The notes: generated by a model from the letters alone, not told the origin. Positions 1 to 64,000 are shown, counted from the first letter of the stretch. The stretch is 64,000 bases of DNA from an uncultured Dehalococcoides sp. (GCA_964628985.1 CAZVNJ010000011.1:2672-66671); one strand, 5' to 3'. Made by a program: numbers and translations.

Positions 1-275
1 ACCTGCTCAACGTCGGCCGCGGGGCGCTGGTGGACGAGGCCGCGTTGGTGGAGTCACTGCGCTCGGGGCACCTCGGCGGGGCCTACCTGGATGTCTTCGA
101 GACCGAGCCACTCCCGGAGTCCTCGCCGCTCTGGGATCTCGAGAACGTCATCCTGACTCCGCATGACTCAAACGTCTCCGCAGGCAACGCGGGACGCTTC
201 AACACGATCTTCGCGGAACAACTGGAATTGTGGGCTTCAGGGCGTCCGCTGACTCGCGTGGTGCGAGAGGGTTAG
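1..275 (+). CDS. D-isomer-specific 2-hydroxyacid dehydrogenase, C-terminal fragment (5' end outside window)
   Basis: The frame is open from the window edge to TAG 273-275. The tail [34 protein letters not shown]...ILTPH matches the conserved NAD-binding/catalytic C-terminus of this family. Confidence 0.75.
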
Positions 276-343
276 CGCGGCGGCAGCGGCGAACGCCCGC
301 CGACGAAACAGAGTGGACGCGGGCGGTCGGGTATGCTCCCCCG

Positions 344-2068
344 ATGCACGGCCCCGGGTTGTTGGTTGACGTCGCAGTCGCGTTGGCGCTCGCCCTGGCT
401 GGCGGGCTGGGTGCGCGCAGCCTGCGGCTCTCTCCGGTCGTGGGCTATCTCGTCGCTGGGATGGCGGTCGGGCCGTTCACGCCGGGGTACCGGGCGGACA
501 CGGAGACGCTGTACCAACTCGCCCAGGTGGGTGTCGTCTTCCTGATGTTTGGTGTGGGGCTGCATTTCAACCTACGAGACCTGACTGCCGTGCGGAAGAT
601 CGCGCTGCCCGCCGGCATGCTTCAGATCGTCTCGGTGGCCGCGCTCGCCTGGGTGCTCGCCCTCGCCGTTGGACTGCCCTCGCTCGAAGGCGCGGTGTTC
701 GGGATGGCGATCACGATCTCCAGCACCGTCGTGCTCGTGCGGAGTCTGGAGGAACGCAGCCTCATCACCTCGATCGCGGGCCGGGTGCTCGTCGGCTGGC
801 TGATTGTCCAGGACTTCGCCACCATCGTGATGCTGGTGCTGCTCCCGGTGCTCGCCAGCACGGGTGAGGGCGGCGAACGCTTCGAGGCGCTCCGCTCCGC
901 CGGCCTCGCCGTCCTCTTCGTCGTGGTCACCATGGCTGCAGGATCCCGGGCCGTCCCGTTCCTGCTCCGGCACGTTGGGCGCACAGGGTCGCGTGAACTC
1001 TTCGTGCTGGTGGTCGTCTGCCTGTCTCTCGGCATCGCCGTCGGGTCGGAGATCGCCGGTGCGTCCCTTGCCCTCGGGGCATTCATCGCCGGGGTCACCG
1101 TGAGCGAGACCGAAGGCAGTCACCAGGCAGCCAGCGACGTGCTCCCGCTCCGTGACGCCTTCGCGGTCCTGTTCTTTGTCTCGATCGGAATGCTCATCGA
1201 CCCCGCCACCGTCCTGGAAGAGCCGGCACTGGTAGGCATCGCAATCCTCGTCATCGTGTTCGCCAAACCCCTCGTCAGCGGCCTCCTGACGGCGGTGTAT
1301 CCGGTTCCCGCCCGCGTGGCCTTCGTCACAGCGGCGGGCCTGGGTCAGGCGGGTGAGTTTTCCTTCATCCTCGTGGAGGCGGGCCGGCGGCTCGACCTGC
1401 TGCAGCCGGCGACATACCAGGCGATCCTGACGGCCTCGGTGATCTCGATCGCGTTGAACCCGCTCGCGTTCCGCCTCAGCGGTGTCGTGGAGTCGCGCTT
1501 GCGAGAGCAGCCGCGTGTCTGGCACTGGATGGACCGCCAGGGCATCGCGCCGCCTGTCCTGACGCCGCCCGCACAGCACGTTGTGATCGCGGGGGCAGGC
1601 CGCGTCGGTCGGCTTGCTGGACGAGCGCTTGAGGAGCTCGGGATCCCACACGTGTACATCGAGGCCACGCTCGAAGACGTGATCGGGATGCAGCACAGCG
1701 GCCACACCGCGTACTGGGGCGACGCGGCGAGCCAGGATGTGCTGGCAGCCGCTGGCATCGCGGACGCGCACATGCTCATCCTCGCCGTGCCCGATGCGGG
1801 ATCGGCGCGCCTTGCCGCCGCGCACGCACGCCAGGCCAACCCGACCATCGCGATCGTCGCACGCGCACACTCGAAGACAGAGGTCGAGGTCCTTCGAAGC
1901 GCGGATGTCAACGTCGTCGTCGTACCGGAGTACGAGGGCGCCGCCACGATCCTGCGCCGGTCGCTCGCGCTGCTCGACTGCGACGCGGACGAGATCGAGC
2001 GGGCGTCCAGCCACGCCCTCACGCACGGATACGACGACAGCTCCTACGACGCGACTGCGACTCCCTAG
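344..2068 (+). CDS. Cation:proton antiporter (CPA2/Kef-type) with C-terminal TrkA-N/RCK domain
   Basis: Lies in ORF 230-2068. ATG 344 was chosen because the hydrophobic N-terminus MHGPGLLVDVAVALALALAGG starts there. Many hydrophobic segments are followed by a Rossmann motif VVIAGAGRVGR, typical of a Kef/TrkA-N fusion. Confidence 0.85.
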   Translation: MHGPGLLVDVAVALALALAGGLGARSLRLSPVVGYLVAGMAVGPFTPGYRADTETLYQLAQVGVVFLMFGVGLHFNLRDLTAVRKIALPAGMLQIVSVAALAWVLALAVGLPSLEGAVFGMAITISSTVVLVRSLEERSLITSIAGRVLVGWLIVQDFATIVMLVLLPVLASTGEGGERFEALRSAGLAVLFVVVTMAAGSRAVPFLLRHVGRTGSRELFVLVVVCLSLGIAVGSEIAGASLALGAFIAGVTVSETEGSHQAASDVLPLRDAFAVLFFVSIGMLIDPATVLEEPALVGIAILVIVFAKPLVSGLLTAVYPVPARVAFVTAAGLGQAGEFSFILVEAGRRLDLLQPATYQAILTASVISIALNPLAFRLSGVVESRLREQPRVWHWMDRQGIAPPVLTPPAQHVVIAGAGRVGRLAGRALEELGIPHVYIEATLEDVIGMQHSGHTAYWGDAASQDVLAAAGIADAHMLILAVPDAGSARLAAAHARQANPTIAIVARAHSKTEVEVLRSADVNVVVVPEYEGAATILRRSLALLDCDADEIERASSHALTHGYDDSSYDATATP

Positions 2069-2083
2069 GCATTCTCAACGAGG

Positions 2084-2911
2084 TTACCGAGGTGGGAGCC
2101 CGGCATCCGCGACACGCTGCGCGAGTGTCTTTGCAGTAATCACTCCCATCGTGAGGAAGTCATCGATACAGTGCGCAACGCCGTCCGGCTCGTGGATGGA
2201 GACCTCGTGCCCCGCATGTGAGAACACCTGAAGCGTCGCGTTCGGAAGACGGGCGAAGTCCTTGAGGTTCGCCCCGAGCAGACCGTCAGCCGCCCCGGCG
2301 ATGACCAGCGTGGGGAGCGTGAGTTCCGCGAGCCGGTCCCCCACGGAGAGGGTCGCCATCGCCTGCATTCCATCCACGTAGTGGCCGTTGGAGACGCCGA
2401 GGACATGGCGCACCCGGTCCTCGAACCAGTCGTCCGTCTCGGCCTCGGGACGGAAACGCTGAGCCTGGTGGCGAGCCAGCATCATCGGACGGTCGGCCTC
2501 GGTGGGTTGCGTCACCGTGCGGCCGATCGCCGCCGGGAAGCCGTCCGCCGGAATGGCGGCCATGAGGATGAGCCGTTCCACCCGGTCCGGGTAGGTGAGC
2601 GCGAGGACGTAGCCGATTCCGCCGCCCATGCTGTGCCCGGCGTACGTGACGCGTCCGATCCCCAGGTGGTCGAGCACGCCGACCACGTCCGCGGCGTACT
2701 GCTGGAGGTTGTACCCGCCCGCGGTGTATTCGCTCTCACCGGTGCCTCGGCACTCCATGAGGATGCACCGATACCGGTCCTGCAGGCGCTCAACCACAGG
2801 CATCCAGTTCACGCGGCTCGCGGTGTAGCCGTGGTGGAACAGGATCGGTGCCCCGGAGCCACGGACGTCGTACCAGAGCCGGGCGCCGTTGACTGTGACG
2901 TGAGGCATCAT
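2084..2911 (-). CDS. Alpha/beta-fold hydrolase
   Basis: 275-aa ORF with an HG oxyanion motif (ILFHHGY) and a nucleophile elbow GHSMGG. Confidence 0.85.
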   Translation of the reverse strand: MMPHVTVNGARLWYDVRGSGAPILFHHGYTASRVNWMPVVERLQDRYRCILMECRGTGESEYTAGGYNLQQYAADVVGVLDHLGIGRVTYAGHSMGGGIGYVLALTYPDRVERLILMAAIPADGFPAAIGRTVTQPTEADRPMMLARHQAQRFRPEAETDDWFEDRVRHVLGVSNGHYVDGMQAMATLSVGDRLAELTLPTLVIAGAADGLLGANLKDFARLPNATLQVFSHAGHEVSIHEPDGVAHCIDDFLTMGVITAKTLAQRVADAGLPPR

Positions 2912-2968
2912 GTCCGCCTTCCGCAGGGTGGTCTCGCGCGCGGGAGTGTAGCGCTCGGCGGCGCGGGT

Positions 2969-3874
2969 TCAGACAGCGACGATGCGGATCGTCCCGGCAT
3001 GAGCGCGCAGCCTGACCGTCGGTGCCCCGGCGTCCGGTTTCCGCAGGTAATCCACCGGCAGGTCGGAGCGGACGGAGCCAGCCCGCGCCTCCGCGTCCAC
3101 CCAGAACGCCGAGTCAGGGGTTACCGCCATGCGCAGGCTACCGGCGCGGGACTCCAGGTCGACCGGTGCATGCACCTTGCCACGCCATTCCACGCCTCCC
3201 GCGCGCGTGCGCACCCGGGCGGGCCCGCCGATGTCCTCCAGCACAACGCGCCCGCCGCGCGCGTCCACATCCACGGCACCATCCGCACTTCGAATGCTTA
3301 CGGTGCCTCGACGTGCGGTAACCCGGAGACCGCCGAGGATCCGCTCGGCATTCACCCGGCCAGCACGAGACTCGATCTGGACATCCCCCTCGACCCCCTC
3401 AAGGTTCGCGCTGCCGAGGCGCGTCGAGATCCTCACGTTACCTTTGAGGTCGGCGAGGTGGGCCGCGCCGGCGTATACATCGGCCTCCACGGTCGCGCGA
3501 AGTCCGGTCACACGGAGGCTGCCTGCGCGCTGCACGGCCCGCACTTCGACCTCTCTTGGGACCGCGACGCGCAGCGCGATCCGGGTGCCGTGGGTGATAC
3601 CCAGGTGACGCAGCACCTGCACCAGGGGCGGATCGTCACGAGGCAGATCTGCGGGGCCAATGGTCAGGGACTCCCGGGCGCCTGTGATGGGCAGCCGCAC
3701 AGCGTCCAGGCGCGAACGGCCGGCCCGCTCGTCCTCGGCATCGACTGTGACCTGTGCGGTGATCAGCACGTCGTCACGGTCCTCGCCAACCACCACGAGT
3801 TCGCCAGCACGATTCTCGACCACGAGCCGGCGAGGGGCGGGGGCACGTTCCTCGATGGAACGGTGGTACTGCAC
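2969..3874 (-). CDS. DUF4097-like beta-strand repeat protein (putative adhesin fold)
   Basis: 301-aa ORF built from repeated short units (GNVRISTRLGSANLEGVEGDVQIESRAGRVNAE, GGLRVTARRGTVSIRS, GPARVRTRAGGVEW). Its start lies 3 nt downstream of the preceding CDS on the same strand. Confidence 0.7.
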   Translation of the reverse strand: MQYHRSIEERAPAPRRLVVENRAGELVVVGEDRDDVLITAQVTVDAEDERAGRSRLDAVRLPITGARESLTIGPADLPRDDPPLVQVLRHLGITHGTRIALRVAVPREVEVRAVQRAGSLRVTGLRATVEADVYAGAAHLADLKGNVRISTRLGSANLEGVEGDVQIESRAGRVNAERILGGLRVTARRGTVSIRSADGAVDVDARGGRVVLEDIGGPARVRTRAGGVEWRGKVHAPVDLESRAGSLRMAVTPDSAFWVDAEARAGSVRSDLPVDYLRKPDAGAPTVRLRAHAGTIRIVAV

Positions 3875-3877
3875 GGC

Positions 3878-4369
3878 CTAGCCGATCCAACCTTTGAGGC
3901 TTTGACTACCGGCATCACGATCGCGCCCGTGGCGTCCAGAGGTACGGCCCCGGCGCCCCGCTTCTTGGGAGACGACGCGGGTCAGCCAGGCATTCAGCGA
4001 CACCCCGGCTTGTTCGGCCGCGATCGCCGCGATTTCCTTGAGTTCAGAGGGCAGCCGAAGCGTCAGGCGCTCGATCTCGCTGGCATCGAACTCGAGATCC
4101 GGCGCGGTACTCGCGTGCTCCATCGGCGACAGGGCTTCTACCCGCAGTTCGGGACCGTCGGCGGTATGCACCACTTCGGCGCGGACGGCGCCGCCCGCCA
4201 CCTCGTTCACCTCGGTGGCAGCACCGCGAATCATGGCGACCGCCGCGCCCTCGACGGCTGGCGCAGCCGCCCGCAGGACCCGCTGAAGCCGCGCTCGCTG
4301 CGGCTCGTCCTCGATCAGGTCGAGGGCGCCGTCGAATGCCTCGAGGATGGGGGCAATATCGATCCGCAT
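3878..4369 (-). CDS. Hypothetical protein with C-terminal ribbon-helix-helix-like (HicB/Arc/CopG-type) segment
   Basis: An in-frame ATG (plus-strand CAT at 4367-4369) lies inside ORF 3878-4657. The C-terminal RLTLRLPSELKEIAAIAAEQAGVSLNAWLTRVV looks like an RHH DNA-binding module. The N-terminal ~110 aa are unassigned. Confidence 0.55.
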   Translation of the reverse strand: MRIDIAPILEAFDGALDLIEDEPQRARLQRVLRAAAPAVEGAAVAMIRGAATEVNEVAGGAVRAEVVHTADGPELRVEALSPMEHASTAPDLEFDASEIERLTLRLPSELKEIAAIAAEQAGVSLNAWLTRVVSQEAGRRGRTSGRHGRDRDAGSQSLKGWIG

Positions 4370-4487
4370 GGTGGCCTCCAGAGGCGGGTTCGTCGGTGGC
4401 GTCATTATGACACCACATGGCGTCACCCGCGAGCGTAGTTGTTTGCCGGGGCGCATCCGCGTCGCCATACTCCGGCCCGGAGGTTCG

Positions 4488-5690
4488 ATGCCCGCATCAC
4501 CGACTGCCCTGCCCTCCTCCATCGCTGGGCTCACCGCCGAGTGGCTCACAGCCGCGCTCCACGAGGGTGGGTCGCTCCCGGCCGGCACAGTCGTCACGTC
4601 CTTCCAATCCCAGCGTCTTGGCGTCGGCGAAGGATTCCTGGGCGAGCTGGCACGCATTCGCCCGACCTATGACGGCCCAGCGGATGGTGCGCCGGCTTCG
4701 TTCATCGCAAAACTCCCTTCGCCGCTCCCCGCCAACAAGGCACTCGGTGTGATGTTCACGGCCTACGAGCGTGAGATCCGCTTCTACCAGGAACTCGCGG
4801 GACTGGCCGACCTCCCGATGCCGAGGTGCTACTTCGGCGGACTCGACCCGGCCTCAGCAGTCGACCGTGCCGCCGAGGCGCTGATCCAGCGTCTCCCACC
4901 CCGTCTCACGGCGAAGGTCCTGGAGCGGGTGATGCGGCAGGCGGGGAAGAGCAAGCGGCGCTTCGCCTTGCTCATCGAGGACCTCGAAGGCCTGCGCATC
5001 GGGGACCAGGTACGAGGAGTGACGGTGGCCGAGGCGGAGTGCGCACTGCGCACGCTGGCACGGTTCCATGCGGCGTACTGGGAGAGCGCGGCGCTGAACC
5101 GCCCGTGGCTCGCGCATGCTGACACAAGCGCCGACATCGCCCACGAGATGTTTCGACGCGCCCGCCCCATCCTGGAGGCTCGCTTCGGTGACCGGATCTC
5201 ACCCGAGTCCCACCGCATCCTCGAATGGGCCGAGGTGAACGGCCCCGCCCTCCTCAGGCGACTGGCGGCGGCGCCGCGGACGCTGAACCACGGTGACTAC
5301 CGCGCGGACAACATCTTCTTCGACAGTCCCCTCGGCGAGGCCGGAAACGTGACGATGATCGATTTCCAGGCGCTCACCGTGGGCTGCCCCATGATCGATG
5401 TGGCGTACTTCATCCGGCCGAATATGGATCCCACCGTCGCGAACGCCTCCGAGCAGCACCTCGTGGAGGCCTATCACGCGGGTCTCGTCGAGGCGGGCGT
5501 CCGGGGGTATTCCATCGAGCGATGCCGTGAGGACTACACCCTGGCGAGCCTCTGGGTGATCCACCGCGGGGTCATCCTGATCGGGACCCTCGACCTCTCC
5601 AACGAGCGAGGGATGGAGATGGTGGACCGCGCCGTGGAGCGCGCCATGCAGGCGACGCCTCAAATCGACCTCGGGGTAGTGCGTTTCTAG
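4488..5690 (+). CDS. Phosphotransferase family protein (APH / ecdysteroid-kinase-like)
   Basis: ATG 4488 is preceded by GGAGG (4478-4482). Kinase catalytic-loop motif NHGDYRADNIFF and metal-binding IDFQ are present. The upstream part of ORF 4347-5690 overlaps the divergent gene and was rejected. Confidence 0.8.
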   Translation: MPASPTALPSSIAGLTAEWLTAALHEGGSLPAGTVVTSFQSQRLGVGEGFLGELARIRPTYDGPADGAPASFIAKLPSPLPANKALGVMFTAYEREIRFYQELAGLADLPMPRCYFGGLDPASAVDRAAEALIQRLPPRLTAKVLERVMRQAGKSKRRFALLIEDLEGLRIGDQVRGVTVAEAECALRTLARFHAAYWESAALNRPWLAHADTSADIAHEMFRRARPILEARFGDRISPESHRILEWAEVNGPALLRRLAAAPRTLNHGDYRADNIFFDSPLGEAGNVTMIDFQALTVGCPMIDVAYFIRPNMDPTVANASEQHLVEAYHAGLVEAGVRGYSIERCREDYTLASLWVIHRGVILIGTLDLSNERGMEMVDRAVERAMQATPQIDLGVVRF

Positions 5691-5698
5691 GGGACGCC

Positions 5699-6079
5699 TT
5701 AGCGATGCAACCGTGCCTCGCGGTCACGGTCATCGCCGTGGTCGCCGTCCTCCTGCTCGTCGCGGGGGTCATCGTCGCGGTGTTCCGTGCGGTCGATCGG
5801 CAGGTCGGTCCGGGGCGACTCCACCTGATTCACGCCGATCCGGACCTCAGGTGCCTTCGCGGCGAGGCTCGAGCGGTCAGCGGAACCCGACAGAGCACCC
5901 CGCGCGGAGCCCGTGCCCGAGGGAGCGGGGACCTCGCCTGCCGCGACCGCGGGTGGCTGGGCGGCTATCGGCTGCGGCTGTTGGTCAGCCGCAAGACCTA
6001 GTCCTACCAGACCAAGGGCGAGCGCCACTCCGGCGCCGAGTGCGCTCTGCGTCAGGATCCGCTGCTGTCGCTGGTCCAC
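5699..6079 (-). CDS. Possible small membrane-anchored hypothetical protein (strand assignment uncertain)
   Basis: A GTG (plus-strand CAC 6077-6079) is preceded by GGGAGGG at about 9 nt spacing. The product would be a short basic N-terminus, one TM segment (ALGAGVALALGLVGLGLAA), a Pro/Ala/Gln-rich linker and an acidic tail. GC at the two candidate third-codon positions was about equal when counted by hand, so the plus-strand ORF 5705-6001 cannot be excluded. Confidence 0.3.
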   Translation of the reverse strand: MDQRQQRILTQSALGAGVALALGLVGLGLAADQQPQPIAAQPPAVAAGEVPAPSGTGSARGALSGSADRSSLAAKAPEVRIGVNQVESPRTDLPIDRTEHRDDDPRDEQEDGDHGDDRDREARLHR

Positions 6080-6190
6080 CTCGTCCCACCCTCCCTGCAC
6101 TCTGATGCAACGAGGATGAACGCGGCGCCGTTGAGCCCGCTGTGTGATTGACATGAGGGCGCTGTGCATCCGGCGCGCTATCCTGACCGC

Positions 6191-7117
6191 ATGCCAGAAT
6201 CCTCGATTCCAGAATCCCTGCGCCTGGTCGCGGAGCCGACGCTCCGGCGCCCCCTCCTGATCGCCGGATTCCAGGGCTGGAACGACGCCGGAGAGGCCGC
6301 CAGCAGCGCCGTCCGCTTCGTGCATCGACGCTGGCGCTGCGATCCGCTCGGCGACATCGACCCCGAGGAGTTCTACGACTTTACGCAGATCCGCCCCCAG
6401 GTCCGGCTGGAGCGCGGCGAGCGCATCGTCGAATGGCCGCCGAACCTCTTCTCGAGCAAACGTGCGGATGGCCTCGACCGCGACGTGATCCTGCTCTCTG
6501 GGATCGAGCCTCATACGGCGTGGCGGTCTTACATCGAGTGCGTCACGGCAGTCTGCGAGAAGTTTCAGGTGGAGGGGGTCGTCATCCTCGGCGCCCTGCT
6601 GGCGGAGGTGAGCCACGCCCGCCCCGTCCGCGTCAGCGGCTCGGCCTCCGCCGACTGGCTTGCCCGCCCGCTCGGCCTCACCACTCGTACGAGGTCCACC
6701 TACCAGGGCCCGACCGGGATCGTCGGGGTGCTGACGCAGGCTCTTCGCGATCGAGGGATCGCGACCGCGAGCCTGTGGGCGAACATGCCGTTTTACGTCC
6801 AGCGCACCCCGAACCCGAAGGGCTCCCTCGCGCTCCTGGAGCGCTTGAACCGTGCGTTCGGATTCGGCCTCAATCTGCACGACCTCGAGGTGTTCGCCGC
6901 GCGATTCGAAGCACAGATCGCGGGCGACATCGAGGAGAACGCCGAGATCGCCGAATACGCTCGTCGCGTCGCCTCGATTGCGGACGAAGAAGAGGATGAC
7001 GACGAGGAAACCCTCGACGAGCCACAGACCTCAGAGGAACTCCCAGACGCCGCCTCGATGGTGGAAGACCTCGAGCGGTTCCTGCGCGAGCAGCGCGGGC
7101 AGCAGGGTCAGTCGTAG
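6191..7117 (+). CDS. PAC2 (proteasome assembly chaperone-like) family protein
   Basis: ATG 6191 lies inside ORF 6164-7117. The N-terminal LLIAGFQGWNDAGEAAS motif, ~300 aa length and strongly acidic C-terminal tail (EEEDDDEE) are typical of bacterial PAC2-family proteins. Confidence 0.75.
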   Translation: MPESSIPESLRLVAEPTLRRPLLIAGFQGWNDAGEAASSAVRFVHRRWRCDPLGDIDPEEFYDFTQIRPQVRLERGERIVEWPPNLFSSKRADGLDRDVILLSGIEPHTAWRSYIECVTAVCEKFQVEGVVILGALLAEVSHARPVRVSGSASADWLARPLGLTTRTRSTYQGPTGIVGVLTQALRDRGIATASLWANMPFYVQRTPNPKGSLALLERLNRAFGFGLNLHDLEVFAARFEAQIAGDIEENAEIAEYARRVASIADEEEDDDEETLDEPQTSEELPDAASMVEDLERFLREQRGQQGQS

Positions 7118-7194
7118 AAATCTGCAGCCTGAGGTCGCTCCTCACTTGAGCGGCATCAACTCGCGGCGTATCCTGCCGGAAACGCCCCAGCGTT

Positions 7195-7232
7195 TGCTTT
7201 AAGTCCGGTCCTGTGAGGCCGGGAAGGAACGC
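7195..7232 (+). promoter_or_regulatory. Putative PyrR-binding RNA stem-loop in the pyr leader
   Basis: GCUUUAAGUCCGGUCCUGUGAGGCCGGGAAGGAAC has a stem (UCCGG/CCGGG) with a purine-rich GUGAGG loop and a 3' GAAGGA. It resembles the conserved PyrR binding-loop motif (UCCAGAGAGGCU...AAGGA). It lies 140-180 nt upstream of pyrR. Confidence 0.55.
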
Positions 7233-7301
7233 GGAATGCACATGCAGACGCCCTCGGGCGCCGGCTCGAACTCGTACACGAATGCGCTCGCCAGCGCTGA
7301 C

Positions 7302-7330
7302 GCCTCCTCGCTTCCCGGGGAGGCATTTTT
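7302..7330 (+). terminator. Intrinsic terminator / attenuator hairpin upstream of pyrR
   Basis: GCCUCC (7302-7307) pairs with GGAGGC (7319-7324) and is followed by a U5 run (7326-7330). U-runs are rare in this G+C-rich sequence. The hairpin lies between the putative PyrR site and the pyrR SD. Confidence 0.6.
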
Positions 7331-7372
7331 GTGCCCACCGGGCCGGTGTCCCCTCCATCCGGAGGTGCTCCG

Positions 7373-7915
7373 ATGAATTCTGGAAATGTCCTGGACGCTG
7401 ACGGCATCCGGCGCGCGGTCCGGCGCATCGCCCACGAGATCGTGGAGTCGAACCAAGGCACCGGTGGGCTCGTCCTCGTGGGAATCCAGCGTGGCGGCGC
7501 CGTCCTCGCACGTCGCATTGCCGAGCAGATCGAGGCCATCGAGGGAGCGCGCCCTCCTCTCGGCTCGCTCGACGTCACGCTCTACCGTGACGACCTCGCA
7601 CGCCGTGGCATCCAGCCCCAGCCGCAGCCAAGCGACCTCCCGGACATCGAGGGCAAGACCGTCGTGCTGGTGGACGACGTGCTGATGACCGGCCGCACCG
7701 TCCGCGCCGCCCTCGACGGGATGAACGACTACGGGCGCCCCCGCGCCGTGCGGCTCGCCGTCCTCGTGGACCGCGGGCACCGAGAACTGCCGATCCGCGC
7801 CGACCTGGTCGGCAAGAACATTCCGACAGCCGTGCATGACGATGTGCGCGTGATGCTGGAGGAACTCGACGGGAGCGACGCAGTGGTCGTCGTCTCCGGG
7901 AGGGTGACCGCATGA
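7373..7915 (+). CDS. pyrR: Bifunctional pyrimidine operon regulator / uracil phosphoribosyltransferase PyrR
   Basis: ATG 7373 follows GGAGG (7361-7365). The 180-aa product carries the PRPP-binding motif [13 protein letters not shown] and is PyrR-like throughout. Its stop overlaps the pyrB start (ATGA). Confidence 0.9.
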
Positions 7916-8931
7916 CCGCAGAGACCCCCACCCGCACCCGTAGCGCCACGCCCCCTGCTTGGCGGCACACTGACGTGCTCGACCTCGACGACTTCGGTGT
8001 CGACGAAATCGAGACCGTGCTGACCCTGGCCGACCGGATGCGGGAGGTCCTGGACCGGCGCATCGCGCGCGTGCCTGCTCTGCGCGGTTACACCGTGGTC
8101 AACCTCTTCTATGAGCCTTCGACGCGGACGCGGGCCTCGTTCGAACTGGCGGGCAAGGTCCTCGGCGCGGATGTGATCACGATCACCACGGCTACCTCGA
8201 GCGTGGTGAAGGGTGAATCACTCATTGACACCGTCCGGACGCTACGGGCAATGCGGGCTGACTCGATCGTGATGCGGCACTCGATGGCCGGAGCAGCCTA
8301 CCTCGCTGCCGACCACACGGACGCCTCCATCATCAACGCCGGAGACGGCGCGCACGCGCACCCCACACAGGCGTTGCTGGACCTGTACACGATCCGCAAG
8401 CGCGTGGGCGACCTCCGAGGCAAGCGTGTCGTGATGGTGGGTGACATCTCCCACTCGCGAGTCGCCCGCTCTGACATGTGGGGGCTCACAGCCCTTGGCG
8501 CGGAGGTGGTCGTCTGCGGCCCCCCGACACTGCTGCCGCGAGGACTCCGCCCGGGCGACCGGCCATCCCACGCAGAGTCCGCACTCCCTCCCGTGATCAT
8601 CGAGACCGAGATCGACCGGGCCATCGAAGGCGCGGATGTGGTGATGGCGCTTCGTCTGCAGAGCGAGCGCCAGCAGGGTGGCCTGCTCCCCTCGCTGCAC
8701 GAGTATTCGCAGTTCTACCAGGTGACCGCGGAGCGGCTGAAGCGCGCAAAACCGGGGCACTTGCTGATGCACCCGGGGCCGAAGAACGAGGGTGTCGAGA
8801 TCGCCGCGGCAGTCGCCTCCGGGAGTTCCTCCATCATCGAGGAGCAGGTGACCAACGGCGTCGCCGTGCGGATGGCGCTGCTCTACCTCCTCTCAGGCCG
8901 CACCGAGTTGTCCGGCGAGGAGGCCCGCTGA
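7912..8931 (+). CDS. pyrB: Aspartate carbamoyltransferase catalytic subunit
   Basis: Motifs FYEPSTRTR and HPTQALLD are present, plus HPGP near the C-terminus. Start and stop overlap pyrR and pyrC. Confidence 0.95.
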
Positions 8932-10274
8932 TGGCGACCCTCGCGATCCACAACGGCAGGGTCATCGACCCGGCGCTCGGCCGGGACGGCATCGCCGACG
9001 TCGTCATCGTGGACGGCCGTATCGCGCGTGTCGGCCCGAACGAGGGCGACATGGTGGTTGAGGCCGAGCGGATTGACGCGACGGGCCTCGTGGTCACGCC
9101 CGGCTTTGTGGACCTGCATACGCACCTGCGTGAGCCAGGGTTCGAGGGCAAGGAGACCATCCGCACGGGCACCCTTGCCGCGGCTCGCGGTGGCTACACC
9201 ACGGTCTGCGCGATGGCCAACACACGCCCCGCGATGGACAGCCGCGCGGCGATCGAGTCCCTGCTACGCGAGGCAGAGCGCTCCGGACTCATCCGTGTCC
9301 TTCCCATCGGATGCATCACTCGGGGGCGCGAGGGTGCAGAGCTCGCCCCCGCCGGTGAACTGGCCGGGGCTGGCGTGGTGGCGCTCTCTGACGATGGCGA
9401 CGCCGTTGCCGACCCCAGTCTGATGCGCCATGCCCTTGAGTACGCCACACGCTGGGGTCTCCCGGTCGCGCAGCACTGCGAGGACCCTCACTTGATCCGC
9501 GACGGCCAGATGCACGAAGGGTGGGTCGCCACCCGCCTCGGCCTGCGTGGCCGGCCCGCGAGCGCCGAGGAGACCTTTGTCGCACGAGACATCGCCCTCG
9601 CCGAGCTCACGGGCGGACATCTGCACATCTGCCACGTCTCCACTGCCGGCTCCGTGGCGCTCATCGCGGCCGCAAAGGCGCGAGGCGCGCGCGTCACCGC
9701 CGAGGTCACGCCCCACCATCTCACCCTCACACATGAAGAGGTGGCCTTCGGAGACGACTACCGGACGATCCACTACCGCACGAACGCGAAGGTGAACCCG
9801 CCCCTGCGCGAGGAGACTGACCTCGCCGCGCTACGTGCTGCGCTACGTTCGGGAGTCATCGACGCGGTGGCCACCGACCACGCCCCGCATGGACAGGGCG
9901 ACAAGGAGATCGAATTCGACCTCGCTGCGCCGGGGCTCACGATGCTCGAGACTTCCTACGGCCTCTGCATGAAGTTGGTGCACGACGGCGACATCGACTT
10001 GCCCACACTGATCGAACGGATGACCATCGGGCCGGTACGCGCCTGGGGCCTCGATGTCCGTGCCGGCTACGACGGCCTCGGCACGCTTGCCCCCGGCGGT
10101 CCCGGGGACGTGGCCATCCTCGATCCGGACGCGGACTGGATCGTCGATCCCTCCACCTTTGCGTCGAAGGGCAAGAACACGCCGCTGGCTGGACGGACAC
10201 TGCGCGGCATGGTGGTCGCCACGGTGTTCGGCGGCCGCCTGGTGCACGAGACGGGACGGGTGGTCGCCCTGTGA
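8931..10274 (+). CDS. pyrC: Dihydroorotase
   Basis: ATG 8931 overlaps the pyrB TGA and is in frame within ORF 8478-10274. Motifs PGFVDLHTHLREPG and ATDHAPH identify a metal-dependent amidohydrolase of the dihydroorotase type. Confidence 0.93.
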   Translation: MATLAIHNGRVIDPALGRDGIADVVIVDGRIARVGPNEGDMVVEAERIDATGLVVTPGFVDLHTHLREPGFEGKETIRTGTLAAARGGYTTVCAMANTRPAMDSRAAIESLLREAERSGLIRVLPIGCITRGREGAELAPAGELAGAGVVALSDDGDAVADPSLMRHALEYATRWGLPVAQHCEDPHLIRDGQMHEGWVATRLGLRGRPASAEETFVARDIALAELTGGHLHICHVSTAGSVALIAAAKARGARVTAEVTPHHLTLTHEEVAFGDDYRTIHYRTNAKVNPPLREETDLAALRAALRSGVIDAVATDHAPHGQGDKEIEFDLAAPGLTMLETSYGLCMKLVHDGDIDLPTLIERMTIGPVRAWGLDVRAGYDGLGTLAPGGPGDVAILDPDADWIVDPSTFASKGKNTPLAGRTLRGMVVATVFGGRLVHETGRVVAL

Positions 10275-11425
10275 GCCTGCTACGCACCTCGGATCGCCCT
10301 CGCGCGCTCCTCGTCCTCGCGGACGGGCGGGCCTTCGAGGGCGTCGGCGTCGGCGCGGACCGCCGTTCCACGGGCGAGGTGGTCTTCAACACGTCGATGT
10401 CTGGCTACCAGGAGGCTCTGACTGACCCCTCTTACCGCGGCCAGATCCTCACCGCCACCTTCCCGCTGCAGGGCAATTACGGCATCGATGAGGGCACGGA
10501 CGAGAGCCGCGAGGTGCAGGTGCGCGGCTTCGTCGTGCGCGAGATGACCGACCTCCCCTCACACTGGCACTCACGGTCGACGCTCCACCAGTACCTCGCC
10601 GACCGCGGGATCCCCGGCATCGCCGAGGTGGACACGCGCGCCCTCACCCGCCACCTCCGCTCCCGCGGCGTGGTGATGGGGACGATCACGCGTGACGAGA
10701 CCATCGAGGAGGCGCTCGCACGGCTGCACCGCGAGCCGGACTATGCGGGCGTCGACTACGTGGCCACCGTCTCCACAGACGCGCCGTACCAGTTCCGCGA
10801 CCCGCGGGTCATCCTGGACCTCCCGGAGGACGGGAATCCTCCGCCGCACGTCGTGGTGCTGGACCTCGGGGTCAAGCGCAACATCATGCGGCTGCTGCGC
10901 CAGCGCGGCGCGGCTGTGACCGCCGTCCCGCATACCTCGACGGCCGAGGACATCCTGGCGTTGCGGCCGGACGGGGTCCTCATCTCTCCCGGACCAGGTG
11001 ACCCGATGCTGCTAGATCACGTGGTGGCCACAGCTCGCGGGCTCGTCGGGCGGACGCCGGTGATGGGGATCTGCCTCGGCCACCAGGTCATTGGCAGGCT
11101 CTTCGGCGCGGACACCTACAAATTGAAGTTCGGGCATCGAGGCGCGAACCACCCGGTGCGCGACGAGGCCACCGGCCGGGTGTACATCACAGCGCAGAAC
11201 CACGGGTTCGCCGTGGATGGGGACGGGCTGACATCGGACGTGATGGCGAGCCAGGTGCACCTGAACGACGGCACGGTCGAGGGGCTCCAGCACCGCTCGG
11301 AGCCGGTCTTCACCATCCAGTACCACGCCGAAGCCTCGCCGGGGCCCAACGACACCGAGTTCCTGTTCGACAGGTTCATGTCATCCGTACGATCGGGTGA
11401 CGCCGTCCGACACGTCCGCTCGTAG
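10271..11425 (+). CDS. carA: Carbamoyl-phosphate synthase small (glutaminase) subunit
   Basis: GTG 10271 overlaps the pyrC stop. The class-I glutamine amidotransferase motif GICLGHQ is present, and the N-terminal CPSase small-chain region is recognisable. Confidence 0.95.
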   Translation: MSLLRTSDRPRALLVLADGRAFEGVGVGADRRSTGEVVFNTSMSGYQEALTDPSYRGQILTATFPLQGNYGIDEGTDESREVQVRGFVVREMTDLPSHWHSRSTLHQYLADRGIPGIAEVDTRALTRHLRSRGVVMGTITRDETIEEALARLHREPDYAGVDYVATVSTDAPYQFRDPRVILDLPEDGNPPPHVVVLDLGVKRNIMRLLRQRGAAVTAVPHTSTAEDILALRPDGVLISPGPGDPMLLDHVVATARGLVGRTPVMGICLGHQVIGRLFGADTYKLKFGHRGANHPVRDEATGRVYITAQNHGFAVDGDGLTSDVMASQVHLNDGTVEGLQHRSEPVFTIQYHAEASPGPNDTEFLFDRFMSSVRSGDAVRHVRS

Positions 11426-11451
11426 CGGCGTCGGTACGGGAGGAGGAGAGC

Positions 11452-11931
11452 ATGCCAGTCAACGTCCGTCAGGCCTCGCGGTCCGATGCCGCCGCGATCG
11501 CTGAGATCATCACTGAACTCCAGCGGGAGAAGGAGCCAGTCGGGTTCCAGGGCGCCTGGGACGAGGCCCGCGTGCTTCAGCAGATGGAGCGGCAGGGTGA
11601 CGCCGGCTCCTACTTCGTGGTGGAGGACACCGACCGTGGAGGCCGGATCCTCGGCTTCGCGGCGATCGACTTCAACTCCGAGGATCCGGACCAGGCCTCG
11701 TTCGGCGCGTGGATCCGCGAGGTAAACCGACGCCAGGGTCACGCCTCGCGACTGGCAGAGGAGTGCCTCGCGTTCGCCCGGACGCGCGGATATAAGCGCA
11801 TCCGTGCTCGGCTCCCAGAGAACAACGAGGCCGCCCTGTCCTATCTTTCCTCCATCGGCGCCCTCGTACCTCTCTTCAACCCGGGCACGACGTTTGAACT
11901 CCCGATCTACCAGGAGAACGACCGCTCATGA
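11452..11931 (+). CDS. GNAT family N-acetyltransferase
   Basis: 159-aa ORF with the acetyl-CoA-binding motif RRQGHASRL. The stop overlaps the next start (ATGA at 11928-11931). It sits between carA and carB. Confidence 0.8.
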   Translation: MPVNVRQASRSDAAAIAEIITELQREKEPVGFQGAWDEARVLQQMERQGDAGSYFVVEDTDRGGRILGFAAIDFNSEDPDQASFGAWIREVNRRQGHASRLAEECLAFARTRGYKRIRARLPENNEAALSYLSSIGALVPLFNPGTTFELPIYQENDRS

Positions 11932-12683
11932 CCACAGGCATCGATGTCGCAAGCGAGTATGCGGAGGCGCGCGAGCGCGACTGGTCCGACTTCACGGGGC
12001 GGCGCGACGGGTTGCCGGACTACTGGGGCCTCTGGGAGGGCCGGTCGTTCAACTGGAAGGTGCCGATCGAATACCTCCAGCCGGTCGGACTGGAGGCGCC
12101 CGCCACCTTCGAGGCGCTACAGCCGCTGCTCGAACGACTTGCCTCGATGGATGAGGTCGAGGTCGCGCCGATCCCGTGGCTACACATCACCTGGTGCCGC
12201 GTCGGCTTCCTGCGCGCGGCAGACATCATGTGGAGCCAGGTGGAGTCCTTCTATGCCTCCTCCAGCCCGCGTCTCCGTCGGATCCCACCCACGACTATCC
12301 GCCTGGGCGGGATCTCAGTCGGCGACGGGGAACGCATCTACCTCGGCGTCGATGACGGCGCAATGTACCGGGAGGCTCGGCGGCAGGCCCGTCTCGGCGT
12401 GCCGAAAGTGCACGAGGTAATGAAGGACGACCCGCTGGTCACCTCAGATGGGGACCGCTATATCCCGCAGATCGACCTCGCCTACTTCACCGGCCGCGGA
12501 TCTCGCGAGCGAGTCATCGAGGCGATCGAACCGTTCCGCGACATCGCCGTGGGGGACATTGCGCTCACCCACCTGAAGATGGCCCGGATGCCGATTCAGC
12601 CACACAGCCACTATGAGGAGATCGACGTCGTCGCCGAGATGCCGATGCTCGGTGCCGACCACCGCAAGGGGTACCACAACTGA
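11928..12683 (+). CDS. Hypothetical protein, 2H-phosphoesterase-like with degenerate second motif
   Basis: 251-aa ORF, translationally coupled to the GNAT gene. It carries PWLHITW (H86-x-T88) and later [10 protein letters not shown] (Q181-x-D183) where a second PHxTLA-type motif would be expected. No other recognisable family signature. Confidence 0.7.
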
Positions 12684-12709
12684 CCACCGCCTCTGACCTT
12701 GCCCCCGGC

Positions 12710-16005
<3,296 letters not shown>

Positions 16006-16006
<1 letters not shown>

Positions 16007-16674
16007 TGTCCGCCCGCAGCCCGGCGGTGCGCGCCGCGCTCTTCGATCTCGACGGGACGCTCGTGGACTCCCTCGACACCATCGCGGAGGCAACGGTCGA
16101 GGCATTCGCGAAGCATGGCCATCGAGTGACCGCGGAGCAGATCCTGCCGCGCATCGGCCCGCCGATGGAGGTAGTGGCCATCGAAGTGACAGGGGCCGCG
16201 CCCGACGAGGCGCAGGCGATGTATGCGACGTACCAGGACCTCTACTACACCGAGTACATCCAGCGGACACCGCCGCATGAAGGCGCGCACGCCCTCGTCG
16301 AGGCCTTGAGCGCCGCGGGCGTCGCGCTGGGTGTCGTCACGAACAAGAACGAGTACGGCGGACGCCTCATGGTCACCGTGCAGCAGTGGGAGGGCCGCTT
16401 CGCGGCCATCGTCGGCCGTGACACCGCCGCACACTCGAAGCCGCATCCTGACCCTGCCCTATTCGCCCTCGAGACACTCGGAGTGACGGCTGCCGAGGCG
16501 GCCTTCGTCGGAGACACTGAATTCGACATGAATTGCGGACGGGACGCCGGCATGGCCTACGTGATCGGCGTGACCGGCGCGCGCACCGCCGAGCACCTGC
16601 GGGCCGAAGGTGCCACGCATGTCGTGGACTCACTCGCCGAAGTCGGCGCGCTCCTCCTCGGAGGTGCCGCATGA
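16006..16674 (+). CDS. HAD-superfamily hydrolase (phosphoglycolate phosphatase / PpaX-like)
   Basis: GTG 16006 overlaps the carB TAG. HAD motif I is FDLDGTLVDS, with a later VGDTEFD motif. The stop overlaps the pyrK ATG (ATGA 16671-16674). Confidence 0.85.
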
Positions 16675-17450
16675 AGTCGTACACCGTGGAGGTCACGGAG
16701 TCGCTACGACTCTATGGCAATACGCATGTCCTCTGGCTCACCGAGCCCGATGCATTCTCGTCCGCCGCCCCGGGGCAGTTCGTGATGGCGTACTGCGGCG
16801 AGGGATGGGACCCGCTGCTGGGGCGCGCCCTCTCCATCCATCGGCGGCGGGTGAATGTGGACGGGCGGCGCGAGTTCGCGCTTCTCTTCGACCTGGTCGG
16901 ACGGGGGACGGAGTGGCTGGCGCGCCGGCGTGAGGGAGACGCCGTGCGCATCGTTGGCCCGCTCGGCCGTGGGTTCGAAGTGCGCGAGCGCGTACAGAAA
17001 ATGCTCCTCGTCGGCGGCGGGATCGGCTCAGCGCCGCTTGTCTGGTTCGCCGACGACCTCGTCCGGGACGGCCGCGAGGTCACGCTCGTCCTCGGTGGGC
17101 GCGGGGCGGCGCAGATCTTCCCTGCCCACCTGCTGCCCCCCGAGGTCGAACTCGTCGTCGCGACTGAAGACGGATCGCTGGGCGAGACCGGCCGTGTGAC
17201 GGTGCCGTTCCAGCGTCTCCTCCCCTGGTGCGACCAGGCGTTCGCCTGCGGGCCGGAGCCGATGTTCGAAGCGCTGTATCGAGTCGCCGCGGACTCCGGC
17301 CTGCGGAAACCGGTGCAGGGACTCCTGGAGGCTCGCATGGCGTGCGGCCTGGGAATTTGTTACTCGTGCGCCGTGTTCCCGAAACGCGGCGGCGTCCGGC
17401 TGGTATGCCATGACGGCCCGATGTTCGACCTGCGCGACCTCTACGGGTAG
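16671..17450 (+). CDS. pyrK: Dihydroorotate dehydrogenase (type 1B) electron-transfer subunit
   Basis: ATG 16671 is in frame in ORF 16533-17450. An FAD/NAD-binding ferredoxin-reductase-like body is followed by a C-terminal 2Fe-2S motif MACGLGICYSC...CHDGP. Confidence 0.9.
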   Translation: MKSYTVEVTESLRLYGNTHVLWLTEPDAFSSAAPGQFVMAYCGEGWDPLLGRALSIHRRRVNVDGRREFALLFDLVGRGTEWLARRREGDAVRIVGPLGRGFEVRERVQKMLLVGGGIGSAPLVWFADDLVRDGREVTLVLGGRGAAQIFPAHLLPPEVELVVATEDGSLGETGRVTVPFQRLLPWCDQAFACGPEPMFEALYRVAADSGLRKPVQGLLEARMACGLGICYSCAVFPKRGGVRLVCHDGPMFDLRDLYG

Positions 17451-17459
17451 CGTGGTCAG

Positions 17460-17696
17460 ATGAAGTCTCATCACCTCATCGTCGGTGCGGGCGCAATCCT
17501 CGGAGTGATCGTGGGCGCGTTGATCTGGCAGACGCAGCCGGCGTTCCTCGGGTGGGTCTTCGGCCTTGGACTGGGCCTGCTCGGTGGCGCGTTCACCGCG
17601 GCGATCTCGAGCGGGACGGCGCTGGGCGGCGGAGCGAAGCGCACACGACGGGAACGCGAGTGGCTGCTGCGCGGCGACGACGAGGACGAGCGGTAG
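17460..17696 (+). CDS. Small hypothetical membrane protein
   Basis: 78-aa ORF 10 nt after pyrK. It has two Gly/Ala-rich hydrophobic segments and a charged tail (RTRREREWLLRGDDEDER). No strong SD. Confidence 0.4.
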   Translation: MKSHHLIVGAGAILGVIVGALIWQTQPAFLGWVFGLGLGLLGGAFTAAISSGTALGGGAKRTRREREWLLRGDDEDER

Positions 17697-17715
17697 TGCT
17701 GAGCCTCGGTGGCTC

Positions 17716-18843
17716 CTACGAGACGAGCCACTCTGCGTGGCGGTCCAGCTGCAGGTAGCGGTCTGCCAGCGCACGCATCTCGAGGGACGTCGACCCGAGG
17801 AATGCGACGACCTCCACGTGCACACCATCCCCCTGCACGGACTCCACGGCGCGCGCGAAGTCTGCGTCACCGGAGACGATCGCGATGATGTCCACGCGCT
17901 CCGCGATGTGCACCATGTCGATCGCCATCTCGACGTCGAAGTTGCCCTTGATCGAGCCGTCCGCGAAGCGCTTCAGCGGCTTGGTAACGATGCGGTAGTC
18001 GTACGGCACGAACGGCGCGACGAATTTCTGCTGCTGCACCGGCTCACGTGGGTCGTCCGAGATGGGGCAGTACGCCGTCGCGCGCACCAGCTCGCGGCCC
18101 TCGCGCAACATGTCGAGCAGGCGCCCCATGTGGACCGTACGGCCATTCTCCACGCCGTACATGAGGTTGGGCACGTCTACGAAGACGGCAAGGCGCGGGC
18201 GATGGCCGCTCTTGTCCACCTGCTGCGCGAGGGTCAGCATTCCCGCTTTCAACTCAGCCAGGGTGACGCGCTGGGCCTCGACGAGGGCGCGCAGCCGCGC
18301 GATCTCCGTAGCGGTGCCGTCCGGGAGACCGGTCGACGGAATCGCCACCGGCGTGGGCATCGAGGGCTCAGCCACCGGGGGCACTGGCGTTTCGGCTGGC
18401 GTCTCGTCGGTACGGCGGCGGCGACGCGAGACGACCCGGGGGGCTGCCTCGGCAGGGGCCGCGGCGGCCTCAGCGGGGGCGGCGGTCTCGGACGCCTCGG
18501 CGGTCTCGGCGGCGCGTGTGCTCCGGCGACGCCGGACGGCGGGTGCCGTCTCGGCCGGCGCTGCTGTGGCGGTGGCCTCGGCGGGCGCCTCCGCGGCCGC
18601 GGCACGCGAGCGACGCGGTCGAGCGGGCCGTTCGGCCGTGTCTGGGTCTCCCGCCGGCTTACTGGCAGCGCGTCGTGGCTTGGCGGCTGGCTTCTCGGCA
18701 GCGGCCGGTTTCGCCGCAGGCTTGGCGGCCGCCGTGTCCGGGCGGCGGCGACCCGCGATCATCGACCCAGCGAGCGTCGAGCGCGTGCGCGAGGGCGTGC
18801 CTTCGTCGGCGGCGGCCAGCACCATCAACGTCTCGTGGCTCAT
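17716..18843 (-). CDS. NYN (LabA/DUF88-like, PIN-related) domain protein with long low-complexity N-terminus
   Basis: The C-terminal ~170 aa (LAVFVDVPNLMY...DVEMAIDM...IAIVSGDADFARAV...VEVVAF) match the NYN/LabA nuclease-like fold signature. The N-terminal ~170 aa are Ala/Pro/Arg/Glu/Thr low complexity, followed by a short coiled-coil-like segment. The start overlaps the mrp stop by 4 nt. Confidence 0.8.
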   Translation of the reverse strand: MSHETLMVLAAADEGTPSRTRSTLAGSMIAGRRRPDTAAAKPAAKPAAAEKPAAKPRRAASKPAGDPDTAERPARPRRSRAAAAEAPAEATATAAPAETAPAVRRRRSTRAAETAEASETAAPAEAAAAPAEAAPRVVSRRRRRTDETPAETPVPPVAEPSMPTPVAIPSTGLPDGTATEIARLRALVEAQRVTLAELKAGMLTLAQQVDKSGHRPRLAVFVDVPNLMYGVENGRTVHMGRLLDMLREGRELVRATAYCPISDDPREPVQQQKFVAPFVPYDYRIVTKPLKRFADGSIKGNFDVEMAIDMVHIAERVDIIAIVSGDADFARAVESVQGDGVHVEVVAFLGSTSLEMRALADRYLQLDRHAEWLVS

Positions 18844-19880
18844 CGGACACCTGCCTCACCGGCGAACTGAAGGACGGAACAACGGGCTGCCACCTGCTCT
18901 GCGAGGTGGACGAATGAGCGGGCGATCTCAGACTCCGGATGCCCGGCGACCACTGGGACGCCGGTGTCGCCGCCCTCGCGGATCCGCGCGTCAAGCGGCA
19001 ATTCGCCAAGAAACTCCAGGCCCAGGTCATCCGCCGCCTGGCGTGCACCGCCACGGCCGAAGATGTCGCTGCTCATGTTTTCCACGATGCCGAATACGGG
19101 GATCCCGAGACGGTCGAACATCGCAACCGCCTTCTGCGCGTCCTCGATCGACACTTTGGAGGGCGTGGAGACGATCACCGCACCGGCGATCAGCGCATCC
19201 TGCGCCATCGACATCGATGCGTCCGAGGTACCGGGCGGCAGGTCGATAATCAGGTAGTCGAGGTCCCCCCAGTCGACGTCATGCATCAACTGACGGACAC
19301 CGGTGCCGATCATCGGCCCGCGCCAGACGACGGGCGTCCCCTTCGGCAGCACGAACCCAATGGAGACGGCCTTGATCCCGAACGTCTCCACCGCCCGCAG
19401 CCCGTTCTGGCCGGAGGCTTGCAGCCCGCCTTCGATGCCAAGCATTGTCGGGATATTCGGGCCGGTAATGTCGGCGTCGAGGAGGCCGACGGTGGCGCCC
19501 AGGCGGGCGAGCGCGACGGCCAGGTTGACGGAGACACTGGACTTGCCGACGCCTCCCTTGTTGGAGGCCACAGCGATGACGTTGCGGACGCCCTCAATCT
19601 TCTTCGGGCCGTCCGGCCGGCTAGTGGTGCGGACCTCGGCGCCCCAGTCGATCTGGACATCGCTGACGCCAATGCCGCCCAGGGCATTGCGGACATCCCG
19701 GTCAATCGTCTCCCGCAGAGGACAGGCGGGCGTCGTCAGGACGACGGAGAACCGGACGGTGGAACCTTCGATGGAGAGGTCCCGGACCATATTCAGGGAA
19801 ACAATGTCGCGGTGGAGCTCCGGATCGTTCACGGTCCGGAGCGCCGCAAGTACGGCGTTCTGATCAGCCAAGTTGGCCAT
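18840..19880 (-). CDS. Mrp/NBP35/ApbC family Fe-S cluster carrier ATPase with N-terminal DUF59/MIP18-like domain
   Basis: Deviant Walker A SNKGGVGKS is present. The N-terminal VNDPELHRDIVSLNMVRDL...TTPACP is a DUF59-type domain. 346 aa. Confidence 0.92.
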   Translation of the reverse strand: MANLADQNAVLAALRTVNDPELHRDIVSLNMVRDLSIEGSTVRFSVVLTTPACPLRETIDRDVRNALGGIGVSDVQIDWGAEVRTTSRPDGPKKIEGVRNVIAVASNKGGVGKSSVSVNLAVALARLGATVGLLDADITGPNIPTMLGIEGGLQASGQNGLRAVETFGIKAVSIGFVLPKGTPVVWRGPMIGTGVRQLMHDVDWGDLDYLIIDLPPGTSDASMSMAQDALIAGAVIVSTPSKVSIEDAQKAVAMFDRLGIPVFGIVENMSSDIFGRGGARQAADDLGLEFLGELPLDARIREGGDTGVPVVAGHPESEIARSFVHLAEQVAARCSVLQFAGEAGVR

Positions 19881-20094
19881 TCCTTACGGGTGGGAGGGGA
19901 CGGATCCACGCGCCACTGAGGCGCGAAGGGAACCTTGCCCGGCTCGCCAGCGTTCTGCCTGTACCACCGGTCAGCGGGAGGTGGAGTCACCTCACCGGGC
20001 CGAAACGGGGTTGTCTGGAGTATAGGCCGGTGTCCGTCTACGGGCCCGCCGGATTCCGGGAGTCCTGATTGGTGCCAGATCGCCCTTCACGGCG

Positions 20095-20161
20095 AATTGA
20101 CGCACTTTTACACTTTTTTAGCACAAAAAGGTTTGACCGTTGGTGGGCCCCGTCGCATGAT
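20095..20161 (+). promoter_or_regulatory. A+T-rich island with candidate sigma70-type promoter elements
   Basis: This is the only markedly A+T-rich stretch in a 380-nt divergent intergenic region (AATTGACGCACTTTTACACTTTTTTAGCACAAAAAGGTTTGACC). TTGACC (20133-20138) is followed after 17 nt by CATGAT (20156-20161). A second TTGACG sits at 20097-20102, with a CACTTTTA/CACTTTTTTA direct repeat. Confidence 0.3.
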
Positions 20162-20259
20162 CCACACCTAGCCGGTACGGCCCGGTTGGAGGCGGGAAGC
20201 CCGCCAACTCCGATGACGGCGACGCTGGCTACGGTCGCCGGCGAAAGTGAGAGAGCCCC

Positions 20260-20541
20260 ATGCCTCGTGCAGCAAGCACCAAGCAGCAACCCGCCCCCGC
20301 CCCGGCGCCCCAGGCCGAGACGGTGTCCGGCGGCCCCAAGTGCGTCCACCACTGGGCGATCGAAACCCCCAACGGCCGCGAGAGCGAAGGCGTCTGCAAG
20401 CGCTGTGGCACTCGTCGCTCGTTCTCCAACTCGAACGACTCCGTGATGTGGGAGCAGACGAACACCCTCCGCAACGACCTGAACCGTGGCGGATGGCGCT
20501 CGTCCAAGTTGAATGAAGTCGCCCTGGCTGACGAGGCGTAA
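20260..20541 (+). CDS. Small hypothetical protein with Cys/His (zinc-ribbon-like) motif
   Basis: 93-aa ORF with a Pro/Ala-rich N-terminus, then C28-x-H-H-W...C46-K-R-C49-G. It has its own upstream A+T-rich promoter-like region and its own downstream hairpin terminator. Confidence 0.55.
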   Translation: MPRAASTKQQPAPAPAPQAETVSGGPKCVHHWAIETPNGRESEGVCKRCGTRRSFSNSNDSVMWEQTNTLRNDLNRGGWRSSKLNEVALADEA

Positions 20542-20565
20542 GCCCGCAGCCGCGGTGTCGTGACA

Positions 20566-20592
20566 GGGGCGCCCGGCGGGCGCCCCTCTTTG
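20566..20592 (+). terminator. Hairpin terminator after the small Cys/His ORF
   Basis: GGGGCGCCC (20566-20574) and GGGCGCCCC (20578-20586) form a perfect 9-bp G+C stem, followed by UCUUUG. Confidence 0.5.
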
Positions 20593-20660
20593 CGCCGTGT
20601 GCGAGGCGTTCCGGCACGCGACGGTATGATGCTGGTACCGCCCACCGAAGGGACCAGCAG

Positions 20661-21590
20661 GTGGACCTCAGCGTCAACCTCGCCCCGCACCACAAGGTCG
20701 AGTTGCGTCTCCGCAACCCGATCATGACCGCCTCTGGCACCTTTTCCAACGGCCTCGAAGTCGCCAAGCATTACGACGTCGAGCGGCTCGGTGCCATCGT
20801 TTCCAAGGGGACCACGCTGAAGCCGCGCCGCGGCAACGGTGTTCCGCGCACCGTGGAGACCGCGGCAGGGATGATCAACGCGATCGGGTTTCAGAACATC
20901 GGCGTCAGCGCACTGATCTCCCAGATCGCGCCGGTCTGGGAGAAATGGGCAGTGCCCGCGATCGTGAACATCATGGGCGAGACACTGGAGGAGTACGGCA
21001 CCCTCGCCGCCCGCCTCGACGGCGTCCCAGGCGTCGCCGGCCTTGAAGTGAACGTCTCCTGCCCGAACGTCGAAGCGGGGGGGATCGAGTTCGGACAGGA
21101 CCCGCGCGCGGCGGCTTCGGTGGTGCGTGAGGTTGCCGCGAACACCTCGCTCCCCTTCCTGGTGAAGCTCACTCCCAACGTGAACGACATCCGGCAAATC
21201 GCACGGGCCGTCGAGGACGCCGGGGCGCAGGGCATCACCGTGATGAACACGGTCCCCGCTCTGGCAATTGACGTGAAGCGCCGCCGCCCGGTCCTTGCCA
21301 ACGTCTTCGGCGGGCTTTCCGGGCCCGCGATCAAGCCGATCGCCCTGCGGCAGGTCTATCTCGCTTCATCCGTCGTGGAGTTCCCGGTGGTCGCTTCCGG
21401 CGGCGCAATGACCGGCGAAGACGTGGTGGAGTTCATCATGGCCGGGGCGACCGCCGTCCAGGTCGGCACGGCGTCATTCCTCGATCCCTCGGCTCCCTGG
21501 CGGATCCTCGATGAACTCGAGACATGGTGCGCCGCCGAGGGGCTGCGCGACCTCGACGAGATCCGAGGCATCGCGCGCCGCCGCGACTGA
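20661..21590 (+). CDS. pyrD: Dihydroorotate dehydrogenase (type 1B) catalytic subunit
   Basis: 309-aa ORF (GTG start). It carries class-1 DHODH signatures (ASGTFSNG, NAIGFQNIG, NVSCPNV, LVKLTPNV, GGLSGPAIKPIAL). Confidence 0.93.
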   Translation: MDLSVNLAPHHKVELRLRNPIMTASGTFSNGLEVAKHYDVERLGAIVSKGTTLKPRRGNGVPRTVETAAGMINAIGFQNIGVSALISQIAPVWEKWAVPAIVNIMGETLEEYGTLAARLDGVPGVAGLEVNVSCPNVEAGGIEFGQDPRAAASVVREVAANTSLPFLVKLTPNVNDIRQIARAVEDAGAQGITVMNTVPALAIDVKRRRPVLANVFGGLSGPAIKPIALRQVYLASSVVEFPVVASGGAMTGEDVVEFIMAGATAVQVGTASFLDPSAPWRILDELETWCAAEGLRDLDEIRGIARRRD

Positions 21591-21753
21591 CTGGGGTCGC
21601 CTCGGCCTGATGTGTCACGGAACCGTCAGATAAGCGGCGTCCGCCCTTACTTCTCACCGATGCGCCTTCGGCCTTGGGCCACCTACGATGTGTATGTCGA
21701 GGGTGAATGGCGGCCGAATCGACCGTCGCTCCCGCACCCGAAACGAGTGGACC

Positions 21754-22581
21754 ATGCCACCCACTGGCGCAGACATTGCCGCACGGGCGGTAATCGAACA
21801 TCCGCTGCCCGCCGTCTTCTACCAGTTGCTGACCCTCAACGAGACCGTGCCCGGGGCAGAGGCCGCCCTTCCGCACATCATTCGCCTGGACCCTGAACTC
21901 GAGGCGCGGATGCGCTCCGTCTCCCGGGCGCAGGCTCCCTGGGCTGAACGCACCGCCGACCGCAGCCTCGAGCAGGGCATCGCCGCTCTCGGATTCCGCC
22001 GTGTGCACTCGGCGGCACTGATGATCTCCACGATCAAGGCGCTTCCGATCGAGACCACTGCGTTCGACTACCTCGACTTCTGGCGATACTCGGTGGCGGT
22101 CGCGTACATCTCGGCCTCGCTCGGGTATGCGCGGCGAGTAGAAGGACGCGAGTACGCCTATGCCGCGGGCCTGTTCCACGACATCGGTCGCCTGATCATG
22201 GAGGAGAGCGACCCCGAGGGTCTGTCGCTCGTACGGACGATCCAGATGCGAGGCGAGGTGCCGTGGCACGAGGTAGAACGGTCTGCGTTCGGGTTCAGCT
22301 CGATCGACCTTAGCCTTGAAATGGTCCGCGCCTGGCACCTCCCACCACCGCTGATCGACGCGATCTCCGGACTAGTGGAGCGGCGCCGTTCTGGGCTCGC
22401 CGGCACGCTTCGAGACGCGTCGCTTGCCGCCCGGGCTCTCCGATTCGCGACCTCGACCGGGCGGAAACAGGACCTGAGCGACGAGGTGATGCGACTCGTC
22501 GATCGCTATTACGGTGGGCCGGATGGTCTCCGCCTACGTGTGAATGCGCTGCTCGAGACGTCCATGATCGCGACCGTCTAA
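21754..22581 (+). CDS. HDOD domain-containing signalling protein
   Basis: ATG 21754 lies within ORF 21688-22581. The HD-related GLFHDIGRLIM motif and surrounding helices are typical of HDOD domains. Confidence 0.7.
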   Translation: MPPTGADIAARAVIEHPLPAVFYQLLTLNETVPGAEAALPHIIRLDPELEARMRSVSRAQAPWAERTADRSLEQGIAALGFRRVHSAALMISTIKALPIETTAFDYLDFWRYSVAVAYISASLGYARRVEGREYAYAAGLFHDIGRLIMEESDPEGLSLVRTIQMRGEVPWHEVERSAFGFSSIDLSLEMVRAWHLPPPLIDAISGLVERRRSGLAGTLRDASLAARALRFATSTGRKQDLSDEVMRLVDRYYGGPDGLRLRVNALLETSMIATV

Positions 22582-22732
22582 CCGACATCGTGGGCATCCC
22601 CTTCGATGAGACGGTGAACGTTGCGATCCCGCAATACGCCGAGGACCGTTTGTTGCTCGGACTCCGTAACCCGCGTGGGAATCTCCGAGCAACCACATCA
22701 GGGCCCCCGCGGCCCCACGTCAGGAGGAGACT

Positions 22733-22885
22733 GTGACCAACGAACCGATGCGGAACCCGCAGCAGGGCGGCCAGCAGGGTCAGGGCGACGAGCAACAGGG
22801 CGCGCGCCAGGGCCAGCAGGGTGGTCAGCAGGGCCAGGGTGGTCAGCAGGGCCAGCAGGAGCAGGAGCGCCAGCAGCAGCGTTAA
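22733..22885 (+). CDS. Gln/Gly-rich micro-protein (50 aa), hypothetical
   Basis: Not in the ORF track because it is under 60 aa. AGGAGG (22722-22727) lies 5 nt upstream of GTG 22733. The translation is VTNEPMRNPQQGGQQGQGDEQQGARQGQQGGQQGQGGQQGQQEQERQQQR, ending at TAA 22883-22885. A strong intrinsic terminator follows 20 nt later. An alternative ATG is at 22748. Confidence 0.5.
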   Translation: MTNEPMRNPQQGGQQGQGDEQQGARQGQQGGQQGQGGQQGQQEQERQQQR

Positions 22886-22905
22886 GGCGCCGCCGCTGTG
22901 TTCAG

Positions 22906-22943
22906 GGCCCGCATGCCAAGTGGCATGCGGGCCTTTCTGTTCT
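22906..22943 (+). terminator. Intrinsic terminator
   Basis: GGCCCGCAUGCCA (22906-22918) pairs with UGGCAUGCGGGCC (22921-22933), a near-perfect 12-13 bp stem, followed by UUUCUGUUCU. Confidence 0.75.
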
Positions 22944-22986
22944 CCTGGCGGACTGCAACGCGTCCCACCGGTAAGATGACGCTCGT

Positions 22987-23063
22987 CGGGGCGTAGCTCA
23001 GCCTGGCAGAGCGCTGCGTTTGGGACGCAGAGGCCCGCGGTTCGAATCCGCGCGCCCCGACCA
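22987..23063 (+). tRNA. tRNA-Pro (anticodon UGG), CCA encoded
   Basis: The cloverleaf was folded by hand: acceptor CGGGGCG/CGCCCCG; D-arm GCUC..GAGC; anticodon stem CUGCG/CGCAG with loop UUUGGGA; T-arm CGCGG-UUCGAAU-CCGCG; discriminator A; then CCA. Confidence 0.92.
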
Positions 23064-23081
23064 CCCCACCACCCGTACGGC

Positions 23082-26000
23082 TCAGGCCGCCTCTTCCACG
23101 GCGTCCCGTCGCTCACCTACTTCCTCGCGGATCGCGTCTCGCAAGGCGCACCAGGCCTCCTCGGCCGGCCCGCCCGCCGCCGCTTCGGCACGCGCCTGCA
23201 CTCGGGCGGCCAGGTCGCTCAGCGGCGTGCCGAGGAACTTGCGTTCCCATGCCGCCGAGATCGCCATCGGGATCACCGACCGCACCCAGAATCGGCCCGC
23301 CTCGATCGCCTCCCACTCGCCACGCAACCCCTGCACGAAGTGGGCGGCCAGCCGGCTGTCCGAGTGCCGAAGGGGCGACTCGATCCGGTTCGAGCACTCG
23401 AGCGGCACCAGCATGCGTGCCTGAGTAAGCAGACCTGGCCTCTGGCCCATCCGCGTGCCCGCGGCCACAACCCAGTGCTGAGCCAGGCCAGCAGCCGCCC
23501 GTTCCTCAGCGGTCGCGCCCGCCAGGAGAGACCGTGCGATGGATTCCACCAGGCGCCCGCTGCGGGAGCGGACGTACGCCGGCGTCCGGTCCGCGGAGTG
23601 CTCGCCGTCCACCTCCGCTACTCGGGTGCGCGCGCCTCCGGCAAACTTCGCCTCGTACATTGCCTGGTCCGCCGCATGCAGGACGTCCACTGGGACGGTG
23701 CCGTGCAGCGGCGCGGCCGCGATCCCGATCGATACAGCCACACGAGTCGGCGACCCCTCAATCTCGAGGTGGGCATCGGTCAATGCGGAATGGACGCGCT
23801 CCGCCACGCGTTCCGCCGCGTCAATTCCGGTACCTTCGAGGAGGACCACGAACTCGTCGCCGCCGGTCCGTGCGACAAAGTCCTGGTCGCGGCACGCAGC
23901 CCGCAGCTCGCGCGCGACGATCCGAATCAGCCGGTCACCGGCCTCATGTCCCAGGCTGTCGTTGAACGCCTTCAGGCTGTCCATGTCGACCACGAGGAGG
24001 GTGCTCTCCCCCCCACGGCCACTGAAGCCCGCCACACTGTGCTCAAGCCGTTCCTGGAGGTAGCGATAGTTGGGCAGTCCGGTCAGCAGATCGTGGCGGG
24101 CGCCATACGCGGCCTGTTCATAGAGCCGCAACCGTTCGATCGTCACCCCTAGCAAGCCGGCAACTTCCTCGAGTGCATCGAGGTCTCCCGAGCGGTACCG
24201 TCCCGCCCCAGAATTCACGAGCACGAAGACGGCGGCCGTCCGGGCGCCCTGCCGGACCGGCACTGCAGCCACTTCGACGGCGTCATCGCCTAGGACGCTC
24301 CAGTCCAGGTAGGCGTACTGCGGATCGTCCCGGCGGATCGCGACGGCTGCGCCCATGGCAACGGGGACCGAGACGATCGAGGACTCCAGCCAGGCGGCCT
24401 GCGCGGCCATCTCCTGTTCCGGGTAGGTTGCATATGGCTCCACGATCCGCTCGTCGTCGTCCAGAAGCAGCATGCACGATCGGTCGAACGGGATGAGCCA
24501 GCGCACTTCCTCGGCAAACGCGGCGAATGCCTCGCGCAGGCTTACGACAGAGGCCACAATCCTGGCGAGGTTGGAGAGCGCCTGGATGTGCTGTGCGCGT
24601 GCGGTCGCCTGCTGGTACAGGGCGGCTCCGTCTAGCGCCAGTGACAGCTGCTCAACGGCGCGCTCAACGATACGCACCTGCTCGTCGTCAAGGTCGCCGT
24701 CGAGGTCAATCGCGACAACGCCGAGCATCTGTCCCTTGGGGCGCATCGGGACCACGAGCCCGGTATGTGCCGGGGGCTCGGCGAATGCGGGGGCCGGATC
24801 GGTCGAAGCCCAGCGGAGCGGGGATCGGATCGCGAACCAAGCGTGCGCCGCATCGCGCGGGTCCACGGTGCGCGGTGGAAGAGCGCGGCCGCGATCACCG
24901 AATGCGGGCACAGCATCGAGCATGCCAGCGTCATCCAGCCGGGCGATGTAGACGTGCCGGTACGGGACGAGCGTGGCGAGCGCCTGGGCGAAGCCGGCCT
25001 GGAGCCGCTCGGTGTCCGCGGACGACTGCATCGTGCGGGCCACCTCGGCGAGTCCCGCGAGTTCCCGGATGCGCTGCTGCTGCAGCGCCTGGAGTTCCGC
25101 GGCTTCTACTTGCCGAGCGAGCGCGAAAGCGACACGCGAGAACGTGTCCGCCATCGTCTCATCCCAACCACTTCCGGTCCGCGACGCGGCCACGAGGACC
25201 CCCGCCAGTGACGCCTGACCCTGGTGGCCGGCGCGGTCCGCGGCGGCGTTCGGCCCGCGGCGGGCGATCACCGGGACCAGCAGGAGTGTCTCCGCCCCCA
25301 TCCCGGCGAGGCGACCAGGAAGGGGCGTCTCCCCCCCAGGGCCCATCACCAGCGCCGTCGACCGGTCACGGACGAGGCCCACCATTGCGTGCGCGCTGTG
25401 CTTGATCCAGGACTCGCCCGTCGTCTGGCTCGACGCATAGGCACCGACCGTGACACGGCGCCCCGTCCGGTCCAGCGTCAGGAACGCCACTTCGGCCGCC
25501 TCCGTCTGCTGGGCCAATAACTGGAGGGCTGCGGCCGCCCCGTGGTCGGCCGGCCCGTCCGCCGTGAGAATGCGGACGATGTCGGCGATCATCCGCTCGC
25601 GCTGGGCGGTCGCAAGGACATCCCGGAACAATCCCGCGTTCTCGAGCGCGACTCCGAGATCCCGCCCGATGATCAAGAGCAGATGCCGCTCGGCGTCTGT
25701 CCACTCGGAGCCCGTGCCACAGAGGGCCAGCGCACCAAGTTGCCGCCCCTTCGCGATGAGCGGCACCACGGCGAATGCCTCCCCCACCGCACCACGCACC
25801 TCGGCGCTCTCCGGGTCCGCTGAAGAGAGGGGCCGGCCGCTCTCCGCTACGGCGCGCAGGACGGAGACAGGGACCTGCGGAGCGTGCGCGTCCGCCGGGT
25901 CGACCGGGACCACCAGGTGAAACGCGCCGAGCACCCCTCCGCGCAGGTGATAGGCCTGGGCCGACCGCGCCCCCAGCAGGCGAGCGACCAGTCGAGCGGC

Positions 26001-26810
26001 ACGCTCGAGTGCGGACGGGTCATCCATTGGCTCGGACAGGGCGAAAGAAACTGCGTTGACGATGGAGAGATACCGGTTGCGCTCCTCGAGGGCTCCCGTC
26101 TGCCGTTCCACCTCCTCGTTCAGCGCCATATTCCAGCGCTCCAGCCGCTCCTTGGACGCGCCGAGGTCCTGCTGTGTCGCCGAGAGGCGCGCCACAGCCG
26201 CGTGGAGCTCCGCCTGGATCGCTGAGACCCGCCGCTGTCGCAGGTAGAGCGCGAGGGTGACGAGCGGGAACGTGCCGAGCGCGACACCCAGTGTCTCCGC
26301 CGAGAGCGGATCCCCCACGGGGGCATCCGACCACCGTGCGTACCACGACCAACCCGGCAGGTACGCGGAGGCAAGGTACGCGGAGGATGTCAGCGCTGTG
26401 AGGTAGGCGAGCGAGCGTCCGCCGAACTGGCCAGGCGCCGCAATGAGCAGGAGTCCGATGAACGTGGGATACATCCACTGCACCGGCAGTTCCGGCGAGA
26501 AGAGCGTGATGAGCAACACGTGCACCGTACGGAAGACAATGAGCCGCACGTCCATCTGCGCGGCCGTCCTCGATCGCTGGATCAGCCAAATCTCCAACTC
26601 AGACACGAGGATGAACGCGACGACTGCCCCCAGCAGGATCCGCGACGGTGGGAACACCGCGGGCGCGGCGAGAGGCACGATGAGCACCGAGGCGGCCAGC
26701 ACTCGGCGCAACCACCACATCGGCCGCAGCGCGACAACGCGCTCCGCGACCTGCGTGTCGCGCGCGTTGTTTGGGGATGCCCCCGCTGGTACGATCTGAG
26801 GAAGCCACAT
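23082..26810 (-). CDS. Membrane-associated multi-GAF sensor diguanylate cyclase (GGDEF) with unassigned C-terminal domain
   Basis: 1242-aa ORF. It has an N-terminal block of hydrophobic helices, a coiled-coil-like linker and several GAF-like repeats. The GGDEF domain has an intact active site (ARTGGDEFVVLL) and an RxxD I-site (RDQD) five residues upstream. A 176-aa tail of unknown family follows. The true start may be the internal ATG at 26720 (MWWLRR...). Confidence 0.9.
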   Translation of the reverse strand: MWLPQIVPAGASPNNARDTQVAERVVALRPMWWLRRVLAASVLIVPLAAPAVFPPSRILLGAVVAFILVSELEIWLIQRSRTAAQMDVRLIVFRTVHVLLITLFSPELPVQWMYPTFIGLLLIAAPGQFGGRSLAYLTALTSSAYLASAYLPGWSWYARWSDAPVGDPLSAETLGVALGTFPLVTLALYLRQRRVSAIQAELHAAVARLSATQQDLGASKERLERWNMALNEEVERQTGALEERNRYLSIVNAVSFALSEPMDDPSALERAARLVARLLGARSAQAYHLRGGVLGAFHLVVPVDPADAHAPQVPVSVLRAVAESGRPLSSADPESAEVRGAVGEAFAVVPLIAKGRQLGALALCGTGSEWTDAERHLLLIIGRDLGVALENAGLFRDVLATAQRERMIADIVRILTADGPADHGAAAALQLLAQQTEAAEVAFLTLDRTGRRVTVGAYASSQTTGESWIKHSAHAMVGLVRDRSTALVMGPGGETPLPGRLAGMGAETLLLVPVIARRGPNAAADRAGHQGQASLAGVLVAASRTGSGWDETMADTFSRVAFALARQVEAAELQALQQQRIRELAGLAEVARTMQSSADTERLQAGFAQALATLVPYRHVYIARLDDAGMLDAVPAFGDRGRALPPRTVDPRDAAHAWFAIRSPLRWASTDPAPAFAEPPAHTGLVVPMRPKGQMLGVVAIDLDGDLDDEQVRIVERAVEQLSLALDGAALYQQATARAQHIQALSNLARIVASVVSLREAFAAFAEEVRWLIPFDRSCMLLLDDDERIVEPYATYPEQEMAAQAAWLESSIVSVPVAMGAAVAIRRDDPQYAYLDWSVLGDDAVEVAAVPVRQGARTAAVFVLVNSGAGRYRSGDLDALEEVAGLLGVTIERLRLYEQAAYGARHDLLTGLPNYRYLQERLEHSVAGFSGRGGESTLLVVDMDSLKAFNDSLGHEAGDRLIRIVARELRAACRDQDFVARTGGDEFVVLLEGTGIDAAERVAERVHSALTDAHLEIEGSPTRVAVSIGIAAAPLHGTVPVDVLHAADQAMYEAKFAGGARTRVAEVDGEHSADRTPAYVRSRSGRLVESIARSLLAGATAEERAAAGLAQHWVVAAGTRMGQRPGLLTQARMLVPLECSNRIESPLRHSDSRLAAHFVQGLRGEWEAIEAGRFWVRSVIPMAISAAWERKFLGTPLSDLAARVQARAEAAAGGPAEEAWCALRDAIREEVGERRDAVEEAA

Positions 26811-27024
26811 GCCAGACGGAATCCCCCCCTATGTGCTCGTCGCCCGGATCGGCTCGATCCTCGGCATGTCGTTCGCCCTGGCGATCGGCCTGCTCTTGTT
26901 GATTGGCGGCTGGTTCCTCTGGTCCCTACTCGCGTTCGCGGCGTTCGTCCCGTCCTTCGGCATGATGGCGTACGTGGAGCGCAAGGCCGCGCCGGCGATG
27001 CGCCGCGGGCCGCCAACCGCTTAA
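26809..27024 (+). CDS. Small hypothetical membrane protein
   Basis: 71-aa ORF with two clear hydrophobic helices (IGSILGMSFALAIGLLLLIGGWFLWSLLAFAAFVPSF). It is divergent from the GGDEF gene. No strong SD. Confidence 0.4.
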   Translation: MPDGIPPYVLVARIGSILGMSFALAIGLLLLIGGWFLWSLLAFAAFVPSFGMMAYVERKAAPAMRRGPPTA

Positions 27025-27104
27025 ACCCCGGTCTCCATCATCGGCAGCCCGGCGCCGGCCACGAGCCAGGCGGACCCGGCCAGCGTGCGGACGGCAACGC
27101 GGAA

Positions 27105-27131
27105 CTCCCCGCCGAAATCATCGGCGGGGAG
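27105..27131. terminator. Perfect 10-bp hairpin between convergent genes
   Basis: CTCCCCGCCG (27105-27114), loop AAATCAT, then CGGCGGGGAG (27122-27131). There is no U-tract, so a terminator role is inferred only from its position between convergent transcription units. Confidence 0.4.
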
Positions 27132-27171
27132 GCCAGGATCTGAACTCAGGGAGACCCCGAAGGGTCGAGGG

Positions 27172-27675
27172 CTACGCCTCGGTAATGGTCACGCCGAGGA
27201 TCTTGTCCCCCGGGGAGCTGTCGCGCTCCGGGTCGCGCGGCCGAAGGGCTAGGACGGCCTCCAGCCCCTCAGTCACCTGCCCGAAGGCGGTGTACCGACC
27301 CGTGAGGTGCGGCGCATCCCCGAGCATGATGTAGAACTGCGACCCGTTGGTGTTCGGGCCGGCATTCGCCATACCGACAATCCCCTGGACGAAGGGCGTG
27401 GGCGACAACTCATCCTTGAAGCGATAGCCGGGGCCACCTCTACCGCTCCCCGTGGGGTCGCCACCCTGAGCGACGAAGCCGGGGATCACGCGGTGGAACG
27501 TGCAGCCGTCGTAGAACCCCTCGCGTGCGAGGAAGACGAAGTTGTTCACTGTCGCGGGCGCCACATCGGTGAGCAGCTCGATGGTGATGTCGCCGCGATC
27601 CGTCTTCATCACGGCTGAATACTTCTTCGAGGTGTCGATCGTCATCGGAGGAGGAGTGTCGTACTGCTTCGCCAT
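27172..27675 (-). CDS. Peptidyl-prolyl cis-trans isomerase, cyclophilin type (cytoplasmic form)
   Basis: 167-aa ORF with cyclophilin signatures (FHRVIPGFVAQGGDP, GIVGMANAGPNTNGSQFYI). Confidence 0.93.
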   Translation of the reverse strand: MAKQYDTPPPMTIDTSKKYSAVMKTDRGDITIELLTDVAPATVNNFVFLAREGFYDGCTFHRVIPGFVAQGGDPTGSGRGGPGYRFKDELSPTPFVQGIVGMANAGPNTNGSQFYIMLGDAPHLTGRYTAFGQVTEGLEAVLALRPRDPERDSSPGDKILGVTITEA

Positions 27676-27679
27676 GCGG

Positions 27680-28507
27680 CTATCCCTTCTCGACGATCGT
27701 GATGCTCTTGATCACGTCCGCCTTCGGCTGATTCGTCTTGGTGGGGTCCCGCTTCGTGATTTGGTTGACCACGTCCATGCCCGCGATTACACGCCCGAAG
27801 GCGGTGAAGTCCGCCTGCAGGCCGGGCTGGGGCGTCAGAGTGATAAAGAACTGCGAACCTGAGACACCGGCGTTCGACTTCGCCATCGCGATCGTGCCGG
27901 CCGCGAGCGGGACACTGTTCCGTTCGACCTCAAGGAAGTAGCCGGGGCCGCCGAAGCCGCTGCCCTGCGGGTCACCGCCCTGCGCCACGAAGCCCTCGAG
28001 CACGCGGTGGAACGTGAGCCCGTCGAAGAATCGGTTCCTCGCGAGGAAGACGAAGTTATTGACCGTCTTCGGCGCTTCCTTCGGGAGCAGCTCGAGCCGG
28101 ATCTCGCCGCCCTTCTCAAGGGCGATCACGGCCTCGTACTGCTTGTTCTGGTCGATCGTCATGGGTGGCGGCGCACTGTATGAACGCTGCGGGGTGGCCG
28201 AGGGCGTCGGCGTCGCGCTTCCCTCCGGAGTGGTCGAGGCCGTGGCCGTCGGTGCGGGCGTCGGCGTCTCCCGCGGTGTCGAGGGATTCACGCTGAAGAA
28301 GGTCCCCGCGCCGAGGCTCAGCAGCAACACGACGATGCCACCGATGAAAAGCAGCCGCATGTTGCGCTGCATCCATCCCATGATCCCGGGGAACTCGATA
28401 TTCGACCCACCGGCCGGGGCCGCAACGGGCGTCTGGCGCTGCACTCGGCGTTGGCGACGGCGCTGGAGTTTCTCCTGCTGCCTACGGTCATGCCGGTCGT
28501 TGGTCAC
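27680..28507 (-). CDS. Peptidyl-prolyl cis-trans isomerase, cyclophilin type, with N-terminal membrane anchor and Pro/Thr/Ala linker
   Basis: A basic N-terminus is followed by one TM helix (LLFIGGIVVLLLSLGAGTFF), a PT-rich linker and a cyclophilin domain (FHRVLEGFVAQGGDP, IAMAKSNAGVSGSQFFI). Confidence 0.9.
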   Translation of the reverse strand: MTNDRHDRRQQEKLQRRRQRRVQRQTPVAAPAGGSNIEFPGIMGWMQRNMRLLFIGGIVVLLLSLGAGTFFSVNPSTPRETPTPAPTATASTTPEGSATPTPSATPQRSYSAPPPMTIDQNKQYEAVIALEKGGEIRLELLPKEAPKTVNNFVFLARNRFFDGLTFHRVLEGFVAQGGDPQGSGFGGPGYFLEVERNSVPLAAGTIAMAKSNAGVSGSQFFITLTPQPGLQADFTAFGRVIAGMDVVNQITKRDPTKTNQPKADVIKSITIVEKG

Positions 28508-29019
28508 TCATGTCCTCCACGCGCATCGGGCGAGGCCGGGATCCTCGCTCGGATCGCGGCGCACAACGCCTCGGGCTGCCGGCTGGCCAGGTGGGTGCGC
28601 TTTCCATCGCGCGTCCGCACCAGTACGCCGAAGCGTACCCCGGGCACGGAGTAGGCGCGCCGCCTCCCGGTCGCGAGTCGCAAACCCCACCCGCCATAGG
28701 TCAGCCACCGGTACGGCTCGACCTCGGCCCCGATGACCTCCACCCAGCGCCGCGTCGCGCCCATGGGGCCCCAACCGTAGTGAAGCGCGGCGGCCGTGAC
28801 TTCGATGCGCAAGGCCTGCAGCCAGAGGGCGAGCAGCACGAGGACGAACGCGAGCGTGAGCAGAAGGAGCACACCTATCACGCGCGAAATACCCGTCTCG
28901 TCACGCCAGACCGCCAACGCCCCCACGACCGCGAGCGGGGGGCAGAGCCAGAGCGTGGCCATCAGCCACCACGGATTCGGTACGGACTCGGTATAGATGG
29001 AATCAGTCGAGGCGGTCAT
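28504..29019 (-). CDS. Hypothetical membrane protein (two TM helices plus small beta-rich C-terminal domain, possibly bacterial PH-like)
   Basis: 171-aa ORF whose stop overlaps the start of the anchored cyclophilin gene by 4 nt. The annotated ATG abuts the 3' end of the upstream tRNA, so the real start may be the internal ATG at 28962. Confidence 0.55.
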   Translation of the reverse strand: MTASTDSIYTESVPNPWWLMATLWLCPPLAVVGALAVWRDETGISRVIGVLLLLTLAFVLVLLALWLQALRIEVTAAALHYGWGPMGATRRWVEVIGAEVEPYRWLTYGGWGLRLATGRRRAYSVPGVRFGVLVRTRDGKRTHLASRQPEALCAAIRARIPASPDARGGHE

Positions 29020-29093
29020 GGTGCCCCCGGCAGGATTCGAACCTGCGCACCCGGCTCCGGAGGCCGGTGCTCTATCCCCTGAGCTACGAGGGC
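29019..29093 (-). tRNA. tRNA-Arg (anticodon CCG), CCA encoded
   Basis: The reverse complement folds as follows: acceptor GCCCUCG/CGGGGGC (one G-U pair); D-arm GCUC..GAGC; anticodon stem CCGGC/GCCGG with loop CUCCGGA; T-arm GCAGG-UUCGAAU-CCUGC; discriminator A; then CCA. Confidence 0.9.
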
Positions 29094-29142
29094 GACGACC
29101 ACGAGGAATGTCAGGATACGGATGCCCTGAGGGGCGGGCAAT

Positions 29143-30279
29143 CTAGCCTCGAAGTCCCATGAAGAACCTCGAAACGTCCTCTGCGAAGAGTTCCGGCTCC
29201 TCAAACGCCGCGAAGTGGCCGCCGCGCGGCGGTTCGGAGTAATGCACGATGCTCGCGACACGTTCCATGACCTCACGCGGCGCGTTCCATGGCTCTGCGG
29301 GAAATTTCGCGTAGCCCACCGGGACCGTGTGCGGGATGCGGCCCATCACCCGATCGGTGGTGTGTGCCATTTCGTAGTAGATCCGGCTGGCGGACAGGAT
29401 GTGCCCGGTGAGCCAGTAGAGGGTCACATTCGTCAGTACGCGGTCGCGGTCGAGTCGCTCCCACAGGTCGTCGCCGTGGTCAGCCCACGCCCAGAACTTT
29501 TCGAGGATCCAGGCGAGCAGTCCCACCGGCGAGTCATTCAGCGCGTAGCCGAGAGTCTGCGGTCGGCTCCCCTGGATGCGCGAATATCCCGTCTCCTCCA
29601 CCTCGAACTGCTGGCGGAAGGCGCGGTACGCCTCCTCCGTGGGCGACATCGCTGCGCCATCGGGAGGGAGTGGGCCACCGGTGCCGAAGTTGAGGTGGAG
29701 GCCGATCACCGCCTCTGGATGCTGGCGGGCGAGCGCCGTGCCGATGATCGCCCCCCAGTCCCCTCCCTGCACTCCGTACCGCTCGTAGCCGAGTTCGCCC
29801 ATCAACAGGTGGAGGCGCTCGGCGATCCGTCCGGGGTGCAACCCCGGCGATCGAGGCACATCGGAGAGCCCGAACCCCGGCAACGACGGCACCACAACGT
29901 CAAAGCCCGCCCCGCCATCAACACCAGAGGCGAGTCGCTCACCAGCGTCCATGAACTCGATGAACGAGCCGGGCCAGCCGTGGATCAGCAGCAGTGGCGT
30001 CCGGTGCTCGGAGCCTGGACCGCACATCAGCATCGCGTGCATCTCGTCGCCGTCGATCGGTCCTCGGACATGGGCACGCGCGTTCAGCGCCGCTTCCTGG
30101 GCTCGCCAGTCGAACTCCTGTGCCCAGTACCGCACGAGGTCCCGCAGCACGGCGTCGTTCGTCCCGGTGGTCCAGCCGGTGTCCCACCCGACATCCGGCC
30201 AGCGCGTGTCCTCGATCCGTCGACGGAGGTCAGCCAGGGCCCGGTCCGAGAAGCCGATGCGGAACGGGAGGAACGGCAC
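29143..30279 (-). CDS. Epoxide hydrolase family protein (N-terminal EHN domain plus alpha/beta hydrolase)
   Basis: 378-aa ORF. The N-terminal F-x-I...L-x-DL-x-RI...TRWP motif and HGWPGSFIEF are typical of microsomal-type epoxide hydrolases. Confidence 0.85.
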   Translation of the reverse strand: MPFLPFRIGFSDRALADLRRRIEDTRWPDVGWDTGWTTGTNDAVLRDLVRYWAQEFDWRAQEAALNARAHVRGPIDGDEMHAMLMCGPGSEHRTPLLLIHGWPGSFIEFMDAGERLASGVDGGAGFDVVVPSLPGFGLSDVPRSPGLHPGRIAERLHLLMGELGYERYGVQGGDWGAIIGTALARQHPEAVIGLHLNFGTGGPLPPDGAAMSPTEEAYRAFRQQFEVEETGYSRIQGSRPQTLGYALNDSPVGLLAWILEKFWAWADHGDDLWERLDRDRVLTNVTLYWLTGHILSASRIYYEMAHTTDRVMGRIPHTVPVGYAKFPAEPWNAPREVMERVASIVHYSEPPRGGHFAAFEEPELFAEDVSRFFMGLRG

Positions 30280-30412
30280 AACTCAATCCCTTCACCGCTG
30301 ACGTGGAATGACCGAGCCAGCCAGGCGGGGCCCATCTACCGGCACTGCGCACGATAGCCGCCGTCGGTGGCAGACCGCCGGGGGTTGCGCACTCCCTCCG
30401 GTATGTGTATTT

Positions 30413-30440
30413 TACCGGTCGGCTAATAAACCGAGAGGTA
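30413..30440. promoter_or_regulatory. Imperfect inverted repeat, candidate ArsR-family operator
   Basis: TACCGGTCGG, an 8-nt A+T-rich spacer, then CCGAGAGGTA (8 of 10 positions complementary). It lies immediately upstream of the arsR-like ATG at 30448, in a locally A+T-rich segment. Confidence 0.3.
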
Positions 30441-30447
30441 AATCTCG

Positions 30448-30840
30448 ATGGACGCCCTCTCCGCAACGTTCTCCGCGCTCGCCGACCCGACGCGCCGCGC
30501 CATCCTTGCGCGGCTCATCGAGGGCGAGGCAACGGTGACAGAACTGGCGGAACCGTTCGCGATGACCCTCCCAGCCGTCTCCAAACACCTCAAGGTGCTC
30601 GAGCGCGCGGCACTCATTGAGCGCGGGCGGCACGCCCAGTGGCGACCCTGCCGGATCGCCCCCGCGCCCCTCAAGGAAGTCGCCACATGGGTCGAGCGCT
30701 ACCGGGATCTCTGGGAGGGACGCCTTGACCGACTCGATGCATACCTCGAAGGGATGCAGCGCTCTCCCAGTCGCCCGCACCCCCACGCCGTCGACCAGCC
30801 ATCTGACTCAGGACACGAACACGAAGGAGCAACCGCATGA
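30448..30840 (+). CDS. ArsR/SmtB family transcriptional regulator
   Basis: Contains the ALADPTRRAILARL...ELAEPFAMTLPAVSKHLKVLERAALI winged-helix signature. The stop overlaps the next start. Confidence 0.9.
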   Translation: MDALSATFSALADPTRRAILARLIEGEATVTELAEPFAMTLPAVSKHLKVLERAALIERGRHAQWRPCRIAPAPLKEVATWVERYRDLWEGRLDRLDAYLEGMQRSPSRPHPHAVDQPSDSGHEHEGATA

Positions 30841-31352
30841 CCCGACCCGATGACGTGATGGCCACCGATCAGCAGGAAGGGCTCGTCATCGAGCGGATGT
30901 TCAGTGCTCCCCAGGGACTCGTGTGGCGGGCATGGACGGAGGCGGAGCATTTCGCCCGTTGGTATGGGCCACAGGGCATGACCATGCACGTCTGCGAGGT
31001 CGACTTCCGAGTCGGCGGCCGCTACCTCTACGGCCTCCGTTCCCCTGCTGGTTTCGAGTACTACACGGCGGGCGTTTACCAGGAGATCGTTGCACCGAAG
31101 CGATTCGTCGCCATTGAGACACTCGCTGATGCCATGGGCCAGCCTGTCGCACCCGGGCACTATGGGATGCCTGAGGATGCGCCCCCCGAGATGACCGTGA
31201 TCGTGTCGCTCGAAGCCGTAGATGACAGACGGACGAGGCTCACTCTGCGTCACATCGCTGCCTGGCCGCGCCCAGAGATGGCTGCCGGTGCGTCGGCGGG
31301 CTGGAACGGTGCCTTCGACAAACTCGAGCAGGCGCTCGCCGCGATGGCGTGA
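30837..31352 (+). CDS. SRPBCC (AHSA1/Aha1-like) domain protein
   Basis: 171-aa ORF with F-x-AP...VW-x-AWT-x-(A/P)E-x-F-x-RW-x-GP at the N-terminus, as in the Aha1-like SRPBCC proteins commonly paired with ArsR regulators. Confidence 0.85.
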   Translation: MTRPDDVMATDQQEGLVIERMFSAPQGLVWRAWTEAEHFARWYGPQGMTMHVCEVDFRVGGRYLYGLRSPAGFEYYTAGVYQEIVAPKRFVAIETLADAMGQPVAPGHYGMPEDAPPEMTVIVSLEAVDDRRTRLTLRHIAAWPRPEMAAGASAGWNGAFDKLEQALAAMA

Positions 31353-31359
31353 CCCGGGT

Positions 31360-32880
31360 CTATTCGGCCCCGCGCCGTCGATACTGCACCGCCTCGGCCA
31401 GGTGGGCCGTGAGGATGCGCTCACTCCCCGCGAGGTCTGCGATGGTCCGGGCGACCTTCAGGACGCGGTGGAAGGACCGTGCTGAGAGCCCAAGTTGCTG
31501 CATCGCCGCGGCCAGCAGCGGCTGGGCTGCCTCGTCCAACTGGGCCTGGCAGTGCTTCCGCACGTCCACCGGGCCCATCTCCGAGTTGGCGACGGTAGAG
31601 GTGCCGCGGAAGCGGGCCGCTTGTCGCTCGCGGGCCTCGACGACGCGGGCGCGGACAGCCTCGGAGCGTTCGCCCGTTGCCTCGCCCGTCAACTCCTTGA
31701 ACTCGACGCGCGGGACATCGATGAAAAGGTCGATGCGATCCAGGAGCGGGCCAGAGACGCGACGCTGGTAGCGCGTGACGGTCGCCTCCGGACAGGTGCA
31801 CATGCGGACCGTGTCGCCGTAGTAGCCGCAGGGGCAGGGGTTCATCGCCGCCACGAGCAACACGCGCGCCGGGAAGGTCACCGAACCGCGTGCACGCGAG
31901 ATCGTGACCGAGCCTGACTCGAGCGGCTCGCGGAGCGCCTCCAGGGCGGTCGCGCCGAACTCAGGGAACTCATCGAGGAACAGGACACCTCGGTGGCCGA
32001 GCGAGACCTCGCCGGGCCGGATGTGGGATCCGCCGCCGACGAGGCCCGCATGCGAGATCGTGTGATGCGGGGCGCGGAACGGGCGCTCGCGCATCAGCGG
32101 CCGCTCCCGATTGAGCAGGCCGGCCACGGAATACACCTTGGCGACCTCGATTGACTCGGCGGGGGTGAGCGGGGCGAGCAGGCCGGGCAGCGCGCGTGCG
32201 AGGAGCGTCTTACCGGAGCCGGGCGGCCCCTGCATCAACAGATTGTGGCCGCCAGCCGCCGCCACCTCCAATGCACGCTTCACGTGCTCCTGCCCCTGCA
32301 CGGTCGCCAGGTCGTGCGCCTCGAGGATCGAGGTGTCTCCTTCGGCGCACTCCGCCACGGGCACCTCCGGCCACGACTCGAATGGCTCCGCGATCTGCTT
32401 CAGGCTATCGAGGCCGTGCACGCGGACGCCGCCCACGGAGCGTGCCTCCGCCACGTCCTCCACGGGCACGATGACGCTTCCGATCCCCTTGGCGCGGCAC
32501 ATCGCGACGAATGGGAGGACCCCGGGAATGTGGCGCAGGCGACCGTCGAGCGAGAGTTCGCCGAAGAGCGCGGTATCGGCGAAGCGATCGATGATCTGGC
32601 CACTCGCCACCAGGACCGCGGCGGCGATCGCGAGATCGTAAAGCGGGCCCTCCTTGCGCACGTCCGCCGGGGCCAGGTTCACCGTGATGCGCCGGAGCGG
32701 GAACTCGAAACCGGTGTTGCGGATCGCGGCACGGACGCGCTCACGTGCCTCCTGCACCGATGTGTCCGGCAGCCCCACGATGTTGAACGCGGGAAGGCCT
32801 GATCCGATGTCGGCCTCCACATCGACCGGAAGGCCCTCGATCCCGCGAAGGGCGCCACTCCGCGTCATGGCGAGGGTCAT
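31360..32880 (-). CDS. YifB/ComM family Mg-chelatase-like AAA+ ATPase
   Basis: ATG at 32880 is in frame in ORF 31360-33000. An N-terminal Lon-protease-like ChlI segment is followed by Walker A GPPGSGKT, Walker B VLFLDEFPEF and a C-terminal Mg-chelatase subunit ChlI-like region. Confidence 0.9.
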   Translation of the reverse strand: MTLAMTRSGALRGIEGLPVDVEADIGSGLPAFNIVGLPDTSVQEARERVRAAIRNTGFEFPLRRITVNLAPADVRKEGPLYDLAIAAAVLVASGQIIDRFADTALFGELSLDGRLRHIPGVLPFVAMCRAKGIGSVIVPVEDVAEARSVGGVRVHGLDSLKQIAEPFESWPEVPVAECAEGDTSILEAHDLATVQGQEHVKRALEVAAAGGHNLLMQGPPGSGKTLLARALPGLLAPLTPAESIEVAKVYSVAGLLNRERPLMRERPFRAPHHTISHAGLVGGGSHIRPGEVSLGHRGVLFLDEFPEFGATALEALREPLESGSVTISRARGSVTFPARVLLVAAMNPCPCGYYGDTVRMCTCPEATVTRYQRRVSGPLLDRIDLFIDVPRVEFKELTGEATGERSEAVRARVVEARERQAARFRGTSTVANSEMGPVDVRKHCQAQLDEAAQPLLAAAMQQLGLSARSFHRVLKVARTIADLAGSERILTAHLAEAVQYRRRGAE

Positions 32881-33210
32881 TGCTGCGCTCGCAGGGGCCG
32901 GCTGCTCAGAGGTACGAACATCGGATGGCTCCGCTTCTGGGGTGCGCCGAGTGTGGCCGAGGTCGGCCCGATCTCGAAGGGGAAAACGGCACTCGTGCAT
33001 GTCTGTTATGTCGCCTATCTCTGCCAGACGAGAAGGATCGACCCAGGTTCCGAAGGGTCCGGAGCGGCGCGTGCGCGCCTGAAAATACGCGAGTTACGGA
33101 GCCTCTCCGCGAGTGGTCGCGGCTTACGATGCCGCCCTCACGATCGACGTCCGTTCCCATTGCCGGGTGACTGAACCGAGCGAGCGTGCGCACTTGCCGG
33201 AGGAACACAA

Positions 33211-34785
33211 ATGACCTGGGAACCGGAGCTCGAGGAACTGAAGCGGCGTAGCGCGTACGCGGAGGCGATGGGCGGGCCGAAGCGGATCGCCGATCAGCGA
33301 GAGCGCGGGAAGCTCACCATCCGCGAGCGGATCGACCTGTTGTTCGACCCCGGCTCCTTCATGGAGCACGGCAAGCACGCCGGGACAGGCGCCTACGACA
33401 AGGACGGGAACCTCGTCGACTTCTTCCCCGCCGCGTACGTCACGGGCGTGGGCGAGGTGGACGGGAGGCCCGTCGTCACGGGTGGCGGCGACTTCACCGC
33501 GCGTCCGCCGAGTGGTAGCGAGGGAGTCAAGGTCAACACGGGTCGGGCGGTCCCGAAGAGCGGGCACGACGAGCGGATGGCGCTCGAGATGAAGATCCCG
33601 CTCGTCCGCCTGATCGATGGTTTCGGTGCGGACATCCGAGGGACCGCCGGAATCGGGCGGACGTACATCCCCGAATTGCGAGGATGGCCGCTGGCCGCCG
33701 CGCTGATGAGCGAAGTCCCGGTGGTGTCGATGTCCCTCGGTGCGGTCGCGGGGCTTCCTGCAGCGCAGGTCGCCATCGCTCACTTCGCGATCATGGTGGA
33801 CGGGATTTCACAGGTGTTTGCCGCCGGGCCTCCCGTCGTCGAGCGCAGCCTCGGCCAGAAGGTGACTAAGGAGGAGCTTGGCGGGGTGAAGGTCCATGCG
33901 CACTCCAGCGGGCTCGTCGACAACGTGGCGAAGGATGAAGCGGACGCGTTTCAGCAGGTGCGTCGCTTCCTCTCCTACCTCCCCTCCAGCGTCTATCAAC
34001 TGCCCCCGGTACAGCCATGCAGCGACCCAGTGGACCGGCGCGAGGAAGACCTGCTCAGCATCGTCCCGCGCGCGCGTAACCGGCCCCAGAACACGCGCAA
34101 GATGCTGAGCCTGATCCTCGATCAGGGTTCCCTGTTCGAGATGGGGCGCTACTTCGGCCCGTCGCAGATCACCGCCTTCGGGCGGCTGGACGGGCACCCG
34201 GTGGGGGTCCTGGCCGGCGACCCGATGCACTCCGGTGGGGCCACGGACGCCGCCTCAGCCCAGAAGCTCGAGAGCTTCATCGACCTGTGCGACACGTTCC
34301 ACCTCCCCATCATCAACTTCGCGGACAACCCGGGGTTCATGATCGGACCACGGGCAGAGGCGTCCGGGACACTCCGCCTGGGTGCGCGCGCCATCTGTGC
34401 GATGGATGCATCGACCGTCCCGTGGGCGACCGTGATCGTCCGGAAGGCGTACGGAGTCGCCGGTGCAGCGCACCAGCCCTACAACCGCTACGTCTACCGC
34501 GTGGCCTGGCCTTCGGGTGAATGGGGTTCGATCCCGATCGAAGGCGGGGTACAGGCGGCCTATCGCCGCGAGATCGAGAACGCCGACGACCCAACACGTC
34601 GGCGCGCCGAGATCGAGACCGAGTTGATCGCGCTGCGGAGCCCATTCGGAGCACTCGAGGCGTTCAACGCCGAGGACATCATCGACCCGCGAGATACCAG
34701 GGTCCTGCTCTGCAAGTGGGTCAGGATGGCTTACGCAAAGCTTCCCGCCGACCTCGGTCGAAAGACGCGTCCGATGCGCCCGTAA
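33211..34785 (+). CDS. Acyl-CoA carboxylase carboxyltransferase subunit (propionyl-CoA carboxylase beta / methylmalonyl-CoA carboxyltransferase family)
   Basis: ATG 33211 follows GGAGG. The 524-aa product shows the duplicated crotonase-like carboxyltransferase architecture (GGGDFTAR..., ...PIINFADNPGFMIG...). Confidence 0.88.
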   Translation: MTWEPELEELKRRSAYAEAMGGPKRIADQRERGKLTIRERIDLLFDPGSFMEHGKHAGTGAYDKDGNLVDFFPAAYVTGVGEVDGRPVVTGGGDFTARPPSGSEGVKVNTGRAVPKSGHDERMALEMKIPLVRLIDGFGADIRGTAGIGRTYIPELRGWPLAAALMSEVPVVSMSLGAVAGLPAAQVAIAHFAIMVDGISQVFAAGPPVVERSLGQKVTKEELGGVKVHAHSSGLVDNVAKDEADAFQQVRRFLSYLPSSVYQLPPVQPCSDPVDRREEDLLSIVPRARNRPQNTRKMLSLILDQGSLFEMGRYFGPSQITAFGRLDGHPVGVLAGDPMHSGGATDAASAQKLESFIDLCDTFHLPIINFADNPGFMIGPRAEASGTLRLGARAICAMDASTVPWATVIVRKAYGVAGAAHQPYNRYVYRVAWPSGEWGSIPIEGGVQAAYRREIENADDPTRRRAEIETELIALRSPFGALEAFNAEDIIDPRDTRVLLCKWVRMAYAKLPADLGRKTRPMRP

Positions 34786-34818
34786 GGCGATCAGGTCCAA
34801 CGGGAGCCGGGAGGATTC

Positions 34819-36072
34819 GTGCCAGAACCGCTCGAAGGCATCCGGGTGATCGAACTGGCCCGCGCCCTGCAGGGACCCGTTGCCGGTCAGTACCTCGCGG
34901 ACATCGGCGCCGACGTGATCAAGGTTGAGCCCGCACTCGGAGACGCGAACCGCCAGGTCCGCGGCCTCACCGACAGTGGCGTCGAGGGCGGCTTCGGGAC
35001 CCAGTTCGTGAGCGCGAATCGAGGCAAGCGGTCGCTCTGGCTCGACCTCCGACTGGAAGCGTCCATCAACGTCGTGCGCCGACTCGTCGCCACGGCAGAT
35101 GTCTTCCTGAGCAACTACCTGGAGCCATCGCTGGAGGCGATGGGACTGGGGCACGACGCCCTCCGGGCAGAGAACCCGAACCTCGTCTATGCCCTGGTGA
35201 ATGGCTACGGCCCGGTCGGACCAGATGCCGCCAAGCGCATGCTGGACGGGGCAGCCTCCGCGCGGAGCGGGCTGTACCACGTCACCGGGCCGAGCGACGG
35301 CGGGCCGATGATGCCCGGCACCACGCTGGCGGATACAGCCGGTGCGATGCAACTCGCGCTCGGGATCATGACCGCGTTGACCGCACGCGAGCGTCATGGG
35401 GGTGGCCAGCGCGTGGATGTATCCGCGCTGGGCGCTCAGATCTGGCTGCAGATGTGGGAGATCGACACGGCCTCGCTGACCGGACAGAAGCTCCGACGGC
35501 GTGGCGCCCACAGCGACAACATCCACGGCACGTACGGGCTCTACGAGTCGGCCGACGGCGGCGCCATCATGATTGCCAATGTGAATGACGAGGAGACCTG
35601 GGTCGCGCTCTGCGACTTCGCGGGACTGCACGACCTCATCGTCGACCCTCGGTTCGACACGGGGGGCAAGCGCGCCGGGAGGCCTCCCAGCACGCCAGCG
35701 ATCGCGAACGAGGTCCGCCCATACCTCGTCAGTGCCTTCAAGACGAAGACGACGGCCGAGTGGGCCAGGTTCCTCGCCGGGCTCCCCGAACTCGTGTGGG
35801 ACGTCGTGCAGGACTACCAGCAAGTGCTCGACGACCCGCAGGTGCTGGCGAACGAGTACGTCATCGAGCAGGAGATCCCCACCTACGGGAGACGCCGGCT
35901 GGTCGCGAACCCGGTGCGCCTCAACGGTGCGCCCGGCTCGGTGAAGTCGCCGCCTCCGGCGCTCGGCGCGCACAACGAAGAGATTCTCGCCGCCCTCGGT
36001 TACGAGGCCAGCGCAATCGCGAGCCTCACCGAGGGGGCACGACAGGCACTGAGGGAGCGGCTCGGAATCTAG
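34819..36072 (+). CDS. Family III CoA-transferase (CaiB/BaiF type)
   Basis: 417-aa ORF (GTG start) with the N-terminal signature GIRVIELARALQGPVAGQYLADIGADVIKVEP. Confidence 0.9.
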   Translation: MPEPLEGIRVIELARALQGPVAGQYLADIGADVIKVEPALGDANRQVRGLTDSGVEGGFGTQFVSANRGKRSLWLDLRLEASINVVRRLVATADVFLSNYLEPSLEAMGLGHDALRAENPNLVYALVNGYGPVGPDAAKRMLDGAASARSGLYHVTGPSDGGPMMPGTTLADTAGAMQLALGIMTALTARERHGGGQRVDVSALGAQIWLQMWEIDTASLTGQKLRRRGAHSDNIHGTYGLYESADGGAIMIANVNDEETWVALCDFAGLHDLIVDPRFDTGGKRAGRPPSTPAIANEVRPYLVSAFKTKTTAEWARFLAGLPELVWDVVQDYQQVLDDPQVLANEYVIEQEIPTYGRRRLVANPVRLNGAPGSVKSPPPALGAHNEEILAALGYEASAIASLTEGARQALRERLGI

Positions 36073-36081
36073 GCTGAACCG

Positions 36082-38250
36082 CTAGGTCCCCACGCGGCGG
36101 ACCGAGATCACGCCTCGGACCGCATCGAGGTGGGAGAGCAGCCGCGTGAACTGCTCGCCGCCGGTCGTCTCAAGCGTGACGTGGACCGAGGTGGTGCGGT
36201 CGTCATGCTCGACGGTGCGCACGGCCACCATGTTCACCTTGTCGTCCGCGATGATCGTGGACACATCGCGTAGCAGGCCGACGCGGTCCCATGCGAGTAC
36301 CTCGATCGAGGCCGTGTAGACATCGCCCGACGGGCCCCAGTCGCACTCGACGACGCGCTCGGCGTCGCGGCCCCAGTGCACATTGCCACAGTCAGCGCGG
36401 TGGACCGTGACCCCGCGCGAGCGGGTCACGTAGCCGACGATCGAGTCTCCGGGGAGCGGCCGGCAGCAACGAGCCATCTGCACATGCAGACCGGACGTGC
36501 CGAGGACACGGACGCCGGACGAGCCCGGCTGAGACGCGGCGACCGTGGAGGGCGAGGGCTTTACCGGGTGCTGCTGCGGTGTCAGCTCGACCAGGCGGTT
36601 CATCAGCTTCTGCAGCGAGAGGTCGCCCGAGCCGATCGCCGCATGGAGATCCGTCATCCCCTCGAAGCCGAGTTGTCGCGGCAGGTCACCCGGGATGCGG
36701 GCGATGTCCAACCGCTTGATCTCGCGCTCCAGCATCTCCCGACCGCGCTCGATGTTGTCGTCGCGATGCTCGCGGCGGAACCACTGGCGCACCTTCTGCC
36801 GCGAGTGGGAGGAGCCGAGGTACCCGAGCGACGGGATCAGCCAGTCCCGCGAGGGCCCGCGAGACGCCCTCGACCGGACGATCTCGACGACGTCACCGTT
36901 CTGGAGGTGGGTCTGGAGCGGCACGAGTTTGCCGTTGACCTTCGCGCCGACGCAGTTGTGGCCGAGGTCGGTGTGAATGCGGTAGGCGAAGTCGATGGGG
37001 GTGGAGCCAGCGGGCAGCACGCGCACGTCGCCCTTGGGTGTGTGCACGAAGACCTGGTCACGGAAGACGTCCGTCTTGATCGACTCCAGGAAGTCGTCCG
37101 TACCGGACGCCTCCTGCTGCCACTCGAGGAGATGGCGCAGCCACGCCATGCGCTCCTCGTACTGGCGGTCACGGCCGGTGCCCTGCTCCTTGTACTGCCA
37201 GTGCGCGGCGACGCCGTACTCAGCGACCTGGTGCATTTCGTAGGTACGGATCTGCACCTCGAACGTGCGCATTCCGGGCCCGAGCACGGAGGTGTGCAGC
37301 GATTGGTAGAGCGACTCCTTCGGGTTAGCGATGTAGTCGTCGAATGTGCCCGGGATCGGCTTCCAGTGCTGGTGCACGATGCCGAGGGCGTTGTAGCAGT
37401 CCGCGACCGTGCGCACGAAGACACGCACGGCGAGCAGGTCGCGGATCTGGTCGAACGACCGCCCCAGGGCGGCGTACCGCTTCATCTTGTCCTGGATCGA
37501 GTAGAGGTGCTTGACGCGCCCCGTCACCTCGGCCTCGATGCCCTCGGCGGCGAGCATGTCGTGCAGTTCGCTCGTGATCTCGGCGACGTAGCGCTCGCGC
37601 TCGGAACGCTTCGAGGTGACGGAGTTGGCGACGCGCCGGTATCCCTCGGGGTCGAGCCAGCGGAAGGAGAGGTCCTCCAGTTCCCACTTGAACTGCCAGA
37701 CACCGAGGCGGGAGGCGAGCGGGGCGTAGATGTCCATCGTCTCGCGCGCAAGCGCCTGCTGGCGGTCGGGCGAGAGATGCTCCAGCGTCCGCATGTTGTG
37801 CAGCCGGTCCGCCAGTTTCACGATGACGACGCGGACGTCCTCGGCCATCGCCAGGAACATCTTGCGCAGGGTCTCGGTGTCCTGCTCCCGGACATCGAGG
37901 GGCCGGTCCGGCAACTGGTCGATCTTTGTGGCGCCCTCGACAAGGGAGGCGGCGTCCGGCCCGAACCGGCGGCGGATGTCCTCCGCGGTGATCCCGCAGT
38001 CCTCGATGGTGTCGTGGAGGAGGGCGGCGATCACGGACGGCGGGTCCATGTGGAGGTCGACCACGAGGCGGGCGACCGCGATGGGGTGGGTGACGTAGGG
38101 CTCGCCGGATTTGCGTGCCTGGCCCTCGTGGCACTGGATCGCGAATTCGAGGGCCTTCTGGACGGCTTCGACACGGTCAGGCGGCAGGTAGGAGGCACAC
38201 TCCTCCAGCAGTTCCTTCGCGCCGGCCGGCTGGGTCGTTGAGACCACCAT
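36082..38250 (-). CDS. Bifunctional (p)ppGpp synthetase/hydrolase RelA/SpoT homologue
   Basis: ATG 38250 is in frame within ORF 36082-38475. The HD hydrolase motif HDTIEDC, the RelA/SpoT synthetase region, and TGS and C-terminal ACT-like domains are recognisable. Confidence 0.93.
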   Translation of the reverse strand: MVVSTTQPAGAKELLEECASYLPPDRVEAVQKALEFAIQCHEGQARKSGEPYVTHPIAVARLVVDLHMDPPSVIAALLHDTIEDCGITAEDIRRRFGPDAASLVEGATKIDQLPDRPLDVREQDTETLRKMFLAMAEDVRVVIVKLADRLHNMRTLEHLSPDRQQALARETMDIYAPLASRLGVWQFKWELEDLSFRWLDPEGYRRVANSVTSKRSERERYVAEITSELHDMLAAEGIEAEVTGRVKHLYSIQDKMKRYAALGRSFDQIRDLLAVRVFVRTVADCYNALGIVHQHWKPIPGTFDDYIANPKESLYQSLHTSVLGPGMRTFEVQIRTYEMHQVAEYGVAAHWQYKEQGTGRDRQYEERMAWLRHLLEWQQEASGTDDFLESIKTDVFRDQVFVHTPKGDVRVLPAGSTPIDFAYRIHTDLGHNCVGAKVNGKLVPLQTHLQNGDVVEIVRSRASRGPSRDWLIPSLGYLGSSHSRQKVRQWFRREHRDDNIERGREMLEREIKRLDIARIPGDLPRQLGFEGMTDLHAAIGSGDLSLQKLMNRLVELTPQQHPVKPSPSTVAASQPGSSGVRVLGTSGLHVQMARCCRPLPGDSIVGYVTRSRGVTVHRADCGNVHWGRDAERVVECDWGPSGDVYTASIEVLAWDRVGLLRDVSTIIADDKVNMVAVRTVEHDDRTTSVHVTLETTGGEQFTRLLSHLDAVRGVISVRRVGT

Positions 38251-38354
38251 CTTGTATGGAGTATATGCCTGCGTCCCTCGCGAGCCTGAGGGGGGCGCAG
38301 AGAGGCCTCGGGTGGCGCGTTGCCCGGGGATCGAGGCGCCCGTAGCATCCCCAC

Positions 38355-39626
38355 ATGGCCGACGACCTGCGCGCGCCCCGGGGAATGCACGACCTGCTGC
38401 CGGAGGACGCCGCGCTCTGGTCGCACATCCGCCGCTCCGCTGAGGCCGTCGCCCACCGCTTCGGCTACCGCCCAATCGCGACCCCCATCGTCGAGGACGC
38501 CCGGGTCTTCCTCCGCACCGCCGGGGACGAGTCGGACATCGTCCAGAAGGAGGTCTACCTCTTCGAGGACCGGGGAAACGACCGCCTCGCCCTCCGACCC
38601 GAGGGGACGGCGGGCGTCTGCCGGGCCTACCTGGAGCACGGCATGGGCTCCTGGCCCCAGCCGGTGCGCCTCTACTACTTCGGCCCGTTTTTCCGCTACG
38701 ACCGCCCGCAGGCTGGCCGTTACCGCCAGCTGTGGCAGTTCGGCGCCGAGGCGATCGGCAGCGACTCCCCCGCCCTCGATGCGGAACTCATCGACCTGCA
38801 GGCCACCATCTACCGGGAGGTAGGCCTCTTGAACATCGCCCCGAGGATCAACAGCATCGGCACGGCCGCGACGCGCGCCCGGTACGTCGAGGCCCTCCGG
38901 ACGCACTTCTCCCCGCACCTCGCGACGCTGTCGAAGGACTCGCAGCGGCGCTACGAGACGAACATCCTGCGGATCCTTGACTCGAAGGAGGATGCCGGCC
39001 ACCCGGCGGTCGCTGGCGCTCCGAGCATCCTCGACTTCCTCGACGCCGCCGACAGCGACCACTTCGAGGCGGTGAAGGCCCACCTCGATGCACTCGGCAT
39101 CGCCTATGAGGTGGACCCGCGCATCGTCCGCGGCCTCGACTACTACTCCCGCACCGTCTGGGAGTTCGAGCCGCGCGACGCCACCGGGTCACAGGGTGCC
39201 GTCGGCGCGGGCGGCCGCTACGACGGGCTGATCGAACTCCTCGGCGGGCCTCACACTCCCGCGGTCGGCTTCGGGGCGGGCGTCGACCGCATCGCGCTCA
39301 ACATGAAGACGCAGGAGGTCCTGCCTTCAGATCGGACCATCGAGGTGGTCACGATCCCGCTCGGGGAAGCCGGGGCGGCCGCGGCGACCCGGGCTGCCTC
39401 GCGGCTGCGTGCGGCCGGAATCTCCGTCCTGGCCGGTGTCCCCGGCCGCTCGATAAGGGCAGCCATGCGCGCTGCGGACGCCTCGGGTGCCGCGGTCGCG
39501 GTCATCATCGGCGACCGCGAGGCAGCCGACGGCATCGCGACGGTGAAACCGCTGCGTGGCGAGGGGGAACAGCGGACGATCGCCCTCGACGAGCTGCCCG
39601 AGGCCGTCCGCGCACTGATCGGGTAA
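38355..39626 (+). CDS. hisS: Histidine--tRNA ligase
   Basis: 423-aa ORF with class II aaRS motifs (RGMHDLLP, LRPEGTAG, GGGRYDGL) and a C-terminal anticodon-binding domain. Confidence 0.95.
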   Translation: MADDLRAPRGMHDLLPEDAALWSHIRRSAEAVAHRFGYRPIATPIVEDARVFLRTAGDESDIVQKEVYLFEDRGNDRLALRPEGTAGVCRAYLEHGMGSWPQPVRLYYFGPFFRYDRPQAGRYRQLWQFGAEAIGSDSPALDAELIDLQATIYREVGLLNIAPRINSIGTAATRARYVEALRTHFSPHLATLSKDSQRRYETNILRILDSKEDAGHPAVAGAPSILDFLDAADSDHFEAVKAHLDALGIAYEVDPRIVRGLDYYSRTVWEFEPRDATGSQGAVGAGGRYDGLIELLGGPHTPAVGFGAGVDRIALNMKTQEVLPSDRTIEVVTIPLGEAGAAAATRAASRLRAAGISVLAGVPGRSIRAAMRAADASGAAVAVIIGDREAADGIATVKPLRGEGEQRTIALDELPEAVRALIG

Positions 39627-39666
39627 GGCCGCCGACCGTAATCTGACCCGCTGATATCCTCGACCT

Positions 39667-40734
39667 ATGTTCGAACGACTCGCGGAGATCGCCGCGCGCT
39701 ACGACGAGTTGACGCGCCTGATGTCTGACCCCGAGGTCCAGACGGACCACCGGCGTGTCCAGGCGCTGGCGCAGGAACGCACCACTCTCGAGACCGTCGT
39801 GGAGATCTACCACCGCTACCAGCAGGCGACGAAGGACCTCGAGGAGGCGCGCGCGCTGCAGTCGGAGAGCGACGAGGAGATGCGCGAACTCGGGCGCGAG
39901 GAGGCCGAGCGGCTGACGGCGCTGGTCGCCGAGCTCGAGTCCGAGTTGAAGATGGCGCTGCTCCCGAAGGATCCGGCCGACGAGAAGGACGTGATCATCG
40001 AGGTGCGCGCCGGCACCGGCGGCGACGAGGCTGGCCTGTTTGCCTCCGACCTCTTCCGGATGTATCAGCGCTACGCCGAGCGCCGGAACTGGAAGACCGA
40101 GGTACTCAACACCTCGATCAACGAGGCCGGCGGCTACCGCGAAATCGTCTTCGAGGTGCACGGCCGAGGCGCATACAGCCGGATGAAGTACGAGTCCGGG
40201 GTGCACCGCGTGCAGCGCGTGCCTCAGACGGAGACCCAGGGCCGCATCCACACCTCGACGGCGACGGTGGCCGTGATGCCCGAGGTGGACGAGGTCGACG
40301 TCGACATCAACTGGGACGACGTGCGGATCGACATCTACCACTCGGGCGGCGCAGGTGGGCAGAACGTGAACAAGGTCGCGACGGCGGTGCGCTACACGCA
40401 CAACCCCACCGGCATCGTGGTCACGTGCCAGGACGAGCGCTCGCAGACGAAGAACCGAGAAAAGGCGGCGGCGATCCTCCGTGCCCGCCTGTACGAACTC
40501 GAACGCTCCAAGCAGGCGGCGGAGCAGGCTTCGCTGCGCAAGTCGCAGGTGGGAAGCGGCGACCGCGCGGAGAAGGTGCGAACCTACAACTTCCCACAGG
40601 ACCGCATCACCGATCACCGCGTCGGCATCACCGTGCACAGCATGCCCCGCGTGATGGACGGCGAGATCGACGCCCTGATCGACGCCGTGGCCGCCGAGGA
40701 ACAGGCGCGCCTGCTGGCCACCGTCGGCGGGTGA
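39667..40734 (+). CDS. prfA: Peptide chain release factor 1
   Basis: GGQ motif (SGGAGGQNVNKV) and an RF1-type tripeptide region (PQT) are present. 355 aa. Confidence 0.96.
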   Translation: MFERLAEIAARYDELTRLMSDPEVQTDHRRVQALAQERTTLETVVEIYHRYQQATKDLEEARALQSESDEEMRELGREEAERLTALVAELESELKMALLPKDPADEKDVIIEVRAGTGGDEAGLFASDLFRMYQRYAERRNWKTEVLNTSINEAGGYREIVFEVHGRGAYSRMKYESGVHRVQRVPQTETQGRIHTSTATVAVMPEVDEVDVDINWDDVRIDIYHSGGAGGQNVNKVATAVRYTHNPTGIVVTCQDERSQTKNREKAAAILRARLYELERSKQAAEQASLRKSQVGSGDRAEKVRTYNFPQDRITDHRVGITVHSMPRVMDGEIDALIDAVAAEEQARLLATVGG

Positions 40735-41645
40735 CCTCCGAGGCCCCCCGGCTCCTCCGCGACCTGCTCCACGCCGCGGCTCAGCGGCTCCAGGCCGTCC
40801 ACGCCGCCGACGGCATCGATGACGCCCGCCTGCAGGCGGAACTGCTCTACGGCCTGGCGGCCGGCCTCGACCGCGTCCACGTGATCGCGGCCGGCGCCGA
40901 GGCGGCCCCACCCGCCTCCGTCGAGGCATTCGAGGCGCTCCTTGAGCGGCGACTCCAGCACGAGCCGCTCGCCTACATCCTGGGGCGGCGTGAGTTCTTC
41001 GGCATGACCTTCGAGGTGGGTCCCGGCTGCCTCGTCCCCCGCCCGGAGACGGAGACGCTGGTAGAAGCCGCGCTCGAGGCGATCAAGACACACCCGAACG
41101 CCCGGCGCCTCGTCCGCGTGGCGGACATCGGCACGGGCTCCGGCGCGATCGCCCTCTCCGTCGCCCAGCACACCCCCAACGCCAGGGTGTTCGCCATCGA
41201 CGTCTCCACGGAGGCGCTGCAGTGGGCCGGGCGGAACATGCGGCGATTTGGCCTCGAGGACCGCACCATCCTGCTCGCAGGCGACCTTGCGGAGCCACTG
41301 AGCGAGCCAATCGACGTCCTGCTCGCGAATCTCCCTTATGTCTCGACGGACGAGTTTGAGGCACTTCCGGCCCAGATCCGCGAGCGCGAGCCGCGCATCG
41401 CCGTGGAAGGTGGCACGCAGGGCGTCGAGTTGATCGGGCGGCTTGCTGAGCAGTTGGACGCACACCTCGCGCCCGTGGCCGCTGCCTTATTCGAGGTGGG
41501 GGCTGGGCAGATCTCCTGGGCGGAGGAACTGGTGACACGCGCACTCACCGAGGCCGGTCGGACCAACCTCGATGTGCGGTATCACCGCGACCTGCGCGGG
41601 ATCCGCCGGGTGCTCGAGGTGCGCGTGGCGTACCCGCGCGGGTAA
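40731..41645 (+). CDS. prmC: Release-factor glutamine N5-methyltransferase
   Basis: GTG 40731 overlaps the prfA TGA and is in frame in ORF 40425-41645. SAM-binding DIGTGSGAIAL and catalytic NLPY (NPPY variant) are present. Confidence 0.88.
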   Translation: MTSEAPRLLRDLLHAAAQRLQAVHAADGIDDARLQAELLYGLAAGLDRVHVIAAGAEAAPPASVEAFEALLERRLQHEPLAYILGRREFFGMTFEVGPGCLVPRPETETLVEAALEAIKTHPNARRLVRVADIGTGSGAIALSVAQHTPNARVFAIDVSTEALQWAGRNMRRFGLEDRTILLAGDLAEPLSEPIDVLLANLPYVSTDEFEALPAQIREREPRIAVEGGTQGVELIGRLAEQLDAHLAPVAAALFEVGAGQISWAEELVTRALTEAGRTNLDVRYHRDLRGIRRVLEVRVAYPRG

Positions 41646-41665
41646 CAGACCCGCGAGGCGCCCGC

Positions 41666-41965
41666 CTATTCGCCCTCCGACAGCTCGGCGAGTGATGCCG
41701 GCACGTCGTCGTAGTCTCCCCGCACGGTCAGGCGGCCGTCCGCGAGATCGACGTCTGCGGGGATGTTCTGCTGGCCGTTCGCGAAGCGCAGGATGTACCG
41801 CCCCGGCGGCACCTCGACCACACCAGTGGCAGGATGCAGTGAGTCGAGATGGCCGCGCCAGGACTGGTAGCGGGCGGGCAAGTCGTGCAGAAACAGGTGC
41901 GCACGACACACCGATTGGCCTCGACCCACGGGAAGCAACTCAACCCATCCACCATCGAGCGTCAT
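41666..41965 (-). CDS. Small hypothetical protein
   Basis: The internal ATG at 41965 is preceded by AGGGAGGAGG. The 99-aa product (MTLDGGWVELLPVGRGQ...GRYILRFANGQQNIPADVDLADGRLTVRGDYDD) looks beta-rich. No family assignment possible. Confidence 0.45.
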   Translation of the reverse strand: MTLDGGWVELLPVGRGQSVCRAHLFLHDLPARYQSWRGHLDSLHPATGVVEVPPGRYILRFANGQQNIPADVDLADGRLTVRGDYDDVPASLAELSEGE

Positions 41966-42138
41966 CCCCGGCCTCCTCCCTTTCGGCGACACGAGAGCCG
42001 CCCGGGAACCGAAGTGAGCCAGACGGATGGTAGGGGTCCCACCGCGACCAGGCGTGCTTGTACGCACGAGTACGCACCTGTCTGCGAGCAGACCTGGGGA
42101 TGCTCGTTACTCCAGAGAGGCCGCCTCTGGAACGCGCG

Positions 42139-42873
42139 TCAGGCTGGCTGCAGAACCGTCCGCGCCCACTCGGGGTAGGTCCCGGTCTCGATCATGCGAT
42201 CGCGGACCTCGGTGCGGAGGAGTCGCAGTTCCTCCTGTGTCGGCATCTGCGTCTGGGGGACGTTCGAGATGTCACCCAGGCTGAAGCCGGTGAGGGACTG
42301 CACCTGCTCCGGCGTGTAGCCCTCGTGTACGGACTCCAGCGAATAGCAGCCGGTGCCGCGGTCGAAGGCGAGCACGGCAGCGGTCGTAAAGATCTTGAAG
42401 GGATCCTGCGGACGCTTGATCGTCGGCGGCGTCCTCCCCGCGCCGGAGATGAAGTCCACCTTCTGCACGAACGTGCGTGGCGTGTGCTCCGTCCGGAAGA
42501 AGAGGATCCGCTTCGCCGTGTACGACATCAGGCCGGAGCCGTACCCACCCGGGAGCCGCCGCTCCGGCGCGTTGGGGTCACCGAGGACGTGGAGATTGAA
42601 GTTCCCCTCCGCGTCGAACTGGACCGCGCTGTGGAAGAACAGGTCCAACTTCCCCCGCTGCGAGAGGAAGTGGATGTCCTTTCCGAGGTTCCGGTCCAGT
42701 TTCTCGCTGCCGAGGATGATGATCTCGGCGTTCGGGGCCACGGTGACCTCGGCGAGTAGCATGGCCGCCGCCGGGATCATCGAGACGGCCCCACACGCCG
42801 AGGTCTCCCAGTCGCGCACCTCGCGCGACATGAGCACCGCCAGCAGTTCGTCTGTATTCGCTGGCGCCCCCAC
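42139..42873 (-). CDS. CoA-transferase subunit B (glutaconate / 3-oxoacid CoA-transferase beta-like)
   Basis: 244-aa ORF adjacent to the subunit-A reading frame. The family I CoA-transferase beta-subunit pattern is present (ELLAVLMSRE..., LGSEKLDRNLG, ...RRLPGGYGSG). Confidence 0.82.
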   Translation of the reverse strand: MGAPANTDELLAVLMSREVRDWETSACGAVSMIPAAAMLLAEVTVAPNAEIIILGSEKLDRNLGKDIHFLSQRGKLDLFFHSAVQFDAEGNFNLHVLGDPNAPERRLPGGYGSGLMSYTAKRILFFRTEHTPRTFVQKVDFISGAGRTPPTIKRPQDPFKIFTTAAVLAFDRGTGCYSLESVHEGYTPEQVQSLTGFSLGDISNVPQTQMPTQEELRLLRTEVRDRMIETGTYPEWARTVLQPA

Positions 42874-43733
42874 TAGCCGTCTCCGAGCACTGGCACCTGC
42901 CGCACCATCGACTGGTACTCCGCCTCGCTCTTCCCGAGCACGTAGCGGTTCAGGTACGCCTGGAACGAGGCATCGTCCTGAGAGGCCTTGATGTACTCGC
43001 GGACGTGCTGTTCGTCCATCTCGTAAAGGCCCGGGACGCCTGACGGGTGCGCGCCACCCGGCGCGTGGACCACTGCCGTGACGTTGATCGCAGAGATGAA
43101 CTCGCCGCCCTCGTCATCTGCGGTCACGCGGTCCACGATCTCCTCGGCCGTCACGATCACGCGGCGCGAAGCCTGCGCGATCATCACGTCCTCGCCATGC
43201 TTACGCAGCAGCGCGTTGCCGTCGCGGTCGGCACGGATGGCGTGCAGGATCGCCACGTCTGGGTTCTGCGCCAGCGCGACGACGGTCTCTTCAGTCGGGT
43301 CGAAGGGGTTGGGCGCGATGATCATGTCGTCACGCCGCTTGAAGACGTCGGTGCCGGCAAGGCCTCGGACCGGGATGTAAGGGACGCCCATTGATCCAGC
43401 CTGGATCATTGAATAGTGGACGCCTCAGGTGTTGTCCATGGCGTAGATACGACTGGCCTTCAGGTACCGCTCAAAGTTCGGCGGTACCGTCGAGAACGGC
43501 TGGAAGCCGATGCTGCAACATTCGATGACTTTGGTCTGGCCGGTGCCGATCAAGAAGTCGAGGTTGATCGACCCTCCGACGATGCCGATGGTGTGCAGGT
43601 CCTTGACGCCGCGTCGTGCAATCTCGCGCAGCATCGCCATCGGGCTGTGGTTGAAGCCGGAACTCATCGCGACCTGGTCGCCGTCGCGGACCATGGCCGC
43701 GGCAGCCTCCAGGCTCACCAGTTTCGTCCTCAT
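42873..43733 (-). pseudogene. CoA-transferase subunit A interrupted by one in-frame TGA (43425-43427)
   Basis: ORFs 43425-43733 and 42873-43409 are in the same frame. Read together they give one subunit-A-like protein: ...RIYAMDNT*GVHYSMIQAGSMGVPYIPVRG.... No SD precedes the ATG five codons after the stop. Confidence 0.75.
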
Positions 43734-43861
43734 GAGACGCCTCCCCGACTGCGCCGGGAGTGGCCACCCGGCCTTCGTAACCCGCCAAGGGCTGGCGGAT
43801 TACGTCCATGATGGCGGACGCTACGCTTGGCCCACAAGCGCGTCAACGGACCGAGGTCATC

Positions 43862-44359
43862 ATGGCACTCCCCCGCCCCGGCGCCCCTGCACCGGACTTC
43901 AACCTTCCGGGCACCGAAGGGCAGCGGTACGTGCTCTCCGAGGCCAGGGCCCGCGGCCCGGTCCTGCTGACGTTCTTTCAGCTCGACTGCCAGGCCTGCG
44001 ACATCTCGTACCTCTTCTGGGACCGCGCCTTCGAGGGGTACGCGGGCGAGAGGTTCCAGTTGTGGGCAGTCGGCCTCGACCCGGAGGCGGACGCCGCGGC
44101 GTTCTGGGAGAAGTCGGGCGTCTCGTTCCCGGTCCTCTTCGATGACGGCATGAGCGCCCAGCGCTTCGGCCTGGTCTCCACGCCCTCGCACATCCTCGTC
44201 AACCCCGACGGCACGGTGCACTCGGCGTTCGAGGCGTTCGACCGCGCGGGCTGGAACGCGATGCTGGCGGCGGTGGCGGGGATGCTCGGTGAGGCGGCCA
44301 TCAGTATTGAGGCAGGCGAGGCCCCCGAATTCAGGCCCGGGTGCACGCTGCACGGATAG
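43862..44359 (+). CDS. Thioredoxin-fold redoxin (TlpA/AhpC-TSA-like) with CxxC motif
   Basis: ATG 43862 lies in ORF 43808-44359. The signature is PAPDFNLPGTEGQRYVLSE...VLLTFFQLDCQAC. Confidence 0.78.
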   Translation: MALPRPGAPAPDFNLPGTEGQRYVLSEARARGPVLLTFFQLDCQACDISYLFWDRAFEGYAGERFQLWAVGLDPEADAAAFWEKSGVSFPVLFDDGMSAQRFGLVSTPSHILVNPDGTVHSAFEAFDRAGWNAMLAAVAGMLGEAAISIEAGEAPEFRPGCTLHG

Positions 44360-44363
44360 CCGA

Positions 44364-44397
44364 GCGCGTGCAGAGCTGAGACCAGCCCTGCACGCGC
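44364..44397. terminator. 10-bp hairpin between convergent genes
   Basis: GCGCGTGCAG (44364-44373) pairs with CTGCACGCGC (44388-44397) around a 14-nt loop. It starts 5 nt after the redoxin stop. There is no U-tract, so function is inferred from position only. Confidence 0.35.
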
Positions 44398-44453
44398 CAG
44401 GATCAGGACGAGTAGCCGCGTCCGGCCATCGGTCAGGCTGGGAGTCGGATCCG

Positions 44454-45647
44454 CTAGATCCCCGCGGGGCGCGTCTGCGCGAGCTGGTAGATCTTGCCCT
44501 CGGTCTTGATGGACGGCGCAATGATCATGCGGGACTGATGGAAGTCCTGGATGGTCTGGGCACCGCATGTGGACATCGAGGTGCGCAGCGCGCCGACGAG
44601 GTTCTCCGTGCCATCCGTCTTCGAGGTGGGGCCGAAGAGCAGGGTCTCGAGCGTGTGCACTTGGCCGACGTGGACGCGGACGCCTCGCGGCAGTTCAGCG
44701 TGCGGCGTCGCCATGCCCCAGTGGTAGCCGCGGCCCGGTGCGCCGATGGTGCCGGCGAACGGTGAGCCAATCATGACGGCGTCCGCGCCAGCGCAGATCG
44801 ACTTCGACACGTCTCCACCGGTGCGGATGCCGCCATCCGTGATGATCGGGACGTAGCGCCCAGTCTTCTCAAAGTAGACATCGCGCGCGTAGGCCGTCTC
44901 GATGGTGGCGGATACCTGCGGCATGCCGATGCCGAGCACTTCGCGCGAGGTACAGGCGGCGCCCGGCCCGACGCCGATCAGCACAGCGTGGATGCCGGTC
45001 TCCATGAGCTCGATGGTCGCCGTGAAGTCGACGGTGTTGCCGACGATGATCGGCACGCCCTTCATCTGCTCGACCAGCTCGTCCAGGCGAAGACCCTTGA
45101 GCGAACGGGAGACGTGACGGGCGGTGGTCACCGTGGAGGCGACAACGAAGAAGTCGACGCCGGCGTCCTTGGTGATAGGAGCGAACTTCTTCGTGTTCTG
45201 TGGAGTGCAGGAGACGGCGGCCACACCGCCAGCTCGCTTGATCTCCTCGACGCGCTGGCCCACGAGATGGTCCTTGACCGGCTCCTGATAAACGCGCTGG
45301 ATGATCTTGGTGGAGGTTTCAAGATCAGCGGCGGCGATTTCCTGGAGGATCGCATCGGCGTCCTCGTAGCGGGTCCAGACGCCGTCCAGGTTGAGGACGC
45401 CCATGCCGCCGTGCTTGCTGATGCGGACGGCGAAAGCGGGGTCCACCACGCCGTCCATGGCGGAGGCGATCACCGGGATCGCAAAGGTGTGGTCGCCGAG
45501 GGTGAACTCGGGGGTGACCATCTCCGGGTTGGTCGTGACCGCCCCGGGCACGATGGCCACATCGTCGAACCCGTATGCATGCTCAAGGGTCTTAGGACGT
45601 AGCGTCGTCGTCGACAGGTCGATCTGGGTACGCTCGCTGGTGACCAT
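44454..45647 (-). CDS. GuaB3-type IMP dehydrogenase-related protein (no CBS insert)
   Basis: ATG at 45647 is preceded by GGGGAGAG (the track's earlier start at 45662 is a TTG). It is an IMPDH-like TIM barrel with an ...IGVGPGAACTSREV... active-site loop, but lacks the CBS pair. Confidence 0.85.
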   Translation of the reverse strand: MVTSERTQIDLSTTTLRPKTLEHAYGFDDVAIVPGAVTTNPEMVTPEFTLGDHTFAIPVIASAMDGVVDPAFAVRISKHGGMGVLNLDGVWTRYEDADAILQEIAAADLETSTKIIQRVYQEPVKDHLVGQRVEEIKRAGGVAAVSCTPQNTKKFAPITKDAGVDFFVVASTVTTARHVSRSLKGLRLDELVEQMKGVPIIVGNTVDFTATIELMETGIHAVLIGVGPGAACTSREVLGIGMPQVSATIETAYARDVYFEKTGRYVPIITDGGIRTGGDVSKSICAGADAVMIGSPFAGTIGAPGRGYHWGMATPHAELPRGVRVHVGQVHTLETLLFGPTSKTDGTENLVGALRTSMSTCGAQTIQDFHQSRMIIAPSIKTEGKIYQLAQTRPAGI

Positions 45648-45670
45648 GGTGACTCTCCCCAACTACGCAC

Positions 45671-45694
45671 AACCCCCTCGTCTCCGAGGGGGTT
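45671..45694. other. Perfect 10-bp/4-nt-loop hairpin in the guaB3-metG divergent region
   Basis: AACCCCCTCG, loop TCTC, then CGAGGGGGTT. It lies 24 nt upstream of the guaB3-like ATG. Confidence 0.5.
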
Positions 45695-45918
45695 GGTCAT
45701 GCGCGCACGCGGAGCCGCGAGGTACGCGGCCGACGCTTCCAGAAGTTGTGAACCCGCATCTCGTGCTCCCCGCCCAGGGAATCGAGGTCAAAGAAGGGTT
45801 CCAAACAACCTACTCCGCTGGTCGCGGCAAGGTCAACCGCTACCGCTCGCACAGGTAAGCATTTGCCGTCGGGGCCCGCCTCTGCTGCTTGCGGGGGCCC
45901 CGCGGTACGATTCCGCCG

Positions 45919-47628
45919 ATGTCCCCAAGTCACCCCCATGGCCCGGCAGACGGCAACGGACAGGCGATCCTGGTCGCGGTCGGATGGCCGTACGCGAACA
46001 ACCATCTTCATGCCGGGCACCTCGCGGGGGCGTACCTGCCGGCCGACATCTTCGCGCGTTACCAGCGAATGATGGGCGCGCGCGTCTTGATGGTGTCAGG
46101 CTCAGATTCGCACGGCACTCCTGTGACCGTGCGCGCCGAACAGGAAGGCTCGACCCCGGAGGCGGTCTTCCACCGCTACCACCAGTCCTTCCTCGACACG
46201 TTCGAGGGCTTCGGCATTTCGTTTGACCTCTTTACGTCAACAGACACCCCGAACCACATCGAGACTACCCAGGATCTCTTCCTCCGCATGCTCAAGCAGG
46301 GCGACCTGTATGAGGCCGAACAGGAGCTCCTGTTCGACCCGACGGCCGGCCGCTTCCTGCCGGATCGCTACGTCGAGGGCATCTGCCCGCGCTGCCAGTT
46401 CGACGGTGCCCGCGGTGACCAATGTGACAACTGCGGCTCCACGCTGGACGCACTCGACCTGATCAATCCTCGCTCGAAGCTGTCGGACGCCACCCCCGAG
46501 CGCCGCAAGTCCCGGCACTTCTTCCTTCGGCTGACCGCGTTCACCGAACGCCTGCTGGAGTGGATCGAGCGCCCTGAGCACAACGACTGGCGGCCCCACG
46601 TCCGCAACTTCACCCTCGGCATGCTGCGTGAGGGCCTGATCGACCGTGCAATCACCCGTGACATCACCTGGGGCGTCCCGATCCCACTCGAGGGGTACGA
46701 GTCGAAGCGGATCTACGTCTGGTTCGAGGCGGTCATCGGCTACCTCTCCGCCACGAAGGAGTGGGCTGCCTCGAGCGGCAACCCGGATGGCTGGCGCGCC
46801 TGGTGGACGGACCCCGCGGCGCGAACGGTTTACTTCATCGGCAAGGACAACGTGCCGTTCCACACCGTCATCTGGCCGGCCATGCTGATGGCCGATGGAA
46901 CCCTCAACCTGCCCTCGGACGTGCCGGCGAACCAGTACGTGACCATGTCCGGGTCGAAGGCCTCGAAGAGCCGCGGAGGCGTGGTCTGGCTTCCGGACTA
47001 CCTGGAGCGGTACGACCCCGACCCGTTCCGGTACGCGCTCACGGCGTCGATGCCGGAGACGAACGATTCCGACTTCACCTGGGCGGACTATGTCCGGCGC
47101 AACAACGACGAACTGGTGGCTCGCTGGGGCAACCTCGTGAATCGGGTGCTCACGATCACTCGCCGAAACTTCGAGGGTCGCGTACCGAAACCGCCTGCAG
47201 GGCTCGCACCGGAGTCACAGGCCCTGCTTGGTCGCGTGGACGCAGCGTTCGATTCCGTCGGCGGCGACTACGACCGTGTGCAGTTGCGGCGCGCCCTCAC
47301 GGGGGCGATGGAAGTCGCCCAGGCGGCGAACCAGTACCTGGACGCTCGGGCGCCCTGGCAGGCAGTCAAGACCGACCGGGAGCACGCGGCGGAGACGCTC
47401 TACGTAGCGCTCAACGCCATCTCCGGCCTGGTCACCCTGCTGAACCCTGTGCTGCCGTTCACGACGCAGCGAGCATGGGAGTACCTCGGCCACGAGGGGA
47501 CGGTCGGCATTGCCGGTTGGCGGCGGACGCCGGTCCTGCCGGGCACCGTCCTCCCCGAGCCAGGGCCGCTCTACAAGAAGCTGGACGACTCCGTGGTGGC
47601 CGAGGAGGAGGCGCGCCTCGGGCTCTAG
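45919..47628 (+). CDS. metG: Methionine--tRNA ligase
   Basis: ATG 45919 lies in ORF 45889-47628. It has a HIGH-like HAGHLAG motif, zinc knuckles CPRCQ...CDNCG and a KMSKS-like SKASKS motif. Confidence 0.93.
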   Translation: MSPSHPHGPADGNGQAILVAVGWPYANNHLHAGHLAGAYLPADIFARYQRMMGARVLMVSGSDSHGTPVTVRAEQEGSTPEAVFHRYHQSFLDTFEGFGISFDLFTSTDTPNHIETTQDLFLRMLKQGDLYEAEQELLFDPTAGRFLPDRYVEGICPRCQFDGARGDQCDNCGSTLDALDLINPRSKLSDATPERRKSRHFFLRLTAFTERLLEWIERPEHNDWRPHVRNFTLGMLREGLIDRAITRDITWGVPIPLEGYESKRIYVWFEAVIGYLSATKEWAASSGNPDGWRAWWTDPAARTVYFIGKDNVPFHTVIWPAMLMADGTLNLPSDVPANQYVTMSGSKASKSRGGVVWLPDYLERYDPDPFRYALTASMPETNDSDFTWADYVRRNNDELVARWGNLVNRVLTITRRNFEGRVPKPPAGLAPESQALLGRVDAAFDSVGGDYDRVQLRRALTGAMEVAQAANQYLDARAPWQAVKTDREHAAETLYVALNAISGLVTLLNPVLPFTTQRAWEYLGHEGTVGIAGWRRTPVLPGTVLPEPGPLYKKLDDSVVAEEEARLGL

Positions 47629-47642
47629 CCCGGCGCGACGCG

Positions 47643-48503
47643 ATGCCCTCCAAGCGCGGCGAGCCGCCCGAGCCGCTCCCCGGCATCATCGACTCCCACG
47701 CCCATGTCTCCTGGTCGCGCGAGTTCGAGGAGGACCGGGCCGCCGTCCTCGATCGGGCGTGGGCGGCTGGCCTCGCCCGCATCGTCGAGGTGGGGGTCAG
47801 CCTGCGAACCACCCTGCTCGCGAAGGCGGCAGCCGAGGCTGACCCGCGCTTCATCGCTGTCGGCGGCATCCATCCTCACGAGGCAAACCGCTTGCCGTCC
47901 GACGGCGCAGCCTTCCGGGCGGCGATCGAGGTCGGCGGTTACGCCGCGCTCGGAGAGATCGGCCTCGACTTCTTCCACAAGCACTCGACACCGGAGGAGC
48001 AGTACGAGGCGCTCGCCTGGCAACTCGACCTCGCCCTGGAGGTGAAGTTGCCGGTGATGATCCACGCGCGCGAGGCGGACGAGGAGTGCTTCGCGATCCT
48101 CGCTGCCTGGTCGGAGCGTGCCGGGGCGGTCTTGGACATGACGCGACCGGTCGGGATGATGCACTGCTTCTCGGGGGACCTCGAACTCGCCCACCGGTAC
48201 ATCGATATCGGGTTCCTGATCTCGGTGCCGGGGACCGTCACTTTCAAGGGGAACGACCGCGGGCAGGCAGTGGCGAACGGAATCCCCCTGACCTCTATGC
48301 TGGTGGAGACGGACTGTCCGTACCTGACTCCTGCGCCGCATCGAGGGCTGCGAAACGAGCCAGCGTACGTGGTGGAGACCGCACGTTTCGTCGCCGGCCT
48401 TCGAGGAGTAAGCCCGGAGGAAGTGGCGCGAGTCACCTCGCAGAACGCGGCGCGCTTTTTTGGGTTCGAGGCCCCTCGGGGGGCAGCAGCAGGGGCGGCA
48501 TGA
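47643..48503 (+). CDS. TatD family metal-dependent hydrolase
   Basis: ATG 47643 is in frame in ORF 46761-48503. It has N-terminal IDSHAHV and later HCFSG and ETDCPYL motifs. Confidence 0.88.
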   Translation: MPSKRGEPPEPLPGIIDSHAHVSWSREFEEDRAAVLDRAWAAGLARIVEVGVSLRTTLLAKAAAEADPRFIAVGGIHPHEANRLPSDGAAFRAAIEVGGYAALGEIGLDFFHKHSTPEEQYEALAWQLDLALEVKLPVMIHAREADEECFAILAAWSERAGAVLDMTRPVGMMHCFSGDLELAHRYIDIGFLISVPGTVTFKGNDRGQAVANGIPLTSMLVETDCPYLTPAPHRGLRNEPAYVVETARFVAGLRGVSPEEVARVTSQNAARFFGFEAPRGAAAGAA

Positions 48504-49501
48504 CCATGACCAGCGGCACCTCGCCGGCCTCGGCGGAAGCAGCGCGCCTCTACGGGCCAGTGGCGGGCGACCTCCACCTGGTAAACGAGCAGATCCAGTC
48601 GATCGCGCAGAACGTCGGCTTCGAGTTCCTCCAGCGCATGCTCGAGACGGCGCTCGCAGGCAGCGGCAAGATGATGCGGCCGGCGATCGCGCTGCTCGCC
48701 GGGCGACTCGGGACGTACGACCTCGGACGGCTGGTGCCGCTGGCGGCGAGCGTCGAACTGCTGCACACGGCAACACTCGTGCACGACGACGTGATCGACC
48801 GCGCCGAGGAGCGCCGGGGCGAACCGACCCCGAATGCGCTCTTCGGGAACGCCGCCTCGGTCATGCTCGGCGACTACATGTTCGCGCACGCCGCAGACTT
48901 CATCGCCCAGACCGACAACACGCAGGTGGTGCGCGTCTTCGCGAAGACCCTGATGACCATCGCCAAGGGCGAACTGACGCAGGACATCACGGTCTTCGAG
49001 TACTCCGAGGACGTGCAGCGCTACCTCGACCGCATCATCGGAAAGACCGCCTCGCTCTTCGGGACGGCGGCCGAGGGCGGCGCGATGGTCGGTGGGATCG
49101 CCGCAGAGCAGGTGGAGGCGATGCGCCTCTACGGACTGCGCCTCGGCATCGCCTTCCAGATCGTGGACGACATCCTCGACTTCACCGGGAACCCCGAGGT
49201 GATGGGGAAACCGGCCGGGTCGGACCTGCAGGGCGGGACGCTCACGCTGCCCGCCATCCTCTACATGCAGCGGAAACCCGACGACAACCCAATCAAGAAG
49301 GCATTCGAAGGCGTCCGCCGCAAGGCGAACCTGGACCGCGCCATCCGTGAGATCCTCGGATCCGGGACTATCGATGAGTCGATGGCGGTCGCGCGGCAGT
49401 TCGGCGAGGAGGCGCGCCAGGCGCTGGGAGCCCTCCCGGCCGGACCATCCCGCACCACGCTGGACGGTCTGATCGACTATGTGATGACGCGCCGCTCCTA
49501 G
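48500..49501 (+). CDS. Polyprenyl diphosphate synthase (long-chain trans-prenyltransferase)
   Basis: ATG 48500 overlaps the tatD TGA. Two aspartate-rich motifs are present: LVHDDVIDRAEERRG and FQIVDDILDF. Confidence 0.9.
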   Translation: MTMTSGTSPASAEAARLYGPVAGDLHLVNEQIQSIAQNVGFEFLQRMLETALAGSGKMMRPAIALLAGRLGTYDLGRLVPLAASVELLHTATLVHDDVIDRAEERRGEPTPNALFGNAASVMLGDYMFAHAADFIAQTDNTQVVRVFAKTLMTIAKGELTQDITVFEYSEDVQRYLDRIIGKTASLFGTAAEGGAMVGGIAAEQVEAMRLYGLRLGIAFQIVDDILDFTGNPEVMGKPAGSDLQGGTLTLPAILYMQRKPDDNPIKKAFEGVRRKANLDRAIREILGSGTIDESMAVARQFGEEARQALGALPAGPSRTTLDGLIDYVMTRRS

Positions 49502-49521
49502 CGGCAGAGATCGGATGCGGC

Positions 49522-50064
49522 ATGCACCCCTGGCACGACATCGAAATCGACGAAGCGCACATTGCCGACACGCTCCCGGTCGTCATCGAGATCCCCGAGG
49601 GAAGCAAGAACAAGTACGAGCTGGACAAGGCGAGCGGCCTGATCAAGCTGGACCGGGTCTTGCACAGCGCCGTGCGCTATCCGGCGAACTACGGCTTCAT
49701 CCCCCGCTCGTACTGTGACGACGGGGACCCGCTCGACGTGATCGTGCTCGGGCAGGAGGCGGTGCCGCCTCTGACCCTCGTCTACGCGCGCCCGGTGGGC
49801 GTCATGCACATGCGTGACCAGGGGAAGGCGGACGACAAGGTGCTCGCCGTGAGCACGTTCGACCCCGTCTACAACCACATCCACGAACTGGAAGATGTCC
49901 CGGCGCACATCATGCTTGAGATCACCAGATTCTTCCTGGACTACAAGGTCCTCGAGGAGAAGGAAGTGATCGTCGACCCGTTCGCGGGACGCCAACGGGC
50001 GCTGGCGGTGATCGCGCAGTCGCTGGTCGACTACCGGAACCTAATGGCCCATTCGGCGCCGTAG
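49522..50064 (+). CDS. ppa: Inorganic pyrophosphatase (family I)
   Basis: 180-aa ORF with family I PPase motifs: IEIPEGSKNKYE, YGFIPRSYCDDGDPLDV and KVLAV. Confidence 0.95.
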   Translation: MHPWHDIEIDEAHIADTLPVVIEIPEGSKNKYELDKASGLIKLDRVLHSAVRYPANYGFIPRSYCDDGDPLDVIVLGQEAVPPLTLVYARPVGVMHMRDQGKADDKVLAVSTFDPVYNHIHELEDVPAHIMLEITRFFLDYKVLEEKEVIVDPFAGRQRALAVIAQSLVDYRNLMAHSAP

Positions 50065-50088
50065 CCTGTCGCGTCGGTGACCCGCGCG

Positions 50089-50901
50089 CTATTCGGCGTC
50101 GGTGCCTTCCGGCTGGCCGGCGTGCTCTTCCGCGACACGGGCGTGGCGGGCTGCGCTGACGAAGGCTGCGCTCTTAAGTTCGCGCTCGGCGACCGCGCGC
50201 ATCAGTGCGTGCATGATCTGCTCCAGGCGCGCCGCGAGGTCGTCCGTGAGGCGGATGCGCCCCGCCTCCTCGTAGGGCTGAGCCTGGTAGGCGCGCAGGA
50301 CCCGGAGCGCAGTCGGGTCGATCGGGGCCGCGTCCGGGTACTTTGCCGCGCACTCCGGTCCAATGACGCCGCCCTCGACTGCAGACCAGCGCGCCTGGTC
50401 CGCGGCGACATCCAGGGCGCAGCCGAGGCAGCGCGTCCATTCCGGCCGGAAGCCGGTGGCTTCCAGCAGCGCGAGCTCGTAGGTGCGTGTGACTACCTGC
50501 TGGCCGTCACCTCGGTCGAGCCGGGCCAGCGCAGCCTGTAGCAACCCGAATAGCCCCGTGGCGTCCGCGTGCTCCACCGTGAAGCGGTCAGCCAGTTCGG
50601 CGAGATAGAGGCCCGCCGAGAGGCGATCTAGATCCTCTCGGAGCCCCGGGTACGACTCGACAGCCTGTGCCTGCGTTACGACGTCCATCGAGCGTCCCTG
50701 CGCGAGCACCACCTCGACATGGGTGAGCGGCTCGAGGTGCCCCGCCATCTTGCTCCGAGGCCGGAGCACGCCTTTGGCGACGACATCCACCTTGCCCCGC
50801 AGTGGCGTAAGGAGGCTGACGATGCGATCCGCGTCGCCCAGTCGTCGCTGGCGGATCACGATCGCCTCGGTCTTGGTGACGCGAGGGGCGCGTCCGGGCA
50901 T
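50089..50901 (-). CDS. recO: DNA repair protein RecO
   Basis: 270-aa ORF with an N-terminal OB-fold pattern (TEAIVIRQRRLGDADRIVSLLT...GKVDVVAKG) and a central C-x-x-C zinc region. Confidence 0.88.
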   Translation of the reverse strand: MPGRAPRVTKTEAIVIRQRRLGDADRIVSLLTPLRGKVDVVAKGVLRPRSKMAGHLEPLTHVEVVLAQGRSMDVVTQAQAVESYPGLREDLDRLSAGLYLAELADRFTVEHADATGLFGLLQAALARLDRGDGQQVVTRTYELALLEATGFRPEWTRCLGCALDVAADQARWSAVEGGVIGPECAAKYPDAAPIDPTALRVLRAYQAQPYEEAGRIRLTDDLAARLEQIMHALMRAVAERELKSAAFVSAARHARVAEEHAGQPEGTDAE

Positions 50902-50922
50902 CGTCTGAGGCCTGCGCTGCCG

Positions 50923-51126
50923 TCAGCGCTTCTGACGGCCGCCGGGCAGCCGCTGCTCGACGGCAGCCAGGGCGCCAAAGGTCAACGAGAGGATCACGCA
51001 GACACCGATCGTGTAAGCCGGGGTCTCAGTCAGGTTCCCCCTGAAGAATGCGGCAGTCATGAACATGATGAAGAACACGATGGCCCAGCGAAACCAGCGC
51101 GGGAGGCGACCGCCCGCTTCGATCAT
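50923..51126 (-). CDS. Small hypothetical membrane protein (67 aa) between recR and recO
   Basis: The internal ATG 51126 lies just downstream of the recR stop. The longer form starting at 51219 would overlap recR by 83 nt. There are two hydrophobic helices (WAIVFFIMFMTAAFF and IGVCVILSLTFGALAAV). Confidence 0.4.
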   Translation of the reverse strand: MIEAGGRLPRWFRWAIVFFIMFMTAAFFRGNLTETPAYTIGVCVILSLTFGALAAVEQRLPGGRQKR

Positions 51127-51136
51127 GTCTCGCACC

Positions 51137-51763
51137 CTAGACCTCCTGCCGGAACTCGAGCGCGCGCCCGAGCGTGACGTCATCAGCGTATTCGAGGTCG
51201 GCACCCGCTGGGAGGCCACGCGCGAGACGCGTGACGCGGATGCCGAGGGGACGGAGCAGCCGTCCGAGGTACATCGAGGTCGCCTCGCCCTCGAGGTTTG
51301 GGTTCGTCGCGACGATCACTTCGGTGATGTCGCGGTCGACATCGCGGATGCGGGCAAGGAGTTCGGCGATCTTCAGGTCTTCGGGGCCAACCCCGTCCGC
51401 CGGCGAGATGACGCCGTGCAGGACGTGGTAGAGCCCGTGGAATCCTCCCGTGCGCTCGATCGCGACCACATCCAGGGGTTCTTCGACGACGCAGATGATG
51501 GTGCGGTCGCGGCCCGTGTCGGCACAGATGCGACACGGATCCTCGGTGGTCACGTTCTGGCAGCGCCCGCAGAGCACGACAGATCGCTTGACCTCCATGA
51601 GGGCCTCGGCGAGGTCACGGGCATCTTCCTCGGAGGCACGCAGGATGTGATATGCGAGACGCTGAGCGCTCTTTGGGCCGATGCCGGGGAGGCGGTGGAA
51701 GGCATCGACGAGCCGCGCGATGGGCGTCGCGCTGCCGCCCGAGGGGTCGCGGAAGTCATTCAC
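51137..51763 (-). CDS. recR: Recombination protein RecR
   Basis: It has N-terminal HhH (LPGIGPKSAQRLA), a C4 zinc finger (CGRCQN...CRIC) and a Toprim region. The start overlaps the dnaX stop by 8 nt. Confidence 0.95.
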   Translation of the reverse strand: MNDFRDPSGGSATPIARLVDAFHRLPGIGPKSAQRLAYHILRASEEDARDLAEALMEVKRSVVLCGRCQNVTTEDPCRICADTGRDRTIICVVEEPLDVVAIERTGGFHGLYHVLHGVISPADGVGPEDLKIAELLARIRDVDRDITEVIVATNPNLEGEATSMYLGRLLRPLGIRVTRLARGLPAGADLEYADDVTLGRALEFRQEV

Positions 51764-53444
51764 TGATCGGCTCCGCGCCCTGCTTCAGCGCCTCCTCCAC
51801 GAGGTGGCTGCGCGCGGGCCGCGCCGTGGGCACATTCCCCGTATTCCCGAGTTCGGCCCATAGCACCACGCTCACCTGCACGGGGTGTCCCAGCGCCTCG
51901 GTGATGGCCGCCGTGAGCGTCTGCAGGACCCTGCCGCCGTCCTGGTCGCGCGCCTTGTCGACGTGCTGCTGAAAGGCGATGCCGACCTCCACGCGCTGGC
52001 CATCCGCCGACTTCGGATAGGCGATGGCGAAGAGCGCCCCCACAGGCCTCGAGTAGGCTCGCATGGCCTCCTGCACCTGGCTCCACCGCTCGCGGAGGGC
52101 CATCAGGTCGGCGGTAGCCTCCCCCCCGCCGGTCGGCGCGAACTCGCGCACTGGGGCAGCAGGCTGTGTCGGCGTGGCCGGAGCCGGCGGCGCGGTCTGT
52201 GCGGGCGCAGGACGAGTCGCCGCCGGCTTGGAAGAAGGGCGCGGCGCTGGGGCGCTCCGAGGCGGCGCGGGGGCCCGAGGCGCCTCAGCCGCCGAGGCGG
52301 CCGTCGCGCGGGATGCAACCGCTCGGGCTGGTGAGGGTGACGGGGCCGCGGGTGCGGCCGGCACCGCGGCGGTCGAGGTGCACAGCGTGGCGAACGCGAT
52401 TTCAGCCGGGAGCGAGTCGTACGCATCGCCCGCGAAGTCGACGGCAGAGAGCCCCTCGAGGGCTGCCACGATCTCGCCGATGTCCGCGTCGTCGGCAATC
52501 GCGTCCACCTCAGCGGCCTGTGCGTCGGCGAGCCCGAGGCGGTCGCCGGCCCCGGCCTTGACCATCAGCAGGCTGCGCAGCACCGCCACCGCCTCGCGCA
52601 GGAACGCGCGCACCTCCACGCCGTCATCGCGGGCCGCGGCGAGTAGTGCCAGACCGCCCCGCAGATCGTGCGTCACGGCCGCCCGCGCGAGGGCCGCGGC
52701 GCGGTCGTCGACAATGAGGCCGAGCCCGGCGCGCACGTCGTCCAGGGTCAGCGTCTTGCCATGGAAGGCGACGAGTTGGTCGAGCAGATTGACGGCGTCG
52801 CGGAGCGATCCGGTTGCCTGCCGCGCGATTAGCTCATATCCGCCAGGGGCGACCGTCAGCCCCTCGCCCTGCCCGATCGTCTCCAGGCGCTGGACTGCCG
52901 CAGTCACCGAGATACGACGCAGGTCGAAGCGCTGACAGCGCGAGAGGATGGTCGCCGGGATGCGGTTCGCCTCGGTGGTGGCAAGGATGAAGATGACGTG
53001 TGGAGGGGGCTCTTCGAGCGTCTTCAGCAGCGCATTGAACGCCGCGTCCGTCAGCATGTGCACCTCGTCGATGAGGTAGACCTTGTAGCGGCCCGCCGCC
53101 GGCGCGTATCCCGTGCCCTCGCGGAGGTCGCGGATCTCATCGATGCCACGGTTGGAGGCCGCGTCGAGCTCGATCAGGTCGATCGCGCGGCCCTCGTTGT
53201 AGGAGATGCACGACGGGCATTCCTCGCAGGGCTCCCCGGCCAGCGGGTTGGTGCAGTTGACCGCCTTCGCCAGGATGCGGCCGGTGGTGGTCTTACCCGT
53301 CCCTCGCGGCCCGCAGAACAAATAGGCGTGCGCAGGCGTCCCGGCGGCCACGGCATTACGCATTGTGGTCGTGACGGGATCCTGGCCGGCGACGTCGGCA
53401 AACCGACGCGGCCGCCACTTCCGGTAGAGGACTTCCTGGGCCAC
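51756..53444 (-). CDS. dnaX: DNA polymerase III subunit gamma/tau
   Basis: GTG start. Motifs are YRKWRPRRF, Walker A GPRGTGKTT, a zinc module C-x-x-C...C-x-x-C, and an SRC-type box. An Ala/Pro-rich linker and a C-terminal domain follow. Confidence 0.93.
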   Translation of the reverse strand: MAQEVLYRKWRPRRFADVAGQDPVTTTMRNAVAAGTPAHAYLFCGPRGTGKTTTGRILAKAVNCTNPLAGEPCEECPSCISYNEGRAIDLIELDAASNRGIDEIRDLREGTGYAPAAGRYKVYLIDEVHMLTDAAFNALLKTLEEPPPHVIFILATTEANRIPATILSRCQRFDLRRISVTAAVQRLETIGQGEGLTVAPGGYELIARQATGSLRDAVNLLDQLVAFHGKTLTLDDVRAGLGLIVDDRAAALARAAVTHDLRGGLALLAAARDDGVEVRAFLREAVAVLRSLLMVKAGAGDRLGLADAQAAEVDAIADDADIGEIVAALEGLSAVDFAGDAYDSLPAEIAFATLCTSTAAVPAAPAAPSPSPARAVASRATAASAAEAPRAPAPPRSAPAPRPSSKPAATRPAPAQTAPPAPATPTQPAAPVREFAPTGGGEATADLMALRERWSQVQEAMRAYSRPVGALFAIAYPKSADGQRVEVGIAFQQHVDKARDQDGGRVLQTLTAAITEALGHPVQVSVVLWAELGNTGNVPTARPARSHLVEEALKQGAEPISE

Positions 53445-53532
53445 TGGAGGGCTCCCACGGCACGGAGGGGAGTTCCGTACGCCGAAGGGCGAGTGTACCA
53501 GCGGCCCTCGGAGGGGTCAGGCTGAGCCGACG

Positions 53533-54045
53533 CTAGTCGGTATGTGCGGGGGCCCCGCGGCGGGACCGACCGTGGATGTGCGCCCCGAGGCGGCGCTCCT
53601 CGCGCTCCTCCATGTCACGGGCCTCGTCGGCGGTTTCATGGTCGTACCCGAGCAGGTGGAGGACGCCGTGCAGGACGATGTGTTGCACCTCTTCGTCGAG
53701 AGTGATCCGGGCAGCCTTTGCCTGGCGGGCCGCCGTCTCCAGCGAGATCGCGATGTCCCCGAGATAGCGGCCCTCTTCGTCCTCGAAGCCCTCCGGGACA
53801 GGCACGGCCTCACCCTCGTCGTAAGGAAACGAGAGGACGTCGGTGGGAGCGTCGACGCCACGGTGCTCGAGGTTCAAGGTGTGGAGGAATTCGTCCCCAG
53901 CGATGCGGAGTGCCAGGGCGGTGCCGGCGGGCTGGTCCTCATCGCGCAGCACCTCGCGCACGAGCCGCCGCAGCGCTACGAGGTCAACCAGCCCGCGCTG
54001 GGGTGACGCGACGCGGATGTCCAGCGGGTATCGGGCGGCAGGCAC
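53533..54045 (-). CDS. ybeY: rRNA maturation endoribonuclease YbeY
   Basis: The metal-binding motif HGVLHLLGYDH is present. 170 aa. Confidence 0.9.
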   Translation of the reverse strand: MPAARYPLDIRVASPQRGLVDLVALRRLVREVLRDEDQPAGTALALRIAGDEFLHTLNLEHRGVDAPTDVLSFPYDEGEAVPVPEGFEDEEGRYLGDIAISLETAARQAKAARITLDEEVQHIVLHGVLHLLGYDHETADEARDMEEREERRLGAHIHGRSRRGAPAHTD

Positions 54046-54059
54046 GCCTCGGGCCTCGC

Positions 54060-55523
54060 CTACAGGAGCGCGGCGGCAGCGTCCTGCGCGGCGTTGATGA
54101 GCGGCGACGGGTCGACGCCGAAGAACAGCACACCCACGGCAGCCGCGGCGATCACGAACTGGACGCCACCCGAGGCGCGCAACTGCGTCGTCTCCTTGGG
54201 CTCATCGAGAAGCATCGTACGCACCCACCGCAGGTAGTAGAAGGCGGAAATCGCCGTGTTCAGGACAGCGAGGGCGACGAGGGCGAGCAGCCAGCGCTCA
54301 CCCGCCTGCACCGCCGAGTTGAACACATAGACCTTCGCGATAAAGCCCGCCGTGGGCGGGATCCCGGTCAGCGAGACGAGGCAAAGCGAGAGCACGACCG
54401 CCGCCACCGGCGAACGCTTCACGAGGCCAGCGAAGTCCTCGATCTGCTCGGAGCCGAGGCGGTCGGAGACGAAGCTCACCACGACGAAGGCGCCCACGTT
54501 TGTGGCGGCGTAGGTGCCAAGGAAGAACAGGACCGCGCTCGGACCCGCCGTGCTACCCGCGGCGACTGCCGCGAGGCCGACGGCGATGTTCCCGGCCTGC
54601 GCAATCGAGGAGTAGCCGAGCAGCCGCTTGGCATTCGTCTGGAGGAGGGCGCCGGTGTTACCTACGATCATCGAGAGCGCGGCCAGTGCGCCGAACATCA
54701 TGGCCCAGTCCTGCGCGATGATCGTGTCCCCGCCGCCGAGGCCCGTGTAGAAGAGCCGCAGCGCGACCGCGAAGCCCGCCGCCTTCGAGGCGACCGAGAG
54801 GAAGGTTGCTACGAGCGTCGGAGCGCCCTCGTAGACATCGGGCGCCCAGGCATGCGACGGCGCCATCGCCATCTTGAAGCCGATGCCGACGGCGACCAGG
54901 ACGAACGCCAGCATGAGCGGCAGCCGCTGCGCCTCCGGGCCGGTCGCGACCCACGCCGCGATGCCGTCGAGCGAGGTCGTCCCTGCCATGCCGAACAGGA
55001 AGGCAAAGCCGTAGAGGAGGATGGCGGCTGCCACCGCCCCGGTCAGGAGATATTTCAGTCCGGCCTCGGAGGAGCGGTCGTTCCGCGTGACACCGGCGAG
55101 GATGAACTGCGAGATGGAGGCGGTCTCCAGCGCGACGAAGATGGTGATCAGATCGTTCGCCTGCGCGAGCAGCATCATCGAGCCCGCGGAGACCAGCAGA
55201 AGCGCATAGAACTCGGCCGCTTGATCGATGGTGGCCGCCCATTCGCGCGCCGCCAGGGCCACCGCCAGCAACACGGCGCCGATGAGGAACCCGAGGTAGA
55301 TCGAGAAGGCGTCCACACGTACTGCGCCACCAAGCGCGCCTGCCTCAGCACCCAGCACGGCGTGCGTCAGCGTCCAAACCAGAGCAATCAGCGCAGCGAA
55401 GACAGTGATACCCCAGATGGTGGCACGGCGGCCGCGCAGCAGGTCAGCGCCCAGGACGGCGCCCGCGCCGGCGTAACAGACCAGGGCAGGCCCGATGGCG
55501 TGAAGGTGGTCGAAGAAGGTCAC
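54060..55523 (-). CDS. nuoN: NADH-quinone oxidoreductase subunit N
   Basis: 487-aa polytopic antiporter-like subunit, last in the nuo string. Its start overlaps the nuoM stop by 4 nt. Confidence 0.9.
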   Translation of the reverse strand: MTFFDHLHAIGPALVCYAGAGAVLGADLLRGRRATIWGITVFAALIALVWTLTHAVLGAEAGALGGAVRVDAFSIYLGFLIGAVLLAVALAAREWAATIDQAAEFYALLLVSAGSMMLLAQANDLITIFVALETASISQFILAGVTRNDRSSEAGLKYLLTGAVAAAILLYGFAFLFGMAGTTSLDGIAAWVATGPEAQRLPLMLAFVLVAVGIGFKMAMAPSHAWAPDVYEGAPTLVATFLSVASKAAGFAVALRLFYTGLGGGDTIIAQDWAMMFGALAALSMIVGNTGALLQTNAKRLLGYSSIAQAGNIAVGLAAVAAGSTAGPSAVLFFLGTYAATNVGAFVVVSFVSDRLGSEQIEDFAGLVKRSPVAAVVLSLCLVSLTGIPPTAGFIAKVYVFNSAVQAGERWLLALVALAVLNTAISAFYYLRWVRTMLLDEPKETTQLRASGGVQFVIAAAAVGVLFFGVDPSPLINAAQDAAAALL

Positions 55524-56992
55524 GAGGCCGCCTCGACAATCTGCGCAATCGGCTCAATGCCCAGGCGCACTGTGTCGGTAAGGACGGCGGGCCAGATGCC
55601 GACCCCGATGATCGCGACTACCAGCGCCGCCATCGCCGTCAGCTCCCACCACTGCCGGGCATCCGTCAGGTCATGGAAGTCGTGCGTCTTCGGCCCGTGC
55701 AGGATGCGCTCGACCGTCCACAGGATGTAGCCCGCGGAGAGCACGACGCCGAAGACGGCGGCCATGGTGGCAGCGGGGTGTGGACCGATGGAGCCGAGGA
55801 AGACGGTGATCTCCGCGACGAACCCGGACATCGCCGGGAGCCCAAGTGAGGCCAGCCCGGCGATGATGAACACCGTACCGATCAGTGGCATGTGGTGCAT
55901 CAGCCCTCGGAGTCGGGCGATCTCGCGAGTGTGGGTGCGGTCATAGATCATCCCGACCATCACGAAGAGCAGGCCGGTGATGCAGCCGTGGGTGAACATC
56001 TGCATGGCGGCGCCGGAGAGCCCGACCGGACCGAGGGCCGATACGCCAAGCAACACGTACCCCATGTGCGAAACCGATGAGTAGGCAACGAGTCGCTTCA
56101 GGTCGGTCTGCCGCAACGTGATCACGGCGCCCCAGATCACGGAGAAGCCGGCGATGGTCGCGATCACCTTCGAGAAGTCGTGGGCCTGGTCTGGCATCAG
56201 CGGAAGCACGATGCGCAGGATGCCGTAGCCGCCCATCTTGAGCAGGACACCCGCCAGCATGACCGACACGGCCGTGGGAGCGTCCGTGTGCGCGTCGGGC
56301 AGCCAGGTGTGGAGCGGGAAGACGGGCAACTTCACAAGGAAGGCCAGCATGATCGCCCAGAACACGATCGCCATCGGGACGATGGTCTCTTGCGGCGGCG
56401 TCTGCGTAAGGGTCGCGATGTCGAACGTGCCCGCTCCGAAGCCGATCACCATGAACCCGACGAGCATCAGCGCCGAGCCCGCCAGGGTGTAGAGCAGGAA
56501 CTTGGTCGCGCTGTAGAGGCGGCGGCCCGACCCCCACTGGCTGATCAGGAAGAACATGGGCAGCAGTTCCAGTTCCCAGAAGAGGAAGAACTGGATGAGG
56601 TCCAGCGAGATGAACACGCCCGCCACAGCCGACTCGAGGAAGAGCAGCCACGCGAAGTACTGTTTTGGCTTGACGTCGATGTTCCACGAGACGAGCACCG
56701 CGACCACCGAGAGCAACCCAAGCAGTACCACGAGCGGGGCCGAAAGGCCGTCCACACCGACGACGTACTGCACCGAGAAGCCGGTATCGGCAGCCTTGAT
56801 CCACTCGAAGCGGTCGACGAACTGATACCCCTCAACGCCGCGGTCGAAGACGACGTACATCACGATCGACACGGCAAAGGCCAGCGTGCTGAAGGCGAGC
56901 GCGATGACCTTCGCCTCGGACTGACGGTGGGCCGGCAGGGCGATCGCGAGAAGCGCCCCGGCAAGCGGCAGGAGGAGGAACAGCGTCAGCAT
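55520..56992 (-). CDS. nuoM: NADH-quinone oxidoreductase subunit M
   Basis: 490-aa antiporter-like subunit with the conserved HTWLPDAH segment. Overlaps the neighbouring genes. Confidence 0.92.
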   Translation of the reverse strand: MLTLFLLLPLAGALLAIALPAHRQSEAKVIALAFSTLAFAVSIVMYVVFDRGVEGYQFVDRFEWIKAADTGFSVQYVVGVDGLSAPLVVLLGLLSVVAVLVSWNIDVKPKQYFAWLLFLESAVAGVFISLDLIQFFLFWELELLPMFFLISQWGSGRRLYSATKFLLYTLAGSALMLVGFMVIGFGAGTFDIATLTQTPPQETIVPMAIVFWAIMLAFLVKLPVFPLHTWLPDAHTDAPTAVSVMLAGVLLKMGGYGILRIVLPLMPDQAHDFSKVIATIAGFSVIWGAVITLRQTDLKRLVAYSSVSHMGYVLLGVSALGPVGLSGAAMQMFTHGCITGLLFVMVGMIYDRTHTREIARLRGLMHHMPLIGTVFIIAGLASLGLPAMSGFVAEITVFLGSIGPHPAATMAAVFGVVLSAGYILWTVERILHGPKTHDFHDLTDARQWWELTAMAALVVAIIGVGIWPAVLTDTVRLGIEPIAQIVEAAS

Positions 56993-59007
56993 TACGGCAT
57001 CAGCCGATCGACGAGCCCGGGCGACACACGTTCGATGAGGCCACCTGACAGCGCCAGGAGAGTCCCGGCCGCGGCCACGACGCCGACCATCATGACCGAC
57101 ATATTCGCCTGCACCTGTCCGGTCTGAGCACGACGGAGGATGTCGCCCGCGATCCGAGTGGCGAAGCCAGCGCCATTCACCGCGCCGTCCACGAGGTACT
57201 TGTCCACCAGGGCAGCGCCGCGGCCGATGCCGTGCAACACGCCTCGGACCATACCGGTCTCGGCGATTTCGTTCACAAAGTAGAGACGCTGCACCACCAT
57301 AGGCAGCGGCCCGAGGCGGCCGCGGATCACAGAAGAGGACGGCATCTGGGCGTAGTAGATCGCCGCCGCAGCCGCGATCCCACCGAGCGCCGCCACCGTC
57401 GAAGCGACGAGCACCACCGGCTCGATTTCGAAGTGGAAGTGTCGGAGCGACGGGTCCAGCGCGCCCTCGACCAGTTCGCCGAAGTAACCGCTCGGGGCGA
57501 TCAGGCCGAAGAAGATCGCGGGGATGGAGAGCATGATCAGCGGGAACGTCATCGACCTCGGCGACTCGTGGAGGCCGCCATGGCCACCTCCGTGGGCGTC
57601 CGCCGAGGTGGAGGCGTGTGCGTCCTGCGCGCCATGCGCGTCGTGGCCGGACCCGTGGTCCTCGGCTGGCGCGCCGCCCTTGTACTCGCCGAAGAACGTC
57701 ATGAAGATCGCGCGGAACATGTAGAGCGCGGTCATGAACGCGACCACGGTGGCGACGACGAAGAGGAACTTATCGTGCTTCCAGGCGTCGAGCAGGATCT
57801 CGTCCTTCGACCAGAACCCGGCCAACGGGAAGACACCCGAGAGCGACAGCGCGCCGATCACGAAGGTGATGAACGTAATCGGCATGTGTTTACGCAGCCC
57901 GCCCATGAGAGGCATCTCGAACGTATTCGTCGCGTGGCTGACCGAGCCAGCGCCTTGGAACAGCAGCGACTTGAAGAAGGCATGCGTGAAGAGGTGGAAC
58001 ATCGCCGCGGGGTACCCCCCGAGCCCGAGCGCCATGACCATGTAGCCCAGCTGCGAGATCGTGGAGTAGGCCAGCACCCGCTTGATGTCGGTGGCGACGA
58101 TGCCCATCGTCGCGGCGAAGATCGCAGTGAAGCCGCCGGTGTAGGCGATCAGCATCTGGATGCCGCCGGGCGCTGCTTCCACCGCGGGGAAGAAGCGCGC
58201 GAGCAGGTACACGCCCGCCGCCACCATCGTGGCCGAGTGGACGATCGAGGAAACCGGCGTCGGCCCCTCCATCGCGTCCGGTAGCCAGAAGTGCAATGGG
58301 AACTGCGCCGACTTGCCCGCGGCCCCGGAGAGCAGGCCGACGACGAAGCCCGCGACGACCGCCCTCGGGAGGTGGTGGACGGCCTCGTTGATCTCGAAGA
58401 TGTCGAAGGTGCCCGTCTTCGACCAGATGAGGATCAGGGCGAGCATGAAGCCAAAGTCGCCGAAGCGTGTGACGATGAACGCCTTCTTCGCGGCCGCCGC
58501 CGCGCTCGGCTTATGGAACCAGAAGCCGATGAGCAGGTACGAGGTCAGGCCCACCAGTTCCCAGTGCACGAACAATTGGAGCAGGCTGGAGGACATCACG
58601 AGGCCCAGCATGGCCGCGGTAAACAGGGACATGAACGCGAAGAAGCGCGCGTAGCCCCCGTCACCTGCCATGTAGCCGGTCGAATAGATCTGCACGAGCA
58701 ACGAAATCGAAGTGACGACGAAGAGCATCATCGCGCTCAGGCCGTCGAGCCGGATCCCCAGTTCCACCTGGAACTCGAACAAGGACATCCAGTGGTGCGA
58801 TGCGAAGCCGACGGACTCACCGTCGTGGCCGGAGACAGTGTCCAGTGCCCAGACCGCGAGGAGCCACGCCACGAAGACGGCCCCGATGGTGACGCGCCCA
58901 GCCAGCAGCGGGCGCGAGCGCAGGAATCCGACGATCGCGAGGAAGGACGCGACCGGCGCGAAGTAGATGGCCCAGACGGCCGCCTCGGGGATGTCAGGGA
59001 GCAGCAT
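56992..59007 (-). CDS. nuoL: NADH-quinone oxidoreductase subunit L
   Basis: 671-aa antiporter-like subunit with the conserved FWLPDAMEGPTP segment and the long C-terminal extension characteristic of NuoL. It contains a His/Asp-rich loop (aa 441-485). Confidence 0.92.
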   Translation of the reverse strand: MLLPDIPEAAVWAIYFAPVASFLAIVGFLRSRPLLAGRVTIGAVFVAWLLAVWALDTVSGHDGESVGFASHHWMSLFEFQVELGIRLDGLSAMMLFVVTSISLLVQIYSTGYMAGDGGYARFFAFMSLFTAAMLGLVMSSSLLQLFVHWELVGLTSYLLIGFWFHKPSAAAAAKKAFIVTRFGDFGFMLALILIWSKTGTFDIFEINEAVHHLPRAVVAGFVVGLLSGAAGKSAQFPLHFWLPDAMEGPTPVSSIVHSATMVAAGVYLLARFFPAVEAAPGGIQMLIAYTGGFTAIFAATMGIVATDIKRVLAYSTISQLGYMVMALGLGGYPAAMFHLFTHAFFKSLLFQGAGSVSHATNTFEMPLMGGLRKHMPITFITFVIGALSLSGVFPLAGFWSKDEILLDAWKHDKFLFVVATVVAFMTALYMFRAIFMTFFGEYKGGAPAEDHGSGHDAHGAQDAHASTSADAHGGGHGGLHESPRSMTFPLIMLSIPAIFFGLIAPSGYFGELVEGALDPSLRHFHFEIEPVVLVASTVAALGGIAAAAAIYYAQMPSSSVIRGRLGPLPMVVQRLYFVNEIAETGMVRGVLHGIGRGAALVDKYLVDGAVNGAGFATRIAGDILRRAQTGQVQANMSVMMVGVVAAAGTLLALSGGLIERVSPGLVDRLMP

Positions 59008-59195
59008 TAGATTTTGTTCAGTACCTCGCGTGCCACGTGCGTCTTGCCATCAGGCACCCAGATCTCGCGTGGGTCCTTCATCCCGCCCACTTCAACCGGC
59101 GGCACGATGCGCACCGAGAGTGCCTCCTGATTGAAGACCTCCCGCCACATCAGCGCGGCGTAGCCGTCCGCGACATCCATGAACTTCACCCACAT
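59007..59195 (-). CDS. Small soluble hypothetical protein (62 aa) embedded between nuoK and nuoL, DUF2007-like by eye
   Basis: The ATG lies 19 nt after the nuoK TAG. Its TAA overlaps the nuoL ATG (TAATG). The product MWVKFMDVADGYAALMWREVFNQEALSVRIVPPVEVGGMKDPREIWVPDGKTHVAREVLNKI has no hydrophobic helix. Confidence 0.5.
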   Translation of the reverse strand: MWVKFMDVADGYAALMWREVFNQEALSVRIVPPVEVGGMKDPREIWVPDGKTHVAREVLNKI

Positions 59196-59214
59196 CGGCG
59201 TCGCCCTTTGCCCG

Positions 59215-59571
59215 CTACCAGCGCATCAGGTTGACGCGGTCGAGGTCGACAGTCTCCCGACGGCGGTAGACCAGCACCGCCATCGCCAGCGCCACGGCTG
59301 CCTCGGCCGCCGCGACGGTGAGCACGAACACGACGAACACGTGCCCGTCCAGCGGCGCGTCTCCCGTCCGGTCGAAGGAGGACGAGAAGCGGGAGAAGGC
59401 CAGTACCGTCAGGTTCACAGCATTCAGCATCAGCTCGACACCCATCAGCACGGCGACCGCGTTCCGCTTCGAGAGCGCGACCATCGTCCCGATCGCGAAG
59501 ATCGTCCCGGCAAGGCCGAGATAATGCGCGAGCGTGATGCTCAGGTCCTCGATGGCCGGGATCGGGGGCAT
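59215..59571 (-). CDS. nuoK: NADH-quinone oxidoreductase subunit K
   Basis: ATG 59571 is in frame in ORF 59215-59757 and overlaps the nuoJ TGA. The 118-aa three-helix protein carries the conserved GVELMLNAVN segment. Confidence 0.9.
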   Translation of the reverse strand: MPPIPAIEDLSITLAHYLGLAGTIFAIGTMVALSKRNAVAVLMGVELMLNAVNLTVLAFSRFSSSFDRTGDAPLDGHVFVVFVLTVAAAEAAVALAMAVLVYRRRETVDLDRVNLMRW

Positions 59572-60098
59572 CAGGAGTCCTCCCCGACGCGCCGCCGCTC
59601 CTGCACGAGCACAATCGCGCCGAGCAGCGCGAACAGCAGGAGCACCGATGCGACCTCGAAGGCCAGGATGTACTTGCCGAGCAGCAGGTCGCCGATCGCG
59701 GAGACGGTCGTGGTGAAGTCGCTGGTGCCCAACGCCTCGCCTTTCCGCTCGTCCCACTCGGTGTCGATGGCGACGAACCCGATCATGCTGGCGAGTCCGC
59801 CCGCGGCGAGCATCGCCGGAATCACGTACAGCGTCGAGCCATTGTTCCGGGAGGCGAGCGGCGTCAGCATCACGGCGAAGACCATGAGGACTGAGATGGA
59901 CCCCGCATAGATCAGGATCTGCGCCACGGCGATGAAGTCCGCGCTCAGCGTCAGGAAGAGCCCGGCCATTCCGAGGAAGGACAGCACGAGGAACGCGAGG
60001 GCGTGCAGCAGGTTCCGGGCGACGAAGACGAGCAGCGCGGAAGCCACCGTCACCCCGGACAGCGCGAAGAACGCCAGGATGATGCCCGGGGACTCCAC
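59571..60098 (-). CDS. nuoJ: NADH-quinone oxidoreductase subunit J
   Basis: 175-aa hydrophobic protein (GTG start) with the NuoJ pattern (AVAQILIYAGSISVLMVFAVML). It starts immediately after the nuoH stop codon. Confidence 0.88.
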   Translation of the reverse strand: MESPGIILAFFALSGVTVASALLVFVARNLLHALAFLVLSFLGMAGLFLTLSADFIAVAQILIYAGSISVLMVFAVMLTPLASRNNGSTLYVIPAMLAAGGLASMIGFVAIDTEWDERKGEALGTSDFTTTVSAIGDLLLGKYILAFEVASVLLLFALLGAIVLVQERRRVGEDS

Positions 60099-61520
60099 CT
60101 AGCCGCCTCGCATCTTCTGAGCGGCCTTCAGGCCGCCGAGCGTCGTCGCCATGACGGGGGGCTGCGCAGCCACCTCAGGCGCGTAGCCAAGCGCGCGCGC
60201 CCAGCGTCGCACCATCTCCACCGTCAGGCCCAGGTTGAGCATCGCGAACGCCGCCAATGGGAAGAGCGCGGGGGCCTCCCAACGCGCGAAGATCGAGGCC
60301 TCCACCGCGACGAGCAGCACCTGCGCGACGGACAGCGGGATCAAGAACTTCCACGCGTAGCCCATCAACTGGTCCAGGCGGAAGCGCGGCAGCGTTCCGC
60401 GCAGCCAGACAAAGAAGAAGTACACGAGGCCGGTCTTCGTGGCGAGGATGAGGTAGCCGGGGATCCATGTCTCCAGCCCAAACATCGTGTAGCCGCCGAG
60501 GAAGAACGTGGACATGAGCGCGCCGACGAGGATCGCGTTGCCGAGCTCCACGCCCATGAAGAGCCCGGCTTTCATGCCGGAGTATTCCGTATAGAAGCCC
60601 GCCACGATCTCGGACTCCGCCTCGCCGATGTCGTTCGGCGTGCGGTTGATCTCCGCGGTGCTGGAGAACAAGAAGGTGAACGCGGCGAAGGGCAGTAGGA
60701 GCAGTAGCCAGACGTTGTAGTTCGCCTGCCACGCGACAATCGACGAGAGCTGCATCGAGCCAGTCATCAGGACGACGGCGAGAAGCGCGAGCGAGATCGG
60801 GATCTCGTACGAGATCATCATGGCCACGGTGCGCATCGCGCCCAGAAGCGAGTAGTGGTTGTTCGACGACCAGCCGGCGAGGAACACGCCCAGGACGCCA
60901 AGCGATGAGATCGCAATGACGTAGAGGATGCCGACGTTCAGGTCGAGGAACGACATCTTCTCCGCCCACGGGACGGGGCCCCAGCCGAGGATGGCCGGGA
61001 TGAAGATGATCACCGGCGGCGCGAAGTACAGGAGGCGGTCCGCGGCGCGCGGGATCACCACTTCTTTCTGCATCAACTTCACGGCGTCCGCGATCGGCTG
61101 GAACAGGCCGAACGGCCCCGTCCGGTTCGGGCCCTGGCGGATCTGGAACTTCGCCAGGACGCGGCGTTCCACCCATGACCCGATCAAGAGCCAGCCGCCT
61201 ACGACCGAGAGGATGCCGAGGGCACCCAGCAGGGCCGTGGTCACGTACGGCACCGCCGGGTGGAAGCCCTCGTCCTGCATCCAACCGCGGAGGCCGCTGG
61301 TGATGTTCCCCAGGTCGCGGATGTCGTACCAGTGGCCGTCGAGTCGCCCGTCGACGACGACGTAGGCGATCGCGAGATTGGCGAGCAGGAAGCCGCCGAG
61401 GAGGAGGAGCGCGAAGCCCTTCCACTCCTTGCTCACGCCCATGAACCGCTGGAGCAGCGAGCGATGCTCTGCGATCTGCCGCAGCATCGGCGTGGCGGGA
61501 CGCATCGGCTCGTCGCTCAT
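60099..61520 (-). CDS. nuoH: NADH-quinone oxidoreductase subunit H, with N- and C-terminal extensions
   Basis: The core motif is ERRVLAKFQIRQGPNRTGPFGLFQPIADAVKL, with PRFRLDQLM later. ATG 61520 overlaps the nuoD TGA (ATGA). A shorter form could start at ATG 61280. Confidence 0.9.
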   Translation of the reverse strand: MSDEPMRPATPMLRQIAEHRSLLQRFMGVSKEWKGFALLLLGGFLLANLAIAYVVVDGRLDGHWYDIRDLGNITSGLRGWMQDEGFHPAVPYVTTALLGALGILSVVGGWLLIGSWVERRVLAKFQIRQGPNRTGPFGLFQPIADAVKLMQKEVVIPRAADRLLYFAPPVIIFIPAILGWGPVPWAEKMSFLDLNVGILYVIAISSLGVLGVFLAGWSSNNHYSLLGAMRTVAMMISYEIPISLALLAVVLMTGSMQLSSIVAWQANYNVWLLLLLPFAAFTFLFSSTAEINRTPNDIGEAESEIVAGFYTEYSGMKAGLFMGVELGNAILVGALMSTFFLGGYTMFGLETWIPGYLILATKTGLVYFFFVWLRGTLPRFRLDQLMGYAWKFLIPLSVAQVLLVAVEASIFARWEAPALFPLAAFAMLNLGLTVEMVRRWARALGYAPEVAAQPPVMATTLGGLKAAQKMRGG

Positions 61521-62620
61521 CGGTCGATCTCCCCGACCACGATGTCGATCGAGCCGAGCGTCACGACGGCGTCCGGGAGCGAGGCGCCGCGCGCCAGTTC
61601 GCGGAGGAGCGAGAGGTTGATGAGCGACGGTGCGCGGAGGTGGAAGCGGTACGGCGCCGGGCCGCCATCTGAGACCAGGTAGAACCCCGTCTCACCCCGC
61701 GGGCCTTCCACGCGGGCATAGACCTCGCCCACGGGAGGACGGAGCGCCAGCGGGATGTCGTTCTTGTGCGGCCCGGGCGGGATCTGAGCGATGGCCTGCT
61801 TCAGGATGCGGCTGGACTCGCGCGTCTCCATCATCCGGCACATGAAGCGGTCGTATACGTCGCCTCGCGTCCCCACCGGGACATCGAAGTCGAAACGGTC
61901 ATAGACGCAGTACGGCTCGGCCTTGCGGAGGTCCCACGGGACACCCGAGCCACGCAGGGCCGGACCGACGAGCGAGCCGTTGATGGCGTCCTCGGGCGTG
62001 ATCACGCCGATGCCGCGCGTGCGGGCCAGGAAGATCTCGTTGTCAGCGAGCAACTCCATGTACTCATCGATGCGGCCCGGCAGTTCCGCGACCAATTCGT
62101 TCAGCGCCGGCCAGAACTCCGCCGGCGGTTCGAACGAGACGCCCCCAGCGCGCATGTAGTTCGTCGTGAGCCGCGCGCCGCAGGTCATCTCGAACAGGTC
62201 GAGGATCTTCTCGCGCTCGCGGAACATGTAGAGCAGCGGCGTCTGCCACGCCCCTGCGTCCGACACCAACGTGCCATTCGCCATCGCGTGACTGGCGATG
62301 CGCTGCAGTTCCGCGAAAATCACGCGCAGGTAGGACGCCCGCTCGGGCACCTCGATGCCCGCCAGGCGCTCGATGCCGAGCGCGAGACCGAGGTTGCCGG
62401 ACATCGCGGCCAGGTAGTCAGCGCGGTCCGTGAACGGGATGTTCTGCGTGTAGGTGCGCTCCTCGGCCAGTTTCTCCATCGAGCGGTGGAGGTAGCCCAC
62501 GATCATGTCGAGGTCGCGGATGACCTCGCCATCCATCACGACGCGGACGCGGAACACCCCATGCGTGGAGGGGTGCTGCGGCCCGATGTTGAGGACGTAT
62601 GGCTCGGCGGTGGAGTTCAC
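61517..62620 (-). CDS. nuoD: NADH-quinone oxidoreductase subunit D
   Basis: 367-aa ORF (GTG start) with N-terminal NIGPQHPSTHGV and a C-terminal ...LGSIDIVVGEIDR typical of NuoD/49-kDa subunits. Confidence 0.94.
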   Translation of the reverse strand: MNSTAEPYVLNIGPQHPSTHGVFRVRVVMDGEVIRDLDMIVGYLHRSMEKLAEERTYTQNIPFTDRADYLAAMSGNLGLALGIERLAGIEVPERASYLRVIFAELQRIASHAMANGTLVSDAGAWQTPLLYMFREREKILDLFEMTCGARLTTNYMRAGGVSFEPPAEFWPALNELVAELPGRIDEYMELLADNEIFLARTRGIGVITPEDAINGSLVGPALRGSGVPWDLRKAEPYCVYDRFDFDVPVGTRGDVYDRFMCRMMETRESSRILKQAIAQIPPGPHKNDIPLALRPPVGEVYARVEGPRGETGFYLVSDGGPAPYRFHLRAPSLINLSLLRELARGASLPDAVVTLGSIDIVVGEIDR

Positions 62621-62622
62621 GG

Positions 62623-63243
62623 CTAGTGCCCCCCGTGCGGGCCGCCGTGCGTGCCCAGGTGTTCGGTGCTGGTCTCTCGGTCGCCCGTCACTCGAATGTT
62701 GCCCGCGTTCAGCATCCGGTCGGGGGTTTCTTTGTCCTCGAACGGGAATCGGGCGAGGCCGGGGTTCACGTCCTTACCAGTGATCTGACCGAGGCCAAGG
62801 AAGTCTTTGCGCAGCGGGAAGGCGGGGTACCCCTCCCAGAGGAAGAGGCGGCGAAGATCCGGGTGACCGTCGAAACGGATCCCCATGAGGTCATAGACCT
62901 CGCGCTCCTGCAGCAGCGCCCCCTTGTAGACGGGGTAGGCACTCGGCAGGACGGGGTTCTCGTGATCCTCAACGATCGCCTTCACGACGACCTGGTGGTT
63001 CAAGTCCAGCGACTGCAGGTGGTAGACGACTTCGAAGTGGGTGTGGCGGTCCACGCTGGTCAGATTGGAGAGCTGGGCCGCGTCGAAGGCCTCGGAGTCA
63101 TGGAGCCAGCGAAGGACGTCCAACACCCGGTCTGAACGCACCTCGACCCACTCGACATGGCGGCCGATGACCGCGCCGCGCACGGAGACGTCAAGGGCGT
63201 CTGCGACTCGGTGCCCGACCAACTGGTTCGGCCCGGCCGGCAT
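62623..63243 (-). CDS. nuoC: NADH-quinone oxidoreductase subunit C
   Basis: ATG 63243 is in frame in ORF 62623-63363 and overlaps the nuoA TGA. The 30-kDa subunit signature is EREVYDLMGIRFDGHPDLRRLFL...PLRKDF. A ~55-aa Cys-free tail follows. Confidence 0.88.
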   Translation of the reverse strand: MPAGPNQLVGHRVADALDVSVRGAVIGRHVEWVEVRSDRVLDVLRWLHDSEAFDAAQLSNLTSVDRHTHFEVVYHLQSLDLNHQVVVKAIVEDHENPVLPSAYPVYKGALLQEREVYDLMGIRFDGHPDLRRLFLWEGYPAFPLRKDFLGLGQITGKDVNPGLARFPFEDKETPDRMLNAGNIRVTGDRETSTEHLGTHGGPHGGH

Positions 63244-63617
63244 CAGCGCCACTCCAGCGCGCGCTTGCGCCAGGCGTAGGCCAGTCCGAACACAAGGATC
63301 CCCATGAAGAGTGCCGCCTTGAAGAGCGTCTCCAGGGGCATGGCGGCGTGGTTCACCGCCCACGGGTAAAGGAAGATCACCTCAACGTCGAAAATCACGA
63401 AGCCCAGTGCGAAGAGGTAGTAGCGGGCGTTGAATTGGCCCCAGGACGAGCCCTCGGCCTCCACGCCGCACTCATAGGTGGCGTTCTTCACCGGGTCCGG
63501 GTGGCTGGGCCTGACCTTGATCAGACCGAAGAGGAACGAGATCGCGAGGGGGAGCACCGGAAATCCGAGTGCAAAGATGAGGAGGACGGCGACGCGACCG
63601 AATTGCTCCGGGATCAC
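63243..63617 (-). CDS. nuoA: NADH-quinone oxidoreductase subunit A
   Basis: 124-aa three-helix protein (GTG start, AAAGGA SD) with the conserved YECG...F-x-x-RYY...FVIFDVE..FLYPW motif. Confidence 0.9.
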   Translation of the reverse strand: MIPEQFGRVAVLLIFALGFPVLPLAISFLFGLIKVRPSHPDPVKNATYECGVEAEGSSWGQFNARYYLFALGFVIFDVEVIFLYPWAVNHAAMPLETLFKAALFMGILVFGLAYAWRKRALEWR

Positions 63618-64000
63618 GCGGCGTCCTTTCGAGGCCGTCCGTCAGTGCCCCGCGCTCTCGCGGCAAGCCGTAACGGAGCCGTCTGCGTCCGTCAGGGAGT
63701 CTGACCGAGACCGCGCGGAACGTAACACCCTCCCTAATGGGGTGCAATGAATCCGGGAGATCCGGTCCCCGTGAGGGTGGGAATCCGCCAGCCGGCGTTT
63801 CCGGGCGGGGGGCGCCGTTCACATTCGTATTGACCCGCTGACGGAGGCCCGACTAGAGTGCGCGCGGTCGCGGCGGGCGCGCACCGGTCCACTGTCTCCT
63901 CAGTGCGGCACGCCTCGCTACGTCGCTTCCACGACGGCCCTTGCCGGGCCGCCGCTGTCCATCGAGTGGTGGAGGCGTCCTGCCTCCCGAGCGACAGAAA

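Follow-up and report, generated by a model that had tools for sequence, protein, structure and literature searches.

Organization of the operon

The window analyzed here is a 64,000-nt stretch of DNA from an uncultured Dehalococcoides sp. Its minus strand carries a complex I-like operon at 54060–63617, in which Pfam assigns the gene order nuoA-C-D-H-J-K-orf62-L-M-N. The nine Nuo proteins match their Pfam families with E-values of 1e-25 to 1e-105, and the NCBIfam assignments are concordant. All seven membrane subunits, NuoA, H, J, K, L, M, and N, are present according to both collections. The features of the locus are listed in Table 1.

Table 1. Genes and flanking features of the nuo locus, in window coordinates.
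Feature	Coordinates	Strand	Description
upstream region of nuoA	63618..64000	-	non-coding leader/promoter region; no credible ORF
nuoA	63243..63617	-	124 aa, GTG start, first in operon; Pfam Oxidored_q4, E=2.8e-32
nuoC	62623..63243	-	206 aa; Pfam Complex1_30kDa, E=2.4e-37, residues 34-149
nuoD	61517..62620	-	367 aa; Pfam Complex1_49kDa, E=2.1e-91; best NCBIfam model NF008974, 366-aa NuoD type
nuoH	60099..61520	-	473 aa; Pfam NADHdh, E=3.3e-105
nuoJ	59571..60098	-	175 aa; Pfam Oxidored_q3, E=6.7e-33
nuoK	59215..59571	-	118 aa; Pfam Oxidored_q2, E=1.2e-25
orf62	59007..59195	-	62 aa; no Pfam or NCBIfam family
nuoL	56992..59007	-	671 aa; Pfam Proton_antipo_N and Proton_antipo_M; NCBIfam NF005141 (NuoL), 614 bits, above cut-off
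nuoM	55520..56992	-	490 aa; Pfam Proton_antipo_M; TIGR01972, 524 bits
nuoN	54060..55523	-	487 aa, last nuo gene; Pfam Proton_antipo_M; TIGR01770 (NuoN), 369 bits, above cut-off
ybeY and dnaX	51756..54045	-	14 nt past nuoN; conserved neighbors, outside the complex

The ten reading frames are all intact and their junctions are coupled. The TGA of nuoA and the ATG of nuoC share the A at 63243, the nuoC stop lies 2 nt from the GTG of nuoD, nuoD and nuoH overlap by 4 nt (61517–61520), and the nuoH stop adjoins the nuoJ start (60099/60098). The TGA of nuoJ and the ATG of nuoK have 59571 in common, as do the TAA of orf62 and the ATG of nuoL at 59007; a 19-nt gap separates nuoK from orf62. Finally, nuoL and nuoM share 1 nt, and nuoM and nuoN overlap by 4 nt. 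These overlapping or abutting junctions leave no space for extra genes in the operon. The gene order and tight junctions described in the initial annotation are thus confirmed by the family models and the sequence. Its coordinates for the operon and most junctions also stand, except that nuoC and nuoK have been corrected to the positions in Table 1.

NuoH consists of a core of residues 87–410, which aligns end to end with residues 5–330 of Thermus Nqo8, and extensions of ~85 residues at the N terminus and ~60 residues at the C terminus. In more distant relatives, the N-terminal portion of NuoH often falls outside the tblastn match. NuoC ends in a variable His/Gly-rich tail, and NuoL contains a His-rich insert C-terminal to the antiporter core.

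Conservation and flanking genes

The survey of related genomes proposed in the initial annotation was carried out. The 80 Dehalococcoidia/Chloroflexota relatives retrieved, which come from lake, marine, sponge, and soil sources and span 31–74% G+C, have the order A-C-D-H-J-K-orf62-L-M-N without exception. Complete chromosomes with the operon include OZ252250.1, OZ252046.1, and OZ253555.1. Among the subunits, conservation is highest in NuoD, whose identity to the window copy is 76–98%. The constant order over such a range of base composition, together with the NuoD identity, indicates that purifying selection has long acted on a working enzyme. Across a large group of Dehalococcoidia, nuoACDHJKLMN is the standard layout. 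The arrangement had been considered unusual, but it is not rare: it occurs in 80 of 80 relatives and also in Acidobacteria (10.1101/197269), and metagenomes often contain nuoB-nuoI pairs that stand alone. The contrary proposal, that the lineage ordinarily has this arrangement, with NuoB and NuoI supplied from a known partner locus, holds in its first part (80/80 genomes).

Where the loci of relatives extend far enough, nuoN is in most cases followed by ybeY and dnaX in the same orientation; about ten relatives have ybeY in the opposite orientation. Pfam identifies YbeY and DNA_pol3_delta2 downstream in one such locus (L219). The closest relatives have ybeY-dnaX-recR downstream and divergent lipid/steroid-type genes upstream of nuoA. 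In near-identical contigs, an intergenic stretch of ~390 nt separates nuoA from a divergently transcribed ChsH2-like gene. The ~380 nt upstream of nuoA in the window, described as non-coding in the initial annotation, correspond to this stretch and are intergenic. Searches of positions 63618–64000 for Rfam families, and for promoter-like sites on the operon's strand, gave no match.

The small gene orf62

The gene between nuoK and nuoL is found in all 73 loci that reach its position, and all 72 complete copies encode 62 residues. Identity is mostly 69–100%, falling to 52–60% in the two relatives with 31% G+C, the lower end of the 31–74% range. The gene is called in public assemblies, and its exact sequence occurs in 92 indexed blocks of the public assembly collection. 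The protein matches nothing in Pfam or NCBIfam. Its AF2 model has a beta-alpha-beta-beta-alpha arrangement, for which a Foldseek search returned nothing significant. Accordingly, orf62 is a real, strongly conserved protein-coding gene that is translationally coupled to nuoL, and its product is predicted to be soluble. It may be an accessory subunit.

Absence of iron–sulfur and N-module genes from the locus

Neither NuoB nor NuoI is encoded in the window. In tblastn searches of the whole 64 kb, E. coli NuoB and NuoI reached at best E=0.09, and Thermus Nqo6 and Nqo9 at best E=0.015; the Nqo6 query was identical to the PDB chain. A six-frame motif scan of the window yielded no match to GxCxxxGG or CxxCxxCxxxCP. 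CCxxE was matched once and GCPP twice, in each case in a short ORF (54–97 aa) outside the operon. As had been claimed, translations and motif scans reveal no Fe-S motif in the encoded proteins and not a single cysteine in NuoC; orf62 is also free of cysteine. For 41 other ORFs of the window, the 25 most-matched of 76 Pfam families include housekeeping families. NuoE, NuoF, and NuoG are found neither in the operon, nor among those 25 families for the window ORFs, nor in the upstream flank of a related locus (L003).

The same holds for NuoB and NuoI in the relatives, none of which encodes either subunit within ~10 kb of the operon. An 11-gene arrangement, with nuoB between nuoA and nuoC and nuoI between nuoH and nuoJ, has no room here or in any of the 80 relatives. 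Nor are nuoB and nuoI located just beyond the window, an outcome set beforehand as refuting, since the flanks of the closest relatives hold unrelated genes. The earlier view that NuoB, NuoI, and NuoEFG are absent from the operon by design, and not because of a gap or an assembly fault, is supported.

Conserved catalytic and pump residues

Alignment of NuoD with Thermus Nqo4 shows that His38, Tyr87, and Asp139 are all kept. In the Thermus structure, these residues contact the quinone head group. His169 of Nqo4, which lies next to cluster N2 in canonical enzymes, is replaced by Thr, suggesting that the N2 environment may differ. Pump residues were checked in NuoK and NuoM. Both membrane glutamates of NuoK are kept, with those of the GVELMLN and AAAEAAV segments aligning with solved NuoK/NdhE chains. 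NuoM retains the TM5 Glu, TM7 Lys, TM8 Lys, and TM12 Glu of its Paracoccus homolog. The Nuo proteins of the operon therefore look functional at the sequence level, and the retention of quinone-site and pump residues makes a non-redox role unlikely.

Assignment to the group 4 membrane-bound [NiFe] hydrogenases, Mbx, or Mrp antiporters was rejected. NuoD lacks both NiFe-binding cysteine motifs of the hydrogenases: its three cysteines are scattered, and the hydrogenase CxxC motifs are absent at both ends. It scores 306 bits on Complex1_49kDa, versus 129–188 bits against MbhL, HycE, and the 6u8y L chain ("NADH dehydrogenase subunit D") from the PDB. Families specific to an Mrp antiporter (MrpE/F/G) are not found in the window among the 25 most-matched of 76 Pfam families.

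Stand-alone nuoB-nuoI loci

At least 120 metagenome contigs carry a NuoB gene directly followed by a 4Fe-4S dicluster gene, and 103 of them contain clear nuoB-nuoI pairs. Other nuo genes are absent from 119 of these contigs and present in only one. In the 11 loci flanked by 4 kb or more on each side, no further nuo gene occurs. The source names of relatives of the pairs are Armatimonadota/Chthonomonadales and Acidobacteriota. Some pairs are fused; the gene for one fused NuoB-NuoI (P0203, in L087) follows that of a small ferredoxin, and no further nuo gene lies within 10 kb of it. Five metagenome loci (L118, L140, L159, L162, and L184) contain B-I-B triplets, in which two NuoB paralogs surround one NuoI. 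None of the B-I contigs is linked to the lineage of the operon by synteny or tetranucleotide composition.

Split layouts have been described elsewhere. MAGs of peatland Acidobacteria contain "one or more nuoACDHJKLMN operons", one of which per MAG also has nuoEFG (bioRxiv 10.1101/197269, Hausmann et al.). In Nitrospina, the nuo genes are scattered and nuoB2 stands alone (PMC3578206).

Comparison with known complex I systems

The best NCBIfam models for NuoD and NuoA, NF008974 and NF005839, are presumably of the Bacillus/Firmicutes type. In Thermus, the 14 core genes are located in one operon in the order 7-6-5-4-2-1-3-8-9-... The closest solved relative is Thermus thermophilus complex I (Nqo1-16; PDB 4HEA and related entries), with 365 bits for NuoD and 244 bits for NuoH. 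The two systems share the quinone-site residues and the membrane-arm set A/H/J/K/L/M/N. However, the operon here does not contain B, E, F, G, or I, NuoD is ~40 residues shorter, and His169 is changed to Thr.

The operon resembles those of 11-subunit enzymes without NuoEFG, the Bacillus-type nuoABCDHIJKLMN (Moparthi & Hagerhall 2011, PMC3144371), in containing no N-module genes. It differs in that nuoB is missing between nuoA and nuoC, nuoI is missing between nuoH and nuoJ, and orf62 is added between nuoK and nuoL. The peatland Acidobacteria operons (10.1101/197269) consist of the same nine nuo genes without nuoB and nuoI, which are evidently encoded elsewhere. They belong to another phylum, however, include one operon per genome with nuoEFG, and are described without mention of an orf62-like gene. 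The arrangement in Acidobacteria is mentioned only in passing and is not known to have been studied.

Nitrospina gracilis NUO-2 and cyanobacterial NDH-1 are likewise single complexes encoded by several loci. In contrast to the present operon, nuoI of Nitrospina stays in the main cluster (nuoACHIJKLMN) and it is nuoD that moves out. In cyanobacteria, ndhK (the NuoB equivalent) and ndhI remain in the ndhC-K-J and ndhA-I-G-E operons.

Proposed assembly and alternative explanations

The locus probably encodes a proton-pumping complex I that reduces quinone and has a split gene layout, in which NuoB and NuoI come from a separate locus, most likely a stand-alone nuoB-nuoI pair. The operon comprises every cofactor-free subunit, namely the membrane arm (A, H, J, K, L, M, and N) and the Q-module scaffold (C and D). 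NuoB, with cluster N2, and NuoI, with N6a/N6b, would be made from their own locus and join at assembly. The likeliest source is a pair like those of Armatimonadota and Acidobacteriota, and we infer that it resides in the operon's own lineage. Electrons would pass from a donor through NuoI and N2 of NuoB to quinone at the NuoD/NuoH interface, driving proton translocation via NuoH/A/J/K and NuoL/M/N. The donor may be a separately encoded NuoEFG module or of the ferredoxin type. The orf62 product, made together with NuoL, would probably be a small cytoplasmic accessory or assembly protein.

The initial annotation left three options: supply in trans, an isoform, or a function without electron transfer. 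Supply in trans is favored. An isoform sharing NuoB and NuoI is compatible with the data and is a variant of supply in trans, not a true alternative. Here, a second nuo operon (14-gene, 11-gene, or ACD-EFG-HJKLMN) would provide one set of NuoB and NuoI, and perhaps NuoEFG, to two isoforms, and the present operon would specify an alternative membrane arm and Q-module. There are precedents: Acidobacteria have several nuoACDHJKLMN operons per genome, one with nuoEFG, and apparently common B and I (10.1101/197269), and Chloroflexus has two nuo clusters (PMC3150298). The B-I-B triplets would also fit one NuoI serving two Q-modules. However, no second nuo locus of the lineage was seen, and the one 14-gene operon labeled "Chloroflexota" among those recovered (L082) has relatives resembling Thermoleophilia and was not linked to these genomes. 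We regard such sharing as rather unlikely.

It is far less probable that the proteins form a non-redox machine that dispenses with NuoB and NuoI, for example a cation/proton antiporter of the Mrp type, or a conformational transducer on a complex I scaffold. The Fe-S subunits are encoded neither in nor near the operon in 80 genomes, the encoded proteins have no Fe-S motif, and the N2-adjacent His is a Thr, all of which would suit such a machine. Yet the quinone-binding His/Tyr/Asp of NuoD would be pointless without N2, and NuoD is the subunit under the tightest conservation. No role is known for NuoC and NuoD in the absence of NuoB, stand-alone B-I genes occur in lineages sharing the operon layout, and Mrp-specific subunits are missing from the 25 most-matched families. 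This option is disfavored by the kept quinone-site and pump residues. Decay of a former 11-gene operon that lost nuoB and nuoI and is becoming a pseudogene cluster would explain their absence and nothing else. Given the intact, coupled frames, the order and sequences conserved across genomes of 31–74% G+C, and the 92 blocks with exact orf62, this explanation is effectively refuted.

Implications

At least three phyla keep the Fe-S subunits separate from the cofactor-free ones, and B-I fusions and B-I-B triplets occur in addition. Together these point to modular assembly or separate regulation of an Fe-S "plug". More tentatively, several phyla may sort their complex I genes by cofactor, with a portable and sometimes fused nuoB-nuoI plug that is shared among membrane-arm/Q-module isoforms or paired with ferredoxin or NuoEFG; orf62 of Dehalococcoidia might then be an unrecognized subunit or assembly factor made with NuoL. 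As a near-invariant 62-residue protein inside a complex I operon, it is a cheap target. Pathway-completeness software that looks for nuoB and nuoI within the operon will score complex I as incomplete in a Dehalococcoidia group that is large and abundant in the environment (SAR202-like marine, lake, sponge, and soil lineages). In these organisms, the layout is to be read as split, not broken.

Organization of the operon and its flanks

The minus-strand operon consists of exactly those complex I subunits that carry no cofactor, with a small open reading frame, orf62, embedded between nuoK and nuoL. The encoded Nuo proteins belong to the complex I family. Read from the sequence, one base is common to the two genes at each of the A/C, J/K, orf62/L and L/M junctions, 4-nt overlaps occur at D/H and M/N, H and J abut, and gaps of 2 and 19 nt separate C from D and K from orf62. 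The junctions are as tight as the initial annotation described, or tighter still. Scans of the operon against Rfam and for promoters and terminators gave no signal above chance.

Features of the nuo operon
Feature	Position	Strand	Assignment
Ten-gene nuo operon	54060-63617	minus	Pfam E-values 1e-25 to 1e-105; NCBIfam concordant
NuoA	operon gene 1	minus	Pfam Oxidored_q4
nuoC	62623-63243 (corrected coordinates)	minus	Pfam Complex1_30kDa
nuoD	61517-62620	minus	Pfam Complex1_49kDa
nuoH	60099-61520	minus	Pfam NADHdh
NuoJ	operon gene 5	minus	Pfam Oxidored_q3
nuoK	59215-59571 (corrected coordinates)	minus	Pfam Oxidored_q2
orf62	59007-59195	minus	62 residues; no Pfam family
NuoL, NuoM, NuoN	operon genes 8, 9, 10	minus	Pfam Proton_antipo_M

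Downstream, ybeY begins 14 nt past nuoN, with dnaX after it. On the other side, the approximately 380 nt that the window contains upstream of nuoA are indeed non-coding. The next upstream genes can be read from two near-identical public contigs, L003 (NuoD 97% identical) and L219 (577 kb), and encode divergent ChsH2-like, thiolase, dehydratase and short-chain dehydrogenase proteins. Because these unrelated divergent genes occupy the flank in L003 and L219, nuoB and nuoI do not lie just beyond the window, a location the initial annotation had considered. The region directly upstream of the operon (L003 1-9000, L219 1-5200) holds repeated ChsH2-like/thiolase pairs, a MaoC-type dehydratase and two short-chain dehydrogenases, and this divergent cluster looks like one for steroid or lipid side-chain degradation.

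NuoB and NuoI are absent from the window

Searches of the whole 64-kb window by tblastn with E. coli NuoB and NuoI, and with their Thermus counterparts Nqo6 and Nqo9, detect no NuoB or NuoI. The Nqo6 query is identical to the solved chain in the PDB. A six-frame scan of the window finds no GxCxxxGG or CxxCxxCxxxCP motif; a lone CCxxE match and the GCPP matches fall outside the operon, in ORFs of 54-97 aa. The 25 most-matched of the 76 Pfam families in the other ORFs are housekeeping families (CPSase, pyrimidine synthesis, MetRS, RF1, RelA/SpoT and similar). In the translations, NuoC contains no cysteine, as first noted, orf62 contains none, and NuoD contains three scattered ones. The tblastn searches, motif scans and Pfam listing together confirm that NuoB and NuoI are missing from both operon and window.

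Three other identities were rejected. Being cysteine-free and only 62 residues long, orf62 is not a stand-in for NuoB or NuoI. The operon does not encode a hydrogenase, as NuoD has no hydrogenase-type cysteine motifs, or an Mrp complex, as none of the Pfam families listed for the window is Mrp-specific.

The gene order is conserved in Dehalococcoidia

A scan of one genome per species yielded 296 loci with a close NuoD relative, and the best 80 of the 296 were fetched. All 80 are labelled as Dehalococcoidia or Chloroflexota MAGs, two with evident mislabels; their sources include lakes, groundwater, ocean, sponges and soil, and their G+C content spans 31% to 74%. The initial annotation had judged the layout unusual and proposed such a survey of relatives. 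The order A-C-D-H-J-K-orf62-L-M-N is kept in every one of the 80, and the layout is a property of a lineage, not of one genome. NuoD is the best-conserved subunit, with 76-98% identity. In nearly all loci that extend far enough, ybeY and dnaX come next, with ybeY inverted in about ten relatives. No NuoB or NuoI homolog lies within about 10 kb in any of the 80 loci.

orf62 is a conserved protein

orf62 occurs at every one of the 73 loci that extend to its position, and all 72 complete copies have 62 codons. An alignment of 28 diverse members contains 16 invariant positions: the start Met, W2, G11, Y12, A14, W17, P32, P33, M39, W46, P48, K51, H53, E57, N60 and K61. These positions hold from 31% to 74% G+C; orf62 is a genuine protein whose sequence is strongly constrained. 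Its stop codon overlaps the start of nuoL, and the two genes are translationally coupled.

No membrane segment is predicted for orf62, and it matches nothing in Pfam, NCBIfam or the PDB sequences. AlphaFold modeling from the single sequence gives a β-α-β-β-α fold that is only suggestive, with one of five models confident (pLDDT 87.6). Foldseek with this model returns generic small α/β domains only (best E-value 0.028), including a T3SS ring motif, ACT, PII and the NMR structure 2HFV (RPA1041), which we take to be a DUF2007 member. Our best guess is that orf62 serves the membrane arm, as an accessory factor or in its assembly.

Quinone site and pump residues

Among solved structures, that of Thermus complex I is closest for NuoD and NuoH; the best profiles of NuoD and NuoA are presumably of Bacillus type. 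Alignment of NuoD with Thermus Nqo4 shows that His38, Tyr87 and Asp139 are kept, three residues that keep the quinone head group in place in the Thermus structure. NuoK retains both membrane glutamates, and NuoM retains the TM5 Glu, TM7 Lys, TM8 Lys and TM12 Glu. The core of NuoH aligns to residues 5-330 of Nqo8. Judged from these sequences, the enzyme looks functional and redox-active. Selection would hardly maintain a quinone pocket in the absence of cluster N2, so NuoB, plus NuoI to feed N2, should exist elsewhere in the genome.

At the position of Nqo4 His169, which is beside N2 in canonical enzymes, NuoD has a threonine ('GARLTTNY' vs 'GQRFHHNY'), so the N2 environment may differ from that of canonical complex I. 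The aligned Aquifex NuoCD chain likewise lacks a histidine there.

NuoL carries a His-rich insert, 'AEDHGSGHDAHGAQDAHASTSADAHGGGHGGLHE', after the antiporter core (about 57550-57660, minus strand), and the C-terminal tail of NuoC, 'EHLGTHGGPHGGH' (about 62626-62670), is rich in His and Gly and often outside the tblastn match in relatives. Both may be metal-binding or merely low-complexity. Compared with Nqo8, NuoH is longer by ~85 aa at the N-terminus (residues 1-86), where there is one extra hydrophobic segment, and by ~60 aa at the C-terminus (residues 411-473); its N-terminal part is frequently outside the tblastn match in more distant relatives.

Stand-alone nuoB-nuoI loci

Loci encoding NuoB and NuoI apart from other nuo genes exist in metagenomes. 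A DNA pattern combining the NuoB motif DVYxPGCPP with CxxCxxCxxxCP 87-107 codons later matched at least 120 contigs, and tblastn confirmed NuoB followed immediately by NuoI in 103 of them. Among these listed matches, a further nuo gene occurs on only one contig and a NuoF motif on none, and the 11 loci whose two flanks each reach at least 4 kb all lack other nuo genes. By source names, the largest group listed is Armatimonadota/Chthonomonadales; a further abundant one has a Bacillus-like NuoB and adjoins moaA.

At 18840-19880 on its minus strand, the window has a gene for an Fe-S cluster carrier ATPase of the Mrp/NUBPL type (FeS_assembly_P and ParA). A 52%-identical homolog on metagenome contig L173 (5-853) immediately precedes moaA and a nuoB-nuoI pair that stands alone. 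In mitochondria, NUBPL/Ind1 is responsible for loading Fe-S clusters into complex I.

P0203 is a 336-aa NuoB-NuoI fusion on a 72-kb contig (L087 10001-11011; ENA contig_48986, ERZ25039541); the gene just upstream of it encodes a 90-aa ferredoxin, and it has no nuo neighbors within 10 kb. Its relatives among the 120 best matches include fused and unfused forms, one named Acidobacteria. About ten independent contigs carry fused variants, 331-345 aa in length, which makes the fusion look genuine.

Seven loci (L118, L136, L140, L148, L159, L162 and L184) contain nuoB-nuoI-nuoB triplets, two NuoB paralogs around one NuoI. They have 64-70% G+C, no other nuo gene nearby and source names that are mostly Acidobacteriota. 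The single NuoI may serve two Q-modules.

Searches for the NuoB of this lineage

The NuoB and NuoI of this Dehalococcoidia lineage were not found by homolog searches (120 best matches each), synteny or tetranucleotide composition. The 120 best matches of Thermus Nqo6 are Deinococcota only and do not reach the lineage; those of P0203 are its own Acidobacteria-like relatives. Many of 150 NuoB representatives are frameshifted long-read artefacts, and the three looked up (P0272, P0131 and P0308) belong to ordinary nuo operons. Tblastn of Nqo6 against plasmids gave no Chloroflexi record among the 60 of 169 matches listed, a viral-contig scan gave one ordinary A-B-C locus only, and nuoB/nuoI entries are absent from the supplements of two SAR202 papers. 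Synteny by tblastx between nuoB-nuoI contigs and Dehalococcoidia genomes gave no informative match, and tetranucleotide distance does not discriminate, Armatimonadota and Thermoleophilia-like loci being as close as true relatives.

P0308 was rejected as the lineage's NuoB, as it belongs to a standard 14-gene operon with Thermoleophilia-like relatives. It lies on MAG contig L082 (GCA_964393105.1, CAYMSM010000072.1), and its cluster has one member labelled 'Chloroflexota bacterium'. Its closest named relatives among 120 best matches are Thermoleophilia (Actinomycetota), and this conflict with the label suggests horizontal transfer or mis-binning.

Discussion

We consider it likely that the operon provides the part of a normal complex I that is free of cofactors and that NuoB and NuoI are supplied from a separate locus, most likely a nuoB-nuoI pair. 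Electrons would then pass from a donor to NuoI, to N2 in NuoB and on to quinone, a path that would drive proton pumping. Sharing of such a set, perhaps with NuoEFG, with a second nuo operon is suggested by a description of Acidobacteria (bioRxiv 10.1101/197269) and by the nuoB-nuoI-nuoB triplets, and has a modest chance of being correct. The non-electron-transferring function entertained in the initial annotation, in which the complex would be a non-redox scaffold, is disfavored by the conserved quinone site of NuoD and seems very improbable. Decay to a remnant is effectively excluded by the conservation data.

Lacking B and I, which were sought and are absent, the operon belongs to neither the classical 11-gene nor the 14-gene type. 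It matches the split nuoACDHJKLMN layout of Acidobacteria: peatland MAGs each have at least one such operon, and one per MAG also has nuoEFG (bioRxiv 10.1101/197269). In Nitrospina, NUO-2 has nuoB2 alone and scattered nuo clusters (PMC3578206). The split layout is common outside this lineage; what appears novel is that it is universal across a broad clade of Dehalococcoidia, along with the embedded orf62. The enzyme itself is an ordinary one whose gene layout is under-described, and the system is not of a new kind. The split layout is of use in annotation and offers a modest lead toward understanding modular assembly.
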